Shown: positions 1 to 64,000 of the stretch, in pieces
How positions within the stretch are numbered: the stretch's first letter is position 1
Layout: every line of letters begins with the position of its first letter
From: Bacteroidia bacterium
Lineage (GTDB): Bacteria > Bacteroidota > Bacteroidia > NS11-12g > UBA9320
DNA length: 64,000 bases
Direction of reading: 5' to 3'
NCBI GenBank assembly: GCA_965216465.1
Contig: CBDCFW010000001.1
Span: 224,001-288,000 of the forward strand
Program-made: the position numbers and the translations under genes
The notes under the pieces: model-generated
What the model was told of the DNA's origin: nothing
Database searches by the model: none
Seen by the model: the letters and a program-made list of their open reading frames with translations, nothing else

Positions 1-2
1 CA

Positions 3-500
3 TAGCTGCTCTACACGTGACTTAAACTGGCTAAAATCTTGTTGATCAGTATCATTCAATTCTTGGTTTGCAGCCACTTTGGCAAAAACATCGAACGTTC
101 CAATACCAGTGCATTTAAACACGGCAAATGGATACTCAGGTCTGGTCGCAGCTTCATCAATTACTTTACATAATTCAGTAAAAGTTCGTTCAAAGCTTTT
201 AGCATTCCCCTCTCCTTCGACAGAGTAATCTAAAATTGCACCAATTCCGTTTGCATAAAGTTCTTTGGCAGATGGATAGCTATCGGCTATAGTCTCACCT
301 CCGCAAAACTGGTGAAACAACGTCCTTTTAATAAGCCTTTTAATTGGTATCCCAATTGACAAAGCAAAATTTGCAATTCCTGGTCCTTTCTCGACTAAAA
401 AAGGATAAGAAAATGCTTGAAACAGTCGGTAAGCTTTCTTAAGATCTCCCTTTGATTTATGGGCAAAAGCTATCTGAGTATCATCAAATGATAAGTTCAT
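3..500 (-). CDS. Proline dehydrogenase (monofunctional type), 5' part; runs off the window
   Basis: Not in the ORF track. Manual translation from ATG at 500 gives MNLSFDDTQIAFAHKSKGDLKKAY...LFHQFCGGETIADS...AILDYSVEG...FAVFKCTG, which has the ProDH motifs FCGGE and LDYSVE. Confidence 0.85.
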   Translation of the reverse strand, partial: MNLSFDDTQIAFAHKSKGDLKKAYRLFQAFSYPFLVEKGPGIANFALSIGIPIKRLIKRTLFHQFCGGETIADSYPSAKELYANGIGAILDYSVEGEGNAKSFERTFTELCKVIDEAATRPEYPFAVFKCTGIGTFDVFAKVAANQELNDTDQQDFSQFKSRVEQL

Positions 501-509
501 TTTTCACAG

Positions 510-517
510 CAAAATTA
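510..517 (-). promoter_or_regulatory. Putative Bacteroidota -7 promoter element for proline dehydrogenase
   Basis: TAATTTTG matches TAnnTTTG and ends 9 nt before the ATG, in an intergenic gap; no clear -33 element. Confidence 0.55.
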
Positions 518-548
518 TACTTAAAATACTGTTCTGAAAACAGAAAAA

Positions 549-1500
549 CTAAAGATTTGAATTTACCCAATTGTAGAGATGTTCCATTCCTTTTTTCAAT
601 GGATAATTGGGTGCCCATCCGAGTGAAGATTGGATGAGTCGATTGTCGCTGCATCGGCCATTTACGCCAACTGGGCCATCGATATTTTTAATCGACAAGT
701 CTTTGCCACTTATTACAATTGTGAGCTCAGCTAATTCGTTAATTGTAACCATCTCATCTGAACCAATATTGATCGGCTGCTTAAAGCTTGATTTCATCAA
801 TCTTTCTATTCCTTCTAAACACTCATCGATGTACAAAAAGGAGCGAGTTTGACTTCCTGTACCCCACACTTCAATTGATTCTCCAGACTTGGCTTGCGCC
901 ACCTTTCGTGCCATAGCTGCTGGAGCCTTCTCTTTTCCGCCATCAAAGTAACAAAAAGGCCCAAATACGTTATGAAATCTAGCTATTCTTACATCTAAGC
1001 CATAGTTCTTGGCATAGTTAAGGAATAGCCGTTCACTAAAGAGTTTCTCCCAACCGTATTCAGAATCAGGATTTGCAGGAAACGCAGAGATTTCTTCACA
1101 ATTTGGATTTGCTGAATCAACCTGATTTTCTTCTGGGTATATGCAGGCTGAAGACGAATAAAAGAGCTTCGTTTCTGTTGATTTCAAGGCATTAGCGACG
1201 TTCAAATTAATCTGTGCCGAGTTGTGCATGATATCAGCGTCGTGTTCTCCTGTGAAGATATAACCCGCACCTCCCATATCCGCAGCGAGCTGATAAACTT
1301 CGTTGTATGTATTCTTGAAGATAGTCTCAACAAAGTTTTGATCGCGCAAATCACCAAGTATAAACTCATCTGCTTTAGAATCCATAAACGGGTTTTTTTA
1401 CAAGATCTACGGCCACCACATAACATTCAGACTTCTTCAGTCTGTTAACTAAGTGGCTTCCAATAAAACCTCCTGCTCCAAGTACTAATATTTTCTTCAA
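549..1500 (-). pseudogene. GDP-mannose 3,5-epimerase-like NAD-dependent epimerase, frameshifted (+1) in an A7 tract
   Basis: TTG at 1500 reads KKILVLGAGGFIGSHL...VAVDLVKKPVYGF*. The remainder (AADMGGAGYI, SSSACIYPE, YGWEK, EKAPAA) is in the next frame. The span is 952 nt (3n+1); A6 instead of A7 at 1393-1399 restores the frame. Confidence 0.8.
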
Positions 1501-2645
1501 TTGATTGTGTTTAAAACATTAACTAAAAATTGTCCAAGCTTATTACCGTCAAAGTAGTCTCTTGCATATTGGTACCCACGCTTAGCAATCGCATCAGCTT
1601 CTCCAGTATTCTTATATCGTTCTTTAATTACCTCTGCTAAGCTAGAGGCATTGTCTACTTCGTATTTGTACACCTGATTTCTATCTTCAAAATCTTCCGC
1701 GAATCCTTTACCATTACTCATTAAGACCGGTTTATTGCAAGCAAAATACTCTCCCAGTTTAATTGGATAACCGTAGGTTGCAAAACTCGAGCTATCTCTA
1801 TTCATCAACAAGGTATCGCATTCTTGCAATAACCAAGGTATTTGCTCATACTTTACTGTTCCGGTGATTTCGATCGAGTCTTTTAGGTCAAGATCTTTAA
1901 CCTGTTGCTCCAATTTTTCGGGGTTTGGATTGTAACCAATGAGCCTAAGCTTTAGTCCATGGTTTTGTGCTTGGGCCTGCTTAAAGCCCTCCAAAATGGT
2001 TTGGAGACCATCTTTGCCTCCAAAAGACCCAATATATCCCAACATTCCTTTTATTTCAGCTCGTTCAACATCAAATCGTTCAAAGTCGACCATAATAGGA
2101 AATAAATGAATCACATCATTTCTTAATGCCGAGAAGTGCTCTTTTAATCGGTTCGAAATAACCAATAAAACACTTGCTCTTTTGGCCACTATTCGCTCCT
2201 CTGATTGATGTAATTTGATATTCTTCCCAGATGAAAAAAGCTCTGTCTGATCAACCACAATCTTCTTCTTGAGAATTGAAGCCAAGAGTAGTCCACCAAG
2301 AGAATCAGCCCATCTTGGATTATAGAAATAAAGTGCATCGAATCTTCTTGAGCCAAAAAGAATAAACCATATCAATCCAACATAGCCTGTAAATACTTGA
2401 AATATTCTTAAGATGAATAGCGATGGATACGTCCGTCCAAGGCTTAAGAATCTAATCTTAAAATTTCGCCATGTAGTAGGTTGGCTGCTATTTAAGGTCT
2501 TACTAAATCTGCTTGGATAAATCGATACAAATTCGCATTCCCAGTCTTCATTTAGGGTTTCTTGTGCTATCGTTTTTAAACGAGCATTCTTTGTGTTTCC
2601 CTCTGGGAAGTCTCCACTAAATATTAAAGCTAATCTATTAATAAT
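1497..2645 (-). CDS. Glycosyltransferase family 4; probable non-canonical ATT start
   Basis: GT4 C-terminal motifs (GYIGSF..KDG, YPIKLGEYFACNKP). The frame stays open upstream of the TTG at 2375 as far as 2660 (IINRLALIFSGDFPEGNTKNARL) with no ATG/GTG/TTG. Confidence 0.75.
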   Translation of the reverse strand: MINRLALIFSGDFPEGNTKNARLKTIAQETLNEDWECEFVSIYPSRFSKTLNSSQPTTWRNFKIRFLSLGRTYPSLFILRIFQVFTGYVGLIWFILFGSRRFDALYFYNPRWADSLGGLLLASILKKKIVVDQTELFSSGKNIKLHQSEERIVAKRASVLLVISNRLKEHFSALRNDVIHLFPIMVDFERFDVERAEIKGMLGYIGSFGGKDGLQTILEGFKQAQAQNHGLKLRLIGYNPNPEKLEQQVKDLDLKDSIEITGTVKYEQIPWLLQECDTLLMNRDSSSFATYGYPIKLGEYFACNKPVLMSNGKGFAEDFEDRNQVYKYEVDNASSLAEVIKERYKNTGEADAIAKRGYQYARDYFDGNKLGQFLVNVLNTIN

Positions 2646-3625
2646 TAAGCTATTACTTGGTTATAAACAGACAGCACATTCGCAATTTCTTGCTCAAGAG
2701 AATAGCTATAAACCTCTTGTCTATAATCGTTTATTCGATCACGCTCAAAGTTGCTAATAGCCTGAACAGCTACTGATTTAAAGGCCAGTTCAGACAAGTC
2801 TTTAGCGATATAGCAACCTTCCAAGTGCCCAATCCTTTCTTGTGTATCTCCAACTGGAGTTGATACTACTGCAAGGTTGCAAGCCAATGCTTCCTTAACA
2901 ACATTAGGCGAACCCTCTTGTAATGAGGTTTGAAACAAGAAATCGGAGGCGGTCATGTACTCAAAAACTTCTTTTGGAGTTTTACCCCAAACCTGAACAA
3001 ATCGAATTTCTGGATGATCAAGAGCCAATTCGTTCACAACATTTTGAGCCATAATAAATCGTTTACCAACATTTTTAGTGTTCCCGACAAAAAGAATAAC
3101 AAGCTCATCTTTTCTAAATCCCAGTTTAGTACGAATCTCGTCTTTCGATTTTTTAGGAACATATTGAATGTCGCAACCCGATGGAATGACCGCTTCAACT
3201 TTCTTAGACTTGAAAAACGATTTTATAGCCTTTGACACATAGATATTGGCATCGCTCCTTTTGGCTGCAAAATGACTCACCCATTGAACCATTTTAGAAA
3301 TGTAATTATGCTTCCCTTTGGAGTTAAGCACTCCATATACATCTGAACCTCTGAAACTTACAACAATCTTTGATTGAACAAAAAATGGTATTACAGCTAT
3401 GGTTTGCCCCCAATTTATATGAATAAGATCGTAATTATTTTCTTTAATCAGTCGTTTAATTTCCTTGCGTGCCTTAAGGTAATTAGACCACTTTCTCTTT
3501 GCGACAAAATGATATAGTTCTATATCAATTTCTTTCTGTAATCCATAAAACAACCGCTCAATAAACGGTGACACATAGGGCCGTTCAATGGTCGGATAAT
3601 ATGGTGTAACAAAAAGTACTTTCAC
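2645..3625 (-). CDS. Glycosyltransferase family 4
   Basis: FRGSDV, EGSPNVVKEALAC (EX7E motif), STPVGD. Confidence 0.88.
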   Translation of the reverse strand: MKVLFVTPYYPTIERPYVSPFIERLFYGLQKEIDIELYHFVAKRKWSNYLKARKEIKRLIKENNYDLIHINWGQTIAVIPFFVQSKIVVSFRGSDVYGVLNSKGKHNYISKMVQWVSHFAAKRSDANIYVSKAIKSFFKSKKVEAVIPSGCDIQYVPKKSKDEIRTKLGFRKDELVILFVGNTKNVGKRFIMAQNVVNELALDHPEIRFVQVWGKTPKEVFEYMTASDFLFQTSLQEGSPNVVKEALACNLAVVSTPVGDTQERIGHLEGCYIAKDLSELAFKSVAVQAISNFERDRINDYRQEVYSYSLEQEIANVLSVYNQVIA

Positions 3626-4758
3626 TAGCTTAGTACAGCCTTAAGTGCTTCTTGAATTCTTTGACGTTCAATGTCAGTAAGATTAGAACCGCTTGGTAAA
3701 CACAATCCAATTTCGAATAGTTTATCAGAAGTACCATTTACATAGCTCGGAAAGTCTTTAAAAACAGGTTGTTGATGCATTGGTTTCCATAACGGTCTAC
3801 ATTCTATATTCTCTTCCATTAAGGCTAGGCGAATGGTTTCCCGGCTAATATTCCTCTCGTTTGGCTTTACAAGAATGCAGGTAAGCCAGTGATTGGAGAA
3901 GAATTTAATATCCGGTTCTTTGAAAACCTCGATGAATGGGTAATCTTTAAAGAAGGATTGATACCATTCGTTCATAGCTCTTCTTTTGTCAATCCATTGA
4001 TCAAGAACTTCAAGCTGCCCACGACCAATTCCTGCTGCAATATTGCTCATGCGGTAATTAAACCCAATTTCTTCATGCTGGTAATGCGGTGTATTCTCTC
4101 GGGCTTGTGTAGCTAAGAATGTTGCTTTCTTCACATAATCTTCATTGCGCGACACAAGAGCCCCTCCGCCAGAGGTTGTAATAATTTTATTACCATTAAA
4201 TGAATAGATACCTATCTCGCTAAAGGTCCCCATTTTTTGACCATTATATTTCGCACCTAGTGCTTCAGCGGCATCCTCAATAATCGGAATATTGTGTTTA
4301 GCACAAATGGCCAACAGCTCCTCCATTTTGGCTGGCATACCGTAAAGATGAACCAATACACATGCTTTAGGTTTTTTGCCTTTTGCGATTCTATCTTGAA
4401 TTGCCTCTTCTAAAGTTTCAGGACTCATATTCCAGGTACTGGGTTCTGAATCGACAAAAACTGGAATTGCCTTTTGATAACGAATTGCATTCGCAGAAGC
4501 CGAAAACGTGAAGCTAGAGCAAAGTACCTCATCATCTTGTTCTACTCCTAGAAGTATTAATGCTAAATGCAAAGCTGCTGTTCCCGAACTTAACACCGTA
4601 CAATGCTCGATGTTGTTATACGTTGCTAGCTCTTTTTCCAGACCGTTCACATTTGGTCCTAAAGGAGCAATCCAATTGGTATCAAACGCTTCTTGAATGT
4701 ATGCAATTTCGTTTCCTCCCATATGAGGAGAAGAAAGATATATTCTATCCTTAGTCAT
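3625..4758 (-). CDS. DegT/DnrJ PLP sugar aminotransferase, PglE/EpsN-like
   Basis: IYLSSPHM, SSGTAALHLAL, EDAAEALG, SFNGNKIITTSGGG; next to PglD- and PglC-like genes. Confidence 0.9.
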   Translation of the reverse strand: MTKDRIYLSSPHMGGNEIAYIQEAFDTNWIAPLGPNVNGLEKELATYNNIEHCTVLSSGTAALHLALILLGVEQDDEVLCSSFTFSASANAIRYQKAIPVFVDSEPSTWNMSPETLEEAIQDRIAKGKKPKACVLVHLYGMPAKMEELLAICAKHNIPIIEDAAEALGAKYNGQKMGTFSEIGIYSFNGNKIITTSGGGALVSRNEDYVKKATFLATQARENTPHYQHEEIGFNYRMSNIAAGIGRGQLEVLDQWIDKRRAMNEWYQSFFKDYPFIEVFKEPDIKFFSNHWLTCILVKPNERNISRETIRLALMEENIECRPLWKPMHQQPVFKDFPSYVNGTSDKLFEIGLCLPSGSNLTDIERQRIQEALKAVLS

Positions 4759-5341
4759 TATTAGTTCTTATAATTCTTGCAGGGTTTCCTACAGCAATGG
4801 AGTTATCTGGAATTGGCTTTGTCACCACCGATCCTGCTCCAATTTTACACCACTTTCCAATCGTTATTCCTGGAATAATTGTAGATCCAGCTCCTACAAT
4901 TGTACCTTCTCCGACTGTAACAGAACCACATAAGGTTACTTGGGGTGCAATGTGGCAGTAATCTCCAACTTCACAATCGTGATCTACGCTTGCTCCGGTA
5001 TTAATTATTGTGTGGCGTCCAATTGTGCTATCTGCTTGAACTATACTTCCATGTAAAAGCTGACTTCCATCCCCTATTTTCACAGACTCGTCTACTTCAG
5101 CCGTAATGGCCTGCACAATTCCAAATTGATGAGTGATTTTCTCAACAACTATTTTTCGGATTTTATTGTCTCCTATTGCCACAACAACCTTCTCGTCAGC
5201 ATGAAGCTCACTGCTATACTTGGTTATTGGTTTGTTCCGAAAAGTATCTCCTTTCGGATTGTCGTCGAAGAATGCTATTACGTTTTGCTCAAGTGCTGAG
5301 GCAACAACTTTTCCGTGTCCACTTGCTCCAAATACTATCAT
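4751..5341 (-). CDS. Hexapeptide-repeat sugar N-acetyltransferase, PglD/NeuD-like
   Basis: GASGHGKVV, AIGDN, INTGASVDHDC, GNPAR. Confidence 0.9.
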   Translation of the reverse strand: MIVFGASGHGKVVASALEQNVIAFFDDNPKGDTFRNKPITKYSSELHADEKVVVAIGDNKIRKIVVEKITHQFGIVQAITAEVDESVKIGDGSQLLHGSIVQADSTIGRHTIINTGASVDHDCEVGDYCHIAPQVTLCGSVTVGEGTIVGAGSTIIPGITIGKWCKIGAGSVVTKPIPDNSIAVGNPARIIRTNND

Positions 5342-5952
5342 TGATTTCCTTTAAATTTCTCCATAGTGGCAGAAGAATCGCTTGATATACCTTCAATCTT
5401 CAGCACTTTGAAAATGGTCATAAATATTATTTTAATGTCTAACACCAATGAATGGTTTTCGACGTACCATACATCTAGCCTAAACTTTGTAGTCCAGTCT
5501 AAGCTGTTTCGTCCATTCACTTGTGCCCAACCCGTAATTCCAGGTCTTACATTATGCCGAGCTCGTTGCTCGTCATTGTAAAGTGGCAAGTATTCCATTA
5601 ATAATGGTCTTGGACCAATTAGCGACATGTCACCTTTTATCACATTTATCAACTGTGGAATTTCATCTAAAGAAAGCTTTCGCACCCAACTCCCTATGGT
5701 GGTTAAACGCTCTGCATCACTAAGAAGCTCACCATGCTCATCCTTTCTATCGTTCATAGTCTTGAACTTAATTAAGGTAAATGGTACCTCATTTCTTCCT
5801 GGTCTAACCTGGGTAAAGAAAACGCTTCCTTGATTCGCAACAAACAAGAAAATAATGGTGATCAGAAATATCGGCAAAAGCAGTGTAAAGCCTAGTAAGG
5901 CAATAACAAAGTCAATACATCTCTTTAGAAAATTTCTATACAGCAATCTCAC
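5338..5952 (-). CDS. Initiating polyprenol-phosphate phosphoglycosyltransferase, PglC-like (Bac_transf)
   Basis: KRCID, KFKTM, RKLSLDEIPQLINV, GPRPLL, RPGITGWAQVNGR. Confidence 0.92.
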   Translation of the reverse strand: MRLLYRNFLKRCIDFVIALLGFTLLLPIFLITIIFLFVANQGSVFFTQVRPGRNEVPFTLIKFKTMNDRKDEHGELLSDAERLTTIGSWVRKLSLDEIPQLINVIKGDMSLIGPRPLLMEYLPLYNDEQRARHNVRPGITGWAQVNGRNSLDWTTKFRLDVWYVENHSLVLDIKIIFMTIFKVLKIEGISSDSSATMEKFKGNQ

Positions 5953-7132
5953 GAATTAGTTTCTTGGTCTGTTCTTCAACCTGCAAATGTTCATGGGCAA
6001 ATTTAAGAGCATTATTTCCCATAGTATTTAACTCGTTTGAGTCTTTATTAACAAGTAATTGAATTCCTTCAATAATGGTGTTTGCAGACTCAGGCTCAAC
6101 CACAACACCACAATTGTGCGTTTCGACAAAAAGCGGAAACCCAGCATAGGCCAACAAAATTGGCTTTGCTGCAAGACAGTACTCTACGTACTTATTTCTA
6201 CTATTTCCGTATTTATAGAGTTCTGATTTTAAATATCCATCAAAAAGTATATCGCAATCTTTTAGAAATGCGACCACTTCATTTTGATTAATTTTATTGA
6301 AAAAGTGAATGTGTTCTGAACTTGCTAGTTTTTTGGACTCAGTTAGCAACGGACCTTCACCTAAAATCACAAATTTTATTTTCTGAGGTTGAAGTTGATT
6401 GGCTGCTTCAATAAATACATCTAGGCACGAAGACATGTTAACACTTCCTGCATAACCAACAATCTTCCAACCTTCTTCTTTGAATTTATCAAGCGACTCA
6501 TGGTATCGATGATTCTCTTTGTAATTCATGTTTGGGTTTACCAGATGCGGAATCCAAGTTACACTTTTTGACCTACCAAGCACAGACTCTACATGTTCAG
6601 TGAGATTGGGCATGGTTCCAATAACTAAGTCTGCCTGGTCGTACCCTTTACGCTCAATTCTTGCTAAATAACGATACGCAATATTAAGTCTCGATAGTTT
6701 CTTGATGCGCTTTAAAATTAGAGGCCAAATATCCCGAACCTCAAACACCAGCTTGCAGTTGTACCTTTTCTTGTATCGAATACCGTTCAATATGCTGAGC
6801 AACGACAGCGAAGACACAATTACCACATCAGCAGGTTCATTTTTATTTTGCCTAAGAAACCCTCTTAACCTTCTTTCAAAACTCATCCAACTTAAGATTC
6901 GACGAATTCCATATACTTTAGAATACTTGAACGTTTTTATCCAACTAACTTTAACCCCATCGACCACATCGTTGTAATTTACGGGCAGTGTTTTTAGATT
7001 GTGGTTAGAGTCAGAAAGCACTAAGTGCACCTCATGACCTTGCTTTACCATTTCTCTAGAGAGGTAAATGTGCCTTGTATCCATGCCAAAAGGATTATAG
7101 GCCGCATATTTTGAGATATAAAGAATTTTCAC
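5936..7132 (-). CDS. Glycosyltransferase family 4
   Basis: FEVRDIWP, GYAGSV, NKYVEYCLAAKP (WbuB-like GT4 pattern). Confidence 0.85.
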   Translation of the reverse strand: MKILYISKYAAYNPFGMDTRHIYLSREMVKQGHEVHLVLSDSNHNLKTLPVNYNDVVDGVKVSWIKTFKYSKVYGIRRILSWMSFERRLRGFLRQNKNEPADVVIVSSLSLLSILNGIRYKKRYNCKLVFEVRDIWPLILKRIKKLSRLNIAYRYLARIERKGYDQADLVIGTMPNLTEHVESVLGRSKSVTWIPHLVNPNMNYKENHRYHESLDKFKEEGWKIVGYAGSVNMSSCLDVFIEAANQLQPQKIKFVILGEGPLLTESKKLASSEHIHFFNKINQNEVVAFLKDCDILFDGYLKSELYKYGNSRNKYVEYCLAAKPILLAYAGFPLFVETHNCGVVVEPESANTIIEGIQLLVNKDSNELNTMGNNALKFAHEHLQVEEQTKKLIREIAV

Positions 7133-8265
7133 TCTTTCGTGTTAAGTGCCATTTGATATTCTTTTAGCAAGGCTTCCCACACAACTCCTTGATCAAAATT
7201 AGCTATAATATCTTGTTGAGCTTTGGCTGCCAACTCTTGTCTTAGAACTTTGTCTTTATGCAGAATGGTCATTTTGTCGACCAATTCGGTTTCATTTTTT
7301 GGCTCAACCAACAAGCCGTTGATCCAATCTTTCACAATTTCATTGCATCCATTAATATCTGAAAGTATCATAGCCTTACCCATCGCCCCTGCTTGTAGCG
7401 GAACATTTGGAAACCCTTCACGATAACTCGGAAAAACTAAAATATCCGAAAGTGCTATATAAGGTCTAACATCCTGCTGGTAGCCAACAGAGATGATATC
7501 GGTATTCAATTTTATTTTCTGGTGTGTTTCTCTAGGAAGTGGATCAAGGTCTTCTTCAAAGTGGCCTACTAAGATTAATTTTGTTTTGGGAAGTGCACGG
7601 TTTACTTTTTCGAAGCTATTGATCAGCTCGACGATTCCTTTATCTGTAACTATTCTTCCTATAAAGATAAAAACTGTCTCATCGGTAATCCCAAATTCCT
7701 TCTTCTGCCAATCAATTACTTCCTTTGAAACCGCATTCTCATTAAAGGTTTTGAGATTAATGCCGTTGGTTGTTCCATTTCCTACAACTTTGAGCTTTTT
7801 GCTGTAATAAAGCTTCTTAGCAATGTAGTCTTTCAATCCAAAGCTGTTGCAATATACATGTGTTGAGCAGCTATAGGTAAACAGCTCAATCAGTTTGAGC
7901 ATGTTACGAAAGATTTTATTCTTTTCCATTAGCGGAAGCCCACCAACGGTATGCATTCTAATTTTAACACCACAAATTTTTGCTGCCAACATTCCTATCA
8001 AGCCTGCCTTCGGAGTATGTGAGTGTACAATATCCGGTTTGAGGTCTTTTATAATTTTAATGAGCTCAAGCAAAGATTTAAAATCTTGAAGTGGACGAAG
8101 CTTTCTATTGAAAGATTCTACTTCATTGTGGTTTGGATGATTAAAAAAGCCATGAGAAGCAGTGTGCATATCAAAATCGTTCGATTCCATGTATGCAATC
8201 TGACCGGTTAGCAGCTTTTCAAGCGATAGACTAATCGTTGTTATTCTCAGTATTTTGGGCTTCAA
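7129..8265 (-). CDS. Glycosyltransferase family 4, CapM/PglA-like
   Basis: HSHTPKAG, GRIVTDKGI, FPSYREGFPNV, DINGCNEI. Confidence 0.9.
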   Translation of the reverse strand: MKPKILRITTISLSLEKLLTGQIAYMESNDFDMHTASHGFFNHPNHNEVESFNRKLRPLQDFKSLLELIKIIKDLKPDIVHSHTPKAGLIGMLAAKICGVKIRMHTVGGLPLMEKNKIFRNMLKLIELFTYSCSTHVYCNSFGLKDYIAKKLYYSKKLKVVGNGTTNGINLKTFNENAVSKEVIDWQKKEFGITDETVFIFIGRIVTDKGIVELINSFEKVNRALPKTKLILVGHFEEDLDPLPRETHQKIKLNTDIISVGYQQDVRPYIALSDILVFPSYREGFPNVPLQAGAMGKAMILSDINGCNEIVKDWINGLLVEPKNETELVDKMTILHKDKVLRQELAAKAQQDIIANFDQGVVWEALLKEYQMALNTKE

Positions 8266-9400
8266 TTTGTTGGTAGTTTAAGTAACGTTGCCGTAGTTTA
8301 AGCGTGTAAATTATCGGAAACATAGCTAATAAAATCCAAAAAGGTGTAAAACGTAACCCCATATGCGTAAGGCTATAAAGAATTACGGGAAGCACATATA
8401 AGCTGGTACGCCACCTCAATCCTTTAAAAAGACTAAAAAAGAACAAGAGAAACAACGTGAATCCAGGTATCCCATAACTAAAGATAAGATTACCAAAAGA
8501 CGAGTGCATTTCGTGTTTAGTGATGTACGTATCAAATCTTTCATACATTCCTTCCCCAGAACCCAGTATCAAGAAATAGGGGTGATTGTTAATGCGGTCG
8601 TATCCTCTGTACTCCCACTCAGTAATATTGGCTTTTTTCGACCCATCATCCACTCGTTTAAGAACATAGGCTGTTTGACTAACCCCTTTTTCATTCTTCA
8701 CAACGAAGTAATAGCTTATTGAAAAGATGATTATGACCGCTATCAATCCATTGCCTTTAAGTATCTGGCTATCAAATAAATAAAATACGGACAAGAAAAG
8801 AATACCTCCTACTGCTGCCTTTGATGCACTAATTAAGGTCATCAACAAGCAGGCTAAAAATACGACTACAAAGAATACTAGATTAATTTTATCAAGCTTG
8901 TTGAGAATTACAAATATGCTAAGCATCAGCAGTGCATAGTATCCCAGCTGATTAGGTGTTGTAAAAAAGAAAGACGGTCTTAAGTCATCAAAGTTTTCCG
9001 AGCCAAAAAGAAGGTAATATCCTATTTGAATGACCACCGAAAGTACAATACCATATTGAGTAAACTTAACAAATTTCTTGATATTGATATTTGCCAAACC
9101 AATGGCATAGATAAGCACCAAGGCATTGTATAAGTAAAAGATTGTCGATATAAGTGGTAGTCCTTTATAATTCCCAAAGTAGATGATGAACAATACTAAG
9201 TTAGCAAGTAATGTATAACCCAAGAACATTTGCAATGAGCCTTTTTTGAATGTTGCTCTCTTGAAACCTGCTCTCAAAACAGAACCAGAAAGTATCATTA
9301 CACTAATCATGAGATAGTCGCTTACCTGAGGCGTTCCACTAGGAAACCAGTAGAATGGATTCAGAATTAAAAAAAGTGCCCACAAATAATAACGCATCAC
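8231..9400 (-). CDS. Putative Wzy polysaccharide polymerase (module B)
   Basis: Polytopic membrane protein with PNQLG, SASKA, ILGSGEG and HSSFGNLIFSYGIPG (Wzy_C-like); lies among glycosyltransferases. Confidence 0.7.
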   Translation of the reverse strand: MMRYYLWALFLILNPFYWFPSGTPQVSDYLMISVMILSGSVLRAGFKRATFKKGSLQMFLGYTLLANLVLFIIYFGNYKGLPLISTIFYLYNALVLIYAIGLANINIKKFVKFTQYGIVLSVVIQIGYYLLFGSENFDDLRPSFFFTTPNQLGYYALLMLSIFVILNKLDKINLVFFVVVFLACLLMTLISASKAAVGGILFLSVFYLFDSQILKGNGLIAVIIIFSISYYFVVKNEKGVSQTAYVLKRVDDGSKKANITEWEYRGYDRINNHPYFLILGSGEGMYERFDTYITKHEMHSSFGNLIFSYGIPGFTLFLLFFFSLFKGLRWRTSLYVLPVILYSLTHMGLRFTPFWILLAMFPIIYTLKLRQRYLNYQQIEAQNTENNND

Positions 9401-10560
9401 ATTTTGCTAATAAATTCGGCTACAACATCGTCACTCTCACCAGAGTTTGATGCAAAATTTTCAAGGTAGTTTCGATAGTTTCTAAAATGATAATGTTCTC
9501 CGCTTAAGAACTCATCGAGTTGACCAGCTATTTCTGGTTCGTAAATATTTAATCCGTAAGCAACACTGTCTTGTACGTAGTCTCCAAGATAGTCGTGATT
9601 CTTAAGCTTAACCACACCCAACTTTTTACCATGTATAATCACATTAATACCCACGGTAGAAGCAAACACAATTCCAGCATCTACAGTATTGATGATAATA
9701 TCAATATCTGAGCTACTATCGTACACTTTCACATCTTTTAAATCATTGTTTTTCAGTATCTTTCGAAGATATGAAGCTGATTCTCTAGGATGATTTTTGA
9801 AGATAACCTCAAGCTTTCTTTTATGTCTCTTGCCGTATTCAACAAGCGTTCTGGCGAGATCGATATACAAGGCAAATTTTTCTTCTGTAGTCGTAAACTT
9901 TTGGTCGTCAATGGGGTTTCCAAATATGGCAACTCGACGTATTTTATCGGGGATAGAATCTAATGATTGCTGTATGTAAAGCGACTTGTCGTAACCCGGA
10001 CTTCCTAGGGCTACAACTTCTGTGTTTGATGCAACCACCTGATCAAAATAGGTTTTAGATTTTCGACCCCAAGCAATTAGCACATCTGCTCCAGAACCTC
10101 CATATTTTTTCGTTTCTTCAACGGGCAAAGGAAAGCGGATTCCTTCTTGCATTAGGATGGTCTTAATCTTTCTTTGTTTAAGATATCGTAAGATGTAGTT
10201 CCCTGGATAGGCCGTGTCATTAAGCATAACAGCATGTGTCGTATTCTTAAACCATTTTTTCAATTTAGGTTTAAGTACAACAGTCCAAAATCCCCAACGC
10301 AGAATCCCTGAAATCATTACGGTTAATTTACTTGGTTTTTGACCTTCTTGTGGTTTTGCCTTAGGTACATTGATATTGAACTTTTTATAGGGAAGACCAA
10401 CATCATTTAAGATTTGTTCTGGAGTGTTAAACTTTCTTACCTCACAAAGTGAAACAAACTTAGTTGGGACACCTCTTTTTACAAGCTTTCTTGCAACTGG
10501 AAGCGTAATTAGAACATGGTGATTCGGATTAGTTATGATAAAATCAACTTGCTTCATCAA
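9397..10560 (-). CDS. Putative GT-B transferase for a CMP/CDP-activated donor (ulosonic acid transferase-like)
   Basis: MQEG, AWG, GSPGYD, KNHPRE and STVG motifs recall sialyl/Kdo and glycerophosphate transferases. Confidence 0.5.
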   Translation of the reverse strand: MMKQVDFIITNPNHHVLITLPVARKLVKRGVPTKFVSLCEVRKFNTPEQILNDVGLPYKKFNINVPKAKPQEGQKPSKLTVMISGILRWGFWTVVLKPKLKKWFKNTTHAVMLNDTAYPGNYILRYLKQRKIKTILMQEGIRFPLPVEETKKYGGSGADVLIAWGRKSKTYFDQVVASNTEVVALGSPGYDKSLYIQQSLDSIPDKIRRVAIFGNPIDDQKFTTTEEKFALYIDLARTLVEYGKRHKRKLEVIFKNHPRESASYLRKILKNNDLKDVKVYDSSSDIDIIINTVDAGIVFASTVGINVIIHGKKLGVVKLKNHDYLGDYVQDSVAYGLNIYEPEIAGQLDEFLSGEHYHFRNYRNYLENFASNSGESDDVVAEFISKM

Positions 10561-11647
10561 TTAATTTAAAATAAGATTCTACACCTTCATTCACTTGATA
10601 TTTCTTCACGCTTTTCTTAGCTGCTTCTCCATACTTTTCTCTTAATGCGCTATCTGAAGCTAAGCTCAGCATTGCACCTGCTAAAACATTCGAGTCTCCT
10701 ACAGGAACTAAGATTCCGTTCTTTTCATGCTCAATGATTTCGTTTGGACCCGTTGGGCAATCTGTCGAGATGCATGCAACACCCGCTGCCATTGCTTGAA
10801 TGAGCACTCCAGGCATCCCTTCATGCAATGAGCTTAGAACAAATACATCAGCGTGTTTTAGGTATTTATAGGGATTTGGATCAAAGCCCACTAGTTGCAC
10901 ATTGTTCTTTAGGTTTAGAGCCTCAACTAACTGTTCAACTTTTGATTTTAGGGGACCTTTACCGAGAATAATCAATTCTGCTTCTTGAGTTTCAGTAAGC
11001 TTTTTAAATGCATGCAATAAGTTGGGATAATCTTTTTGTTTAACAAATCGACCTATAGCTATGAATTGCAGTTTAGCTTCTGATTTTTTAATCTCCAATG
11101 GCTCATCAAGCTGATTATAAAAGTGATTATCAATCAACGGATTATTCACCACAAATACCCTGTTGCTCTCAAGCTTAAATCTCGCAATTAGCTGATCTTT
11201 AATTCCGTGAGACACTGCTGTAACTAGTGAAGCTCGCTTATAGAGCCTTTTCTTGAGCCCCAAGAGCATTGACTTTTTAAAACTGGAGGAATAGGTTCTA
11301 TCTAAAGAGTTTCGTTCCGATACTATGGTGGTTCCTTTAAACCTCATGAATTGGGTTGCAAGCATCATTGGAATTGACATTCCACCACAAGTGCTAAATA
11401 CAACATCAAAATTCTCTTTTCTCAATAATCGTTGAATTGGCCTTATGCAAAACCACAGCGACGAAGCTCCCAGATTGTATACCGCAACATTTTTGTTCAA
11501 GTCACTTTGAAATTCACCATTGAGATGCATCAACGCCAAAGAGACATCGTACTTTTCTTTATCGTAATTGTTCAGCAGATTCAAGGTTACTCGATCAGCA
11601 CCGCCGTAACCCAAGCTTGGCCGTATGAACAATATTTTACGCTTCAT
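10544..11647 (-). CDS. Glycosyltransferase family 4, PglJ-like
   Basis: GGADRV, GRFVKQKDY, SSLHEGMPGVLIQAMA, DCPTGPNEII; start moved to MKRKILF. Confidence 0.88.
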   Translation of the reverse strand: MKRKILFIRPSLGYGGADRVTLNLLNNYDKEKYDVSLALMHLNGEFQSDLNKNVAVYNLGASSLWFCIRPIQRLLRKENFDVVFSTCGGMSIPMMLATQFMRFKGTTIVSERNSLDRTYSSSFKKSMLLGLKKRLYKRASLVTAVSHGIKDQLIARFKLESNRVFVVNNPLIDNHFYNQLDEPLEIKKSEAKLQFIAIGRFVKQKDYPNLLHAFKKLTETQEAELIILGKGPLKSKVEQLVEALNLKNNVQLVGFDPNPYKYLKHADVFVLSSLHEGMPGVLIQAMAAGVACISTDCPTGPNEIIEHEKNGILVPVGDSNVLAGAMLSLASDSALREKYGEAAKKSVKKYQVNEGVESYFKLIDEAS

Positions 11648-12263
11648 TAAGATAAAATACGTTAATTGACTTTTGTGCAATTAACTTATGTATTGGAAGG
11701 TCTCTTTGGTTAATCAATACATCTAACTTTTTTCGTCCCTGAATCACCAAAACCACTTGATTGGCATCTACAATTGGATGATAATTTAAGCTTAATCTAT
11801 GTGTTCCATCGCTAGGGTGCACGCAGCTAAACACATTAGTATCAAAAGATTGCTCAGGAAATACCGATGCAAAATGGCCATCCTCTCCCATGCCTAGCAA
11901 AACTAAATCAAGCTGATTTGGCAATTTCGTTGCATAAGCTTCAACACTTTCTTCAATCGTACATCCTTCCGTTTGAAAGGGATAAAATTTAACCTGGTCT
12001 TTTCTCAACCACAATTTATACGATTCAGCAAAATTATTGCGGCGGTCGCGTTGAGGAACAAATCGTTCATCCACCCAAAACACTGACAATTCTGACTTCG
12101 ATGAACCAATTGGGTTGTCTCCAAGATATTCAAAAATGGGCACCGGTGTAGAGCCACCACTAATAGCAACTGAAGTTTCGCGCTGTTGATTAGCAAGATT
12201 TAATAATAGGCCATGCACAGCCATATTGATGTCGTCTTGATCTATAAAAGTGGTAATCCTCAA
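11637..12263 (-). CDS. pgl: 6-phosphogluconolactonase-like protein
   Basis: AISGGSTP, FWVDERFV, LGMGEDGHFASVFP; probable TTG start at 12263. Confidence 0.85.
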   Translation of the reverse strand: MRITTFIDQDDINMAVHGLLLNLANQQRETSVAISGGSTPVPIFEYLGDNPIGSSKSELSVFWVDERFVPQRDRRNNFAESYKLWLRKDQVKFYPFQTEGCTIEESVEAYATKLPNQLDLVLLGMGEDGHFASVFPEQSFDTNVFSCVHPSDGTHRLSLNYHPIVDANQVVLVIQGRKKLDVLINQRDLPIHKLIAQKSINVFYLNEA

Positions 12264-12264
12264 A

Positions 12265-12912
12265 TTACTTGAAGTAGTTGGTGATGACATCTTCTAGGTT
12301 TTCAATTGCAGATTCACCTTCGTCAATCCAAAAGTCGTGAAGCTCTGGTGAGTTTACAGCCTGAAAGTTTACCTGTGTTTTTTGAGCTGCATAAAAGTCG
12401 GTAGTTGCATCGCCTAAAAACAATGCTTCATCCGCTTTAATTTCAAATCGATGTAGACAATCGTTAACTATTGACTCCTTACTTTTTGGAGAACCCCAAA
12501 CTTCTTCAAAGTACGTATTTAGTTCTCGCTTTTCAACGATGGTATGAAGTTCGCGGTAAGGAGTTCCTGAAGCAACGACACAACGTATGCCGCTGGTTTT
12601 TAAATAGTTGAGAAGTTCTAAAGCACCTGGAATAAAGCTAGTCTTCAGGACTTCATTTAATACTATTTCGCTAAAACGATTTCCTAAGTTCTCTGACTCT
12701 TCAGCGGTAATTTCTTTTCCAAGCAGTTCACGATAAAACCAATCAAACTTTTCATATCTTGAAATTCCTTGGTTGTCAATATGATATTGTGTTATGGCTT
12801 CAAGATGTTCTGGATAGTCCTCAAATACTTGCGGGAATGCCTTTGTTTTGATATTGGCCGAATCAAGGACCACACCATCAAAATCGAAAAATACCAGTTT
12901 AATTTTGCTCAC
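12265..12912 (-). CDS. HAD-superfamily phosphatase
   Basis: FDFDGVVLDS motif I, VASG, K, LGDATTD motif IV. Confidence 0.88.
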   Translation of the reverse strand: MSKIKLVFFDFDGVVLDSANIKTKAFPQVFEDYPEHLEAITQYHIDNQGISRYEKFDWFYRELLGKEITAEESENLGNRFSEIVLNEVLKTSFIPGALELLNYLKTSGIRCVVASGTPYRELHTIVEKRELNTYFEEVWGSPKSKESIVNDCLHRFEIKADEALFLGDATTDFYAAQKTQVNFQAVNSPELHDFWIDEGESAIENLEDVITNYFK

Positions 12913-13792
12913 CAGCTTCTTTTTCTTTTCTCATTTCTTCTAATAACTGAATGATACCTTGACCCATGTCAACATATTCGTTCGTTACTAGCTTTTTACC
13001 AATAGAAGGAAGATAAGTGTAAGGCGTGATGTTGTAATGACCATTCTTGCCGCTTGTAGTTTCCTCGTAGTTAATGTTCACCTTTTTATCTAGAATCTCC
13101 TCAAACATCTTGTAGAGTTCAGAAACCTCTAAGCGATCATTTCCTGTTAAGACATAATGTTTATTCTCATACTGCTTGCCCAAAATTTGAGCGCTTAGCT
13201 TCGCGGCATCGTATACGTGGATGTATTCCCGTTTGTCAGAAGGAGCTCCATCGTGATTGATTCTTTCATTGCTAATAAAATTGTTTAAGAGTCTATAAAC
13301 CCCATTGGTTTCGTCTGTACGAGGACCATATAAACTACCGTATCTCAAAACGGTATAATTCAAATCGTATTTTCGGTGAAATTCCTCGATGTAGGCCTCA
13401 CAAGCCTGCTTGCTACAACGATAAAACCCTCCTTGAGCACTAAAAACATAAACCGACGATCCAAAAACAAACCGCTTTATGTTGTTTTGAACACATCCAT
13501 TCAAAAGCACCGCCGTTCCTTTAATATTGATCTCAATAGAGTCTATAGGTCTTTCTTTTGCTTCATTTAAGTCTGCTAAGGCTGCCAAATGATATACGTA
13601 ATCAAACCCTTTTAGTGCTTCATTAACAAAATCTTGATTGCAAACATCGCCTTGAACAAACGACTGGTCGTGGCGTATATAAGCCGATTCATTGAGGTCT
13701 AAAATGGTTACTTCATGTCCTTCATCCGACAATGCATCTGCAATGTGACTTCCGAGAAACCCCGCTCCTCCTGTAACTATAATCTTTGCCAT
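12899..13792 (-). CDS. NAD-dependent epimerase/dehydratase (extended SDR)
   Basis: TGGAGFLG, HLAA, SSVYV, YRCSK (YxxxK), RYGSLYGPR. Confidence 0.88.
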   Translation of the reverse strand: MAKIIVTGGAGFLGSHIADALSDEGHEVTILDLNESAYIRHDQSFVQGDVCNQDFVNEALKGFDYVYHLAALADLNEAKERPIDSIEINIKGTAVLLNGCVQNNIKRFVFGSSVYVFSAQGGFYRCSKQACEAYIEEFHRKYDLNYTVLRYGSLYGPRTDETNGVYRLLNNFISNERINHDGAPSDKREYIHVYDAAKLSAQILGKQYENKHYVLTGNDRLEVSELYKMFEEILDKKVNINYEETTSGKNGHYNITPYTYLPSIGKKLVTNEYVDMGQGIIQLLEEMRKEKEAGEQN

Positions 13793-14712
13793 TAATTAAA
13801 AAATGCTATAATTTTCTTAGCGCACTCCATCTCCATGTTGATACGCACCTCCTTAGCATACGAGCCAATATGTGGGGTTAAAAGCACTCGATCTTGCTCA
13901 ATTAACTCTCCGCTATAAGGTTCAGCTTCAAATGTATCGATGTATGCCTTTGCCTGTTCATTTTCTTTAAGGAAAGAAATCAACTCGTTTTCGTCAATGA
14001 GTCCCCCCCTGCTTGTATTTACAATCATGGCATCAGATTTCAGCAATGCGAACTCCGATTTCCCAATCATATGTTTATTGCTTGGTGTAAACGGAACATG
14101 AAGAGAAACGACATCTGCATTCTTCAATATTTCACCCTTGCTTGCTTTTCGAATTCCATTACTATTGGCAAACTCTTCGTCCCAAAACAAGTCTGTAGCT
14201 ATAATTTCAGTTTCAAATGGTTTAAGCAATTCGACGAGTCTCTTGGCAACTTTTCCTAGCCCAATGAGTCCAATTTTCTTACCCTTTAACAACGATCCCA
14301 TTGGCTTCTTCCAAATGTTTTGCTTCATGCTCGCATGAGCAAAACTTATATTTCGATGCAGGTCTAGAATTCCACCTAAACACAGTTCTGCGACACCATC
14401 AACATGAGCAATAGGAGTGTTTTCTACTGGAATGTTTAAGTTTTTTGCAGCCTCTAAGTCAACACTATCCATTCCTGTTCCTAGCCTACAGATATACCTC
14501 AACTGAGGATGCTGATTAAAAGTCTCATTATCAATTGGTTCTGTTCCGGCAATTAAGCCATCTATACCGCTAAGTAATGCTAAAGATTGCTCCTTGCTAA
14601 GGGTTTTTCCATGCGGATTAAGCTTAACTTCAAAGCCCGCATCTTTAAGCATTTGTAAAGGTTTAGGATTAACCTTTCCAAATGAGCTTGTTGAGATAAG
14701 TATCTTTTTCAT
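13792..14712 (-). CDS. D-isomer-specific 2-hydroxyacid dehydrogenase (PGDH-like, no ACT domain)
   Basis: GLIGLGKVA, SLHVP, NTSRGGLIDE, DTFEAEP, TPHIGS. Confidence 0.9.
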   Translation of the reverse strand: MKKILISTSSFGKVNPKPLQMLKDAGFEVKLNPHGKTLSKEQSLALLSGIDGLIAGTEPIDNETFNQHPQLRYICRLGTGMDSVDLEAAKNLNIPVENTPIAHVDGVAELCLGGILDLHRNISFAHASMKQNIWKKPMGSLLKGKKIGLIGLGKVAKRLVELLKPFETEIIATDLFWDEEFANSNGIRKASKGEILKNADVVSLHVPFTPSNKHMIGKSEFALLKSDAMIVNTSRGGLIDENELISFLKENEQAKAYIDTFEAEPYSGELIEQDRVLLTPHIGSYAKEVRINMEMECAKKIIAFFN

Positions 14713-15461
14713 TACAGTCCACTTTCAGATGATTGTTCAAGTAATTTCGTAATTAGAGCTGGGTTATTAACCCACCATTCGCTAATTCCAATATCAAAAT
14801 GAGTATGTACATCTCTTCCTGTTACCCAGGTTCTAATAATAGGAGCTGAGCGTTTGCCCATCCACCACCAGGGATTAACTCCATCTTCGCTATATACGGT
14901 TTGATGTCTAAACGCCCACACACCTTGGTCGTAATAATATGCTTTCTTGTACGATTGGCGTTCCGTTGAAACTTTTCTATTCTTATCGCCATAGGCTTCC
15001 AAAATCCCTTCTTCGTTAATTTCCATTGCTCGATTTGGATGGTCGTCTTGGGCCTCCCAAACGGTCATGCAACTATCTAGGCTCGGATCGTTATCTAATT
15101 TGGCTAAGCATTTATCAATAATTTCTCCGTTGATGTATACCGTATTTCCTAAAAGTAAAACGACATTCTGAATTTCAGGATGTTTTTCTTTAACCCACTC
15201 CACGGCATGTTTAATTACAATTCCGTGATTTACAGTATCGCCGCTTAACTCTTCTGGTCTTGGAATTATAGTGGCTCCTAGCTCCTTTGAGGCATTGGCA
15301 ATTAGGTCTCCATCTGTTGATACAAAGATTTTATCAATCTTCTTGGCATCCATTGATGCTTGAATTGGATAGTGAATCATAGGCTTTCCTGAAACCATGA
15401 AAACATTTTTGTTAATTATCGATTTACTTCCTGCGCGGGCAGTGATAATTGCTACATTCAT
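14712..15461 (-). CDS. Acylneuraminate/ulosonate cytidylyltransferase family protein
   Basis: ITARAGSKSIINKN, VSTD, RPEELSGD. Confidence 0.85.
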   Translation of the reverse strand: MNVAIITARAGSKSIINKNVFMVSGKPMIHYPIQASMDAKKIDKIFVSTDGDLIANASKELGATIIPRPEELSGDTVNHGIVIKHAVEWVKEKHPEIQNVVLLLGNTVYINGEIIDKCLAKLDNDPSLDSCMTVWEAQDDHPNRAMEINEEGILEAYGDKNRKVSTERQSYKKAYYYDQGVWAFRHQTVYSEDGVNPWWWMGKRSAPIIRTWVTGRDVHTHFDIGISEWWVNNPALITKLLEQSSESGL

Positions 15462-16573
15462 TTATTTATAAATTCTAATATTTTTTTTGCTCGTATATCC
15501 CAAGTGTATTTAGAAACTAAATCTTCATAGGCTTGGGTGCTTAGTTTGTCTCTTTGGTTTTTGTTCTCATTTAGAAGGAGAATTGCTTTTTCCCACTCTT
15601 CTACGTTGTCGCAGGTTGCAAACATGCAATTGTCAGCATTCAATACTTCATGAAGTACCGGAAGATCGGAAGCAATAATTGCTTTTTTAGCCTCCATATA
15701 TTCAAATATTTTAAGTGGCGACATATAGCTAGAGGTATTGTTACCGCTTGCAATAGTTACATTTTCTTGATAGGGAGCCAGTAGTATATCGCATTTTTTA
15801 CGAGCGATTACAGCTTTGCTGGGACTAACAAATCCATGGAAATGCAGATTTTCTTTCGTAACCGAGTCTGGATAGTAATCCAGTCTTTCCATTTGGGCTA
15901 CGGTACCTCCAATGATATGAAAATCGATTTGCGGTAATCTCTCACTCAATTGCACTATTAATTCCAGGCCCCTACCCTTCGAAATTGTTCCAACATAGCC
16001 CACTTGAGTTCTTTCTGCTTTACCAGGCCAAGTGTAGCTATTCAATTCTTCTAGAGTGGTATTGTAAACCGTTGCACCGTCGTGAACCGCTAATATTTTC
16101 TCACCAGTTATGAAATCTTGTTCACTTTTTAGTCTTTGCTTTAATGCATTCGACATGGTGACCAAGCCCAGAAAATTGGAGTGCGTGCAAAGCAGTGTAA
16201 AAACCTTCTTTCTCATACCATCCATTGCAGTGAATGGGTTGTGAGTTTCGTATGCGACCTTATATCCAAGTCTAGTAGCTAAATAGCAAGAAAATAATGA
16301 TCTGCCAAAAACAATATCTGGATTAAATTGCCTTAAAATTCTGCGAGCCCTAAAGGCATGTAACCACAAACCTATTTTGGGCAATGGTTCATTTGAAAAC
16401 TCTATTCTAAATGAAGATGTTCCGTACGCCTTGCTTACATCTCCCCAATTCCCTCTGAAGGCCGTTAACATAACATCGTGATTCTTTGAGAGAGCATTGC
16501 AAATTTGCATAACGTGCACACTGTTTGCCTTCTTTGACGGAATAGTTGAGTCTGATAAGTAAGCAATTCTCAT
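15458..16573 (-). CDS. Glycosyltransferase family 4
   Basis: ANSVHVMQ, YVGTISKGRG, SPLKIFEYM, SDLP; start moved to MRIAYL. Confidence 0.88.
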   Translation of the reverse strand: MRIAYLSDSTIPSKKANSVHVMQICNALSKNHDVMLTAFRGNWGDVSKAYGTSSFRIEFSNEPLPKIGLWLHAFRARRILRQFNPDIVFGRSLFSCYLATRLGYKVAYETHNPFTAMDGMRKKVFTLLCTHSNFLGLVTMSNALKQRLKSEQDFITGEKILAVHDGATVYNTTLEELNSYTWPGKAERTQVGYVGTISKGRGLELIVQLSERLPQIDFHIIGGTVAQMERLDYYPDSVTKENLHFHGFVSPSKAVIARKKCDILLAPYQENVTIASGNNTSSYMSPLKIFEYMEAKKAIIASDLPVLHEVLNADNCMFATCDNVEEWEKAILLLNENKNQRDKLSTQAYEDLVSKYTWDIRAKKILEFINK

Positions 16574-16574
16574 G

Positions 16575-17447
16575 TTACTTGAAGCGGTATAGCTGAGCAA
16601 TTGGTTTCCAAAATAAATTCTTTAAGAAAGAATGCTTAGTTGCTCGTTTATATCCATTTTGCTCTAAGTCTTGACCCGCAATGGTTTCAAATTTGCTAAT
16701 CTCTGAAGCTTCAAGTTTCTCCTTCCATTTGTTAATTGCATTGGCAATTGGTCGCTTGTCAATATTTTGGTGAAGCTCTTTTCCATAACGTTCCGGCACC
16801 TGATAATTCATCACGCTTTCACCTGGCTGCAATCCTATAAATGACTCGAGTTTCTTAAAGGCTTCATCTGTGTTTTGAATCAACTCTTCATACTTTAACA
16901 GCATAGTATTGTCTGGATGCTCCGCTTTAATCTTCTGTGCTAACCTCGCATACTGTTTCCACTGCATTGCTGAACGAATGGGATTGGTTTCAAAGGCTTT
17001 TTGTGTTACCGAATAAGTGCTATTCTTTTGAGAGCTAAAAATGGCCCTTCCATCTCGAACAAGTATGATAAACTTTGCGTTTGGAAAGTGAGCCTTCAAG
17101 TCTTGATAAACGTGGATGTAGTTTCCTTTTTTAATTCCGATAGTTGCAGCATTGCTTGTCTTAGTATTCTTATATAGCTCACACAATTCATTTAAAAATC
17201 CGCCTTTCGATTGCATGGCATACCCTAGCTCCTCAATATCGCTGTCAGCAATTTGCCAGTCTTTCATCTTCTTATCTTGGAGAATTAAATCTACCCCCCT
17301 ATCAGCTGTCCACGCATGATGATCAAGAAGCACACTTTGCATAATGTTTGACTCAGGCGGAATAATTACGGGATACCGCTCGCATAATTCTTTTGCTAAA
17401 AATGTAGAGCCAGAACGAGATAAATAAAAAATAAAAAATGCAGGCAT
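16575..17447 (-). CDS. Sulfotransferase
   Basis: 5'-PSB loop SRSGSTFL, 3'-PB motif LVRDGRAIFSS, KYEELI. Confidence 0.85.
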   Translation of the reverse strand: MPAFFIFYLSRSGSTFLAKELCERYPVIIPPESNIMQSVLLDHHAWTADRGVDLILQDKKMKDWQIADSDIEELGYAMQSKGGFLNELCELYKNTKTSNAATIGIKKGNYIHVYQDLKAHFPNAKFIILVRDGRAIFSSQKNSTYSVTQKAFETNPIRSAMQWKQYARLAQKIKAEHPDNTMLLKYEELIQNTDEAFKKLESFIGLQPGESVMNYQVPERYGKELHQNIDKRPIANAINKWKEKLEASEISKFETIAGQDLEQNGYKRATKHSFLKNLFWKPIAQLYRFK

Positions 17448-18502
17448 TATGTGCTGGCTAGTCGCGTGTTAAGTTCTTCAAAAATTATATCACTATTGAG
17501 CTTAAGATCTAATTCAAGGTGCTTTGCATGGCTTTGAGGTATTTCGTTAGTCTTATTCAAAAATGCCGTCAATGTAGGCACGCTATAGCGTTGTTTTATG
17601 CTGTTTGCGTAATTCTCAAACGCTTTGTGCTTTCTTGTTGTAATTTTCAAATGAGGATTCTCATACCGCAATGCTGTATGCACAAATGGAATCAGACTTT
17701 CAAACAACGTACTCCCTTCTGAAAGTAAAATGCTTGGGATAAAGGGTTCGTCTTTAAAAACCATCAGATTTGAGGCATCGAAATAGTCTAAGTAATGTTC
17801 TCTAACTGCTTTAGGATGCAATGCTAAGTAATAGTTTTTGTTGGTATGTTGTTTGAGCGATTCCAGCGATTCTTTCAGGTGCGACAAATACTCTGTCTTA
17901 TCAATGATTGGCTTTCTAAAGTCCTTATTACCAAACAAGTATGAATCGACAAAAAGAATCACATCTCTGTTTTCAAAATTTTTACGGGCCAGAAAGTCAA
18001 CATCTTGATGGTTTACGAGTACCGTATTTTGACTCGATGGAGGCAGTTGAATTCGATCAAACTTCCAAGAGTCTGGTTCACTTACAAATTGAACGAAAGG
18101 TGCATTAATTTTATTAATGAGATACTTCCGAATGAGATGCACATTTCTCTTTAGGTGATACCAATTACTAAATGTATGCTTAAATGTTTCAAGATGGCTT
18201 TTATAAAACTTGATGTGCACAATGTAGTATGGTAGTTTAATTTGCTTCAACACCCTAATCAGAGAAACAAAGTTTTTCGACAAGCCAATATTTATCTGAA
18301 CAATATCAAATTGATCCCTATTCTTTTTGAGAAAGCCTATGGTTTCGTTCATTGTTAAAGGGAGTTTACTGGGATCTTCATGCTTTGGGCCTTCTAGCTC
18401 GACAATTTTTACATCAAAGTTGTTGAGTAATGGTTCAACTTTATCGTAATACTCCTTCTTGGTAAGAGACTTGTTACTGATAAAAAGAAGTCTTTTTTTC
18501 AC
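17447..18502 (-). CDS. Hypothetical protein, possible nonulosonic acid transferase
   Basis: ILFVDS, LALHPKA and EGSTL motifs; directly after the Wzx of the NeuB-containing module. Confidence 0.4.
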   Translation of the reverse strand: MKKRLLFISNKSLTKKEYYDKVEPLLNNFDVKIVELEGPKHEDPSKLPLTMNETIGFLKKNRDQFDIVQINIGLSKNFVSLIRVLKQIKLPYYIVHIKFYKSHLETFKHTFSNWYHLKRNVHLIRKYLINKINAPFVQFVSEPDSWKFDRIQLPPSSQNTVLVNHQDVDFLARKNFENRDVILFVDSYLFGNKDFRKPIIDKTEYLSHLKESLESLKQHTNKNYYLALHPKAVREHYLDYFDASNLMVFKDEPFIPSILLSEGSTLFESLIPFVHTALRYENPHLKITTRKHKAFENYANSIKQRYSVPTLTAFLNKTNEIPQSHAKHLELDLKLNSDIIFEELNTRLAST

Positions 18503-18508
18503 AGCTCT

Positions 18509-20017
18509 TTATTTGTAAAGCTTGTTAACCAGCCCTTTTATTTGAAGCTTATCCGTATTATTAAATACTAAATAATACACTATCGACACAAGAGCAGCAG
18601 TTATCCCTAGGCCTGCCAAAAGTAGGTGAATCCAATTTGCAACTCCCTCTAAGCTAACCCATTGACTGTTTAAGACCAGAACAAACAATACAAGTATACC
18701 CAAAGGCAACAGTGTTGTTTTGGCAAAGTATTTTCCGGCATTAACTCCTATTGCCTTGTACACAAAAAGATAGAGTAAAATTACAGTTACCGATCCTGTT
18801 CCGTATGTTGCTAGCACCGCTCCGGGACCACCAAGTTCAACTACCAGAAAGTACGTTAAAACCAGTCCGACAAAAGCCATTGTAATTGTAATTAATGAAT
18901 ACTTCTTAACGATTCCAGTTGCCAAAAGACTTTGATTTAGAATAGCCACCGATTTAACAATAAAAATGAGAATGAGTATCCATCTTATCAGGATGGCATA
19001 TTGTGCGTATTCGCTACCCACCCATAAATTTGTAAAGGGCACAATTAGTATGGCAATAGTCGCTACAATTACAAAATTCAGCCCGTTTAGTAACCTTCCT
19101 GAAGCCAGCGTTTTGGCTAGCAACTCTTCCTTCCCTTTTGTGTAGAACATTCTAACAAAGACTGGCATTATTGCAGAGGTACTGATTTCCATAAGTTTCA
19201 GCGTATTAATGATAAGTGTTTGAACAATACTATACGCTGTAATTGCTAGAGGACCACTCGCCGCAGCGATAATTATGGTATCAAATTGTTTAACTACAAT
19301 GCCTGAAACCTTATTCAGTAGTGTCCAAATGCTGAATGAATAAATTTCTTTAAGTGTTTTCTTATTGATGGAGAATAGTTTAAGTGACCACTTCAATTTT
19401 TTGTTAATAGACTTGCTCCAGTAGAACCAAAGTGGTATAAACAAAATCTGTTGAGTGACAAATATGTGCACAATCCCATAATCCAACATGGCCAATACAA
19501 TGGCACTACTTACAGAAACGATACTCAGAACTGATTTACCATAATTACGATAAGCGTGCATTTCCATTCCGAGCAAGGTTCCTTCTAGGATTTTTGCTGG
19601 CCACTTAATAAAGGAAAATACAATCATTACCAGAACAATAGTCGAGAATGCTCCAGTGTATTCTTCTGAAAGATTTAGCTTATCAAAAAAGAAGTTATTG
19701 AAGTAAAGTAGTATGGCAAGTGCTGCTGCATTTATTACTCCAATAATGGCATAGATGTTGGCACTGGTACTTATTACTTCGTTTACGTTCTTGTTATCTT
19801 TTAATGCTAGGTACTTAGCTGTAAAACGTGTAACACCTGAAGTTAACCCCGTATCCATAATTAAAAAAGTACCCGAGATTCCGTAAGCTAGAACCAATAC
19901 ACCATAGCCTTCAACTCCAAGAAACTTTATAAGAATAGGAATCGACAGAATATTAAGAAAGATGTTTATCACTCTAGCTACTCCGAACGACAAGGTATTT
20001 CTAAGCAGTGACGGCAA
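18509..20017 (-). CDS. wzx: Wzx oligosaccharide flippase (module B)
   Basis: About 500 aa, multi-TM, LGVEGYG, DTGL, FDTIII. Confidence 0.85.
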   Translation of the reverse strand: MPSLLRNTLSFGVARVINIFLNILSIPILIKFLGVEGYGVLVLAYGISGTFLIMDTGLTSGVTRFTAKYLALKDNKNVNEVISTSANIYAIIGVINAAALAILLYFNNFFFDKLNLSEEYTGAFSTIVLVMIVFSFIKWPAKILEGTLLGMEMHAYRNYGKSVLSIVSVSSAIVLAMLDYGIVHIFVTQQILFIPLWFYWSKSINKKLKWSLKLFSINKKTLKEIYSFSIWTLLNKVSGIVVKQFDTIIIAAASGPLAITAYSIVQTLIINTLKLMEISTSAIMPVFVRMFYTKGKEELLAKTLASGRLLNGLNFVIVATIAILIVPFTNLWVGSEYAQYAILIRWILILIFIVKSVAILNQSLLATGIVKKYSLITITMAFVGLVLTYFLVVELGGPGAVLATYGTGSVTVILLYLFVYKAIGVNAGKYFAKTTLLPLGILVLFVLVLNSQWVSLEGVANWIHLLLAGLGITAALVSIVYYLVFNNTDKLQIKGLVNKLYK

Positions 20018-20023
20018 TATTAT

Positions 20024-20923
20024 CTAGGCTATTTTACGAAGTCCTTTCAGAATCTTCTCCCTCAGTAAGAATAGATTATACGAAACATTAAACTTGATAT
20101 TTGTCCAGCTCATGCCTAAGTTTCCTTCTTCATATCCTAACAGTTTAATATGTTTTTTCAGCTTGTAATTCGCTACGGGTATTAATTTCGAGTCGGCATT
20201 TTTCCATCGGTATACCGCAGAAGAATCAAACAACTTAGAAACATCTCCAAAGGATGAATTGTTGGTGTACTTCTTGCCGTCTCTTATTATGAGCTGTTCC
20301 AAATCTGGGGTAATGTTTGTTCCCAAAAACTCAGTAAGTTCTTTGCAGATTTCATCCTTTTGTAGGATTAAATCCTCGTACTTTAGAAAGTAGAAGTTCG
20401 AATATTGGTTAGAAAGTTCAATGGCTAGATTTAAGCTTTCAGTCATATCGCGTATGTATCTGCGAATTTCAAACTTCGCAAATCTGTTTTCTGATGAAAG
20501 GAGTACATCTCTAGGATCTCTATAAATGTAAATTACTTTATGGTTATTAATCAGTAATTGTTCTAAGTAATAAAGTTCTTCTGTTTTTTTAATACCTACG
20601 AGGTTAACATTCTCCGATTCATCGAGCTTTGATAGCTCATGTAGACATTGAACAAATAACTCGTTTACCGTATTAAACTTGCCTGCGTTGATGTTTAACT
20701 CGATATCAAAATTAAAACACTCTGCCTCCAAGCTACTGACTAAGATATTCTTTTCTTTAGGGCCTAGTGGCTTATTCATGTCTCTGATATCCAAGTCTTT
20801 ACCGTTATTAAATATCGACCTTAAAAAATCAGAATACACCACAACGTGATGCTGACTGTTGAGCAGGTTGCATAGAAATGTGGTTCCTGACCTCATTTTC
20901 CCGGTTATAAAAACACTATTCAT
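20024..20923 (-). CDS. Sulfotransferase
   Basis: ITGKMRSGTTFL, YRDPRDVLLS, KYEDLI. Confidence 0.88.
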   Translation of the reverse strand: MNSVFITGKMRSGTTFLCNLLNSQHHVVVYSDFLRSIFNNGKDLDIRDMNKPLGPKEKNILVSSLEAECFNFDIELNINAGKFNTVNELFVQCLHELSKLDESENVNLVGIKKTEELYYLEQLLINNHKVIYIYRDPRDVLLSSENRFAKFEIRRYIRDMTESLNLAIELSNQYSNFYFLKYEDLILQKDEICKELTEFLGTNITPDLEQLIIRDGKKYTNNSSFGDVSKLFDSSAVYRWKNADSKLIPVANYKLKKHIKLLGYEEGNLGMSWTNIKFNVSYNLFLLREKILKGLRKIA

Positions 20924-21722
20924 TTCCTGAATATACCTTGTCTTTTAAACTTCTAATTTGTTCTAAATTGTTTTTATAAAAATCACTGATCTTCTTAACA
21001 ATTTCGCTGTTTAAACTTGCTTGCTGACGCATACTATTTATGTCGAGTAACGCTGTTTCTTGCAAGAGCAGTTTACGTACATCTGCATACGATGGTATTT
21101 CAATTTTATCGAATCGATGAAAGAGTTGTGAGATCAATTCAAAATCTTCTGGATAATCAGATGTGATTCTAATATTTTCCAGTTTTAGATGTTCAGGTGT
21201 TTCAACTCTTAACACATTAAAAACATCTGGCTGATTAATTAAATGGCCCCAGATTTCCGTATCTATTTCTTCCTTTATTTGACAAACAACTTTTAATGCC
21301 CTTGTCTTCAATCCATATACCGCACAACCAATTGGCAATCCTTCGATATAGGCAAAGTCAGCCTGGTTCTCAATCAGTTCTGTTTTTAGCTGATGTGCCA
21401 TGTCAATTGAAAACAATGGGTTTTCTCCGGTTATATTGATTACGTAGTCTAAGCTATGGGTCTCAGCAGCATCTTTTAACCTTGTTAGCACATCTCCTTC
21501 ACTTCCTCTAAAACATTGAATACCTGCTTTTTTCGCAATCACTTCTAATGGATTATCCTGATAGAAGGTTGACGTACAGAGTATTACATTTTCTGAAGGA
21601 ATTACTTGCTTTGCTCGATCAATCACACGTTCAACCATCGTTTTGCCGTTAAGGCCTAACAATAGCTTGTAGGGCAATCTTGATGATTTCAAACGTGCAG
21701 TAATCAGAAATCCTATTTTCAT
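20916..21722 (-). CDS. SpsF-like cytidylyltransferase
   Basis: ARLKSSRLPYK, FRGSEGDVLTR, ITGENP, TSDYPED. Confidence 0.85.
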   Translation of the reverse strand: MKIGFLITARLKSSRLPYKLLLGLNGKTMVERVIDRAKQVIPSENVILCTSTFYQDNPLEVIAKKAGIQCFRGSEGDVLTRLKDAAETHSLDYVINITGENPLFSIDMAHQLKTELIENQADFAYIEGLPIGCAVYGLKTRALKVVCQIKEEIDTEIWGHLINQPDVFNVLRVETPEHLKLENIRITSDYPEDFELISQLFHRFDKIEIPSYADVRKLLLQETALLDINSMRQQASLNSEIVKKISDFYKNNLEQIRSLKDKVYSGNE

Positions 21723-22777
21723 TTTGTATTTTTAAATTGAGAAATATCTGCGATAGTGAATTTGTACTCGACTTTTCCGAAGTCTATGATTTCATCCTTT
21801 TCAATTCTGTGCTTAGTCTTAAGCCCTAAAATATCTTGTAATTGAAGCTGTTTTAATGTCGATGAATCATTGGTACGTTTAAAGGCTATGTGGTCTAGCG
21901 TTAGCAATTCACCTTGCTCAATAACTTTTGAAGCTACAATTGCCTTTTTCATTGGTCCTGTGTCTCCATACTTCTTTTCCGCAGCTGAAAGTTCAAGCGA
22001 CCCGTTTCCAAGTACCGTAAATGCTGTATTCTGAAGTTCTTTAATTTTCTTCATGGTGTCGATTGACACTGCACTTTGGGCATCAATTCTTTTATCGCCA
22101 TATGCATGCGTAAAATGCTTCTCTAAAACATTCACACCAACCGCTGTGGCCATCACGCTCACAAATGCATTATTGTCATCTTCGGGGTCGGTATGGTCTG
22201 CATAGCCAATGGGGTAATTGAATAAAGATTGATATTTCTTCAATCGTTCTAAGTTCACATCAGCATAGTCGGTTGGGTAGTTTTGAAATCCATACATTAA
22301 GAAAATGTCGGTTTTGTTTCTTTTCTCCAAGAAGTCGATGGCGTAAAATATTTCATCCAAAGAAGAACCACCAACGCCAAGAATGACAGTTCCATTAAAC
22401 TTTGAAGCTTCTTCGAGCAGGAAGTAGTCATTTAAACCTGTTGCGTGCAGTTCAATAGCCTTGCACGGAATGTTCTTATTCAAAATCCAACGCAGCGAGT
22501 TTACATCGTTGCAGAGGTAAATAACATCAATATTTTTACTCGAGGTATATTCCGAAATCTCAGTCCATTGACCTTCATCTAAACACCACTTAGCCAAATC
22601 GTTTATTGCAGCATGTTCAGCAATCATGTATTCATTGATATCCATCAACAAGTGAAATTTAACAGCATTCAACTTGAGACTTTCTGCATGATCAACTAAC
22701 TGCTTTAAAAAGGGCACATCCCCTTCATGATGAAATGCTGTTTCTCCTATGAGATAAGGTATGTTACTGGGAATCAT
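21719..22777 (-). CDS. Atypical NeuB/SpsE-family nonulosonic acid synthase with SAF domain
   Basis: IGETAFHHEGD, QNYPT, GYADHT, LEKHFT, C-terminal KKAIVA SAF domain. Confidence 0.82.
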   Translation of the reverse strand: MIPSNIPYLIGETAFHHEGDVPFLKQLVDHAESLKLNAVKFHLLMDINEYMIAEHAAINDLAKWCLDEGQWTEISEYTSSKNIDVIYLCNDVNSLRWILNKNIPCKAIELHATGLNDYFLLEEASKFNGTVILGVGGSSLDEIFYAIDFLEKRNKTDIFLMYGFQNYPTDYADVNLERLKKYQSLFNYPIGYADHTDPEDDNNAFVSVMATAVGVNVLEKHFTHAYGDKRIDAQSAVSIDTMKKIKELQNTAFTVLGNGSLELSAAEKKYGDTGPMKKAIVASKVIEQGELLTLDHIAFKRTNDSSTLKQLQLQDILGLKTKHRIEKDEIIDFGKVEYKFTIADISQFKNTK

Positions 22778-22783
22778 ATTGTT

Positions 22784-23830
22784 TTATAATTTAAGATGGT
22801 GTATATCTCTTTGAGCTTTTTCTAAATCTTGGTGCTTTCCGATATCAAGCCAGTACCCGAGGATTGGATAATGCAAAACCTTTTTATTGTTTTGAATCAG
22901 GCTGTCAATTAAAGAAGTTGCATCAAAATACTGATTGTCTGGAAGCATATCGATGAGTTCTTTTTTGAAGATATATATACCCGCATTCGAATAATACGTA
23001 TACGTGGGTTTTTCTTTAATATCGATTACCAATTCATTCTCCGACTCTACAACGCCATAAGGAATTTCTACTTCGTGAGTAGTTGTTGCTACTATTAAGT
23101 CTCCATCTTTATCAATTAGATCCTGAAAGATATCTTCAAAGTCAATATCGGTTAGAATGTCAGAATTCATAACCAAAACATAATCGTTGTAGATTTCTGG
23201 AATTAGGGTAAGGGCTCCCATCGTACCCAAAGGTTTATCTTCGTCTGTGTAGGTTAAGTTGATATCCTTCGCTGAGCCATCTCCAAAATAGTTCTTGATC
23301 TGATCAGATAGATAATTAACTGTTAGTACCTGTCTCTTCATTCCGAAGTCTCTAAGACGGTCAATATTGTATTCAACAATAGGTTTGCTACCAACTTTGA
23401 TTAAAGGTTTGGGAAGGTTTTCGGTTAGCGGCATTAGTCTTTTCCCTCTACCTCCAGCCATAATTACCGCATCAATGGGTAGGTATGACTTTTGTATTCT
23501 GAAATTTACAATATCAACTATGTTATGCTCATCATCAACAACCGGAATTATTCTAAAATTCTTTTCCCGCCATTCTTGCATTTGGCTTATAGAATAAGCG
23601 TTTACAGAAAAGTATTTGGGGTCTTTACCTACAAAACTAGATATGTCTGACTCCAAAGTGAGACCATTAATGAAGCCTCTTCTAATATCTCCATCTGTTA
23701 AAGATCCAATGAGTTTCTGATTTTCATCAACGAGAAACAAAATAGCATCAGACGCCAACTTGTCTAGCCGCTGAAGCACAGACCTAACACTTATATCTTT
23801 GCCAATAATGTGTTCTGAGATTGTAGTCAT
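22784..23830 (-). CDS. CBS-domain sugar-1-phosphate nucleotidyltransferase, PtmE-like
   Basis: GSLTDGDIRR, MAGGRGKRLMPLT..PKPL, PLGTMG, WLDIG. Confidence 0.88.
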   Translation of the reverse strand: MTTISEHIIGKDISVRSVLQRLDKLASDAILFLVDENQKLIGSLTDGDIRRGFINGLTLESDISSFVGKDPKYFSVNAYSISQMQEWREKNFRIIPVVDDEHNIVDIVNFRIQKSYLPIDAVIMAGGRGKRLMPLTENLPKPLIKVGSKPIVEYNIDRLRDFGMKRQVLTVNYLSDQIKNYFGDGSAKDINLTYTDEDKPLGTMGALTLIPEIYNDYVLVMNSDILTDIDFEDIFQDLIDKDGDLIVATTTHEVEIPYGVVESENELVIDIKEKPTYTYYSNAGIYIFKKELIDMLPDNQYFDATSLIDSLIQNNKKVLHYPILGYWLDIGKHQDLEKAQRDIHHLKL

Positions 23831-24933
23831 ATTCTTTTTAATGCATTTATGATTGTTGTAGCACTATTAGCAGATTGATAAATGTTTTCACCTGTAAATT
23901 CTGGATCATTTTCAATCGCAGCAATAGCCTTTTTAATTTCATCCCAACTCACCGCAGTGTTGTAAATGTTTTTGCTTTGAGCTCTACCCTTTTGTCGATC
24001 TCCGATGTTAATTACATATTTTCCAAATGAAGCTGCTTCGATAATGCCGCTTGATGTATTTCCTAACAGAAATTGGCTCAGCTTCATGCATGAAAAGTAG
24101 CTTAAGGTGCCTAATGACTCAACGCATTTAATGTTTTGATGCTCTTCTGCGAGCTCTGAGAATAACGCTCTAAATTGTGCATTATTCGTATCCATGTTTG
24201 GCATCGTTATTACTACTTGATACTGTTCTGCAATTTCTTCTAAAGACAACTTAAGCTCAGTAATGTGTTGATCATTTTGAACCGTATTAACCGTTTCAGG
24301 ATGAAACGTGAATAGCACTGTTGAAATGTCCATATCGATGTTCCATCTGCTCAAAAACTCTTCGCAATTCAAAAGCGACATGTTATTCAGGTTCTCGAGG
24401 CTGATTGAGCCACTATTCCAAACATTTTCATCACTTCCCACCATGTCCGCAACTCGCTCCTTATATTGGGCAGTCGTTGTGAAATGATATTTAGCCATAG
24501 CAGTAATAGCATGTCTATATTTATTGTCGATTGCACCCAACGTTGTTTCTCCACCGTGAATATGAGCAATGTCAAGATTAAAAGGAACGGTTGCAGCTAC
24601 AGCGGCAAACATTTCATATCGGTCACCAAGCGCAAATACAAGGGGATTGTGCTTCGATACTTCTTGCCAGATGGTTGAAAATTCATTTTGCAAGTCTCCC
24701 ACATATCGCGATATAGCTTCCGCTGAATCGTTTTCCGGTAAGGCCTTAACTCGATGAGATACCTTAAAACCATCTTTTATGATCGAATCAATTGTGTATC
24801 CATGATTTTTTGACAAATGAGATCCAAAAGCAATGATGTTTAAGTCAAAGTACGGGTCTTCTTCAAGCCGCTTTAACAGTGGCAAATAAATCCCGTAATC
24901 GGCTCTCGAGCTGGTTAATACGTATACGTTCAT
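23827..24933 (-). CDS. neuC: Hydrolysing NDP-HexNAc 2-epimerase (NeuC/LegG)
   Basis: TSSRADYG, LGDRYE, HIHGGE, FHPET, GNTSSGIIEA, GDRQKGR; start moved to MNVYVLT. Confidence 0.9.
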   Translation of the reverse strand: MNVYVLTSSRADYGIYLPLLKRLEEDPYFDLNIIAFGSHLSKNHGYTIDSIIKDGFKVSHRVKALPENDSAEAISRYVGDLQNEFSTIWQEVSKHNPLVFALGDRYEMFAAVAATVPFNLDIAHIHGGETTLGAIDNKYRHAITAMAKYHFTTTAQYKERVADMVGSDENVWNSGSISLENLNNMSLLNCEEFLSRWNIDMDISTVLFTFHPETVNTVQNDQHITELKLSLEEIAEQYQVVITMPNMDTNNAQFRALFSELAEEHQNIKCVESLGTLSYFSCMKLSQFLLGNTSSGIIEAASFGKYVINIGDRQKGRAQSKNIYNTAVSWDEIKKAIAAIENDPEFTGENIYQSANSATTIINALKRI

Positions 24934-25949
24934 TCTAAATCGTGCCAAGAAAGCATCATTTCTTGATCAGCATTCTTCTTCATTCTTTTACCCAGAACCT
25001 GATCAATTTCCATTGGACTAATACCATCTCCGGGTCTCTTGATGCTCAGATCATCCATCGTTAAAATATGGCCCTGTTTTGTATTGGCTTTAACAAATAT
25101 GCTCTTACGTGCAATTGCTCGGTTTTTCAGCTCAGAGTTTGATGGTCTTTTAATTCCATCACCAAGTGCTTTTTCAATATTTCTAATTGAGCGAATCATC
25201 TCAGTCAATTCATTAGGATCTAAAGATGCTTTATGATCTGGACCATCCATTTGCTTATCGAGCGTAAAGTGTTTTTCGATGCAAACAGCTCCCATAGCCA
25301 CAGCCGCAATAGGAATTTCAATTCCAGTTGTATGATCAGAATAACCGGTTCTTACATCTAGCTCATTAGCCATAGTAACCATAGCAGCCAGATTCACATC
25401 CGACATCGGAGTTGGGTATTCTGTATTGCAATGAAGAAGCATAAGGTCTTCGTTTTTAACACCATGCTCGCGAAGCACAGCTACTGCTGCCTTTACTTCA
25501 TCCATTTCACACATTCCAGTCGACATGATAATGGGCTTCTTGGTTTGTGCAATTTTTCTCAAATAAGGTAAATTGGTAATTTCCCCAGATGGTATTTTGA
25601 ACAGGTCTAAATCTAAGGCAGATAGATAGTCAATGCTTGCTACATCAAATGGAGTAGACAAGAATTTAATTCCTTTAACAGCACAATGTTTCATAAGCTC
25701 AGAATGCATGCTTGAACTCAGCTCCAGTTTCTTGAGCATTTCAAATTGAGTCTCATCCTTATCTGAACCATTTTCTATTTGATATTGAGCTTTTTGAGCA
25801 TTTCGGCTAACCAAACTTTCGGCCTTGAAAGTTTGAAATTTCACGTAATCAGCCCCAGCTTCGGCAGCAACATTTACCAGTTCTTTAGCGAGGTTTATAT
25901 CACCATTGTGATTGACCCCTGCTTCTGCTATAATTAGAACTTTGTTCAT
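24930..25949 (-). CDS. neuB: Nonulosonic acid synthase (NeuB/LegI)
   Basis: IIAEAGVNHNGD, KFQTF, KIPSGEITN, LHCNTEYPTP, GYSDHT, EKHFTLD, GPDH. Confidence 0.93.
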   Translation of the reverse strand: MNKVLIIAEAGVNHNGDINLAKELVNVAAEAGADYVKFQTFKAESLVSRNAQKAQYQIENGSDKDETQFEMLKKLELSSSMHSELMKHCAVKGIKFLSTPFDVASIDYLSALDLDLFKIPSGEITNLPYLRKIAQTKKPIIMSTGMCEMDEVKAAVAVLREHGVKNEDLMLLHCNTEYPTPMSDVNLAAMVTMANELDVRTGYSDHTTGIEIPIAAVAMGAVCIEKHFTLDKQMDGPDHKASLDPNELTEMIRSIRNIEKALGDGIKRPSNSELKNRAIARKSIFVKANTKQGHILTMDDLSIKRPGDGISPMEIDQVLGKRMKKNADQEMMLSWHDLE

Positions 25950-26831
25950 TTATTTTAAGATTGTTCCTACGGCAATTTCAGACTCTGATCGATAACTAAG
26001 TATCTTAATTGCCGAGTCTAACGTTTTCACTACTAGTGATTTACCTTCTGCTTCTAAAACTTCTCCCGGAACTCCTTCTGTTTCAACCTCAGCGAGTTCA
26101 ATCGCTTTTTCTATTTGAATTTCTTCGCCGTTTGAAGTGGTTCTTGCATTGGGTCCTGGATGGCTAATTGCTCTTACAAAATTGAACAGCTGTCTGCTAG
26201 TTTGATTCCAATCAACAATCTCGTCGCCAACTTTTCGCATTCTACAATACGACCCTTTAGCATCGATTGATTCTTGACTTATTCGTTGCACCTTCTTCTC
26301 TTTAATATTCACCAAGGCTTCGTGTAGAATAGAAGCACACTCGGTGTGGGCTATTTTAAGTAATGAGCCATAATTGTCTTCATCGCTGATAGGATAACTT
26401 CGTTGTAAGATAATATCTCCGGTATCTATCCCTGGATCGATGTAATGCACGGTAATACCGAACTCCTTCTCATCATTAATCAATGCCCAATTCAAGATGT
26501 TTCGACCTCTATAAAAAGGAAGTTTTCCCGCATGGCAATTGATTGTTTTAAGCGGTGGGAGCTCGATCATTTCTTCTTTGAAGATTTGATTAAACGACAT
26601 AGAGACAAAAATGTTGCAGTCGTACTTTTTCACAGTCTCAATAAATTCTTCAGAATTTATGTTTGCATGTTTCAGGACGTCTATACCTCTTTCTTTAGCT
26701 TTTTGAGCAAGTACAGCATCGGTAGAATCATTTCGTACACAAACAAATTGGATGCTAAACCGAGGGTCAGAGATGATCTTGTCGAATGCATTGTGTGCCC
26801 AGATCCCATCTCCAAAGTATCCTAGCTTCAT
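25950..26831 (-). CDS. Fmt-like sugar N-formyltransferase
   Basis: INCHAGKLPFYRG, HYIDPGIDTGDI, C-terminal Fmt domain; embedded in the leg cluster. Confidence 0.85.
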   Translation of the reverse strand: MKLGYFGDGIWAHNAFDKIISDPRFSIQFVCVRNDSTDAVLAQKAKERGIDVLKHANINSEEFIETVKKYDCNIFVSMSFNQIFKEEMIELPPLKTINCHAGKLPFYRGRNILNWALINDEKEFGITVHYIDPGIDTGDIILQRSYPISDEDNYGSLLKIAHTECASILHEALVNIKEKKVQRISQESIDAKGSYCRMRKVGDEIVDWNQTSRQLFNFVRAISHPGPNARTTSNGEEIQIEKAIELAEVETEGVPGEVLEAEGKSLVVKTLDSAIKILSYRSESEIAVGTILK

Positions 26832-27817
26832 ATATTATATATGTCGGCTTTGTAAGCCTTTAAGTTTTCTTTGATTGAGAACCACTCAATTGTTTCAGCT
26901 ATGGCTTGTTCAAATGTGAATTCAACGTCCCAATCGGTTAATTCCTTAATTTTTGAGTTATCACCAAACAATCTAAAAACCTCAGATTTTGCTGGTCTTA
27001 TTCTAGTTTCATCCAATACGATTTTAGCGTTTGGATTTATCTGTTGGATGATAATGTTTGCCACATCACCAACCGAAATTTCTGAATTGGTCGCAATGTT
27101 GCATTCTTCTCCTATTAAGGCTTTGCAATTTGCGATTGCCATAAAGCCTTTAACCGTATCTTTAACATAAAGCAAGTCTCTGGTCGGAGTTAAATCTCCA
27201 AGTTTAATTTCTTCCATTCCATTTAGAACTTGAGAAATAACCGTAGGTATAAATGCTCGTGCCGATTGTCTAGGACCAAATGTATTGAAGGGTCTAACTA
27301 TGGTTACGGGCAGATTAAATGATCTAAAGAACGAATCTGCAATCGAGTCCGCTCCAATTTTTGTAGCAGAATAAGGCGATTGAGGTTGCTTCGGATGTTT
27401 CTCGTCTATTGGAACATATTGTGCCGTTCCGTACACCTCAGATGTTGATGTACAAAGAACGCGTTCAACATTAAATTCTTTAGCTGCTTGAAGAATGTTT
27501 AAAGTCCCTTTAATGTTGGTATCTACATACGAATCTGGTGAATGATAAGAGTACGGAATAGCTATTAAAGCTGCTAAGTGATAAATCTCGCTGCACCCTT
27601 TAACCGCTTCTCTAACTCCGTTGGGGTCTCTAATATCTCCTGAAAAAATCTCAATTTCATTGAGGAGTTCTTTGGGCAAAGTATCAAGCCATCCCCAAGA
27701 ATTAAAAGAATTGTAATAGGTAAAAGCCTTTACAGATTTACCCGACTTAATAAGTTGCTCTACAAGATGGCTACCGATAAATCCATCAGCACCAGTAACT
27801 AGAATTTTTGAATTCAT
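26828..27817 (-). CDS. legB: NDP-GlcNAc 4,6-dehydratase, LegB-like
   Basis: TGADGFIGSHL, YNSFNSWGWLD, LAALIAIPYSY, TSTSEVYGTA, RPFNTFGPRQSARA. Confidence 0.85.
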   Translation of the reverse strand: MNSKILVTGADGFIGSHLVEQLIKSGKSVKAFTYYNSFNSWGWLDTLPKELLNEIEIFSGDIRDPNGVREAVKGCSEIYHLAALIAIPYSYHSPDSYVDTNIKGTLNILQAAKEFNVERVLCTSTSEVYGTAQYVPIDEKHPKQPQSPYSATKIGADSIADSFFRSFNLPVTIVRPFNTFGPRQSARAFIPTVISQVLNGMEEIKLGDLTPTRDLLYVKDTVKGFMAIANCKALIGEECNIATNSEISVGDVANIIIQQINPNAKIVLDETRIRPAKSEVFRLFGDNSKIKELTDWDVEFTFEQAIAETIEWFSIKENLKAYKADIYNI

Positions 27818-27821
27818 TAAT

Positions 27822-28886
27822 TTACTTTAGTTCGTCTAACAAGAACCTTCGAATAACTAAAATTACAATAGAAGCTGCTATTCCCATGATCATACCAATC
27901 ATGGAATAAACAAATACTGATTTTCTTTTCTTAACCAGTGGTAAAACTGGATGCTCTAAAACATCAAATATTGAGCTATTTGTTTTCAAAGAGAAAGACC
28001 GCAATTCATAGTTCTGACGCATTTGAGCATATACTCCAGTCAGAACAGTAATATCACGTCTCATTTCCTCTTGATTAACTTGATTACTTCTTAAGATTAT
28101 CCCATAGTTTCTATCTTGAGCTCCGGCCAATTCTAGCTCTTTTGTTTTCAATAAATTTCCTACCGAATCAATTTCTCGCTTTAAGTCATCAAGTGTACTT
28201 TTGGTTGTAGAAACCTCATCATTTAGATAAAATTGGTTGAGACTTAAGAAGATGTGATTGCTTAGGTTGTATGAAAGCCCTTCGTTCAAACTTCTAACCT
28301 TAAAGCTAAGCATATCGGTAAGCTCGTTCATTTCAATGGCCAGTATTCCATCATTTTTCTTATTTCCTCTTAGGAGGTTTAAAATGCTTTTAAATGCAAC
28401 GTTTTGAACAATACTTGAATCGTTGTTTTTTTGTTCAATTTCGAATTTATCGAAGTTATTTAACAGGTCTTTATCCTTCCATTTATCTTTTAAACCATAT
28501 GCTTCAGCGAAATGATTTGCAAGCAAGTCATGTTTTCCATCAATAACCACCGAGTCGTACAGTGCTTCTTTTAAAACAGATTTTGAGAATGCAACAGACT
28601 TAACCTTAGGCAAATTGGCATTACCTCCACTTGCACCCCAGCCTAATTGACCTAGAATATTGTCGAGCCCTACCCCTTTGCTGTCTTTAGTTTTGACAAC
28701 AAATGTGAGATCAGCTTCGTAGTACGACTTAGAGAAGTATGCATACAATCCTACTGCAGTTGCTCCAGCAGCACCTAAGATGACAATAAAAAACCACTGC
28801 TTTAATACGCTTCTGAGATAATACAGTATTTTCTCGTAGGCTTCTTTGATGCTAATAGACTTTTCTTCTCCGAATTCTGGTAACAT
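27822..28886 (-). CDS. Wzz-like polysaccharide co-polymerase (module B)
   Basis: N- and C-terminal TM helices flanking a coiled-coil domain; follows the SLBB gene. Confidence 0.75.
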   Translation of the reverse strand: MLPEFGEEKSISIKEAYEKILYYLRSVLKQWFFIVILGAAGATAVGLYAYFSKSYYEADLTFVVKTKDSKGVGLDNILGQLGWGASGGNANLPKVKSVAFSKSVLKEALYDSVVIDGKHDLLANHFAEAYGLKDKWKDKDLLNNFDKFEIEQKNNDSSIVQNVAFKSILNLLRGNKKNDGILAIEMNELTDMLSFKVRSLNEGLSYNLSNHIFLSLNQFYLNDEVSTTKSTLDDLKREIDSVGNLLKTKELELAGAQDRNYGIILRSNQVNQEEMRRDITVLTGVYAQMRQNYELRSFSLKTNSSIFDVLEHPVLPLVKKRKSVFVYSMIGMIMGIAASIVILVIRRFLLDELK

Positions 28887-28888
28887 AA

Positions 28889-31639
28889 TTATCTGCTTAA
28901 TTCTCGAACTAGTAAAACTGAGGTTATTGCTGTAGTAACAGTTGAGGTTGTAATGGTAATGATAGTTTGCAATTGCATTAACCTTTCTGTAACTGTCATA
29001 TCAGCTTTCTCTTGCTTGATTCGCTGTCTCTTTTCCGATTTAGCATCCTTTTGGAATGCAATTATTGTACTCCCTGGTTCAAGTTTTGGGTAAACTTTAA
29101 AGAGTATAAGATTCTTTGTTTTCTTAATCTGACCGCTTTTAGTTTCGACTACAGTCTTTGACTTCTTGCTCCCTTTGGCGAATCCTCCAACAAAATTATT
29201 GATGTAGTAATTCGCTCTCTTACCGCCTTTGTATGCAACATTCATGGTTTCGCTCAAATAGTCTTCAGTGTAAATTTCTGAAGCACGTGTAGAGCTTGTA
29301 TAAATATGTACGATGCTCTCTGAACGTGGCACTGTAACCTTATCTCCCTCATCAAGAATAACATTGTAATCTGATTTAACTCGTTTCAACGCCTTGTGCA
29401 TTTTCGTAATAATATAGCCTTTAGAGCCTTTTGTTCTGAGGATTTTCCCTCCTTTTAGGTTAGCTTCATCGGTTACTCCTCCAGCTGCAGCAATTAGGTC
29501 AGATAGTTTATAATTATCACCTACGATGGCATATGGACCTGGATATTTCACTTCTCCTTCAATGTTTACAAGCTTGATGGGGTCAAATTCAGGGGTGTTT
29601 CTAACAACAATTTGATCGAATGGCATCAATTCAAATTGATTTGGATCTATTTCATTAATGTCTTTATTGATAGTTATTGACGTAGCTAAGGTTCGAGTTG
29701 GTTCATTTTCATTTATCTCTAATCTGTAAACATCAATTCGGTTACTTGCGGCTTCATAGGTTAAACCACCAGCCATTGCAACCATTTGTTGAAGTGTCAA
29801 CGTTTCATCGTAAGTAGCCGAAACGGGTCTTCGAACAGCCCCACCTATTGAGATGTTCAATTGGTCGTTAAACAACTCGATTGCAGGAATAACGATTCGA
29901 TCGTTAGGACTTATCTTTATGTTGTATGGCGAGTTGAAGTCTTCCATTGCTTTACGAGCTTCAATAAACACATACTCGAATTTCTCAGCGTTATTTGGTG
30001 ATCTTCTTACGATATATCCAAATGAGGTTGCATTAGGTAAAAGACCTCCAGCCATCAATATTGCATCAGATAATTGCAAGGTTTGAAACGGTGCCCATTC
30101 ATGTTTTAGGTCTCTTTTTACAGCTCCTTGGATAGAGAAGGTATAGTTCTGGATATAATCCTTCTGATTTAAGATGTTTAATTTATCTTCCTTTTGAAGA
30201 ACAATATTGTCTTTTCCATCAGGGTTAGCAATGGCACTTTGCGGATGAACTCGCTCTATTCTGTATTGACCATTTAACAACCTTCTAACCAGATACCCTA
30301 CTTCAAGCTTTGCAAAATCTTCAATTTCGCCATGATTCATAAGGTCTACCAGTCGCATGCCTTCTTTCCATTCATAACGTCCTGAATTTTTTACCGCTCC
30401 TGAAATATGTACTACGTTTTCTAGGCGTCTGTCTTCAAAGGCTACTGTAATCCTATCTAAGTCTTGTAAAGCGAAGTTGTTATCTACAAGATGCTTATAA
30501 TCAAAGTTATACAGTTTGTTTTGACCATCTTCTTTTCGTACAATCTCTATATTTTCAGCACGACCAGAAGAGGTAAGACCTTCAGTAAAGAGCATTAAGT
30601 CTTTAAATCCTTCTCCTTCCTTCAATTCAAAGTTGCCAGTTCTACGAAGCTCTCCAAAACCGGTAACTACGTTACTCGCGATGGGCACATAGATAATGTC
30701 ATTGTTTTTTAGGTAGTACTCAGGTTTCACCTCACCGGAGTAGAGAAATTCATAAATATCAATAGTTCGTTCTTTTCCGCCACTCAATATCTTAATATTT
30801 CTCACCGAGCCATTAGCTTTAAGACCATCTGACAACACCAAGGCATTCAATACTGAATTTAGTGCTGACAATGTATAATTTCCTTCTCGGGTTACCTGAC
30901 CAAAAATACTGACGCTAATTGTTCTTGCAGTTTTAAGGTCAATGGCAATTTGGTCTCTTGAATAGCGATAAGCCATCATGAAACGCTTGGTGATTATCTC
31001 TCGGGCTTTGGCTAGTGTTACTCCTTTCAAGTAAATTTTAGGAATGTTTGATGGCCTTATAAATCCATCTTTATCTATTTGATATACCAAATCGGCCTGT
31101 GAGACACCAAATATGTTAATTGCCACTTCGTCACCTTCATCCAATACATAGTTTCCTGGTATTTTACCTGTTGAACTCCCTCTGTATACTTCAATGGTAT
31201 TGTTTACAAAGATATGTTGACCGTAAATCTTGTTTGCTCCTTGAACTTTGTTCTCAGCCAATTCTTCGGTTACGGCTTCATTAAAGGTAGAGCCTTCTTT
31301 TAAGCGTTGAACGATATCGTCTGCAACACGCGGGTCATCAATAATAATAGACTCTTCTAGTGGCGATGATACTACTTCTTCTCTGTAAGCAGTTGTCGCT
31401 CCAGTCGTTTTATTTACCTCACCAATAGTCTTTCTAATTACATCTTTTGTACTTTGTACGTTAGACGGGTCTATTTTATCTAAGGAAATACCTTTCTGTT
31501 TTAACACATCCGAAAGTGGATCCTTAACTTCTTTAACGGGCGATTCGCCTATATTTTCTTCGTTTCTCAAAGTATCTTGACTGAACGAAGTATGGGCAAA
31601 GAACAGAAGTGTCAGAATTATTTTAGCTCTTAGTAACAT
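28889..31639 (-). CDS. Large multi-SLBB polysaccharide export protein (OPX/KpsD-like; module B)
   Basis: Signal peptide, NYVLDEGDEVAINIFG export domain, repeated I.GAV..G SLBB units, C-terminal helix. Confidence 0.85.
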   Translation of the reverse strand: MLLRAKIILTLLFFAHTSFSQDTLRNEENIGESPVKEVKDPLSDVLKQKGISLDKIDPSNVQSTKDVIRKTIGEVNKTTGATTAYREEVVSSPLEESIIIDDPRVADDIVQRLKEGSTFNEAVTEELAENKVQGANKIYGQHIFVNNTIEVYRGSSTGKIPGNYVLDEGDEVAINIFGVSQADLVYQIDKDGFIRPSNIPKIYLKGVTLAKAREIITKRFMMAYRYSRDQIAIDLKTARTISVSIFGQVTREGNYTLSALNSVLNALVLSDGLKANGSVRNIKILSGGKERTIDIYEFLYSGEVKPEYYLKNNDIIYVPIASNVVTGFGELRRTGNFELKEGEGFKDLMLFTEGLTSSGRAENIEIVRKEDGQNKLYNFDYKHLVDNNFALQDLDRITVAFEDRRLENVVHISGAVKNSGRYEWKEGMRLVDLMNHGEIEDFAKLEVGYLVRRLLNGQYRIERVHPQSAIANPDGKDNIVLQKEDKLNILNQKDYIQNYTFSIQGAVKRDLKHEWAPFQTLQLSDAILMAGGLLPNATSFGYIVRRSPNNAEKFEYVFIEARKAMEDFNSPYNIKISPNDRIVIPAIELFNDQLNISIGGAVRRPVSATYDETLTLQQMVAMAGGLTYEAASNRIDVYRLEINENEPTRTLATSITINKDINEIDPNQFELMPFDQIVVRNTPEFDPIKLVNIEGEVKYPGPYAIVGDNYKLSDLIAAAGGVTDEANLKGGKILRTKGSKGYIITKMHKALKRVKSDYNVILDEGDKVTVPRSESIVHIYTSSTRASEIYTEDYLSETMNVAYKGGKRANYYINNFVGGFAKGSKKSKTVVETKSGQIKKTKNLILFKVYPKLEPGSTIIAFQKDAKSEKRQRIKQEKADMTVTERLMQLQTIITITTSTVTTAITSVLLVRELSR

Positions 31640-32391
31640 ATAAAGTACGGATTAAGTAGGTTCTGTTTATTATAGATTAACTCGCTGGTGCTGTTTTGTT
31701 GCAAGACTTGAATGCCAAGCGATCGAAGAACAGCATGTGCAGCTGCAGTATCCCACTCCATTGTTGGAGCAAAACGTGGATACACGTCTGCTTTTCCATC
31801 AGCAATAGCCATAAACTTTAATGAACTTCCCATTGAAACAATCACTGGTTCATTCAAATCGTTAAGAAACATTTGAGTATCGTCGTTCAGATGCGAACGA
31901 GAAGCAACAACACGTATTCCAATCTTGTCTTTCAAAACATTTAAAGCAGTAGTTTGATCTCTTTTTTCAAGTTTATGCTCTTCACCACCGACTATTTTAA
32001 TGCCGGGAAGGTCATCTCCTCCGATAAATAGTTCGTCTGTAACCGGAACGTAAACTACTCCAAATGTGGGAATTCCATCTTTTATTAGTGCAATATTGAC
32101 GGTGAATTCGCCATTTTTCTTGATGAACTCGCGGGTACCATCTAACGGGTCGACCATCCAGAATTGGTCCCATTTACTTCTTTCTTCGTATGAAATCTGG
32201 GCTCCTTCTTCACTTAAAACAGGGATGTTTGTTGACTCTAAATGCCTCATTATCACATGATGAGCAGCTTTATCCGCTCGAGTTAATGGTGAATGGTCTC
32301 CCTTAATCTCCACTCCAAAATCTGCTGTATTGTAGATTTTCAGTATCTCCTCACCGGCTTCTTTGGCCGTCTTAATCAATAATTCCTTCAA
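31630..32391 (-). CDS. cysQ: 3'(2'),5'-bisphosphate (PAP) nucleotidase
   Basis: SPLTRAD, LSEEG, VDPLDGTREFI, SRSH, GSSLKF, EWDTAA. Confidence 0.93.
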   Translation of the reverse strand: MKELLIKTAKEAGEEILKIYNTADFGVEIKGDHSPLTRADKAAHHVIMRHLESTNIPVLSEEGAQISYEERSKWDQFWMVDPLDGTREFIKKNGEFTVNIALIKDGIPTFGVVYVPVTDELFIGGDDLPGIKIVGGEEHKLEKRDQTTALNVLKDKIGIRVVASRSHLNDDTQMFLNDLNEPVIVSMGSSLKFMAIADGKADVYPRFAPTMEWDTAAAHAVLRSLGIQVLQQNSTSELIYNKQNLLNPYFICY

Positions 32392-33518
32392 TTTCCTTGA
32401 CTTGTTTTTAAATAAGCTGCAAGTGTTTTATCCCACAATGTCTTTTGTTCGTACTTGGCTATCACTGAGTCTCTTGCATTCTCTCTAAGTTCTTGATACA
32501 AAGACTTGTTTGTGTACAATTCATTCATAGATTCACATAAACTTGAAGCATTACGAGGTTCGATAAGCAATCCGTTCTTTCTGTCTTCAATTATTTCGTT
32601 GCATCCAATAATGTTAGATGATATTGCAGGTACTTGCATGGCTAGGGCTTCCATTAATGACACGCCAAATCCTTCACGATAGCTCGGAAAAACAAAAACA
32701 CTCATTTTCTTCAACCACGGTCTTATATCAGACTGAAATCCTGCAAAATAGATATTGGGGTTGTTTTCTATTTCTTCTTTTACCGTCTTACTCACCGGAT
32801 CAAGACTTTCAAAGTCACCTACCAAAAGTAATCTTGTATTTGCATGCTTATTATTGATGTTCAAAAAGCACTCTACTAGCTCGTTAATACCTTTATCACG
32901 TACTAATCTACCTACAAATCCAAATACAAAATTGGAGTCATCGTATTGATTATCTTCAATCAAATCGCCATGATCTCTTCTATAATATTCTGCATTTATC
33001 CCATTAACACTTCCATTACCGATAACTTGAATATCCTTATTCGTGATTTTGTCTTGTAACAAAGATTCCTTCACCCCGAAACTCACCGCATATATATCAG
33101 TAGCAAAGAAACAGGTAAGCTTCTCCATGCGTTGTAAAAAACTCTTTCTCCTACCTGTTAACCCATCGTAACGCAATCCGTGCAGGTAGTAGATTCTAGT
33201 TTTTACGCCTACCAACCAACCTCCTAGCATCGTTAGAAAGCCCGCTTTAGGAGTACTTCCATGAATAACATCAGGCTTTGTTTTCCTTAATACACGAGTA
33301 ATTCTCATCAAGCTTTTGAGATCATTAAGCAACGAAACCTCACGTTTCATATTAACAACATGACCCTTAATATCTTCACTCTCGCAAATTGAATCAAGAT
33401 GACTCCCTTCACTAGACAAGACCTCTACATTAAACGATTTTTTGAGCACCTGAATTTGCCCCCTAAAAAAGTGAAGAGAAAGCGGTATAGTGGTTGATAT
33501 GATAAGCTTGGGGTTCAT
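32388..33518 (-). CDS. Glycosyltransferase family 4, CapM/PglA-like (paralog of 7129-8265)
   Basis: STPKAG, GNGSVNG, GRLVRDKGI, FPSYREGFG, GCNEII. Confidence 0.9.
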   Translation of the reverse strand: MNPKLIISTTIPLSLHFFRGQIQVLKKSFNVEVLSSEGSHLDSICESEDIKGHVVNMKREVSLLNDLKSLMRITRVLRKTKPDVIHGSTPKAGFLTMLGGWLVGVKTRIYYLHGLRYDGLTGRRKSFLQRMEKLTCFFATDIYAVSFGVKESLLQDKITNKDIQVIGNGSVNGINAEYYRRDHGDLIEDNQYDDSNFVFGFVGRLVRDKGINELVECFLNINNKHANTRLLLVGDFESLDPVSKTVKEEIENNPNIYFAGFQSDIRPWLKKMSVFVFPSYREGFGVSLMEALAMQVPAISSNIIGCNEIIEDRKNGLLIEPRNASSLCESMNELYTNKSLYQELRENARDSVIAKYEQKTLWDKTLAAYLKTSQGN

Positions 33519-33521
33519 TTA

Positions 33522-34403
33522 TCAATCTATTCCAGGTACTGTTGTTGATCTGATGGCTGCAATATCTTGCTTTAATTTGGCTATAACCTGCTCTTTTTGT
33601 GCTCCAACACCTCTCTTTTTAAGCAATATGTCCATTCTACCAAACAAAGTCAGAATTCGTACGGTTGTCGATTTTGCAAGCGACTTAAGCCACAATATGA
33701 GTTTTTTCTTACCTCCATACTTCAAAAAAAGCCGTCTTTCGTAGCGGTAGGCGAGCAGCATCTTTTTGGCTTTTACATTGCCTTCTTCTCTATAATAATA
33801 AAGAGGATCTGCAATACTGTTAATCTTCAAATCTCCCTTTGCCGCTGCCGTAACCCAAAGTGAATAATCTTGTGCTACCTTCAGGTTTGGGTTATATGGA
33901 TTGCGGAGGTGCCATGATTTTTTAGCTACCAACGCAGCATGGGTTATCCCTTTAGTTTTATGCAACAACTCGCTGAGGCTTATCGCGTTGTAAGACATTC
34001 CTCGATGGCCCACGTAATCCAAGCCATCTGTTATCGAAATAACTCCTGTACTAACTAAATCTAGATCTGGGTTTTCTAGTAGGATGTTCATTTGTGTCTC
34101 AATTCGATCAGGAGCAATTAAGTCATCTGCATCCATACGGACCAAATAATCATATTTAGCGAGCTGAGTAACTTCATTTAGCCGTGTAGCAAGTTTTTTG
34201 TTTTTTCCATCCGACATGACCCTTACCCGCTCATCCTCAATCGATTGAGCGATTTTAAGTGAATTGTCTGAAGAACCGTCGTCGATTAATATTAGCTCCC
34301 AGTTTGGATAGGTTTGTGCGTAAACCGACCGCACAGAGTCCATAAGAAATTCTTCTGAGTTGAAGAATGGAATAGCGATGGTTACAAAGGGTAATTGACT
34401 CAC
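33522..34403 (-). CDS. Glycosyltransferase family 2
   Basis: IPFFN, IDDGSSD, RMDADD, QDY. Confidence 0.9.
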   Translation of the reverse strand: MSQLPFVTIAIPFFNSEEFLMDSVRSVYAQTYPNWELILIDDGSSDNSLKIAQSIEDERVRVMSDGKNKKLATRLNEVTQLAKYDYLVRMDADDLIAPDRIETQMNILLENPDLDLVSTGVISITDGLDYVGHRGMSYNAISLSELLHKTKGITHAALVAKKSWHLRNPYNPNLKVAQDYSLWVTAAAKGDLKINSIADPLYYYREEGNVKAKKMLLAYRYERRLFLKYGGKKKLILWLKSLAKSTTVRILTLFGRMDILLKKRGVGAQKEQVIAKLKQDIAAIRSTTVPGID

Positions 34404-35464
34404 GCGAAGGCTGGATTTAATCGATATGGACCTATCATCTTTTCAATGTACACGTAATAAAAAACAATATGAATTGTGTAGAAGAAAACCCAAGGAACTA
34501 TGCTTTTAAAAAGACCAAGATTCTTGAATAGCAGCGGCCAAATGAAAATAAAACCAAATGAACTATACAATGTAAATCGAATAAGATTTACATCTTGACC
34601 TCCCAAATTCACAACTATGTACACAATAGCTGTGAACATAGTGAAGTTTAGAAAGATATCGTACTTCGGAAGATCTTCTTCCTTTATCAATTTTCTAGAG
34701 AAAAAAAAGGCTGCATTCATAACAATGTATGCGACCATTAGAAGTACACCCCCTCCAGAAGTTCTGTTGTGGTAATCAGAATATTTTTCGTTTACAAGAC
34801 CAGGTGCCACACTCATTACAATTGAAAGACCTGAGGTAACCAATGTTGTTGCGATTACCAAAATCACCATTTGCTTTAGGCTTATTTTCTGCCTAAACAC
34901 AAAATACAACGGAAGCATGATTATAACCGTTTTGTGAAAACTTGCTGCAAGAATGACAAACAAGGCGTATTTAACAAAGTTACCCCGTATAAGAGGTAGT
35001 ATGGCGAAGCCGTACACTGCAGCAGCCATTGCCTGTCTAGCTCCATTAAAGAAGAAGATGTATATACCAAGTGAGATAAACACGAACATTGATATTCCAA
35101 AATTTTCAGAAATCTTCTTAGTTAAGTAGAGATAAATTGAAACTATAAATAAGGCAATTGAGAATAGGAAAGTTGTAAAGTTTTCCGTGAGCGATTGCAT
35201 TATTTTTTGAAAAATCACAAAACCAGGCTCTATCCCCCCGATGAAATCGGCAACGGAAAGTCCAACATGACGTTTGTACACGAACATATCACGATAGTTT
35301 TCGGTGTCAGTACCTACCTCCAATGCTCTAACCGTTGGAAAGACGACCAAAACAGTGAGACACAACAGTATAAAGATTGCTCTTAAAGCTGGAATCTCTT
35401 TGTACTTATTGGCCAAGAACATAAGAACGGTGGCAACAATCAGTATGACAAAGTAAATAGTCAC
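34400..35464 (-). CDS. EpsG-family Wzy polymerase (module A)
   Basis: R..VGTDT.NY, EPGF, NGARQ, FHKT; multi-TM. Confidence 0.85.
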   Translation of the reverse strand: MTIYFVILIVATVLMFLANKYKEIPALRAIFILLCLTVLVVFPTVRALEVGTDTENYRDMFVYKRHVGLSVADFIGGIEPGFVIFQKIMQSLTENFTTFLFSIALFIVSIYLYLTKKISENFGISMFVFISLGIYIFFFNGARQAMAAAVYGFAILPLIRGNFVKYALFVILAASFHKTVIIMLPLYFVFRQKISLKQMVILVIATTLVTSGLSIVMSVAPGLVNEKYSDYHNRTSGGGVLLMVAYIVMNAAFFFSRKLIKEEDLPKYDIFLNFTMFTAIVYIVVNLGGQDVNLIRFTLYSSFGFIFIWPLLFKNLGLFKSIVPWVFFYTIHIVFYYVYIEKMIGPYRLNPAFA

Positions 35465-35466
35465 TT

Positions 35467-36609
35467 CTATTGTGATTTCTTCAATATCGTTCGAAGCACC
35501 TCATAATGAGATTCGCATCGAATTACGTTAAGCATTGTTCTTAACTTTTGTCGAGAGTATATCAATTTTACCAAACGATTTCCTGTCAATCTATTAAGAT
35601 GAATAAGCACACGATTAAACCCTAGAATTAAAGGAAGATAGAGTGAAGCTTTTGAGTTACAGAACGCGTTCCATTTTTCAGCAATAAAATCGGCATCATC
35701 TAGGTTTCTTGATTCGGCCTGAAGGTCTTGCAGTACTTTATCTGCTTCGCTCTTTTCTAGCAATTCAATTCCTTTTGATGTAGCCGTGATTGGCTTAAGA
35801 TCCAGCTGCTTAAAAATTTTATTGGCTTCACGTTTCAAGACTAAATTAATAATAAGGCCATGATTCCAGCTCTCATCCTTTCGCAATCCAAAGATTGTGT
35901 TTCCTTGTCCGTATATAATATCTCCAGATTTATAATTTTCAGCGGTACCAATGCAATGGCTGTGTTGACAAGTAACTAGGTCTGCTCCTGATTCAATCAT
36001 CTTTCGACATCGTTTTTGCAAATCTGGTGATGGATATCGATGGTATTCAATTCCTCCATGGTACAGAATTATCAAGTAATCAACTTCGTTTTTTACTTCG
36101 CGTATAGCATCAAAGTCGTAATAAACATCAATAAAGTTTGCTCCTGCTGATTTACCGTTCGCTGTGTTGAACTCTTGCTCTGCAAAAGCCATTACCCCTA
36201 CCTTAATATCATTTACCTCGGAAATAAAAGGTTTTTTCGCTGCTTGTATATTTCTTCCAGCCCCTACGGTGTTAATCCCATTCTCTTCACACGTTTTCAG
36301 TGTTGATAGAACTCCTTCTTCTCCTAAGTCTTTTATGTGATTATTGGCCATACCTAGCAGATTAAAGCCAGCATCTTTAAATACATTAATGAAGCTGGTC
36401 TTACCACTTAAGATTGGCCCGGTTTTTTTAACTGCTTGCCCATTGTCAATTAGCGGAAACTCTAGGTTCGCCATTGTTAAATCTGAATTCTGAGTTAAAC
36501 TCAATGCCCCATTAAACAATGATTGGCTATCTTGAGCTTCAAAAAGTTGTTTTGTGTCCTGAGTCGGACAAATATCTCCACATATTACAATGTTCGCTTC
36601 ACCTTTCAT
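35467..36609 (-). CDS. CapA / PGA_cap family metallophosphoesterase-fold protein
   Basis: GD, NLEFP, ANNHIKD, HGGIE, QHSHC, YGQGN. Confidence 0.85.
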   Translation of the reverse strand: MKGEANIVICGDICPTQDTKQLFEAQDSQSLFNGALSLTQNSDLTMANLEFPLIDNGQAVKKTGPILSGKTSFINVFKDAGFNLLGMANNHIKDLGEEGVLSTLKTCEENGINTVGAGRNIQAAKKPFISEVNDIKVGVMAFAEQEFNTANGKSAGANFIDVYYDFDAIREVKNEVDYLIILYHGGIEYHRYPSPDLQKRCRKMIESGADLVTCQHSHCIGTAENYKSGDIIYGQGNTIFGLRKDESWNHGLIINLVLKREANKIFKQLDLKPITATSKGIELLEKSEADKVLQDLQAESRNLDDADFIAEKWNAFCNSKASLYLPLILGFNRVLIHLNRLTGNRLVKLIYSRQKLRTMLNVIRCESHYEVLRTILKKSQ

Positions 36610-37766
36610 TTTTGTAAGTATAGTTCTTCAATCTTTGCGGTATTTCCAGCAACATCAAAACCGAGATTTACAATGTTCCTACGAACAATATCTAAATCGG
36701 AATGTTTTTTAGCTTCAATAATGGAGTCTACCCATGGTTCGACATCAAAATCACTATGATATTTCACTAATCCTAGCTCCATATCAACACTTGGAGGAAA
36801 GCCAGAATACAAAACACAGGGTATTCCTGCTGCCTGAGCTTCAACTGCTACAAGACCAAAGCCTTCTTGTAAAGCGGGACCAACGAAAACAGTCATTGCG
36901 TTAACCACAGTTTCTACATCGTCTCTGCTCCCTAGGTAATGAACACAATCAATTACATCTCCGTCTTTCGCAGCAGCAAGAATTTCTTTTTGATATGCCT
37001 TGTCATCATCTCTTCCAGCATAAATAAAACGAAATTCTATCTCTCTCTTCTTTAATTCCTTGAGAATGTCGATAATGAAACGAACATTTTTATGACGCAC
37101 CACTCTTCCAACATTTCCAAGCACTAGGGTTGATTCATTGAGATTAAGTTCTCTTCTCAATGTATTCAATTTTTGAGGGTCAGGAGATTGAAATTTTTGA
37201 ACATCTACCGCATTATTAATGATTGCGGATCTTTCTGGGGTTAAGAGCGACGAAAAGAATAGGCTTCTGTTTGCTTCTTCTGAGCATCCCCAGTAGTTCG
37301 TTGCAAAACGTGCCATTAACATCTGCTGAAATTTAAGTTCTATTTTACTTAGAAATACTTTTAGCCATTGTCCTCTTATTTTTAAGTCTGCATGTGAGTG
37401 CACTACAATTTTCTTTGCTCCTGCTCGCTTAGCTGCCCATGCAATAATTCCAGACTTGGCATTCATATGAATGTGAACCACATCATAACCCCCATTCGCT
37501 TTAAATAGTTGCTTAAATATATAGAGATATTTAATTGGACCGATATCCCATTGAGCACCTATGTGATACAATCGACAACCCAATTCTACTAATTCCTGAT
37601 CAAAGTCCCCTTCAGTAATACCTTGCTTTGTGTTATAGTTAACTAAAAAATCAAAGTGAAAATTAGACGATTTATTACGCGTTACATCCATTAACATTAC
37701 CTCGGCCCCGCCTCTGTTCATAGAGCCAACTACATGAAGTACACGAACGGGTAAGGAAGAGTTCAA
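36606..37766 (-). CDS. Glycosyltransferase family 4, EpsF-like
   Basis: LHVVGSMNRGGAE, HSH, EGFGLVAVEAQAAG; probable TTG start at 37766. Confidence 0.88.
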   Translation of the reverse strand: MNSSLPVRVLHVVGSMNRGGAEVMLMDVTRNKSSNFHFDFLVNYNTKQGITEGDFDQELVELGCRLYHIGAQWDIGPIKYLYIFKQLFKANGGYDVVHIHMNAKSGIIAWAAKRAGAKKIVVHSHADLKIRGQWLKVFLSKIELKFQQMLMARFATNYWGCSEEANRSLFFSSLLTPERSAIINNAVDVQKFQSPDPQKLNTLRRELNLNESTLVLGNVGRVVRHKNVRFIIDILKELKKREIEFRFIYAGRDDDKAYQKEILAAAKDGDVIDCVHYLGSRDDVETVVNAMTVFVGPALQEGFGLVAVEAQAAGIPCVLYSGFPPSVDMELGLVKYHSDFDVEPWVDSIIEAKKHSDLDIVRRNIVNLGFDVAGNTAKIEELYLQK

Positions 37767-37767
37767 T

Positions 37768-38676
37768 TTACAGTTTATCGTAAAGACTGGTGTGTTCTCT
37801 AACAAAGCCTTCTTTGCTTTTAGGAAACACCAGATAGTTCCATTTATTTGGAATAGCCTTAAAACTTTCAAATTGCGTTGCCTTTGTTTCGCTATCTAAG
37901 TTAAAAATAAGATAGTTATTCAACTCAAATAATTGATTCAACTGATCGGCCACAGAATCTCGTAGAATCTCAATGATTATTATCGGCTCAAACTTAGCCA
38001 GGTACTTCCCTAGCCCTTCAATGGCTTCTGGTTCGTGAAGTTCTATATCTAACTTCATTAAATCTATTCCATCAATTTTATGATTTTCAATGTAGTCATC
38101 CAACCGAACAGTCTCGACCTTATACTCTACAATTTCACCGGTAAAACCTTTAGTATTTTTTAACTTATCTGGTGATAATGATGCACTAGTTTGATTGACT
38201 TCGGGAACATCATAAAATGTTTCTACACCCGTTTTTTTTGATACTCCTACCTTTTCACATTGCGTATCAAAACCGTTCAACTTATTGTTGTATGCCATGC
38301 GATTGAACGTGTTGTCGGAAGGTTCAAACGCATATACCTTAGCTTTGGGATTTAACGATTTCGCCACCAAGCTGTATACTCCTGTATTAGCTCCAATATC
38401 AAAGATAGAATTGCTGACTTTGCAAAGTTCTTTCCATATCCATCCTGTTTCTCTTTCCCAGGTCTTGAATAGCCCTTTCCAAAAAACTTCCGTTTCAATT
38501 ATACCTCCGTTATGATATATTTTGAATTTAGTATTCTTCTCAACCTCAACCTCAAAAACACCAATGAAAGACAATTTGCGGTACAATTTATTTGGCACTA
38601 CACCTAGCTTTTTTAAAAAACTAAACATTTGTTTTTTTAGCGGGATGAGGTTGTAGACTTTTTTTATTGCTTTCAT
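37768..38676 (-). CDS. FkbM-family methyltransferase
   Basis: FDIGANTG, AFEP, RLDD, KLDIELHE. Confidence 0.88.
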   Translation of the reverse strand: MKAIKKVYNLIPLKKQMFSFLKKLGVVPNKLYRKLSFIGVFEVEVEKNTKFKIYHNGGIIETEVFWKGLFKTWERETGWIWKELCKVSNSIFDIGANTGVYSLVAKSLNPKAKVYAFEPSDNTFNRMAYNNKLNGFDTQCEKVGVSKKTGVETFYDVPEVNQTSASLSPDKLKNTKGFTGEIVEYKVETVRLDDYIENHKIDGIDLMKLDIELHEPEAIEGLGKYLAKFEPIIIIEILRDSVADQLNQLFELNNYLIFNLDSETKATQFESFKAIPNKWNYLVFPKSKEGFVREHTSLYDKL

Positions 38677-38689
38677 ATTTGATTGAGTA

Positions 38690-39619
38690 TTATGAAGGTA
38701 AAACTATGTATTCACCTAAAATATCGTCATATTTAGGTGGTGTAAAATCGGGCAATCCACTCTTTGGGTAAAAAGTTAGCTCACCAAACACGATCTTTTT
38801 ATTGGTTTCATAAAGGTCAACCCGAACAAACGGAAAGCCTTGGCTTAAATCTTTTGCCATCGCAATCATCTCTTCTAGTTTAGAAGGTTTAGGGATATTT
38901 ATGTCAGGTCGTGGCACTAAATCTTTACCGAAAGGTAAGATTGACCAGTTTAGGTCATAAAAGTTTTGTGCATGATTAGCACTTCCTCGACCTTTATTCG
39001 CTTGAACAAATCGCACATCTCCATCAAAGCAGAAAAATTTATAGTCCATTAATTGGCCACTCTCATCTTCAAGATACTTCTCTACAATCACACTGGGTTT
39101 CATGTTTTTGTAAGGCCATTCTCGTCCTGGCCAAAAGATATTATTCTTTAACCAGCTATTCATTATCTTTTTCCAAATGAACCAATTAACCTTTGACTTG
39201 TCTTTACAGACAAAGTTCCAACCGCTTCCGTGGCTGGCTTTTATTACAAATCGATTGGGCAGAATCTTGGAATCAAAGTCTTTAATATCATAAAAAACAG
39301 CAATTAGGTCATTGAGTGTATCACCATAGCCTTTTTCTTCTATGAATTTTCTTACTTCATATTTATCTGAGCAAGTAGTTTGAATTGGATTATGATAGTG
39401 TAGCTTTAACCATTGTTGTTTCTCGCCCCAAGTTTTTGGCTCCATTAAGTTTGGCAATTTGCCAGTATAATCTTTAAAGAGCTTATTTATTGCAGCTGTG
39501 TCATCCAGATTTTGAAGCGATTTTATTCCTTTTTTTCTCTGATTCTCTAGCCAAATGAACAACAGCCAAGGATTTTCATTTTTTAGACGTACCAGGATAT
39601 CTCTTAGCTTTGCTATCAT
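38690..39619 (-). CDS. TupA-like ATP-grasp protein
   Basis: DKYEVR, KASHGSG, EKYL, DYKFFCFDG, RVDLY, FGELTFYP.SG. Confidence 0.88.
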   Translation of the reverse strand: MIAKLRDILVRLKNENPWLLFIWLENQRKKGIKSLQNLDDTAAINKLFKDYTGKLPNLMEPKTWGEKQQWLKLHYHNPIQTTCSDKYEVRKFIEEKGYGDTLNDLIAVFYDIKDFDSKILPNRFVIKASHGSGWNFVCKDKSKVNWFIWKKIMNSWLKNNIFWPGREWPYKNMKPSVIVEKYLEDESGQLMDYKFFCFDGDVRFVQANKGRGSANHAQNFYDLNWSILPFGKDLVPRPDINIPKPSKLEEMIAMAKDLSQGFPFVRVDLYETNKKIVFGELTFYPKSGLPDFTPPKYDDILGEYIVLPS

Positions 39620-40614
39620 TTCTTTTTAACCATGCGATAAGCACTTCGAGACAACTTCCAAAAATTGAATTTTAACTTCTCAGTCCATGAACCTTCATTG
39701 GCCAAATAGAACATTCTTGCCTGTGGTCGCATAGGTTTATTTGAACGTATGTAATTCCACTGGTCTTCACCGAGTCTTTGATTTAAAATTGACATGGCCT
39801 GTTCTTTAAGTTCGTCTTTAACCGAATCATACATGCCAAAAAGAAGATTTAACTGCTGCTTTACGAATTCATCTTTAAATTCAGTGTAATGACCAGATTT
39901 TTGAAGATAGTGTTGGGTTATGTCCATTACCTCTGCAAGATGAAAAAGCTTTTCATTCTTCTTATGGGTTGTGGCTCCTCCTTGTTGTCGATAGTAGCAC
40001 AATCTTTCAGGCAATAGTGCAATCTTATTCAGTGAAGTTATTAAATGCCAATGAACAGGAATATCCTGACGAGTCAATCCTTTTGGAAAATGAATTGCGA
40101 GGTCTCTTGCTACCGCTGTTTTAATTAACTTAATCCAAGTAAAGGCGGGACGTCGAAGCAGGGCCAATTTATCTTCCGCATTTACGTTGATTAGCTCACT
40201 AGCTTTAGCTGAACTAGCCTCAATTTCACTCTCATGAACAAACGAGCAGTAATCCCACAAAACCATGTCACTTTGTTCGCTTTCTGCAAGCTTATATGCC
40301 TTTTCGAAGAGTGTCTCACTCATCAAATCGTCGCCATCAACAAAAGCTACATACTTTCCTTTTGCAAGAGAAAGCGACTGATTTCTTGCCACCGCGAGAC
40401 CTTCATTGTGCTCTTTGAGAATAACTTGAACTCTTCGATCCTTTTCTGCGTACTCAAGCAAGATGTCTTTAGTTCGATCTGTTGAACCATCATCGATGCA
40501 GATAATCTCAATATCTCTTAAAGTTTGATTAACAATGCATTCGAGACTGTCACGTACAAACTCTTCCACATTGTACGTAGACATTGTTACAGAAACGAGC
40601 GGCTTAGTTTTCAT
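39616..40614 (-). CDS. Glycosyltransferase family 2
   Basis: YNVEE, IDDGSTD, GLAVARN, FVDGDD. Confidence 0.9.
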   Translation of the reverse strand: MKTKPLVSVTMSTYNVEEFVRDSLECIVNQTLRDIEIICIDDGSTDRTKDILLEYAEKDRRVQVILKEHNEGLAVARNQSLSLAKGKYVAFVDGDDLMSETLFEKAYKLAESEQSDMVLWDYCSFVHESEIEASSAKASELINVNAEDKLALLRRPAFTWIKLIKTAVARDLAIHFPKGLTRQDIPVHWHLITSLNKIALLPERLCYYRQQGGATTHKKNEKLFHLAEVMDITQHYLQKSGHYTEFKDEFVKQQLNLLFGMYDSVKDELKEQAMSILNQRLGEDQWNYIRSNKPMRPQARMFYLANEGSWTEKLKFNFWKLSRSAYRMVKKK

Positions 40615-41740
40615 CGATTATGGTTTCCTTCTCTTTCTTCGACATGGAGAGAGCAGATGCTATAACTTGATCCATATCGTAGTATTTATATTGTGCTAAT
40701 CTTCCCCCAAAAATTACATTTTCACACGCATCAGCGAGCTTTTTATATTGACTATATAGCTTCTTATTTTTTTCGTCGTTGATCGGATAATATGGTTGCT
40801 TTTCTTTGCTCCATTCTTGTGGATACTCCTTAGTAATTACAGTCTTGGGTTGTGTTCCAAATTCAAAATGCTTATGCTCAACTATTCGGGTATACTTAGT
40901 TTCAGGATCGGTATAATTAACGATTGCGTTGTTTTGAAAATTAGGAGTATCTAAGGTCTCTTCGTCAAATCTTAGGCTTCTGTACTCGAGTTCACCAAAC
41001 TGATAGTTAAAATATGCATCCAATTTCCCGGTGTAGACTAGTTTATTTCCGAGTTTCTCTAAACTGTCTTTGTGATTAAAATAGTCAGTCTCAAGAATTA
41101 CTTCAACTCCTTCCAATAACCCATCAATTATCGCATTGTATCCGCCTTTTGGTATTCCTTGGTACTTATCATTAAAATAGTTGTTATCGTATTCAAGACG
41201 AACGGGAATTCTTTTCAATATAGATGCCGGTAAATCTTGACACTGCCTACCCCACTGCTTTTCGGTATACCCTTTAATGAGTTTCGAATAAATTTCTGGT
41301 CCCACCGTAGAAAGTGCCAGCTCTTCGAGTGACTGAATTGAAGTTTTTTTGAATGGTTTGGTTTCTTCTTCAATCTTGCTTCTTGCTTGCTCGACTGTTT
41401 CGGTTCCCCACATTTGAAAAAACGTATTCATGTTAAACGGTAAATTATACTTCTCACCATAATAGTTAGCCATAGGCTTATTAATGAAGTGATTGAATTC
41501 GGCGAACTGATTCACAAAGTTCCAAATGGTCTCATCATTGGTATGGAATATATGTGGACCGTACTTGTGAACCGTTATGCCTTCTTTCTTTTCGCAATAC
41601 ACGTTTCCGCCTACATGCTTTCTGCAATCAATTACAAGGCATGTTTTATTAATCTTATGCATTTCATAGGCGAATACAGATCCAAAAAGACCCGAACCCA
41701 CTATCACATAATCGTACTTTTCTAACTTCGTTTTTAGCAA
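40604..41740 (-). CDS. glf: UDP-galactopyranose mutase
   Basis: VGSGLFG, HKYGPHIFHT, YTEKQWG, YFND.YQG, YRSL, PYYP, GRLAQYKYYDM. Confidence 0.95.
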   Translation of the reverse strand: MLKTKLEKYDYVIVGSGLFGSVFAYEMHKINKTCLVIDCRKHVGGNVYCEKKEGITVHKYGPHIFHTNDETIWNFVNQFAEFNHFINKPMANYYGEKYNLPFNMNTFFQMWGTETVEQARSKIEEETKPFKKTSIQSLEELALSTVGPEIYSKLIKGYTEKQWGRQCQDLPASILKRIPVRLEYDNNYFNDKYQGIPKGGYNAIIDGLLEGVEVILETDYFNHKDSLEKLGNKLVYTGKLDAYFNYQFGELEYRSLRFDEETLDTPNFQNNAIVNYTDPETKYTRIVEHKHFEFGTQPKTVITKEYPQEWSKEKQPYYPINDEKNKKLYSQYKKLADACENVIFGGRLAQYKYYDMDQVIASALSMSKKEKETIIDEN

Positions 41741-42748
41741 CTAGTTTGAACTTTTCTTAACCAAATTACGCAACCAAGTTTTCACCTTGAGCGACCGTAA
41801 TGTTCGCAAGGTTGCAATGAACAAGGGGTACGGAAGCAACTTAAACATCTTCTTAACCCAAGGTTCTAAAACTTTAGAAGGGGTGTTTACTATACTACCA
41901 TCCCAAACCGTTTCACTCATCAGTTGAAGATATTCATTCTTCATTGGATGAAAATTTCCTTTGATCCATGGTCTATCAGTTAGGAACGGAACCAGATGGA
42001 CAAATACAGGATTCTTTTGGGCCTCTAAAAACGTGGCCTTATCGTAATAACTCGATATATTAAAGTAATCAAGTAAATGTTCATATTTCATGCATGCCAC
42101 AGGGGTCATGGCATTAAATTTTGGGTGAATAATCTTCTTCTTTAAACAAACTCCATTAATTGTTCCTTGATCATGATAGGTTACCTTTCCTTCATATTTA
42201 GCAATAAAATCTAGCATTTGGCCTTCTAGATTATCTTCTCTCCATTGTTTCAAATTAATTACGAGCATTCCAGCATTTACGTAATCATCATCTGGTTTAA
42301 GGCCAACAGCTGTTTTATTAAATTCTGAAATCACATCTAGCACCCCCGCAATATCGTAGCCTTCAACATCTATATTCCAAAGTTCGAAGAGATCTCCATC
42401 AATATAGCTGTCACAATCCATATAAATCACCTTGTCAACCGACTGAGGCAGTAGTTTGGGAAGAAATAGTCTGTAATAAGTTGCGAGAGAACGAACATTC
42501 AGTTTTATGGTTTTCTCAAGATATTCATGAATTGCCTTGGTATCGATATAAATGATCTTTGAATCATACTTATCTCCAATGGCTGTAATTTCCGACCTAT
42601 TCTTTTCGGAAATATTCATGTCCATTACATAAATAGTTATCTCTGATCCATTTTCTTTCTGCTTTTGGTGATTGCTCTTCAGAATAGAATATATAGCTAC
42701 GCCTAAATAGGGGGCGTAATTGTTATCAGAGCTTAAAATTATATTCAT
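41741..42748 (-). CDS. Glycosyltransferase family 8
   Basis: DNNY, TYYRL, YMDCD, NAGMLVINL..WR, HDQGTIN. Confidence 0.9.
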   Translation of the reverse strand: MNIILSSDNNYAPYLGVAIYSILKSNHQKQKENGSEITIYVMDMNISEKNRSEITAIGDKYDSKIIYIDTKAIHEYLEKTIKLNVRSLATYYRLFLPKLLPQSVDKVIYMDCDSYIDGDLFELWNIDVEGYDIAGVLDVISEFNKTAVGLKPDDDYVNAGMLVINLKQWREDNLEGQMLDFIAKYEGKVTYHDQGTINGVCLKKKIIHPKFNAMTPVACMKYEHLLDYFNISSYYDKATFLEAQKNPVFVHLVPFLTDRPWIKGNFHPMKNEYLQLMSETVWDGSIVNTPSKVLEPWVKKMFKLLPYPLFIATLRTLRSLKVKTWLRNLVKKSSN

Positions 42749-42769
42749 TTAATATTTGTAGTTTCTGAA

Positions 42770-43561
42770 TTATTTTTCTTTTGAGGATAAATTGAATTTT
42801 CTTAAAATTTTAAGATACAACCTATAAGCCTTTCTTAAGGGCAGAGACCAATTAATGATTTGATATTCAACCTTATACCTTTGGTACGATTTAGGCTTCC
42901 GTGCTGCATTCTTGTAGTGAAGAATAAGGCCGTCTGTAAGGCTAACATCGTTATACTTTGCAGGATTAAGAAATTTGGTTTCAGCTCCTTTTATTGAAAC
43001 AGACTGGTCAACAAGATCATATAAATCTTTACCATCGTAAGTAAGTAAGTTACTTAAAGCTAACTGGTCAGATGTATTCGGCTTTTTAGCTTCTTCAATC
43101 CAGAGATTAACAAAATCCTTTACACGTTTGTTGTTATTAAAGTACAAAATCCCCGAGTTGATATGTCCATTTTTATACAACTCAGCATAACGCTCTGTTT
43201 CATGTCTTGGAGTGAACGCTAAATCGTGTTGAATAAAGGATAAGTCTTCCTTATCAATCTTTCGCTTAAAGAGCATATCTGCGTCCAAAAAGAGAGCCGC
43301 TTGGTTGTTGGTGCTTAAAAAGTGGGCAACACATAAGGGTTTGTGAACAGCTTTAATAAATCCATCCGTTGTATATCCTGAAAAGGAATCTTCAACATCA
43401 ATTTTAACAATTTTACTCTTGAGTTTTTTCCGCTGACTTTTAAGAAGGCCTAAGTCGTAAATAACTGGGTATTCTCCAAATTGTTTAAATATATTTCGTT
43501 CGAACCTCCAAAGAAACTTAAAGTAGTTTTTGTCACCACTGGTAACAACCGATAGATTCAT
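42770..43561 (-). CDS. Nucleotide-diphospho-sugar transferase (GT-A, GT77-like)
   Basis: YDLGL, KP, FLDAD, INSGILYF, SDQLAL; start moved to MNLSVV. Confidence 0.65.
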   Translation of the reverse strand: MNLSVVTSGDKNYFKFLWRFERNIFKQFGEYPVIYDLGLLKSQRKKLKSKIVKIDVEDSFSGYTTDGFIKAVHKPLCVAHFLSTNNQAALFLDADMLFKRKIDKEDLSFIQHDLAFTPRHETERYAELYKNGHINSGILYFNNNKRVKDFVNLWIEEAKKPNTSDQLALSNLLTYDGKDLYDLVDQSVSIKGAETKFLNPAKYNDVSLTDGLILHYKNAARKPKSYQRYKVEYQIINWSLPLRKAYRLYLKILRKFNLSSKEK

Positions 43562-43568
43562 CGAGGGA

Positions 43569-44534
43569 TTATGCACGTTGTTTTGAACTAAATTCCTTGT
43601 GGTATTTGTAAAGCGAATTGTATAATCTCTTGTCTCCCATCTCGACGAAAAAATACCATACCCTTCTTACAGCCTTAGACAATATATTGTACTTCAATAC
43701 ATTTTTATAGAACTTGAAGTAGCGGTACTTAATATGAAAAAACACTTTTTCAAGCAAGGAATAGTGTGGATAGAACAAATCGTGAATCAAGTCTCTGAAC
43801 AAAATGCTAAAGTTTCTAATTTCAGAGTTTTGCTCATCTTTTTTGTTTGTGATTGAGTGGGTGTTTAATCTGTAGTTTACTGTTTTCTTTTGCAAGTAAT
43901 GAAACTTGTTTCCGGCAAGCAACCAATCGTAGTAAGCTGGTCGATCTTCAACAAACCTGTAAGCCTCATTGTATCCTCCATGTTCAACAAAGGCTGACCT
44001 CTTGTAAAAGGTAGTAGGCCCATGAATTATAACATGACGAATAATCGCTTTAAGTTGATACTCGTTATCCATTTCAGAAAACAAGATGGCCCTTCTATTA
44101 TTTTCTAAGTCTGGGTCAACTAAATTTTCTGGAGTGATATAATCTCTATACGTGTTAAAGTTTGAAAAGCAAAACGTTATCGACTCGTCTGTAGAAACAA
44201 AATCAAGGAAGTTTTCGATGCAGTCGTGCTCAAGCGTATCATCACCAGCAATAAGCTTCACCCAATCACCTTTTGCCTTAGCCAAGCCTTGATTGCAGTT
44301 TTTAGGAATTCCTTGGTTTTGGGGTGATGTTACTAAGGTTGCTCTTACAAACCTATTTGAATTGCTTGCTATCCATTTCTCGCATGCAGACACCGTTTGA
44401 TCTTTAGAACAATCGTCGCTAATAATTAGCTCAATATTGCTATAAGACTGCGCTTTAATGCTGTTTAAAGTTTCAATAACATACTGCTCAGAATGGTATG
44501 TAATTACAACAATGGAGACTAGAGGATTATTCAT
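43569..44534 (-). CDS. Glycosyltransferase family 2
   Basis: PLVSIVVITY, SDDCSKD, IAGDD, VED. Confidence 0.9.
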   Translation of the reverse strand: MNNPLVSIVVITYHSEQYVIETLNSIKAQSYSNIELIISDDCSKDQTVSACEKWIASNSNRFVRATLVTSPQNQGIPKNCNQGLAKAKGDWVKLIAGDDTLEHDCIENFLDFVSTDESITFCFSNFNTYRDYITPENLVDPDLENNRRAILFSEMDNEYQLKAIIRHVIIHGPTTFYKRSAFVEHGGYNEAYRFVEDRPAYYDWLLAGNKFHYLQKKTVNYRLNTHSITNKKDEQNSEIRNFSILFRDLIHDLFYPHYSLLEKVFFHIKYRYFKFYKNVLKYNILSKAVRRVWYFFVEMGDKRLYNSLYKYHKEFSSKQRA

Positions 44535-44558
44535 CCTAATTAATTTAAAACTGAGTTC

Positions 44559-46040
44559 TTACCGCTTTATTCGCCCTTTAAACTTCACCAAAATTTCTTT
44601 AATGGGAATAATTTGATTAAACCTGTTCAACGAAAATGTCAAAAGAATAATGTAAACAGCTCCTCCTACATAATATTTAAGATTTACCGGTAAGGTCATC
44701 ATTAAAACAAAAATTATAGCAAGCAATGCAAACAGCATTAGTGATGTACTGATCATTTTAGTTGAATACGAAAAAGCTATCACTCTTTTAACTAGTATGA
44801 AGTTAATCGAGTAGTTTATCACATAAGCCAGTAAAAAAGCAACTCCAATAGCTTCAAGACCCAGTTTAGGAAGAAGAATTATGGTTGTACCTACGTAAGT
44901 AATATTCCAAACCGCCTGATTTAAAACAAAGTATGTTCCCTTCGCTTTGCTTAAGATTACGAATCCTTTGGGCCAGCTAATTAGCCGAATACTTACTCCC
45001 AACAACATCCAAATTAACAGATTTACAGCTTCCAAGAACTCGGCTGAATAAAACAACAGAATAATCACCTTTGAAAATAACATCATCAGAGCTACCAAAG
45101 GAATTCCTAACAAGATGGTGACCATTGATTGTTCATTCACCAATTGTGTCATTTTATTGTGGTCATTATTGACTTCACTGAGTCTTGGAAAATAATCGGT
45201 ACCCAGCGTTGAGAGCAGTATATCTAAATAATAAACAGATAAGGTTGATGCCACCGAGAATAACCCGACCATTTCAACTCCAGAATAGTTATTTAGGTAA
45301 ATACGCAGGTAGTATGCCATTACCGTAGTTATCAATCCTGCAACTACAGTAAAGAAACCCAGTTTAATCATCCCCTTTCCATGCTGAATACTATCTTTAA
45401 TCGGAAGAGTAATTTTCTCAAATTTGACCTTTCTAGAGTAAAAGAAAGACAAAATGAGATTGACAAATGCCGTGAGTATTAAAACAGGTACAATTCCCTT
45501 TATTTCATAGAAGTAATAAATCGGCACAGTAACCAGCAATCCCAGCACAGAACCTAAAATATTAGCTTTTGCAAGGTCTTTAATTCTTCTATAACCTCTG
45601 ATCAACGCCATCTGGCCTCCGCTGAGGGCAGTGAATAAAATACTTATTGAAAGTAAGATAAAATCTAATCTGTGTTCGTTATCTCCAAATGTCCATTCAC
45701 TCAGTTGAGAGCTAAGCACTACCACAAGTACTACACCAAACAAACCAGTAAACCAGACCCATCTTCGCAACGTAACAATGGTTTTAGAGATTCTTTTCTG
45801 ATCGTTAGACCCAACAGCTTCTGCAATATCCTTTACCGAGCTAAAACCTAACCCGAGGTGAGCAAAATTTTGGATCATAGTAATAGCCGAAGTAAAAAGA
45901 CTAATAATTCCTACACCAGTAGATCCCAAAAGGATGGCAACTACCTTAGTTCGAATTATACCAATTCCAATTGTAAAAACCTTTGAACCGCCAATAATAC
46001 CGGTAGATTTAACAATGCTCTTATAGCTCGTGTTTTTCAC
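44559..46040 (-). CDS. wzx: Wzx O-antigen translocase (module A)
   Basis: KSTGIIGG, RTKVVAILLG..GVG, DYFPRLS; multi-TM, WzxE-like. Confidence 0.88.
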   Translation of the reverse strand: MKNTSYKSIVKSTGIIGGSKVFTIGIGIIRTKVVAILLGSTGVGIISLFTSAITMIQNFAHLGLGFSSVKDIAEAVGSNDQKRISKTIVTLRRWVWFTGLFGVVLVVVLSSQLSEWTFGDNEHRLDFILLSISILFTALSGGQMALIRGYRRIKDLAKANILGSVLGLLVTVPIYYFYEIKGIVPVLILTAFVNLILSFFYSRKVKFEKITLPIKDSIQHGKGMIKLGFFTVVAGLITTVMAYYLRIYLNNYSGVEMVGLFSVASTLSVYYLDILLSTLGTDYFPRLSEVNNDHNKMTQLVNEQSMVTILLGIPLVALMMLFSKVIILLFYSAEFLEAVNLLIWMLLGVSIRLISWPKGFVILSKAKGTYFVLNQAVWNITYVGTTIILLPKLGLEAIGVAFLLAYVINYSINFILVKRVIAFSYSTKMISTSLMLFALLAIIFVLMMTLPVNLKYYVGGAVYIILLTFSLNRFNQIIPIKEILVKFKGRIKR

Positions 46041-46063
46041 TAAGAATTAGTATATCTAGATTT

Positions 46064-46966
46064 TTATTCGAAATCTTTCCAAGGAGTAAAATCCATCTGC
46101 GTCAATTCTTTCAATTGAGCAACGTCTTGTTCATAGAGATTTTTAAGCCAGGCTCGATCAGTTTCGCTAAGCCCTGAATTCGTTTCAACTCGAAACTTAG
46201 AATTAAGTGCTTTCATCATGCCCCACTTAAATTCTTTTAGCTTGGTGACCATTTTGGGGCTAAGAATCTTCTCCAGTCCTTTAAACGCAGTTGAGTAGTT
46301 AAATACTTTGTTTATGCGGTGATACAATACGGCGTTGCTGTAGTTTACTGTTGAATTTGTTTTAACAGTATCAATAGATTCTAGACTAGAGAGTCCTAAG
46401 AAATTGAAGCATTTATTGACCTCTTTAAGTGGGTCTTTTTTTAGGTCTTCGGTAAGAATTATGAGGATGTTTTCTGCACCAAAATTTTCATAATACTGTT
46501 TGATATACTTGGCATACAAACCGTATTGGTAGTAAAACCTAAATCCATATTCAAACCGGACTGTATAATCGGGTTGGTCATCCTTGTCTTTAAGAATGGC
46601 AGTTCTAAAATCTAACTTTTCACCAACCAAACTATTTACCCAATTGTAATGGGAAAATATGCGCTCGATTGGGTTTCGAAGTACAAAAATGAATTTGGGA
46701 TTTTCGATATCAGATTTTATTCGTTCAACTACGTTGTCGAACACCATGTAGCCGGTTGAAGATTCGCCTCTGTACTTGGCGTCTTTCCCTGGTTGAAAGT
46801 AGCCGTAATATTCATCTTTCTCTTCGTTATAGCGTTGGTCATGAGAAAAAAAGTGAGGCTCTTTATTCTCCGACATATAAATATCTGGATGCATGTTAAG
46901 ATAGACATGCAATGAACTGGTGCCTGATTTCGCGGCTCCAGGAACAAACAAATTGGGTTTAGTCAT
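46064..46966 (-). CDS. Sulfotransferase
   Basis: [36 protein letters not shown]. Confidence 0.9.
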
Positions 46967-48062
46967 ATTTATTGCAAGCCTCTACAATTGCTTGCATTTC
47001 AGTATTAGACAATACTCCACTTATCGGTAAGCTTAACACTTCTTTATGAACTTTCTCAGTTATCGGAAAACTCAGGTCATTCCACTTAGAATAAGCCTCC
47101 TGCTTGTGTGGCGGTATGGGGTAGTGAATTAAGGTTTGTACTCCTTCTTGCTTCAAAAACTCTTGAAATTTTTCTCTATTTTGAGTTCGTGTTACAAAGA
47201 GATGCCAAACATGCTCTTCTACATTGCCAGGCATTTGCGGTAGTACGATCTTGCTATTTTTAATATTTTTTGTGAAGAAGTCTGCAACTTCTCTGCGACG
47301 TCTAAAGTCTTCTTTAATGTGTCGAAGTTTTACACTTAGAAAAGCGGCTTGTATCTCATCCATTCGAGAGTTCAAGCCTTGATATTTATTAACGTACTTC
47401 TGAGTTGAACCATAATTGGCCAAAGCCCTTACCGTTTTGTTTAGCTCTTCATCTTTGCAAGTTACTGCTCCTGAATCGCCCAGTGCTCCAAGATTCTTTC
47501 CAGGATAAAAGCTAAATCCTGCAGCATCTCCAAGGTTTCCAGTCTTAATACCACCATATTCTGCTCCTATAGCTTGTGCATTATCTTCAATAATTTTGAG
47601 ATTATACTTTGAAGCTAGATCATTTAGTTTATCTGACCAACAAGTTCTTCCATAAAGATGGACGACCATAATCGCTTTAGTTTTGCTGGTAATCTGCTTC
47701 TCAATCTTGTCTATATCTAAATTATACGTATCTAAATCTGGCTCAACCAGCACTGGAACTAGGTTGTTATTGGAAATGGCTAAGATTGAGGCTATGTAGG
47801 TATTTGCAGGCACGATTACCTCATCGCCTGGTTTCATCTGACCTAGCTCTACGTAGGCATTAAAAATTAATCTAAGTGCATCCAAGCCATTTGCAACAGC
47901 TGTTGTATAGGGAGCCCCGATAAACTCTCTTAATTCGTTTTCAAAATTTTCTACCTCCTTACCGAGTAGATACCAACCTGAATCTATAACTCTACTAGCG
48001 GCTTCTTTAAGATCTGCTTCGTGTTGAGCGTTAATCTTTTGAATATCAAGAAATTTAATCAT
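46959..48062 (-). CDS. fdtB: dTDP-3-amino-3,6-dideoxyhexose aminotransferase (FdtB/QdtB-like)
   Basis: [43 protein letters not shown]; adjacent to fdtA-like genes. Confidence 0.8.
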
Positions 48063-48613
48063 GGTATTAGTTTCAGTTCCCCATCACTAAATTCATAGAT
48101 GTTACCTGAATTTTTGTGATGAAGATTTAGATCTAAAATGTCTCCTTTTTGGGTAACATACCCCACTTTTTTAGCTGGATTTCCTCTCCACAGTTCATAA
48201 TCTCCCACAGATTTAGTAACCACAGATCCCGCTCCAATTAATGCATACTTGCCAATCGTATTTCCTCCCAATATGGTTGCGTTCGCTCCTATTGACGCTC
48301 CTTCTTTAACTAGAGTTTTTAAGAATGTATCAGGATACTGTTTTGAACGCGGCGAAAAATCGTTGGTAAAGGTAGCGTTAGGGCCAATAAACACATTGCT
48401 TTCCAAGGTAATCCCATCCCATATTTGAACACCAGGTTTTATGGTAACGTTGTCTCCGATTACAACATCATTCTCAATAAAAACATTCATATTGATGTTA
48501 CAATTCTTACCAACAATAGCGTTAGCTAAAATCACAACAAATTGCCATACTGTGGTTCCTTCGCCAATGTGTTGAGATTGTACATCCGCGCTTGAATGAA
48601 ATTTATTCGCCAT
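48059..48613 (-). CDS. Hexapeptide N-acetyltransferase (WxcM/QdtC/WbpD-like)
   Basis: VWQF, FIENDV, FTND..PRS, GANATI, GNPAK. Confidence 0.85.
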
Positions 48614-49025
48614 TTCTGCTTTTCAAATATTCGTTATAATCTCTGATGTAATCTTCTTCTTGATATTGATGAGAAGCCAAAACCAAACATATTGCACCTG
48701 ACGAGAACTCCTTTTCTGCTGCCCAAATTCCAGGAGGAATGTGTAATCCAAAGTAAGGTCTATTCAGATTAAACTCTTTTTTAGATACACCGTCTTCAAC
48801 CTCAACCATAAAACTTCCGCTTGCGGCAACCAACAATTGATGACACTCTTTGTGCGAATGTGCTCCTCTATCTTCTCCACCTGGGATGTCATAGATGTAG
48901 AAAATTCTTTTTACATCAAATGTGGAGATTCCGTTTTGAACAACAGTGATGTTACCTGCATCATTCTTGATTTTTGATAGGTCAATTATTTTGCAGCTAT
49001 CAACAGTATTCTTTCTATTTCCCAT
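48603..49025 (-). CDS. fdtA: dTDP-4-keto-6-deoxyglucose 3,4-ketoisomerase (FdtA/QdtA cupin)
   Basis: KRIFYIYD, RGAHSHK, GSF, LVLAS..Y.E.DYIR. Confidence 0.85.
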   Translation of the reverse strand: MGNRKNTVDSCKIIDLSKIKNDAGNITVVQNGISTFDVKRIFYIYDIPGGEDRGAHSHKECHQLLVAASGSFMVEVEDGVSKKEFNLNRPYFGLHIPPGIWAAEKEFSSGAICLVLASHQYQEEDYIRDYNEYLKSRNGE

Positions 49026-49422
49026 CTATAAGCTCCTTAAATTCTATAAAATCTCTGATGTAATCACCTTCATTATAAGGAATTGATGATACAATTAATG
49101 CTACTGCATTGGTAGAAAAGTTTTCTAAAGTTCTCCAAAGCATTTGAGGTACGTAAAGTCCATAATATGATCTATTTAGGCTGAATTTTTGTTCTTGCTT
49201 TCCGTCGTGCAACAAAACATCAAAGCTGCCCGAGAGAGCAATTATTACTTCTTGAGATTCTTTAAATGCATGGCTACCACGTACCTGCCCACCTGGAACA
49301 TCATAGATCCAATAGGCTCTTTTTATTTCAAATGGAAGTTGACTATTATTTTCAAAGAAACTCAGGTTTCCTCGTTTGTCTAGGATTTTGGGTAGTTCAA
49401 TAATTTTGGTTTCTTCCATCAA
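49015..49422 (-). CDS. FdtA/QdtA-like cupin, second copy
   Basis: DKRGNL, KRAYWIYDVP, RGSHAFK, DYIR. Confidence 0.82.
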   Translation of the reverse strand: MMEETKIIELPKILDKRGNLSFFENNSQLPFEIKRAYWIYDVPGGQVRGSHAFKESQEVIIALSGSFDVLLHDGKQEQKFSLNRSYYGLYVPQMLWRTLENFSTNAVALIVSSIPYNEGDYIRDFIEFKELIDGK

Positions 49423-50468
49423 TTCAGCATCGGTTTGATTTCTTTCTGGTAGTATGAAAATCCTATTATGATAATAATTCCGGTTACTATTCCTATCATG
49501 AATAAAATTATACTACCCAAGAGTCTAAAATTATTCGCATTATGCAAAGGAAGGTAAGGTGAATCTATAGCCTGAAAGAAAGGGGTTTGGCTGTTCAATA
49601 AAAACTGTGCAGTTTCCTTATTTTTCAACACTTCGCTATACATCGTGCTATACATTTCAATATCTCTCATGCTACGAGCATAATCTATTCTGTCTTGAGT
49701 TAGTACCAATCCTCTATTAAAATCTGTAGACCTTGCAAATTGTAATTCACTTGCACTTAGTAAACTGTATATTGAGTCTGCCTTATTTTCTAATTGCTCG
49801 TAAGTTTCACGCTGACGTTCAATGCTTTTGTCGATATAAAACTTTGAAAGTTTTGCGTATAACGTTTCTACAATTGCAATACTTAGCTTAGGATTTTTTG
49901 TTTGTCCTGAGATTTTTAAGATTGAGCTTTCTCCACCGAAAGTAATTTTAACCAATCTTTTGGAGCTAGGATTTGAAAGGTCGCCCTTTAGCTTTGACTC
50001 TAATATTTTTCTAGCAACCCTTCCTTTTTTCGAGTTAAAGTTTGATTGTGTGAAGACAAAATCAAATAGGAATGTGTCTTTATTCCAATTCTTATGCAGA
50101 TTTTCAAGCCGAATAATGTGATTGGCAATGAAATCTGTAGTGTCTTCAATTTCAGCTTTCTCGAATAACACTTGATCAAGGATGAGGTTTGAAGTTCCAA
50201 TTTCAAGAATCTTCTGGTAGTTGTAGTTACCTCCACCCATGCCTCCAAGTCCGAACTGACCTAGAATTGAGGCCACACCACCTCCGCCACCTTCATCGTC
50301 ACTCACCATAAAAGTTTTATCGGCTATGTACAATGGTGGTTTGTTCAATGAAAGAAAAACAGAAACGACTGCAAAAATTAGCCCGACACTTAGAATGATA
50401 AACTTCCGTTTCCAAATCGCTTTACCGTACCAACTTAAGTCTTGAACTATTTCCTTGGTTGTAATCAT
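49419..50468 (-). CDS. Wzz-like polysaccharide co-polymerase (module A)
   Basis: Two terminal TM helices, Gly-rich ILGQFG segment, coiled coil, IDSPYLP. Confidence 0.75.
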   Translation of the reverse strand: MITTKEIVQDLSWYGKAIWKRKFIILSVGLIFAVVSVFLSLNKPPLYIADKTFMVSDDEGGGGGVASILGQFGLGGMGGGNYNYQKILEIGTSNLILDQVLFEKAEIEDTTDFIANHIIRLENLHKNWNKDTFLFDFVFTQSNFNSKKGRVARKILESKLKGDLSNPSSKRLVKITFGGESSILKISGQTKNPKLSIAIVETLYAKLSKFYIDKSIERQRETYEQLENKADSIYSLLSASELQFARSTDFNRGLVLTQDRIDYARSMRDIEMYSTMYSEVLKNKETAQFLLNSQTPFFQAIDSPYLPLHNANNFRLLGSIILFMIGIVTGIIIIIGFSYYQKEIKPMLN

Positions 50469-50472
50469 TGTT

Positions 50473-53265
50473 TTATAACTTTTGACTCAGAATGATTGTT
50501 GAGAACGCCGTTGTACTCAATGTCAATACCGCAGTGGCAGAATCTATGATTCGATCTAATCGTTCACGTCGTTCCGCAACTCTGCTGGCCTTATATTCAT
50601 CACTTTTCTTGTCCTCTTTTAAATCCAGAACAATTTCTGACCCTCTTCTCACTTTCGGATAGATCTTAACTATACCATAGTTACGCGTTTTTCTTACTTG
50701 ACCATTAGGATAAACCACTTTGGTCGAACTTCTTTTCGCATCTTTACTAAATCCTCCTCCGTATTTATTGATGTACCACTTAGCTCTTCTTGGCTTATAG
50801 TTAATTTGTACATTGAGTTGGTCATCAGTAGAGTCGATCATACCGGTTTGAAGCTCAAAATCGGTGATCGTATTGGTTCCGATTCTGTCAATTGAAACTA
50901 CATCAATTGTTTTCGGAATCACAATTACATCTCCTGGTTTAACTACCAAATCATGTTTCGATCTACCATTAACTGCTCGATCAATTCGTGTAACAACTTT
51001 GCCTGAAACGCCATTGGCACTTCGTTCAACATATCCAGCTTCAGGAAATGCTTCATCTGTCAATCCATCGGCTCGTGCTATAATATCTGTGATGCGCTCG
51101 TTATTAGAAATCAGAGCATATTCTCCAGGATAACGTACTTCCCCCGTGATTTTAACATATTGAATTTTCTCAAATTCTGGTGCACTTCTAACCACAATGT
51201 GATCAAAAGGTTCTAAGGTGACATCGGCTCCTAAATTCAGCGGTTTAAAGTCTCTGTCAACTGTTACACTTTGCGACAAAGTCACTGTTGGTTCATTTTC
51301 ATTTATCTGCAAGCGATAAATATCAATACGATTTGTTGCTGCTTCTAGTTTAAATCCACCAGCCATAACAACTATTTCTTTCAATGATAAATCCGAATTG
51401 TAATTAAATGTTCCTGGCTTACGCACCGCTCCACTAATACGGATTTCGAAGTTATCGCTGTAATCCATGCTGCTAGGAATAGTCAGCTTGTCACCTGGCT
51501 TTAGTGTAATGTTCTCAGCACTTTGAGGATCCTCAAGAGCCTTTCTAACATTTACAATTGTATAATCTGTTTTATTTCTGTTTTCGTAATCGACAGATGC
51601 TATATATCCGAAGTCTGTGGCAAACTCTTCAAGCCCTTTTGACATAATAAGTAGATCATAGATTGTAAACGTTTCATCCCTACTTACACTGTATGTTCCA
51701 GGATCTCTTACCGCACCACTTATTGAGATTTCGAAGGTGTCCGTAAAAACTCGTCGGTTGTAGAATATGATTTCATCCAGAGGCTCTATCGCAATGTCGG
51801 CATCCATATTTTTATTCAAAACCGCTGGAATATCCAATTTAATCAATTGGAAGGTACCATCCTTCTTATGACGAGTTAGATAAGCTACTTCACTAAAAGT
51901 CTCTTCTTCGATAATTACTTTATCGATCACGGTTGAAACCTTATCACCTTCTAGGAGTTCATATCTGCCTGGCTTTCGAACGGTGCCTCGAACAACATAA
52001 TAGTTTTCAGTTTTAAGATAGTGAGAAGTAATAGCTACCGCATCTCCATTCTTCAAGCTATAGTTTGAAGTAATTGCTTGTTCATACGGGTAGTCTCTCA
52101 ATACGCGTTGCTCACCTTCGAGGGTTTCAATTTGAACGCGATCAAGAACAACGTTGTTTTTAACTCCACCAGCATAACGAATGAGGTCATTTAACTTTTC
52201 GTCGTCTTGTAGCTCATAAAATATCGTAGGGCCATTGAATCCTTTTCCATTTGCAGAAACTCTTTTTTGAGATTTTTCGATAAAAACCAAGTCGCCATCG
52301 TAAATCTTAAGGCTGGTTGATGCTACAGGATTGGTAATGTAGTCATAAATATCTACTATTCTTTCTTTGCCATTGCTCACAACTCGAATCTGACGTAGAT
52401 TGGCAGTTCTTTGAGGACCCCCTGCACCAATAATAGCATTGATTACGTTGTTCATTGCAGAGATTGAATAACTTCCGGGGTTGTGTACCTCACCAAAAAT
52501 ATTCACCTTAATGGTTCTTGCGGTATTCAAACTAAGATTGAACTGGTCATCTTGAAATCTGTAGATTTGAGCGAATCGTCTGCGGAGCATAGTCTTTGCT
52601 TGTCCTAGCGAAACTCCTTTTAAATATACCTTGTACATTCCGCTTGGACGAATAAATCCATCTTCTTCGATTTCATAAATCAAATCAGCTTGGCTTTGGC
52701 CGAAGATATTAATGGCTATTTTGTCTCCAGCGTCCAATACATAGGAATTTGGTACTGATGATGGATTTGATTTGTCATAAAATCCAATCGATTGATTGAA
52801 AAAGATGTTAAAACCGAACAAATCGCGTGTTGCCGTCAATCTTTCGCTCATTTCTTTCGCCAAGATCTCTTCAGGAGATTCTATAAGTTTCTCTTGTTGT
52901 ACAGGTTGAGGAGCAACTTTAGGCTCTGTTGTAGTCTCAACCGGTTTATCCTGACCATCACCTTCAGTTGTAGCAATTGAACTCTGTTCTGCTTGCAATT
53001 CTTTAATGGCTTGTTGGATCTCTGCATCGACAGTTGCCAATTGGTCTGGACTCAAATTATCAAGATCAATACCTTTTTGTAGCAAACGTTGTTTAATTGC
53101 TTCTTCCGATACTCCAGCCTGAGCAAGAGCAGCTTGAGCATCTTGTTCGGTTACTCCATCAGCATTAACCCCCTGTAAATCAGGAGTTGACACCTGAGCA
53201 AAAACTGTTGTTGAAAGTAGAGCAAGGGTAAATAGTAAACCTGCTCTTTGCTTTGAGAAAATCAT
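50473..53265 (-). CDS. Large multi-SLBB polysaccharide export protein (module A)
   Basis: Signal peptide, YVLDAGDKIAINIFG, repeated SGAVR.PG units; paralog of 28889-31639. Confidence 0.85.
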   Translation of the reverse strand: MIFSKQRAGLLFTLALLSTTVFAQVSTPDLQGVNADGVTEQDAQAALAQAGVSEEAIKQRLLQKGIDLDNLSPDQLATVDAEIQQAIKELQAEQSSIATTEGDGQDKPVETTTEPKVAPQPVQQEKLIESPEEILAKEMSERLTATRDLFGFNIFFNQSIGFYDKSNPSSVPNSYVLDAGDKIAINIFGQSQADLIYEIEEDGFIRPSGMYKVYLKGVSLGQAKTMLRRRFAQIYRFQDDQFNLSLNTARTIKVNIFGEVHNPGSYSISAMNNVINAIIGAGGPQRTANLRQIRVVSNGKERIVDIYDYITNPVASTSLKIYDGDLVFIEKSQKRVSANGKGFNGPTIFYELQDDEKLNDLIRYAGGVKNNVVLDRVQIETLEGEQRVLRDYPYEQAITSNYSLKNGDAVAITSHYLKTENYYVVRGTVRKPGRYELLEGDKVSTVIDKVIIEEETFSEVAYLTRHKKDGTFQLIKLDIPAVLNKNMDADIAIEPLDEIIFYNRRVFTDTFEISISGAVRDPGTYSVSRDETFTIYDLLIMSKGLEEFATDFGYIASVDYENRNKTDYTIVNVRKALEDPQSAENITLKPGDKLTIPSSMDYSDNFEIRISGAVRKPGTFNYNSDLSLKEIVVMAGGFKLEAATNRIDIYRLQINENEPTVTLSQSVTVDRDFKPLNLGADVTLEPFDHIVVRSAPEFEKIQYVKITGEVRYPGEYALISNNERITDIIARADGLTDEAFPEAGYVERSANGVSGKVVTRIDRAVNGRSKHDLVVKPGDVIVIPKTIDVVSIDRIGTNTITDFELQTGMIDSTDDQLNVQINYKPRRAKWYINKYGGGFSKDAKRSSTKVVYPNGQVRKTRNYGIVKIYPKVRRGSEIVLDLKEDKKSDEYKASRVAERRERLDRIIDSATAVLTLSTTAFSTIILSQKL

Positions 53266-53287
53266 ACTTCGTTTAGGTAAATTTCAG

Positions 53288-53295
53288 CGAAATTA
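53288..53295 (-). promoter_or_regulatory. Possible internal -7 promoter element for module A
   Basis: TAATTTCG, one mismatch from TAnnTTTG, 22 nt before the ATG in the largest intergenic gap. Confidence 0.4.
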
Positions 53296-53387
53296 TTTAG
53301 TTTAAAGGTTTATTTTTTAACAATTGCTGTTCAACAGCCCCTAATTTTGGACTAAATATAACATGCACCGTTAAACGGTTAATTTTA

Positions 53388-54530
53388 TCAGACCAACGAC
53401 TCATTTTCTTTTAACACCTCTGTAAATGAGTCAATTATGAATTTAGCATCGTCCACTTCTAAGCTAGAGTAAATCGGAAGTCTAAACAAACACTCTTCAA
53501 ACATTGTAGCATTTGGGCATTCGAACTTACCATTAATCTTCTTCGAAAAATTACTCTCGTGAAGTGCTTGGTAATGAAAAACAACCTGTATACCTCTGGT
53601 CTTTAACCCTTCGATAATTGCCTGTCTTTGGGTCTTATTCTCACAAACTCCATAAAAGCAGTGAGCATTGTGCTTTTTTTCTAAGTCCCTAAGTTGTTCA
53701 AATTGCGGCAAGCTGCCCAAGTGCGAGTGGTAGGCATCCCAAATAGCTTTACGACGTGTTTGTGAATTTTCAAAATTTTCAAGTTGAGCAAATAAAAATG
53801 CGGCGAGCACTTCAGGCATCATAAAAGATGATCCGTAGTCTACCCATCCGTATTTATCTACTTCTCCATTAAAATAAGCAGCTCGATTTGTTCCTTTCTC
53901 CCAAACTACCGGAGCTCTTTTGTTTAATTGTTGGTTGTTTACGACGATTAATCCTCCTTTACCGCTGGTAACATTTTTCGTTTCATGAAAGGAAAATGTA
54001 GCTATATCGCCGAAGCTGCCTAATGGTTTAGAAGACTCAGATCCCAATGCACAAGCTGCATCTTCAACTAGCAAGATTTGTTTTTCTTTACAAAAAGCTT
54101 GAATGGCTTCTATATCACATGAAAAACCACCATAATGAACCACAATAATTGCTTTTGTTTTTGCATTAACAAGGCTTTTTATACTATCAAGATCAACATT
54201 AGGATTGTCGTTTTTACTATCTGCATAAACAATACGAGCTCCTTTGGTTGCAAATGCATTAGCAGTAGATACGAAGGTATAGCTAGGAACTATTACCTCA
54301 TCTCCGGGACCAGCACCGCATAATATTGCAGCCATCTCTAATGCGTCGGTACATGAAGGAGTTAGATAGGTGTTTTCAAACCCAAATCTATCTTTAAACC
54401 ACTGTTTACATAGCTTGTTGTAATGACCTTTACCAGCAAAATGCCTCCGTTCGATTACATCAGAAACATAGGCCGCTTCATTCAAAGCAACATTTGGGAC
54501 ATTAAACTTTATCAAAGATCTAGTACTCAA
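53388..54530 (-). CDS. wecE: dTDP-4-amino-4,6-dideoxygalactose transaminase
   Basis: TPSCTDALEMAA, PSYTFVSTANAF, FSFHETKN, EKGTNR, VDKY.WVD.GSS. Confidence 0.88.
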   Translation of the reverse strand: MSTRSLIKFNVPNVALNEAAYVSDVIERRHFAGKGHYNKLCKQWFKDRFGFENTYLTPSCTDALEMAAILCGAGPGDEVIVPSYTFVSTANAFATKGARIVYADSKNDNPNVDLDSIKSLVNAKTKAIIVVHYGGFSCDIEAIQAFCKEKQILLVEDAACALGSESSKPLGSFGDIATFSFHETKNVTSGKGGLIVVNNQQLNKRAPVVWEKGTNRAAYFNGEVDKYGWVDYGSSFMMPEVLAAFLFAQLENFENSQTRRKAIWDAYHSHLGSLPQFEQLRDLEKKHNAHCFYGVCENKTQRQAIIEGLKTRGIQVVFHYQALHESNFSKKINGKFECPNATMFEECLFRLPIYSSLEVDDAKFIIDSFTEVLKENESLV

Positions 54531-54532
54531 TC

Positions 54533-55393
<861 letters not shown>

Positions 55394-55396
55394 ATC

Positions 55397-56410
55397 TTAA
55401 TTTCTATGTGAATATATTCTTTCAATTATTTCAACCACCTTTTGACCTTCAAAAGCCGTAGTGGTTTCAATGTCTTTGTCATTCAAAACGTCGATTACAT
55501 TTTGAATCATTAATGGATGATTATTTGCAGACCCCTGATACGCTCCATAGTTATTTGGCGGATTTGAGGCCGAAAGTTCTTCAAAGTTGTAATTTTCAAT
55601 TTCACAGTACTCAACTTTATTCATGTATTGTCCCCCTACTTTGACTGTTCCGCGTTCACCGACAATGGAAATACTGCTTTCAAAATTTTGTTTACTCACA
55701 GACGTACTGTACGACAGGCTACCTAAACATCTTTCACCTAAAGTAAACAACACGTTGCCTGAATCTTCAAAGTCTGTTAAATGTTCATGGTTGAAATCTG
55801 CAAATCGAGCTTGAATGTTTTTAAAATCGCCAAACAACCAGTAGACCAGGTCAACAAAATGTGAGAACTGCGTAAAGAGTGTACCGCCATCCATATCCAA
55901 TGTACCTCTCCACTTTTCATCGTCATTTTTATAATAGCGTTCATCTCTGTTCCAAAAACACTTCACATCGACCATGTAAATCTCGCCAAGTGTTTTTTGT
56001 TGAATCAACTTTTTGAGCCATTTCGCCGGTGGCGAATAGCGATTTTGCATTACACAAAATGCCTTCTTTTCTTTCGCATTTGCTAAGTCAATTACTTCCT
56101 GACATTTTGATGCTGTGAGCCCCATAGGCTTTTCAATGACTACATGAACGCCATAAGTTAAACACTGAATTGCCTGATCACTGTGTAAGCCATTTGGTGT
56201 GCAAATGTTTATCACATCTGCAGTAGTACCACTATCAAAAAAGTCTTGAAGCGTTTTGAATGTTGAGATTGATTGAAGCTCATCATTTAAATCTAAATCT
56301 CGAACATCAATTAATGCAACTAATTCTGCATTAGGGTTTTGCATCACAGTATTTGCATGTCTGAGTCCTATGTGACCGCAACCAACTATCGCAAATTTTA
56401 TAGTTCTCAT
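55397..56410 (-). CDS. Gfo/Idh/MocA oxidoreductase, WbpB/WlbA-like 3-dehydrogenase
   Basis: GCGHIG, CTPNGLH, EKPM, QNRY, WNR..YY, DGG.L..Q.SH..D. Confidence 0.82.
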   Translation of the reverse strand: MRTIKFAIVGCGHIGLRHANTVMQNPNAELVALIDVRDLDLNDELQSISTFKTLQDFFDSGTTADVINICTPNGLHSDQAIQCLTYGVHVVIEKPMGLTASKCQEVIDLANAKEKKAFCVMQNRYSPPAKWLKKLIQQKTLGEIYMVDVKCFWNRDERYYKNDDEKWRGTLDMDGGTLFTQFSHFVDLVYWLFGDFKNIQARFADFNHEHLTDFEDSGNVLFTLGERCLGSLSYSTSVSKQNFESSISIVGERGTVKVGGQYMNKVEYCEIENYNFEELSASNPPNNYGAYQGSANNHPLMIQNVIDVLNDKDIETTTAFEGQKVVEIIERIYSHRN

Positions 56411-57531
56411 GAGTAAAATTCCCTAATGGTAGTGCAAATGTATTTCACATCATCTACATTCATTTCAGTATGAATAGGCAATGACAGTGCTTCCTGAGTT
56501 AACCCCTCGGCTATAGGGTATGTATTTGATCGTGCAAACTCCTTATAGGCTTGTTGTTGATGTATTGCCAAAGGATAATAAATAGTAGACTGAATACCCT
56601 TTTTGCTAAGATAAGCTTTTAAATCGTCTCGTTTTCCATTCTTGACCTTTAGGGTAAATTGATGATAAACGTGCGTCGAGTTCACATTCTCAACCGGTAA
56701 CTCAACATCATCAACCCCTTGTAATTCATCACGATAGACCAACGCTATTTTTTGCTTCGATTTATTAAATTGACTAAGAAAGGCAAGCTTAACATCTAAG
56801 ATTGCGGCCTGTAACGTATCAAGACGTGAATTAACTCCAATCATTTCGTGGTAATACTTGCTCGATTGCCCATGATTGGCAAGTTTCCTAAGCTTAGTTG
56901 CTAATTCATTGTTGTTTGTAAAAAGAGCTCCTCCATCGCCGAAGCAACCCAAATTTTTTGTAGGGAAGAATGAAGTTATTCCTATATCACCAATGGTGCC
57001 AAGTTTCGCTCGATTGCCATCGCTATAAATAAACTCAGCACCAATTGCCTGAGCATTATCTTCGATTACATAAAGCTCATATTGTTCTGCGACATTCATT
57101 ACAGCATCCATATCAGCTCCTTGACCAAAGAGATGTACGGGCATTATAGCCTTTGTTTTATCTGTGATTGCCGCTTCAATCTTTGTTACATCAATATTAA
57201 AGTCGTGGCTATTCACATCAACAAAAACAGGTGTAAAACCAAGCAAAACAATCACTTCGGCTGTTGCTGTATAGGTAAATGCTGGTAAAATTATTTCTGC
57301 ATCTTTAGGCAGGTTCAGACACATTAAAGCAATTTGAAGTGCATCGGTACCATTACCGCATCCAACAACATTTGCGACATCAAGATAAGTTGCCAAGTTA
57401 GATTCAAAAGACCTAACTTCAGGTCCATTAATAAATTGTACACCGCTCAATACTCCTTGAACGGCTTGATCAATTTCATTTTTCAGTCTACGGTATTGAG
57501 ACTGAAGATCTAACATAGAAACTTCTTTCAA
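56407..57531 (-). CDS. DegT/DnrJ aminotransferase, WbpE/WlbC-like
   Basis: NGTDALQIALM, HLFGQ, EDNAQA, SFFPTKNLGCFGDGG, NSRLDTLQA. Confidence 0.85.
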   Translation of the reverse strand: MKEVSMLDLQSQYRRLKNEIDQAVQGVLSGVQFINGPEVRSFESNLATYLDVANVVGCGNGTDALQIALMCLNLPKDAEIILPAFTYTATAEVIVLLGFTPVFVDVNSHDFNIDVTKIEAAITDKTKAIMPVHLFGQGADMDAVMNVAEQYELYVIEDNAQAIGAEFIYSDGNRAKLGTIGDIGITSFFPTKNLGCFGDGGALFTNNNELATKLRKLANHGQSSKYYHEMIGVNSRLDTLQAAILDVKLAFLSQFNKSKQKIALVYRDELQGVDDVELPVENVNSTHVYHQFTLKVKNGKRDDLKAYLSKKGIQSTIYYPLAIHQQQAYKEFARSNTYPIAEGLTQEALSLPIHTEMNVDDVKYICTTIREFYS

Positions 57532-57533
57532 AA

Positions 57534-58580
57534 TTAAGAATACATCTTCTGATAGTACTTTTGGTACTCACCAGAAGTAACGTGGTTTAACCACTCTTCA
57601 TTGCTTAAAAACCAGTCAACGGTTTGTCTTAGTCCTTCTTCAAACTGTAAGCTTGGTGTCCAGTTTAGCTCGTTTTGAAGCTTGCTGGCATCTATCGCGT
57701 AACGCAAATCGTGGCCTGCTCTATCTTGAACAAACGTTATAAGCGATTGAGATTCTCCAACTTCTCTTCCTAGTTTTTCATCCATCACGTTGCAAAGCAA
57801 CTTCACCAAATCAATGTTGGTCCATTCGTTATGACCTCCTATATTGTAGGTATCACCTAATTTACCGTTGCTAAAAATGCACTCAATTGCCGATGCATGA
57901 TCTTTTACAAATAACCAATCACGAACGTTTAGACCTTCGCCGTAAACAGGTAATGGTTTTTTTTGAATGATGTTATTAATCATCAAAGGAATTAGCTTTT
58001 CTGGAAAGTGGTTTGGACCATAATTATTCGAACAATTTGATACAATTATTGGTAAGCCATAGGTGTGATAATATGCTCGTACAAAGTGATCACTACTTGC
58101 TTTTGAAGCAGAATATGGACTACGTGGATCGTATGCGGTATCTTCATAGAAGAAACCAGTATCTCCAAGTGACCCATATACCTCATCTGTAGAGACATGG
58201 TAAAATAGCTTATTGTCATAATTACCGTCCCACTGCTCTTTGGCTGCTTGCAATAGATTTGTTGTGCCAAGCACATTTGTTTTCACGAATAACAATGGGT
58301 CTGTAATCGATCGATCTACATGACTTTCAGCCGCTAAGTGAACAACATGCGTAATGTCATTGTCGGCAAATACCTTTCTCATTAAATCAAGATCTTGAAT
58401 ATCAGCATGAACAAAGTGGTAATTCTCATTTTGTTCAACATCCTTTAAGTTCTCCAAGTTTCCAGCATAGGTTAATGCATCAAGATTAAATATTTGATCA
58501 TTTGGAAATGCGTCCACAAATTTTCTAATTACATGTGAACCAATAAATCCAGCTCCTCCTGTTATAAGTATATTCTTCAT
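57534..58580 (-). CDS. rmlB: dTDP-glucose 4,6-dehydratase
   Basis: TGGAGFIG, LTYAGN, AAESHVDRSI, STDEVYG, YSASK, NNYGP..FPEK. Confidence 0.96.
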   Translation of the reverse strand: MKNILITGGAGFIGSHVIRKFVDAFPNDQIFNLDALTYAGNLENLKDVEQNENYHFVHADIQDLDLMRKVFADNDITHVVHLAAESHVDRSITDPLLFVKTNVLGTTNLLQAAKEQWDGNYDNKLFYHVSTDEVYGSLGDTGFFYEDTAYDPRSPYSASKASSDHFVRAYYHTYGLPIIVSNCSNNYGPNHFPEKLIPLMINNIIQKKPLPVYGEGLNVRDWLFVKDHASAIECIFSNGKLGDTYNIGGHNEWTNIDLVKLLCNVMDEKLGREVGESQSLITFVQDRAGHDLRYAIDASKLQNELNWTPSLQFEEGLRQTVDWFLSNEEWLNHVTSGEYQKYYQKMYS

Positions 58581-58582
58581 GT

Positions 58583-59848
58583 TTATATAATCATTCCTGC
58601 AGCTACAGTGTTGTTCGTTCCTTCGTCAACCAGAATCAGCGACCCGGTAGCTTTGTTTTTTGTATAAGGGTCAACAAACAATGGTTTTGTAGTTCTAATG
58701 CGTACTCTAGCAATATCATTCATTTGAATTGATTTATCATCTTGAATTCGATGAAGGGTATTAATATCTACCTTGTATTGCACTTCTTTGACCATACAAC
58801 GTACTTTATTGGTTGTATGAAGAACGGTGTATTTTTTTGATGGGCTGAATGGTTCATTGCCCATCCAACACATCATAAAATCTAAATCTTGACTAGGTTC
58901 AGCTTGATTATGCGGGCGAACAATCATATCCCCTCTGCTAATATCGATATCGTCTTCTAATGTTATGGTTACACTCATTGGAGGAAATGCTTCCTCTTTT
59001 ACTTCTTCTCCGCTTGTTATAGATTTAACTGTGGAGTTGAAACCTGAAGGTAATACAGTTACCTCATCGCCCACTTTAAAAATTCCACTTTCAATTCTAC
59101 CAGCATATCCTCTAAAATCATGAAACTCGTTTTGATGTGGACGAATAACGGTCTGAACAGGGAAACGGCAATCTATCATATTTCTATCACTAGAAATGTG
59201 TATATGTTCAAGGGTATGCAATAAGGTTGAACCCTCGTACCAATCCATATTTTCGCTTCTATCGACCACATTATCTCCATTCAGTGCTGAGATTGGTATG
59301 AACCGAATATCATCAACATCCAGTTTAGAAGCAAAGTCTTCATACTCGTCTACAATTTTGTTGTACTGTTCTTCACCGTAGTCAACAAGATCCATCTTAT
59401 TCACGCAAACCAAGATGTGTTTTATCTGTAAAAGCGAGGCGATGAAGGAGTGCCTTTTTGTCTGCTCAATAACTCCGTTTCTAGCATCCACTAGAATAAG
59501 AGCAAGATTTGCAGTAGAAGCCCCAGTAATCATATTTCGGGTATATTGAATATGACCAGGCGTATCAGCGATTATAAATTTTCGCTTGGGAGTAGAAAAG
59601 TAGCGGTAAGCTACATCTATGGTTATACCTTGCTCTCTTTCATCTTTCAACCCATCTGTTAACAGCGAAAAGTCGATATGTTCTAGGCCTTTACTCTTAC
59701 TTGTATTTTCTACAGAGCTTAATTGGTCTTCAAAAATGCTTTTTGAATCGTACAACAACCTTCCGATTAATGTACTTTTTCCATCGTCAACGCTTCCTGC
59801 TGTAGTAAAGCGTAGAAGGTCTCGGTCTAAATAATTTTTATCTTCCAT
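58583..59848 (-). CDS. cysN: Sulfate adenylyltransferase subunit 1
   Basis: GSVDDGKSTLIGRL, EREQGITIDVAYRYF, DTPGH, NKMD. Confidence 0.96.
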   Translation of the reverse strand: MEDKNYLDRDLLRFTTAGSVDDGKSTLIGRLLYDSKSIFEDQLSSVENTSKSKGLEHIDFSLLTDGLKDEREQGITIDVAYRYFSTPKRKFIIADTPGHIQYTRNMITGASTANLALILVDARNGVIEQTKRHSFIASLLQIKHILVCVNKMDLVDYGEEQYNKIVDEYEDFASKLDVDDIRFIPISALNGDNVVDRSENMDWYEGSTLLHTLEHIHISSDRNMIDCRFPVQTVIRPHQNEFHDFRGYAGRIESGIFKVGDEVTVLPSGFNSTVKSITSGEEVKEEAFPPMSVTITLEDDIDISRGDMIVRPHNQAEPSQDLDFMMCWMGNEPFSPSKKYTVLHTTNKVRCMVKEVQYKVDINTLHRIQDDKSIQMNDIARVRIRTTKPLFVDPYTKNKATGSLILVDEGTNNTVAAGMII

Positions 59849-60750
59849 TAAAAATATCCCTCTTTTTTACGGTCTTCCATTGCGGTTTCTGAACGCTGGT
59901 CATCTGCACGGCCTCCGCGTTCTGTATTTCTTGCTGCTGCAACTTCACCAATTATTTTTTCAAGCGTATCCGCATCACTTTCTACTGCTCCAGTAATGGT
60001 AATATCTCCCATAGTTCTGAAGCGGATTTGCATTTCCTTAACTTCTTCAGAGTCTTTTAACTCCTGATAATCGTTCACTGAAAGAATTGTTCCATTGCGA
60101 ACGAAGCATTCTCTTTTATGAGAAAAATAAAGACTTGGCAGTTCGATGTTTTCGAGTAAGATGTATTGCCAAATGTCCATTTCCGTCCAGTTACTGATTG
60201 GAAAAATTCTAAAATTCTCACCAAAGTGTTTTAGTCCATTAAAAAGGTTCCATAGTTCTGGACGTTGATTTTTAGGATCCCATTGACCAAATTCATCTCG
60301 ATGTGAAAAGAATCGTTCTTTGGCACGTGCTTTTTCTTCATCACGTCGAGCTCCACCCATACAAGCGTCATATTGGTTTTCTTCAATCGTATCAAGAAGT
60401 GTTGTGATTTGTAGTCTGTTACGTGTTGCATTAATTCCACGTTCTTCAGCTACTTTACCTTCATCAATTGATTTCTGAACTGATCCTACAACAAGATTTA
60501 CACCGAGCTGCTCGACTAGTTTATCTCTAAAAGCAATGGTTTCTGGAAAGTTATGGCCTGTATCGACATGCACTAGAGGAAATGGTATCTTTGCTGGCCA
60601 GAATGCTTTTTTGGCCAGATGAGTAAGAACAATTGAATCTTTCCCTCCTGAAAAAAGAATTGCTGGTTTGTTAAATTGAGCAAAAGTCTCTCTAATCACA
60701 AAAATGCTCTCAGCTTCTAATTCCTTTAAATGAGTTAATGAATGCTTCAT
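59848..60750 (-). CDS. cysD: Sulfate adenylyltransferase subunit 2
   Basis: [43 protein letters not shown]. Confidence 0.96.
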
Positions 60751-61334
60751 TTTATTTTTTGCTTAATATTTTGATATATAGTTTCTGTACAAGACTCGAT
60801 AGAATCTTGGTCTGAATTAACTTTTATTTCTGGGTTTGAAGGGGCTTCATAAGGAGAATCAATACCCGTAAAATTTTTAATTTCACCGGCTCTTGCCTTG
60901 GCGTATAATCCCTTTATGTCTCTAGCCTCACAAACTTCAATCGGGCAATCTACAAACACCTCTACAAAGTACTCTTCACCAATTATTGATCTTGCCTTGT
61001 CTCGATCTTCTTGAAAAGGTGATATAAAACTTGTAAGTACGACTTCACCAGCATCAACAAATAATTTAGCGACCTCAGAAATTCTTCGAATGTTTTCTTT
61101 CCTTCCTTCAGATGAAAAATCAAGGTCGGCATTAATTCCTAGTCGGATGTTATCTCCATCTAACAGATAGGTATGCGTGCCATCATTTACCAGTTTCTGA
61201 TAGAGGTGAGAAGCAATTGTAGATTTCCCTGACCCCGAAAGTCCTGTAAACCAAACAACCAAAGGCTTATGACCTTTTAGCTCCTGTCTCTGTTCAGGAG
61301 ACACCAAAACATCTTGTTTAAATAGATTATTCAT
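60747..61334 (-). CDS. cysC: Adenylyl-sulfate kinase
   Basis: [34 protein letters not shown]; start moved to MNNLF. Confidence 0.95.
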
Positions 61335-61566
61335 CTCCTTCTCGGCTTGAAATACCAAACTTAGTTCTGTACCAAGCACGTTCGTGGAGGTAATACAAAA
61401 TCATTTTTAAAAAGAATTCCGTACCTGCAACTCCACTTGCTTTAGCAACAGCTTGAGCATCATCTCTAAAGAAAAGATAGCTTAAAATAAATGTGGTGCT
61501 TGTTGCAATAACCCTCCAAGTTAGTGTTTTGGCAATGTGCCTTTTGTTTGCGTTTTTTAGTGCCAT
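61327..61566 (-). CDS. DUF2061-family small membrane protein
   Basis: [10 protein letters not shown]...[12 protein letters not shown]. Confidence 0.82.
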
Positions 61567-61580
61567 TTTTTATACAAAGC

Positions 61581-61614
61581 TTCGCCACCTCAGTCCCATT
61601 AACTAAGTGGCAAA
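61581..61614 (-). promoter_or_regulatory. Leader hairpin upstream of DUF2061-cysCDN
   Basis: UUUGCCACUUAGU-UAAUGGG-ACUGAGGUGGCGAA can form a ~13-bp stem with G-U pairs and one bulge; no U-tract follows. Confidence 0.5.
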
Positions 61615-61632
61615 TTGTTTATGAAAACGACT

Positions 61633-62163
61633 TTACTTACTCCAGAGAAGCAGGTAATTGTCGTGTTTATCTTCAATCTCTTGACCCTTTATTTCTGCAG
61701 AATCATAAGAGATGTATTTTATTTTTTTACCCAATTTTATTTGGGCTTTTTCAACCAGCTCAAACAGATATTTCTTATCGATGTCGCCTACAAAGACTAA
61801 ATCAATTATTTCGCTGTTTAATCCTTTAGCCAAGTTTCCTACTACATACACTTTTTCTAAGTCTCCTAGATTTTCGATTACTTTTTCGATGATTTTATCT
61901 AATCCAGTAAACTTCAGTAAAATGTTGTGAATGTCGTTGAATAAAGGATGGCTGGTATTGGCTTGAAATATCTTCTTATTCCCTTTTAAGTTCGAATTCA
62001 AGAGACCGGCTTTCTCAAACTTGTTGAGTTCCAGACGAATGGCGTTACTTGACTCTCCAAATTCAGACTCTAATCCCCTTAAATATGAACTATTGCTACT
62101 GTTTAAAAAGAACTTCAACAGTAATTTTATTCGTGTCTTCGAAGATATTAAGGTTTCAATCAT
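61633..62163 (-). CDS. Winged-helix (ArsR-like) regulator with degenerate minimal nucleotidyltransferase-like C-terminal domain
   Basis: N-terminal SKTRIKLL...YLRGL..EFGES.NAIR.EL..FEKAGLL; C-terminal VYVVGNLAKG...IDLVFVG. Confidence 0.72.
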   Translation of the reverse strand: MIETLISSKTRIKLLLKFFLNSSNSSYLRGLESEFGESSNAIRLELNKFEKAGLLNSNLKGNKKIFQANTSHPLFNDIHNILLKFTGLDKIIEKVIENLGDLEKVYVVGNLAKGLNSEIIDLVFVGDIDKKYLFELVEKAQIKLGKKIKYISYDSAEIKGQEIEDKHDNYLLLWSK

Positions 62164-62170
62164 AAGCCTT

Positions 62171-62193
62171 ATTGAGTAGCAAAACTACTCAAT
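62171..62193. promoter_or_regulatory. Perfect 9-bp inverted repeat (putative operator) overlapping a -7 element
   Basis: ATTGAGTAG-CAAAA-CTACTCAAT; contains minus-strand TAGTTTTG (62180-62187) just upstream of the regulator ATG. Confidence 0.65.
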
Positions 62194-63231
62194 TTTATAA
62201 TATTTTTTATACCATTCTATAAATTTATTGATGCCTTCTTGCACCGTTGTTTCGGGTTTAAAGCCAATGTAGTCGTACAATGCCGATACTTCTGCGTAGG
62301 TCGCACGAACATCTCCAGGCTGCATCCCCATGAAGTTCTTTTTTGCTTCAATTCCTAACGCCTTTTCAATAGCTTCGATATATTCCATCAGTCCAACTGG
62401 ACTGTTGTTGCCTATATTGTATATGCTATAAGGTGCAGAGCTTGATTCTGTGCTGGTGTTTTTTGCATCCCAATCAGGACGCTCATGAGGTGGTTTAACA
62501 AGCAGTTTTGAAATCGCTGTTACGATATCGCCGACATAAGTAAAGTCGCGCATCATCTTTCCTTCACCAAATACATTAATAGGTTTGTCTTTAATCATTG
62601 CATCTGCAAACAAGAATAACGCCATGTCTGGCCTTCCCCATGGACCATAAACCGTAAAGAAACGCAAGCCTGTTGTTGGAATCTTAAATAAATGCGAATA
62701 CGAATGTGCCATTAATTCATTGGCTTTTTTCGTTGCAGCGTAAAGTGCCATTGGGTGATCAGTACACGAAGAAGTTTTAAACGGAAGATCTTCGTTTAAT
62801 CCATATACTGAACTGGTCGACGCATAAACTAAATGCTTAACCGGGTTTGCTCTACATGCCTCAAGAATACTCAAGAAACCATTTACATTACTATCTAAAT
62901 AGGTATCTGGATTTTCAAGAGAGTAGCGTACACCAGCTTGTGCGGCAAGATTAATCACATAATCAAATTTCTGTTCGTTAAACAGATTCATTACAGACTC
63001 TCGGTCTTCAAGCTTAAGTTGAATGAAATCTATGTCTCCTTCAACATAGTTTCCGTATGCAATTTGATCTACATTTACACCTTGCAATTTTAGTCGCTCG
63101 TATTTCAAGTTGACATCGTAATAATCGTTGATCATATCAAGACCAACAACTTTATACCCTGCTCTATGCAAAAGCGTAGCAAGGTGATGGCCAATAAATC
63201 CAGCCGTTCCTGTTACAAGTACCTTCTCCAT
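62185..63231 (-). CDS. UDP-glucuronate 4-epimerase (Uge/CapI family)
   Basis: TGTAGFIG, NDYYD..LK, LAAQAGVRYS, YAATKKANE, RFFTVYGPWGRPDMA, MQPGDV. Confidence 0.92.
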   Translation of the reverse strand: MEKVLVTGTAGFIGHHLATLLHRAGYKVVGLDMINDYYDVNLKYERLKLQGVNVDQIAYGNYVEGDIDFIQLKLEDRESVMNLFNEQKFDYVINLAAQAGVRYSLENPDTYLDSNVNGFLSILEACRANPVKHLVYASTSSVYGLNEDLPFKTSSCTDHPMALYAATKKANELMAHSYSHLFKIPTTGLRFFTVYGPWGRPDMALFLFADAMIKDKPINVFGEGKMMRDFTYVGDIVTAISKLLVKPPHERPDWDAKNTSTESSSAPYSIYNIGNNSPVGLMEYIEAIEKALGIEAKKNFMGMQPGDVRATYAEVSALYDYIGFKPETTVQEGINKFIEWYKKYYKIE

Positions 63232-63998
63232 TATAATCTTGCGTCTACTTCATTTTTGTCTAATACAGCTTTAATATCAAACACTATAGCATCAGCCGTT
63301 TTGATATCAGATAAATCTAAATTGATGAACTTATCGTGAGCAACGGCTAAAACTACTGCCTTGTATTTGTCTTTAATTTCATCGATGAGGTTTATACCAT
63401 ATTCATGGTTAACCTCGTTGGCATTTGCCCAAGGATCAAAAACGTCAACCTCCACTCCAAAATCCGTAAGCTCGTTGTATACATCAATTGCTTTTGAATT
63501 TCTGATGTCTGGGCAATTTTCTTTAAATGTGATTCCGAGCATAAGAGCCTTTGAATCTTTAATTACATGCCCTTTATCGATCATTAGTTTGATAACCTTT
63601 TTGGCCACCTCTGCACCCATTGAATCATTAATTCTACGACCTGCTAATATTACTTCTGGATGGTAGCCTACTTCTTCAGCTTTAAAAGTCAAATAGTATG
63701 GATCAACACCAATACAATGGCCACCTACCAAACCTGGTTTGAAGGGTAAAAAATTCCATTTTGTTCCAGCGGCTTCTAAAACAGAAGACGTATCAATATC
63801 AAGTTTTTCAAAGATTAGAGACAGTTCATTTACGAAAGCTATATTAATGTCACGTTGGCAATTCTCTATCACCTTAGCAGCTTCTGCCACCTTAAGTGAT
63901 GCAGCTTTAAACGTACCCGCTGTAATAACAGAAGAATATAACTCATCTACTAAATCTGCTATTTCTGGAGTGGACCCTGAGGTTACTTTTTTGATTTT
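63231..63998 (-). CDS. UDP-HexNAc 6-dehydrogenase (WbpO/TviB family), 3' part; starts outside the window
   Basis: KKVTSGS, AEAAKVIEN.QRD.NIA, PGLVGGHCIGVDPYY, FKENCPDIRNS; frame open to the window edge. Confidence 0.92.
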   Translation of the reverse strand, partial: KIKKVTSGSTPEIADLVDELYSSVITAGTFKAASLKVAEAAKVIENCQRDINIAFVNELSLIFEKLDIDTSSVLEAAGTKWNFLPFKPGLVGGHCIGVDPYYLTFKAEEVGYHPEVILAGRRINDSMGAEVAKKVIKLMIDKGHVIKDSKALMLGITFKENCPDIRNSKAIDVYNELTDFGVEVDVFDPWANANEVNHEYGINLIDEIKDKYKAVVLAVAHDKFINLDLSDIKTADAIVFDIKAVLDKNEVDARL

Positions 63999-64000
63999 TG

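Follow-up and report, generated by a model that had tools for sequence, protein, structure and literature searches.

In a 64,000-nucleotide stretch of a Bacteroidia genome (hereafter the window), we identified a cassette of five genes encoding a cytidylyltransferase (CT), a D-2-hydroxyacid dehydrogenase (HADH), an extended SDR, a HAD-IA phosphatase and a 6-phosphogluconolactonase-like protein (Pgl). We tentatively propose that this cassette is a self-contained, aldolase-free oxidative route that ends in a hex-2-ulosonic (2-keto-aldonic) acid activated with CMP. The gene families, their synteny and distribution and the retained catalytic residues of the Pgl were observed directly, and from family membership and comparative genomics we infer all substrates and products. 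We found no description in the literature of a route that makes and CMP-activates an acidic keto-sugar by oxidising a phosphorylated hexose, as opposed to joining two smaller molecules, nor any bacterial glycan reported to contain a hex-2-ulosonic acid residue, so that the proposed product would be without chemical precedent. A pathway of this kind had been drawn in a first-pass annotation of the window; its gene co-occurrence, its independence from PEP-condensing synthases and its link to 6-phosphogluconate are supported, but its role for the SDR and a supply of the lactone from central metabolism are not, and Pgl, HADH and SDR are not universal parts.

The route would begin with the SDR, which may oxidise C1 of a hexose-6-phosphate (most simply glucose-6-phosphate) to a 6-phospho-1,5-lactone. 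The Pgl would then convert the lactone to 6-phosphogluconate, and in modules that lack a Pgl this step could fall to a housekeeping Pgl or to spontaneous hydrolysis. Oxidation at C2 by the PGDH-like HADH would give 2-keto-6-phosphogluconate; interconversion of these two compounds is the KguD reaction (EC 1.1.1.43), here run in the oxidative direction. The phosphatase would take off the 6-phosphate to leave a 2-ketoaldonate, and the NeuA/KdsB-type CT would turn the cyclic 2-keto acid into a CMP-glycoside (CMP-hex-2-ulosonate). Finally, an HP-motif GT-B transferase would move the activated sugar onto a repeat unit, presumably assembled by two GT4 enzymes that accompany the cassette, with a Wzy_C protein handling it.

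All of the genes concerned lie on the minus strand. The cassette comprises the CT, a member of the NeuA/KdsB superfamily (14712..15461; CTP_transf_3, PF02348 at 69.6 bits, cut-off 22.6); the HADH, a D-isomer-specific enzyme of the short PGDH-like form (13792..14712; PF02826, 164 bits); the NAD-type (D32) SDR (12899..13792; PF01370, 146 bits); the HAD-IA phosphatase (12265..12912; PF13419, 72.4 bits); and the Pgl (11637..12290; PF01182, 133 bits). It is accompanied by a GT4 glycosyltransferase (10544..11680; PF00534, 137 bits), the GT-B transferase (9397..10560), a Wzy_C-type polymerase/ligase-like membrane protein (8231..9400; PF04932 at 24.1 bits, cut-off 31.7) and a second GT4 glycosyltransferase (15458..16600; PF00534, 43 bits). 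From the CT through the GT-B, successive genes overlap by 1, 1, 14, 26, 44 and 17 bases, and such overlapping same-strand reading frames indicate co-directional genes that are probably translationally coupled. The reading-frame coordinates, family scores and overlaps thus bear out the five coupled genes of the first-pass annotation, and the HP-motif transferase that it placed two genes downstream of the Pgl is indeed found there, with N-H-P-R-E at residues 256-260.

We then compared 80 related loci, 53 of which come from other species and are flanked by 4 kb or more at each end. Of the 53 well-flanked loci, 46 carry the CT, HADH, SDR and HAD genes on a single strand inside a 5-kb span, as do 59 of the 80 overall, an association that is far above chance and not a local accident. 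Carriers belong to at least six phyla, as named in database records, and include Bacteroidota, Planctomycetota, Chloroflexota, Acidobacteriota, Myxococcota and Gammaproteobacteria. Cultured strains are among them: Roseivirga echinicomitans KMM 6058, R. seohaensis SW-152 and Neolewinella aquimaris DSM 105137. The SDR gene immediately follows that of the HADH in 60 of 62 loci, also where the CT is on the opposite side; it is within 5 kb of the CT in 72 of the 80 loci, and a HAD is found in 70. Homologues of the companion GT4, the GT-B and the Wzy_C-type protein occur in 51, 43 and 34 of the 80 loci, and those of the second GT4 in 29; Bacteroidota have this gene directly upstream of the CT, Chloroflexota next to the first GT4. 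The five genes are not a fixed set, however. A Pgl is present in the module, on its strand, in only 18 of the 80 loci, four Planctomycetota modules have no SDR, and some modules of Myxococcota and of Saprospiraceae have no HADH. Modules L048 and L058 lack the HADH, with the closest relative genome-wide only 32% identical, and it was not found on the short contigs L047, L053 and L054 either; in L027 and L029 the only relative is 32-35% identical and lies 8-10 kb upstream.

The distribution of Pgl strengthens the link between the module and 6-phosphogluconate. The Pgl of the window scores 104.1 bits against TIGR01198, below the cut-off of 124.45, keeps the canonical invariant residues (GGxTP, DER, LGxGxDGH.ASxFP, R165 and K188) and is the sole PF01182 member of its genome. 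Likewise, all 15 genomes with a module-linked Pgl lack any other PF01182 match reaching 100 bits, whereas 29 of 33 genomes without one have an unlinked Pgl elsewhere (161-244 bits), a complementarity with a Fisher p of 3.5e-9 that is not corrected for phylogeny. No Pgl whatever was found in four carrier genomes; most of the carrier genomes in these presence/absence counts are MAGs whose completeness is not known. The Pgls of the modules fall into two distinct clades, one in Bacteroidota (support 99/98) and one in Myxococcota (94/89), and sit at three different places in the operon, indicating at least two independent recruitments. Pgl is an accessory part of the cassette, but one on whose function the module depends.

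The window's genome (100% complete, 0.12% contamination) contains no zwf, gnd, edd/ilvD-family match or GntK and no second Pgl. There is accordingly no housekeeping pgl beside zwf or gnd, and 6-phosphogluconolactone cannot derive from central metabolism. We infer that in this genome the lactone must arise inside the module, which seems both to produce and to use 6-phosphogluconate. Among the other carriers, zwf occurs in two of the 15 genomes with a module-linked Pgl against 17 of the 33 others. All 28 zwf-less carrier genomes, as well as the window's genome, have the SDR in the module, and all four SDR-less modules are in zwf-positive genomes. The SDR is more likely to be a hexose-6-phosphate 1-dehydrogenase acting first than the modifier of the CMP-sugar that the first-pass annotation had suggested; the alternative is a nucleotide-sugar epimerase. 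The SDR has the motifs GGAGFLG (residue 8) and YRCSK (residue 124), and reached no equivalog cut-off in the family-model comparison. Azf, the haloarchaeal glucose-6-phosphate dehydrogenase, is also of the SDR type, but the match of the cassette SDR to its model is weak and covers the Rossmann half (44 bits, residues 3-156, cut-off 400). The nearest relatives by sequence are UDP-hexose 4-epimerases, which are also the top folds for the predicted structure (pLDDT 87.1; 4zrm, TM 0.78).

This resemblance to NDP-hexose 4-epimerases would be expected if 6-phosphogluconate came from general metabolism (Zwf/Pgl or GntK) and was converted by the HADH, HAD and CT to CMP-hex-2-ulosonate, with the SDR epimerising or modifying the CMP-sugar or making a UDP-sugar for the GT4 enzymes. 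Such an order has a precedent in the ADP-heptose pathway, where a phosphatase is followed by a nucleotidyltransferase and then by an SDR epimerase. Chloroflexota carriers retain the SDR despite having zwf and pgl, Planctomycetota modules work without it, and UDP-sugar genes (UDPG_MGDP_dh, MocA, DegT and acetyltransferase) accompany many loci. We nevertheless consider this explanation unlikely, since the absence of zwf from the window's genome and from 12 further genomes with a module Pgl would leave the Pgl without a substrate, and gntK, gnd and edd are likewise missing from the former. Moreover, the alignments of the SDR to epimerases end near residue 250, with the C-terminal aligning stretch missing, and its invariant loop GHYxxTPY (251-258) is modelled at low confidence.

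Turning to the later steps, the HADH is, on sequence grounds, a candidate 6-phosphogluconate 2-dehydrogenase. It scores 210.5 against TIGR01327 (PGDH; cut-off 454), is closer to 3-phosphoglycerate dehydrogenases (PDB 1wwk, 173 bits) than to the probable 2-ketogluconate reductase 9m0t (112.7 bits), and has R76, R235, E264 and H281 invariant in 29 orthologues. The HAD-IA protein, a candidate 2-keto-6-phosphoaldonate phosphatase, has DFDGV at residue 10, scores 42 against TIGR01549 (cut-off 23.3) and weakly matches models of beta-PGM, phosphoglycolate phosphatase and 6-phosphogluconate phosphatase. The GT-B, which we propose as the candidate transferase of the CMP-activated acid sugar, has the motifs Q-E-G (138-140), H-P (257-258) and S-T (301-302), with H257 invariant in 24 homologues, and scores 20.1 bits against PF05159 (cut-off 20). 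Its predicted structure (pLDDT 90.2) is a generic GT-B fold, and fold comparison does not single out CMP-dependent enzymes: UDP-GlcNAc 2-epimerases, MurG and TarL rank equal or higher.

A quite improbable explanation is that a different acid, derived for example from 3-phosphoglycerate (hydroxypyruvate/glycerate) or from a shorter aldonate phosphate, is cytidylylated and transferred by a TagF/TarL-like GT-B as a non-sugar or phospho-linked substituent. The closest relatives of the HADH and the similarity of the HAD to phosphoglycolate-type phosphatases are consistent with this, as is an Atlas neighbour cluster named CDP-glycerol glycerophosphotransferase. The GT-B model also aligns to TarL (Z 19.6) and to TagF (Z 18.4) roughly as well as to other GT-Bs. 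By the established chemistry of KdsB/NeuA, however, a 2-keto acid of three or four carbons cannot form the cyclic hemiketal that this family activates. The phosphatase would also take away the phosphate required for a CDP-linked donor, and the complementarity and repeated recruitment of Pgl would be left unexplained.

Judged by its sequence, the CT belongs to a family with 2-keto sugar acids as its known substrates. It represents a distinct, highly conserved subfamily, 63-90% identical across phyla, with invariant TARAGSK (residue 7), ERQSY (167) and NPWWWMG (196). It does not reach the cut-offs of PseF (TIGR03584; 106.3 against 205.7) or KdsB (TIGR00466; 23.4 against 155), and its closest solved relative, the V. 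cholerae CMP-Neu5Ac synthetase 6ifd (80.6 bits), aligns over residues 3-185 only. The cassette does not depend on PEP-condensing synthases, in agreement with the earlier suggestion of an ulosonic acid made without one. NeuB occurs in the flanking DNA of eight of the 80 loci (10 at a looser threshold). Among five carrier genomes tested, the PF03102 matches of four are all DAHP synthases and KdsA is above the cut-off in one; in three Chloroflexota carriers NeuB and KdsA are both absent and the genome has only DAHP synthases. An HpcH-type aldolase is above the cut-off in 20 of 47 genomes and was not found in the window's genome.

The window also contains a legionaminic-acid-type module (20916-27817), with two NeuB-like genes and only one other CT nearby. 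According to two reports, Acinetobacter EpaA contains a CTP_transf_3 domain and acts together with the SDR EpaB to turn Pse into 8ePse (PMC12053666), and lga genes adjoin aci genes (PMC5595891); these systems resemble the cassette in placing an extra CTP_transf_3 protein and NAD(P) oxidoreductases beside glycan genes, but use Pse or Leg from NeuB-type synthases. That our cassette is a comparable accessory set for the neighbouring module, supplying a second CMP-nonulosonate synthetase and epimerising or acylating oxidoreductases like EpaA/EpaB or AciA-E, is very improbable, given that 70-72 of the 80 loci have no NeuB in their flanking DNA, four of the five tested genomes lack a true NeuB, a separate CT adjoins NeuB where it is present (L013 and L014), and neither the phosphatase nor the lactonase would be explained.

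The proposed oxidative route shares with the CMP-Kdo (KdsD, KdsA, KdsC, KdsB) and CMP-nonulosonate (NeuB/NeuA, PseI/PseF, LegI/LegF) pathways the HAD-type dephosphorylation of a phosphorylated keto-acid sugar and CTP activation by a PF02348 enzyme, followed by what would here be a CMP-dependent transferase. It differs from them in lacking KdsA and NeuB, with several carrier genomes lacking any such PEP-condensing synthase, and its HAD is of type IA, whereas KdsC is of type IIIA. The keto group would stem from oxidation of a 2-hydroxy acid, so that the product would retain the 3-OH and six carbons. The predicted passage from hexose-6-phosphate through 6-phospholactone to 6-phosphogluconate resembles the oxidative pentose-phosphate entry (Zwf or Azf, with Pgl), and the module Pgl keeps the canonical residues; in carriers without Zwf and Gnd these steps would serve glycan synthesis and not the supply of NADPH or pentose. 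D-2-hydroxyacid dehydrogenases are known to interconvert 6-phosphogluconate and 2-keto-6-phosphogluconate, and the HADH shares this superfamily with KguD of Pseudomonas 2-ketogluconate use (KguK, KguD) and with the GhrB/TkrA 2-ketoaldonate reductases. Unlike these, it would act in an oxidative, biosynthetic direction, and it is coupled to a cytidylyltransferase and not to a kinase. The Tannerella forsythia nonulosonate transferases of the BFO_1060/Tanf_01245 family and HP-motif bacterial sialyl/Kdo transferases (PMC5420450) share with the cassette GT-B the fold, motifs of the HP and D/E-D/E-G-like kinds and a C-terminal half for which CMP binding has been proposed, but the cassette GT-B scores only 33.9 bits against NF046086, the BFO_1060 family (cut-off 200; residues 223-374), and its N-terminal half is unrelated. 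The surroundings of the cassette in the window form a sulfated polysaccharide locus.

The cassette lies within a single long series of polysaccharide genes, all on the minus strand of the window. The five genes proposed in the first-pass annotation do exist there, and they match the families to which they had been assigned. A CTP_transf_3 cytidylyltransferase (CT; 14712-15461) is accompanied by a short PGDH-like D-2-hydroxyacid dehydrogenase (HADH; 13792-14712), an extended SDR (12899-13792), a HAD-IA phosphatase (HAD; 12265-12912) and a 6-phosphogluconolactonase-like gene (Pgl; 11637-12290), with overlaps of 1 to 44 bases between the cassette genes. Downstream are a GT4 gene (10544-11680), a GT-B protein with Q-E-G, H-P and S-T motifs (9397-10560) and a Wzy_C-like protein (8231-9400), and a second GT4 gene lies upstream.

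We compared the five products with family and equivalog models. A PF02348 match above the gathering score (69.6 bits, cut-off 22.6, residues 3-134) makes the CT a member of the NeuA/KdsB cytidylyltransferases, and the CT scores below the cut-offs of PseF, its best equivalog (TIGR03584, 106.3 vs 205.7), and of KdsB (TIGR00466, 23.4 vs 155.2; KdsB PRK models, 33-47 vs 193-281). HADH matched PF02826 (164 bits) and PF00389 (73 bits) and thus falls in the D-isomer-specific 2-hydroxyacid dehydrogenases; it is below the equivalog cut-offs for SerA, the 3-phosphoglycerate (3-PG) dehydrogenase (TIGR01327, 210.5 vs 454; PRK11790, 163.5 vs 404). Its residues R235, E264 and H281, which we take to be the catalytic Arg-Glu-His triad of the family, are invariant among 29 orthologues. 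The SDR (PF01370, 146 bits) is of the extended type, with GGAGFLG at residue 8 and YRCSK at 124; it matched the fold of 4zrm (TM 0.78) and scored below the GalE equivalog (TIGR01179, 87.1 vs 262.3). HAD (PF13419, 72.4 bits) belongs to the HAD-IA hydrolases (TIGR01549, 42 vs a cut-off of 23.3), with the DxD motif present as DFDGV at residue 10. Pgl is above the cut-off of PF01182 (133 bits, cut-off 27) and below that of TIGR01198 (104.1 vs 124.45).

Next, we scanned one genome per species, which gave 162 encoding stretches, and the best 80 were retained as loci (L numbers). Identity to the CT was 63-90% for the homologues in the best 120 of 642 matches, and mean column identity was 73% in an alignment of 16 sequences from several phyla. 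A partner gene was counted when tblastn (E ≤ 1e-10, at least half of the query) placed it on the same strand within 5 kb of CT; the resulting counts are lower bounds, as many loci end at contig edges. HADH was found in 65 of the 80 loci, SDR in 72 and HAD in 70, and the complete four-gene core was present in 59 of 80; for the 53 loci in which a minimum of 4 kb was available on each side, the figure was 46. The conserved synteny on which the first-pass proposal depended is therefore confirmed for this core. Pgl, detected by profile search on the module strand of 18 of 80 loci, is outside the universal core of the cassette. Judging from record titles, the carriers belong to the Bacteroidota, Planctomycetota, Chloroflexota, Acidobacteriota (Thermoanaerobaculia), Myxococcota and Gammaproteobacteria. 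Gene order is lineage-dependent (CT-HADH-SDR-HAD or HADH-SDR-CT-HAD), and despite these changes SDR immediately follows HADH in 60 of 62 loci. Frequent companions are GT4 (51/80), the HP-motif GT-B (43/80) and the Wzy_C protein (34/80). One unpublished genome (G045, carrying L070) contributes one row each to the Pgl and zwf tallies, the synteny counts and alignments A2-A4, and our conclusions are independent of it.

Several individual loci showed unusual arrangements. In a Thermoanaerobaculia locus (L057:7464-10004), HADH (residues 249-547) and SDR (557-846) share one open frame, as a result of gene fusion or of misassembly. HADH-SDR fusion as a general feature was rejected: most long ORFs were out-of-frame run-ons, and only L057 was in frame. 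In Neolewinella aquimaris, an IS1-family transposase lies immediately upstream of CT (L029:8994-9869). An IMG/VR contig classed as viral (L112) carries consecutive 2-HADH, extended SDR and CT genes at 3378-6693 (SDR 35% and CT 49% identical to those of the window); the trio lies near methyltransferases and a DNA methylase, and HAD was not found there by Pfam.

We class the cassette as a variant within the known CMP-activated ulosonic acid pathways. To our knowledge, every CMP-activated acid sugar described so far (Kdo, sialic, pseudaminic and legionaminic acids, Kdn) arises by condensation of PEP with an aldose, and no PEP-condensing synthase (KdsA or NeuB) is encoded inside the cassette. From family membership, synteny, distribution and residue conservation, we infer the following substrates. 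SDR would convert hexose-6-phosphate to 6-phospholactone, which Pgl, a housekeeping Pgl or spontaneous hydrolysis would open to 6-phosphogluconate. HADH would then form 2-keto-6-phosphogluconate, presumably by an EC 1.1.1.43-type reaction, HAD would release the 2-keto-aldonate, CT would activate it to CMP-hex-2-ulosonate, and the HP-motif GT-B would transfer it to the glycan. We therefore put forward, tentatively and with more doubt than confidence, that bacteria of at least six phyla may make a previously unknown class of glycan residue, a CMP-carried six-carbon 2-keto-aldonic (hex-2-ulosonic) acid, by a five-enzyme oxidative route from hexose-6-phosphate that would need no C-C bond-forming synthase and would be opened by a bacterial SDR-type hexose-6-phosphate dehydrogenase replacing Zwf where the oxidative pentose-phosphate pathway is missing.

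The distribution of the lactonase bears on the early part of this route. None of the 15 genomes in which Pgl is module-linked (14 placed by coordinates, and the window's own genome) had another PF01182 match of at least 100 bits, whereas Pgl was present elsewhere (161-244 bits) in 29 of the 33 that have no module-linked copy, and no Pgl was found in the other four. This complementarity between module and housekeeping Pgl gave a Fisher p of 3.5e-9, uncorrected for relatedness. In a tree of 41 Pgl sequences, the module Pgls of the Bacteroidota formed their own clade (support 99/98) and those of the Myxococcota a separate clade (94/89) within the canonical Pgls. The module gene also occupies three positions (after HAD, before CT and after GT-B). 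Given the separate clades and the three positions, Pgl has been recruited two or more times. The canonical Pgl invariants GGxTP, DER, DGH-AS-FP, R165 and K188 are retained in the module copies. We read the complementarity, the recruitments and the kept residues as evidence that opening of a 6-phospholactone is a step feeding the module.

As to the source of the lactone, the first-pass annotation had suggested looking for a housekeeping Pgl beside zwf/gnd. The window's genome (100% complete, 0.12% contamination) has no zwf and no gnd, and its single Pgl is the module copy. We also found no edd/ilvD-family match and no GntK-type gluconokinase in it. Therefore, 6-phosphogluconate has no other visible source or sink in this genome. 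It apparently lacks the oxidative pentose-phosphate and Entner-Doudoroff routes, and IlvD is possibly absent as well. More broadly, among carriers with Pgl in the module only two of 15 had zwf, vs 17 of the 33 others. SDR is in the module in all 28 zwf-less carriers and in the zwf-less genome of the window, and the modules without SDR in the examined stretch (L005, L026, L072 and L074) are all from Planctomycetota and all in zwf-positive genomes (Fisher p = 0.03, phylogeny-confounded). Azf, a haloarchaeal glucose-6-phosphate dehydrogenase, is of the SDR type. Given the zwf/SDR distribution and the Azf precedent, the simplest reading is that SDR is a hexose-6-phosphate 1-dehydrogenase. However, SDR is closest to UDP-hexose 4-epimerases in sequence (6dnt, 109.6 bits; 4zrm, 93.5 bits) and fold (TM ~0.78), its match to the Azf-type equivalog is weak and below cut-off (NF041293, 44 bits vs 400), and Chloroflexota with both zwf and pgl still have SDR, all of which count against this assignment. 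The first-pass annotation had instead placed SDR after the activation step, as a modifier of the nucleotide sugar; this order is plausible where zwf exists, but in carriers lacking zwf the module Pgl would then have no substrate.

Pgl without zwf also occurs in several Roseivirga, Thermoanaerobaculia and Myxococcota carriers. The zwf-less genome of Roseivirga echinicomitans (L089, G014:C7) has a canonical Pgl and a GntK-type gluconokinase two genes apart. In Roseivirga, a 293-aa gene located between Pgl and GntK was considered as an SDR and proved not to be one.

The later steps of the proposed oxidative route contain its weak points, namely the kinship of HADH to 3-PG dehydrogenases, the HADH-less modules and the generic fold of GT-B. 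HADH is nearer to 3-PG dehydrogenases (1wwk, 173 bits) than to a probable 2-ketogluconate reductase (9m0t, 112.7 bits). A short acid, derived from 3-PG or otherwise, would agree with these closest relatives as the product of the module, but it agrees neither with Pgl nor with the CT family. Seven of the 53 well-flanked loci lack one core gene: HADH in L027, L029, L048 and L058, SDR in L026 and L074, and HAD in L006. The closest HADH relative anywhere in the genomes of L048 and L058 is 32% identical, and the short contigs L047, L053 and L054 also lack HADH. In L027 and L029, the sole representative is a 2-HADH of 32-35% identity located 8-10 kb upstream, and a MocA oxidoreductase possibly takes the place of HADH there. 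As a replacement in general, MocA was rejected: it usually adjoins GT4 and the HP-motif transferase and travels with DegT, an acetyltransferase and UDPG_MGDP_dh, so that a UDP-diacetamido-uronic acid branch is its more likely place.

For the transferase, HP (257-258) and QEG (138-140) are both conserved, and the C-terminal half weakly matches the family of the Tannerella forsythia nonulosonate transferase BFO_1060 (NF046086, 33.9 bits, cut-off 200); PF05159 scored 20.1 against a cut-off of 20. Fold searches returned generic GT-B neighbours only (UDP-GlcNAc 2-epimerase/NeuC, Z ~21.8; MurG, 20.1; TarL, 19.6; TagF, 18.4; polysialyltransferase, 17.3), with no leaning to CMP-dependent enzymes, and the Atlas search gave clusters without names. 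KpsC/WbbB-type rows are missing from these fold results, and we do not count this as evidence.

We also searched for condensing synthases outside the cassette. NeuB was found in the examined flanks of 8 of 80 loci, or 10 of 80 at a looser threshold, and there a separate CT adjoins NeuB. Among five carrier genomes tested, a true NeuB was found in G002 only (325 bits), the remaining PF03102 matches being DAHP synthases by NCBIfam, and KdsA was above its cut-off only in G005 (Thermoanaerobaculia). Three Chloroflexota (G001, G003 and G004) had neither NeuB nor KdsA; these are MAGs whose completeness is not established. The rarity of NeuB near the cassette and these three genomes support the first-pass claim that no PEP-condensing synthase is needed. 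The cassette might also be an accessory set to adjoining legionaminic-acid-type genes, which has a precedent in Acinetobacter EpaAB/Aci (PMC12053666, PMC5595891), but the scarcity of NeuB contradicts it. Epimerisation or acylation of a nonulosonate (Aci/Ela/Epa-like, N-glyceroyl) was rejected as a general answer because few cassettes have NeuB nearby and four of the five genomes tested lack it.

Two further candidates did not hold. A hidden KdsA in Chloroflexota was rejected, as the TIM-barrel matches of 263 aa and 339 aa are DAHP synthases by NCBIfam, and an HpcH-type pyruvate aldolase as the source of the acid was under cut-off in 27 of 47 genomes, including that of the window. The 263-aa protein is a second DAHP-synthase paralogue in Chloroflexota carriers that lacks the N-terminal extension and occurs besides the 339-aa copy, unlinked to the cassette (L081, G001:C15; L083, G003:C11; G002:C24:68091-68798).

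In open-access papers and preprints, within the scope of titles and abstract openings, we found no such pathway and no hex-2-ulosonic acid residue in a bacterial glycan. If the oxidative route is true, it would extend both the nucleotide sugars and the residue types of bacterial glycans by a new member, give functions to a highly conserved CT subfamily now annotated as 'CMP-sialic acid synthetase', and account for the orphan Pgl genes of organisms that have no Zwf/Gnd. It would also call for caution in reading sialic-acid-like sugars from NeuA-like genes alone in metagenomes of sulfated-polymer-making bacteria from marine, sludge and sediment habitats.

Other loci in the window were also noted. 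A legionaminic-acid-type module (20916-27817) contains a 4,6-dehydratase-like SDR, a formyltransferase, a NeuC-like 2-epimerase, a CBS+NTP_transferase gene, a second CT and a strong NeuB (342 bits); a second, very divergent NeuB-like gene lies at 21719-22777 (PF03102, only 106.8 bits). Two consecutive Wza/Wzz-delimited polysaccharide loci contain three sulfotransferase genes, and the window also has PAPS-supply genes (CysN/CysD/CysC-like) and a CysQ-like phosphatase; these sulfation-related genes lie at 16575-17447, 20024-20923, 46064-46966, 31630-32391 and 58583-61379. Given these genes, the polymers are probably sulfated. Sulfotransferases also occur in the related loci L033, L027, L029 and L004. 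Many copies of the cassette (L018, L033, L064 and others; window 3625-5952) are accompanied by UDPG_MGDP_dh, MocA, DegT, a PglD-like acetyltransferase and a PglC-like initiating transferase, which are typical of UDP-2,3-diacetamido-uronic acid or bacillosamine-type sugars. The co-travelling of these UDP-sugar genes suggests a conserved repeat unit.
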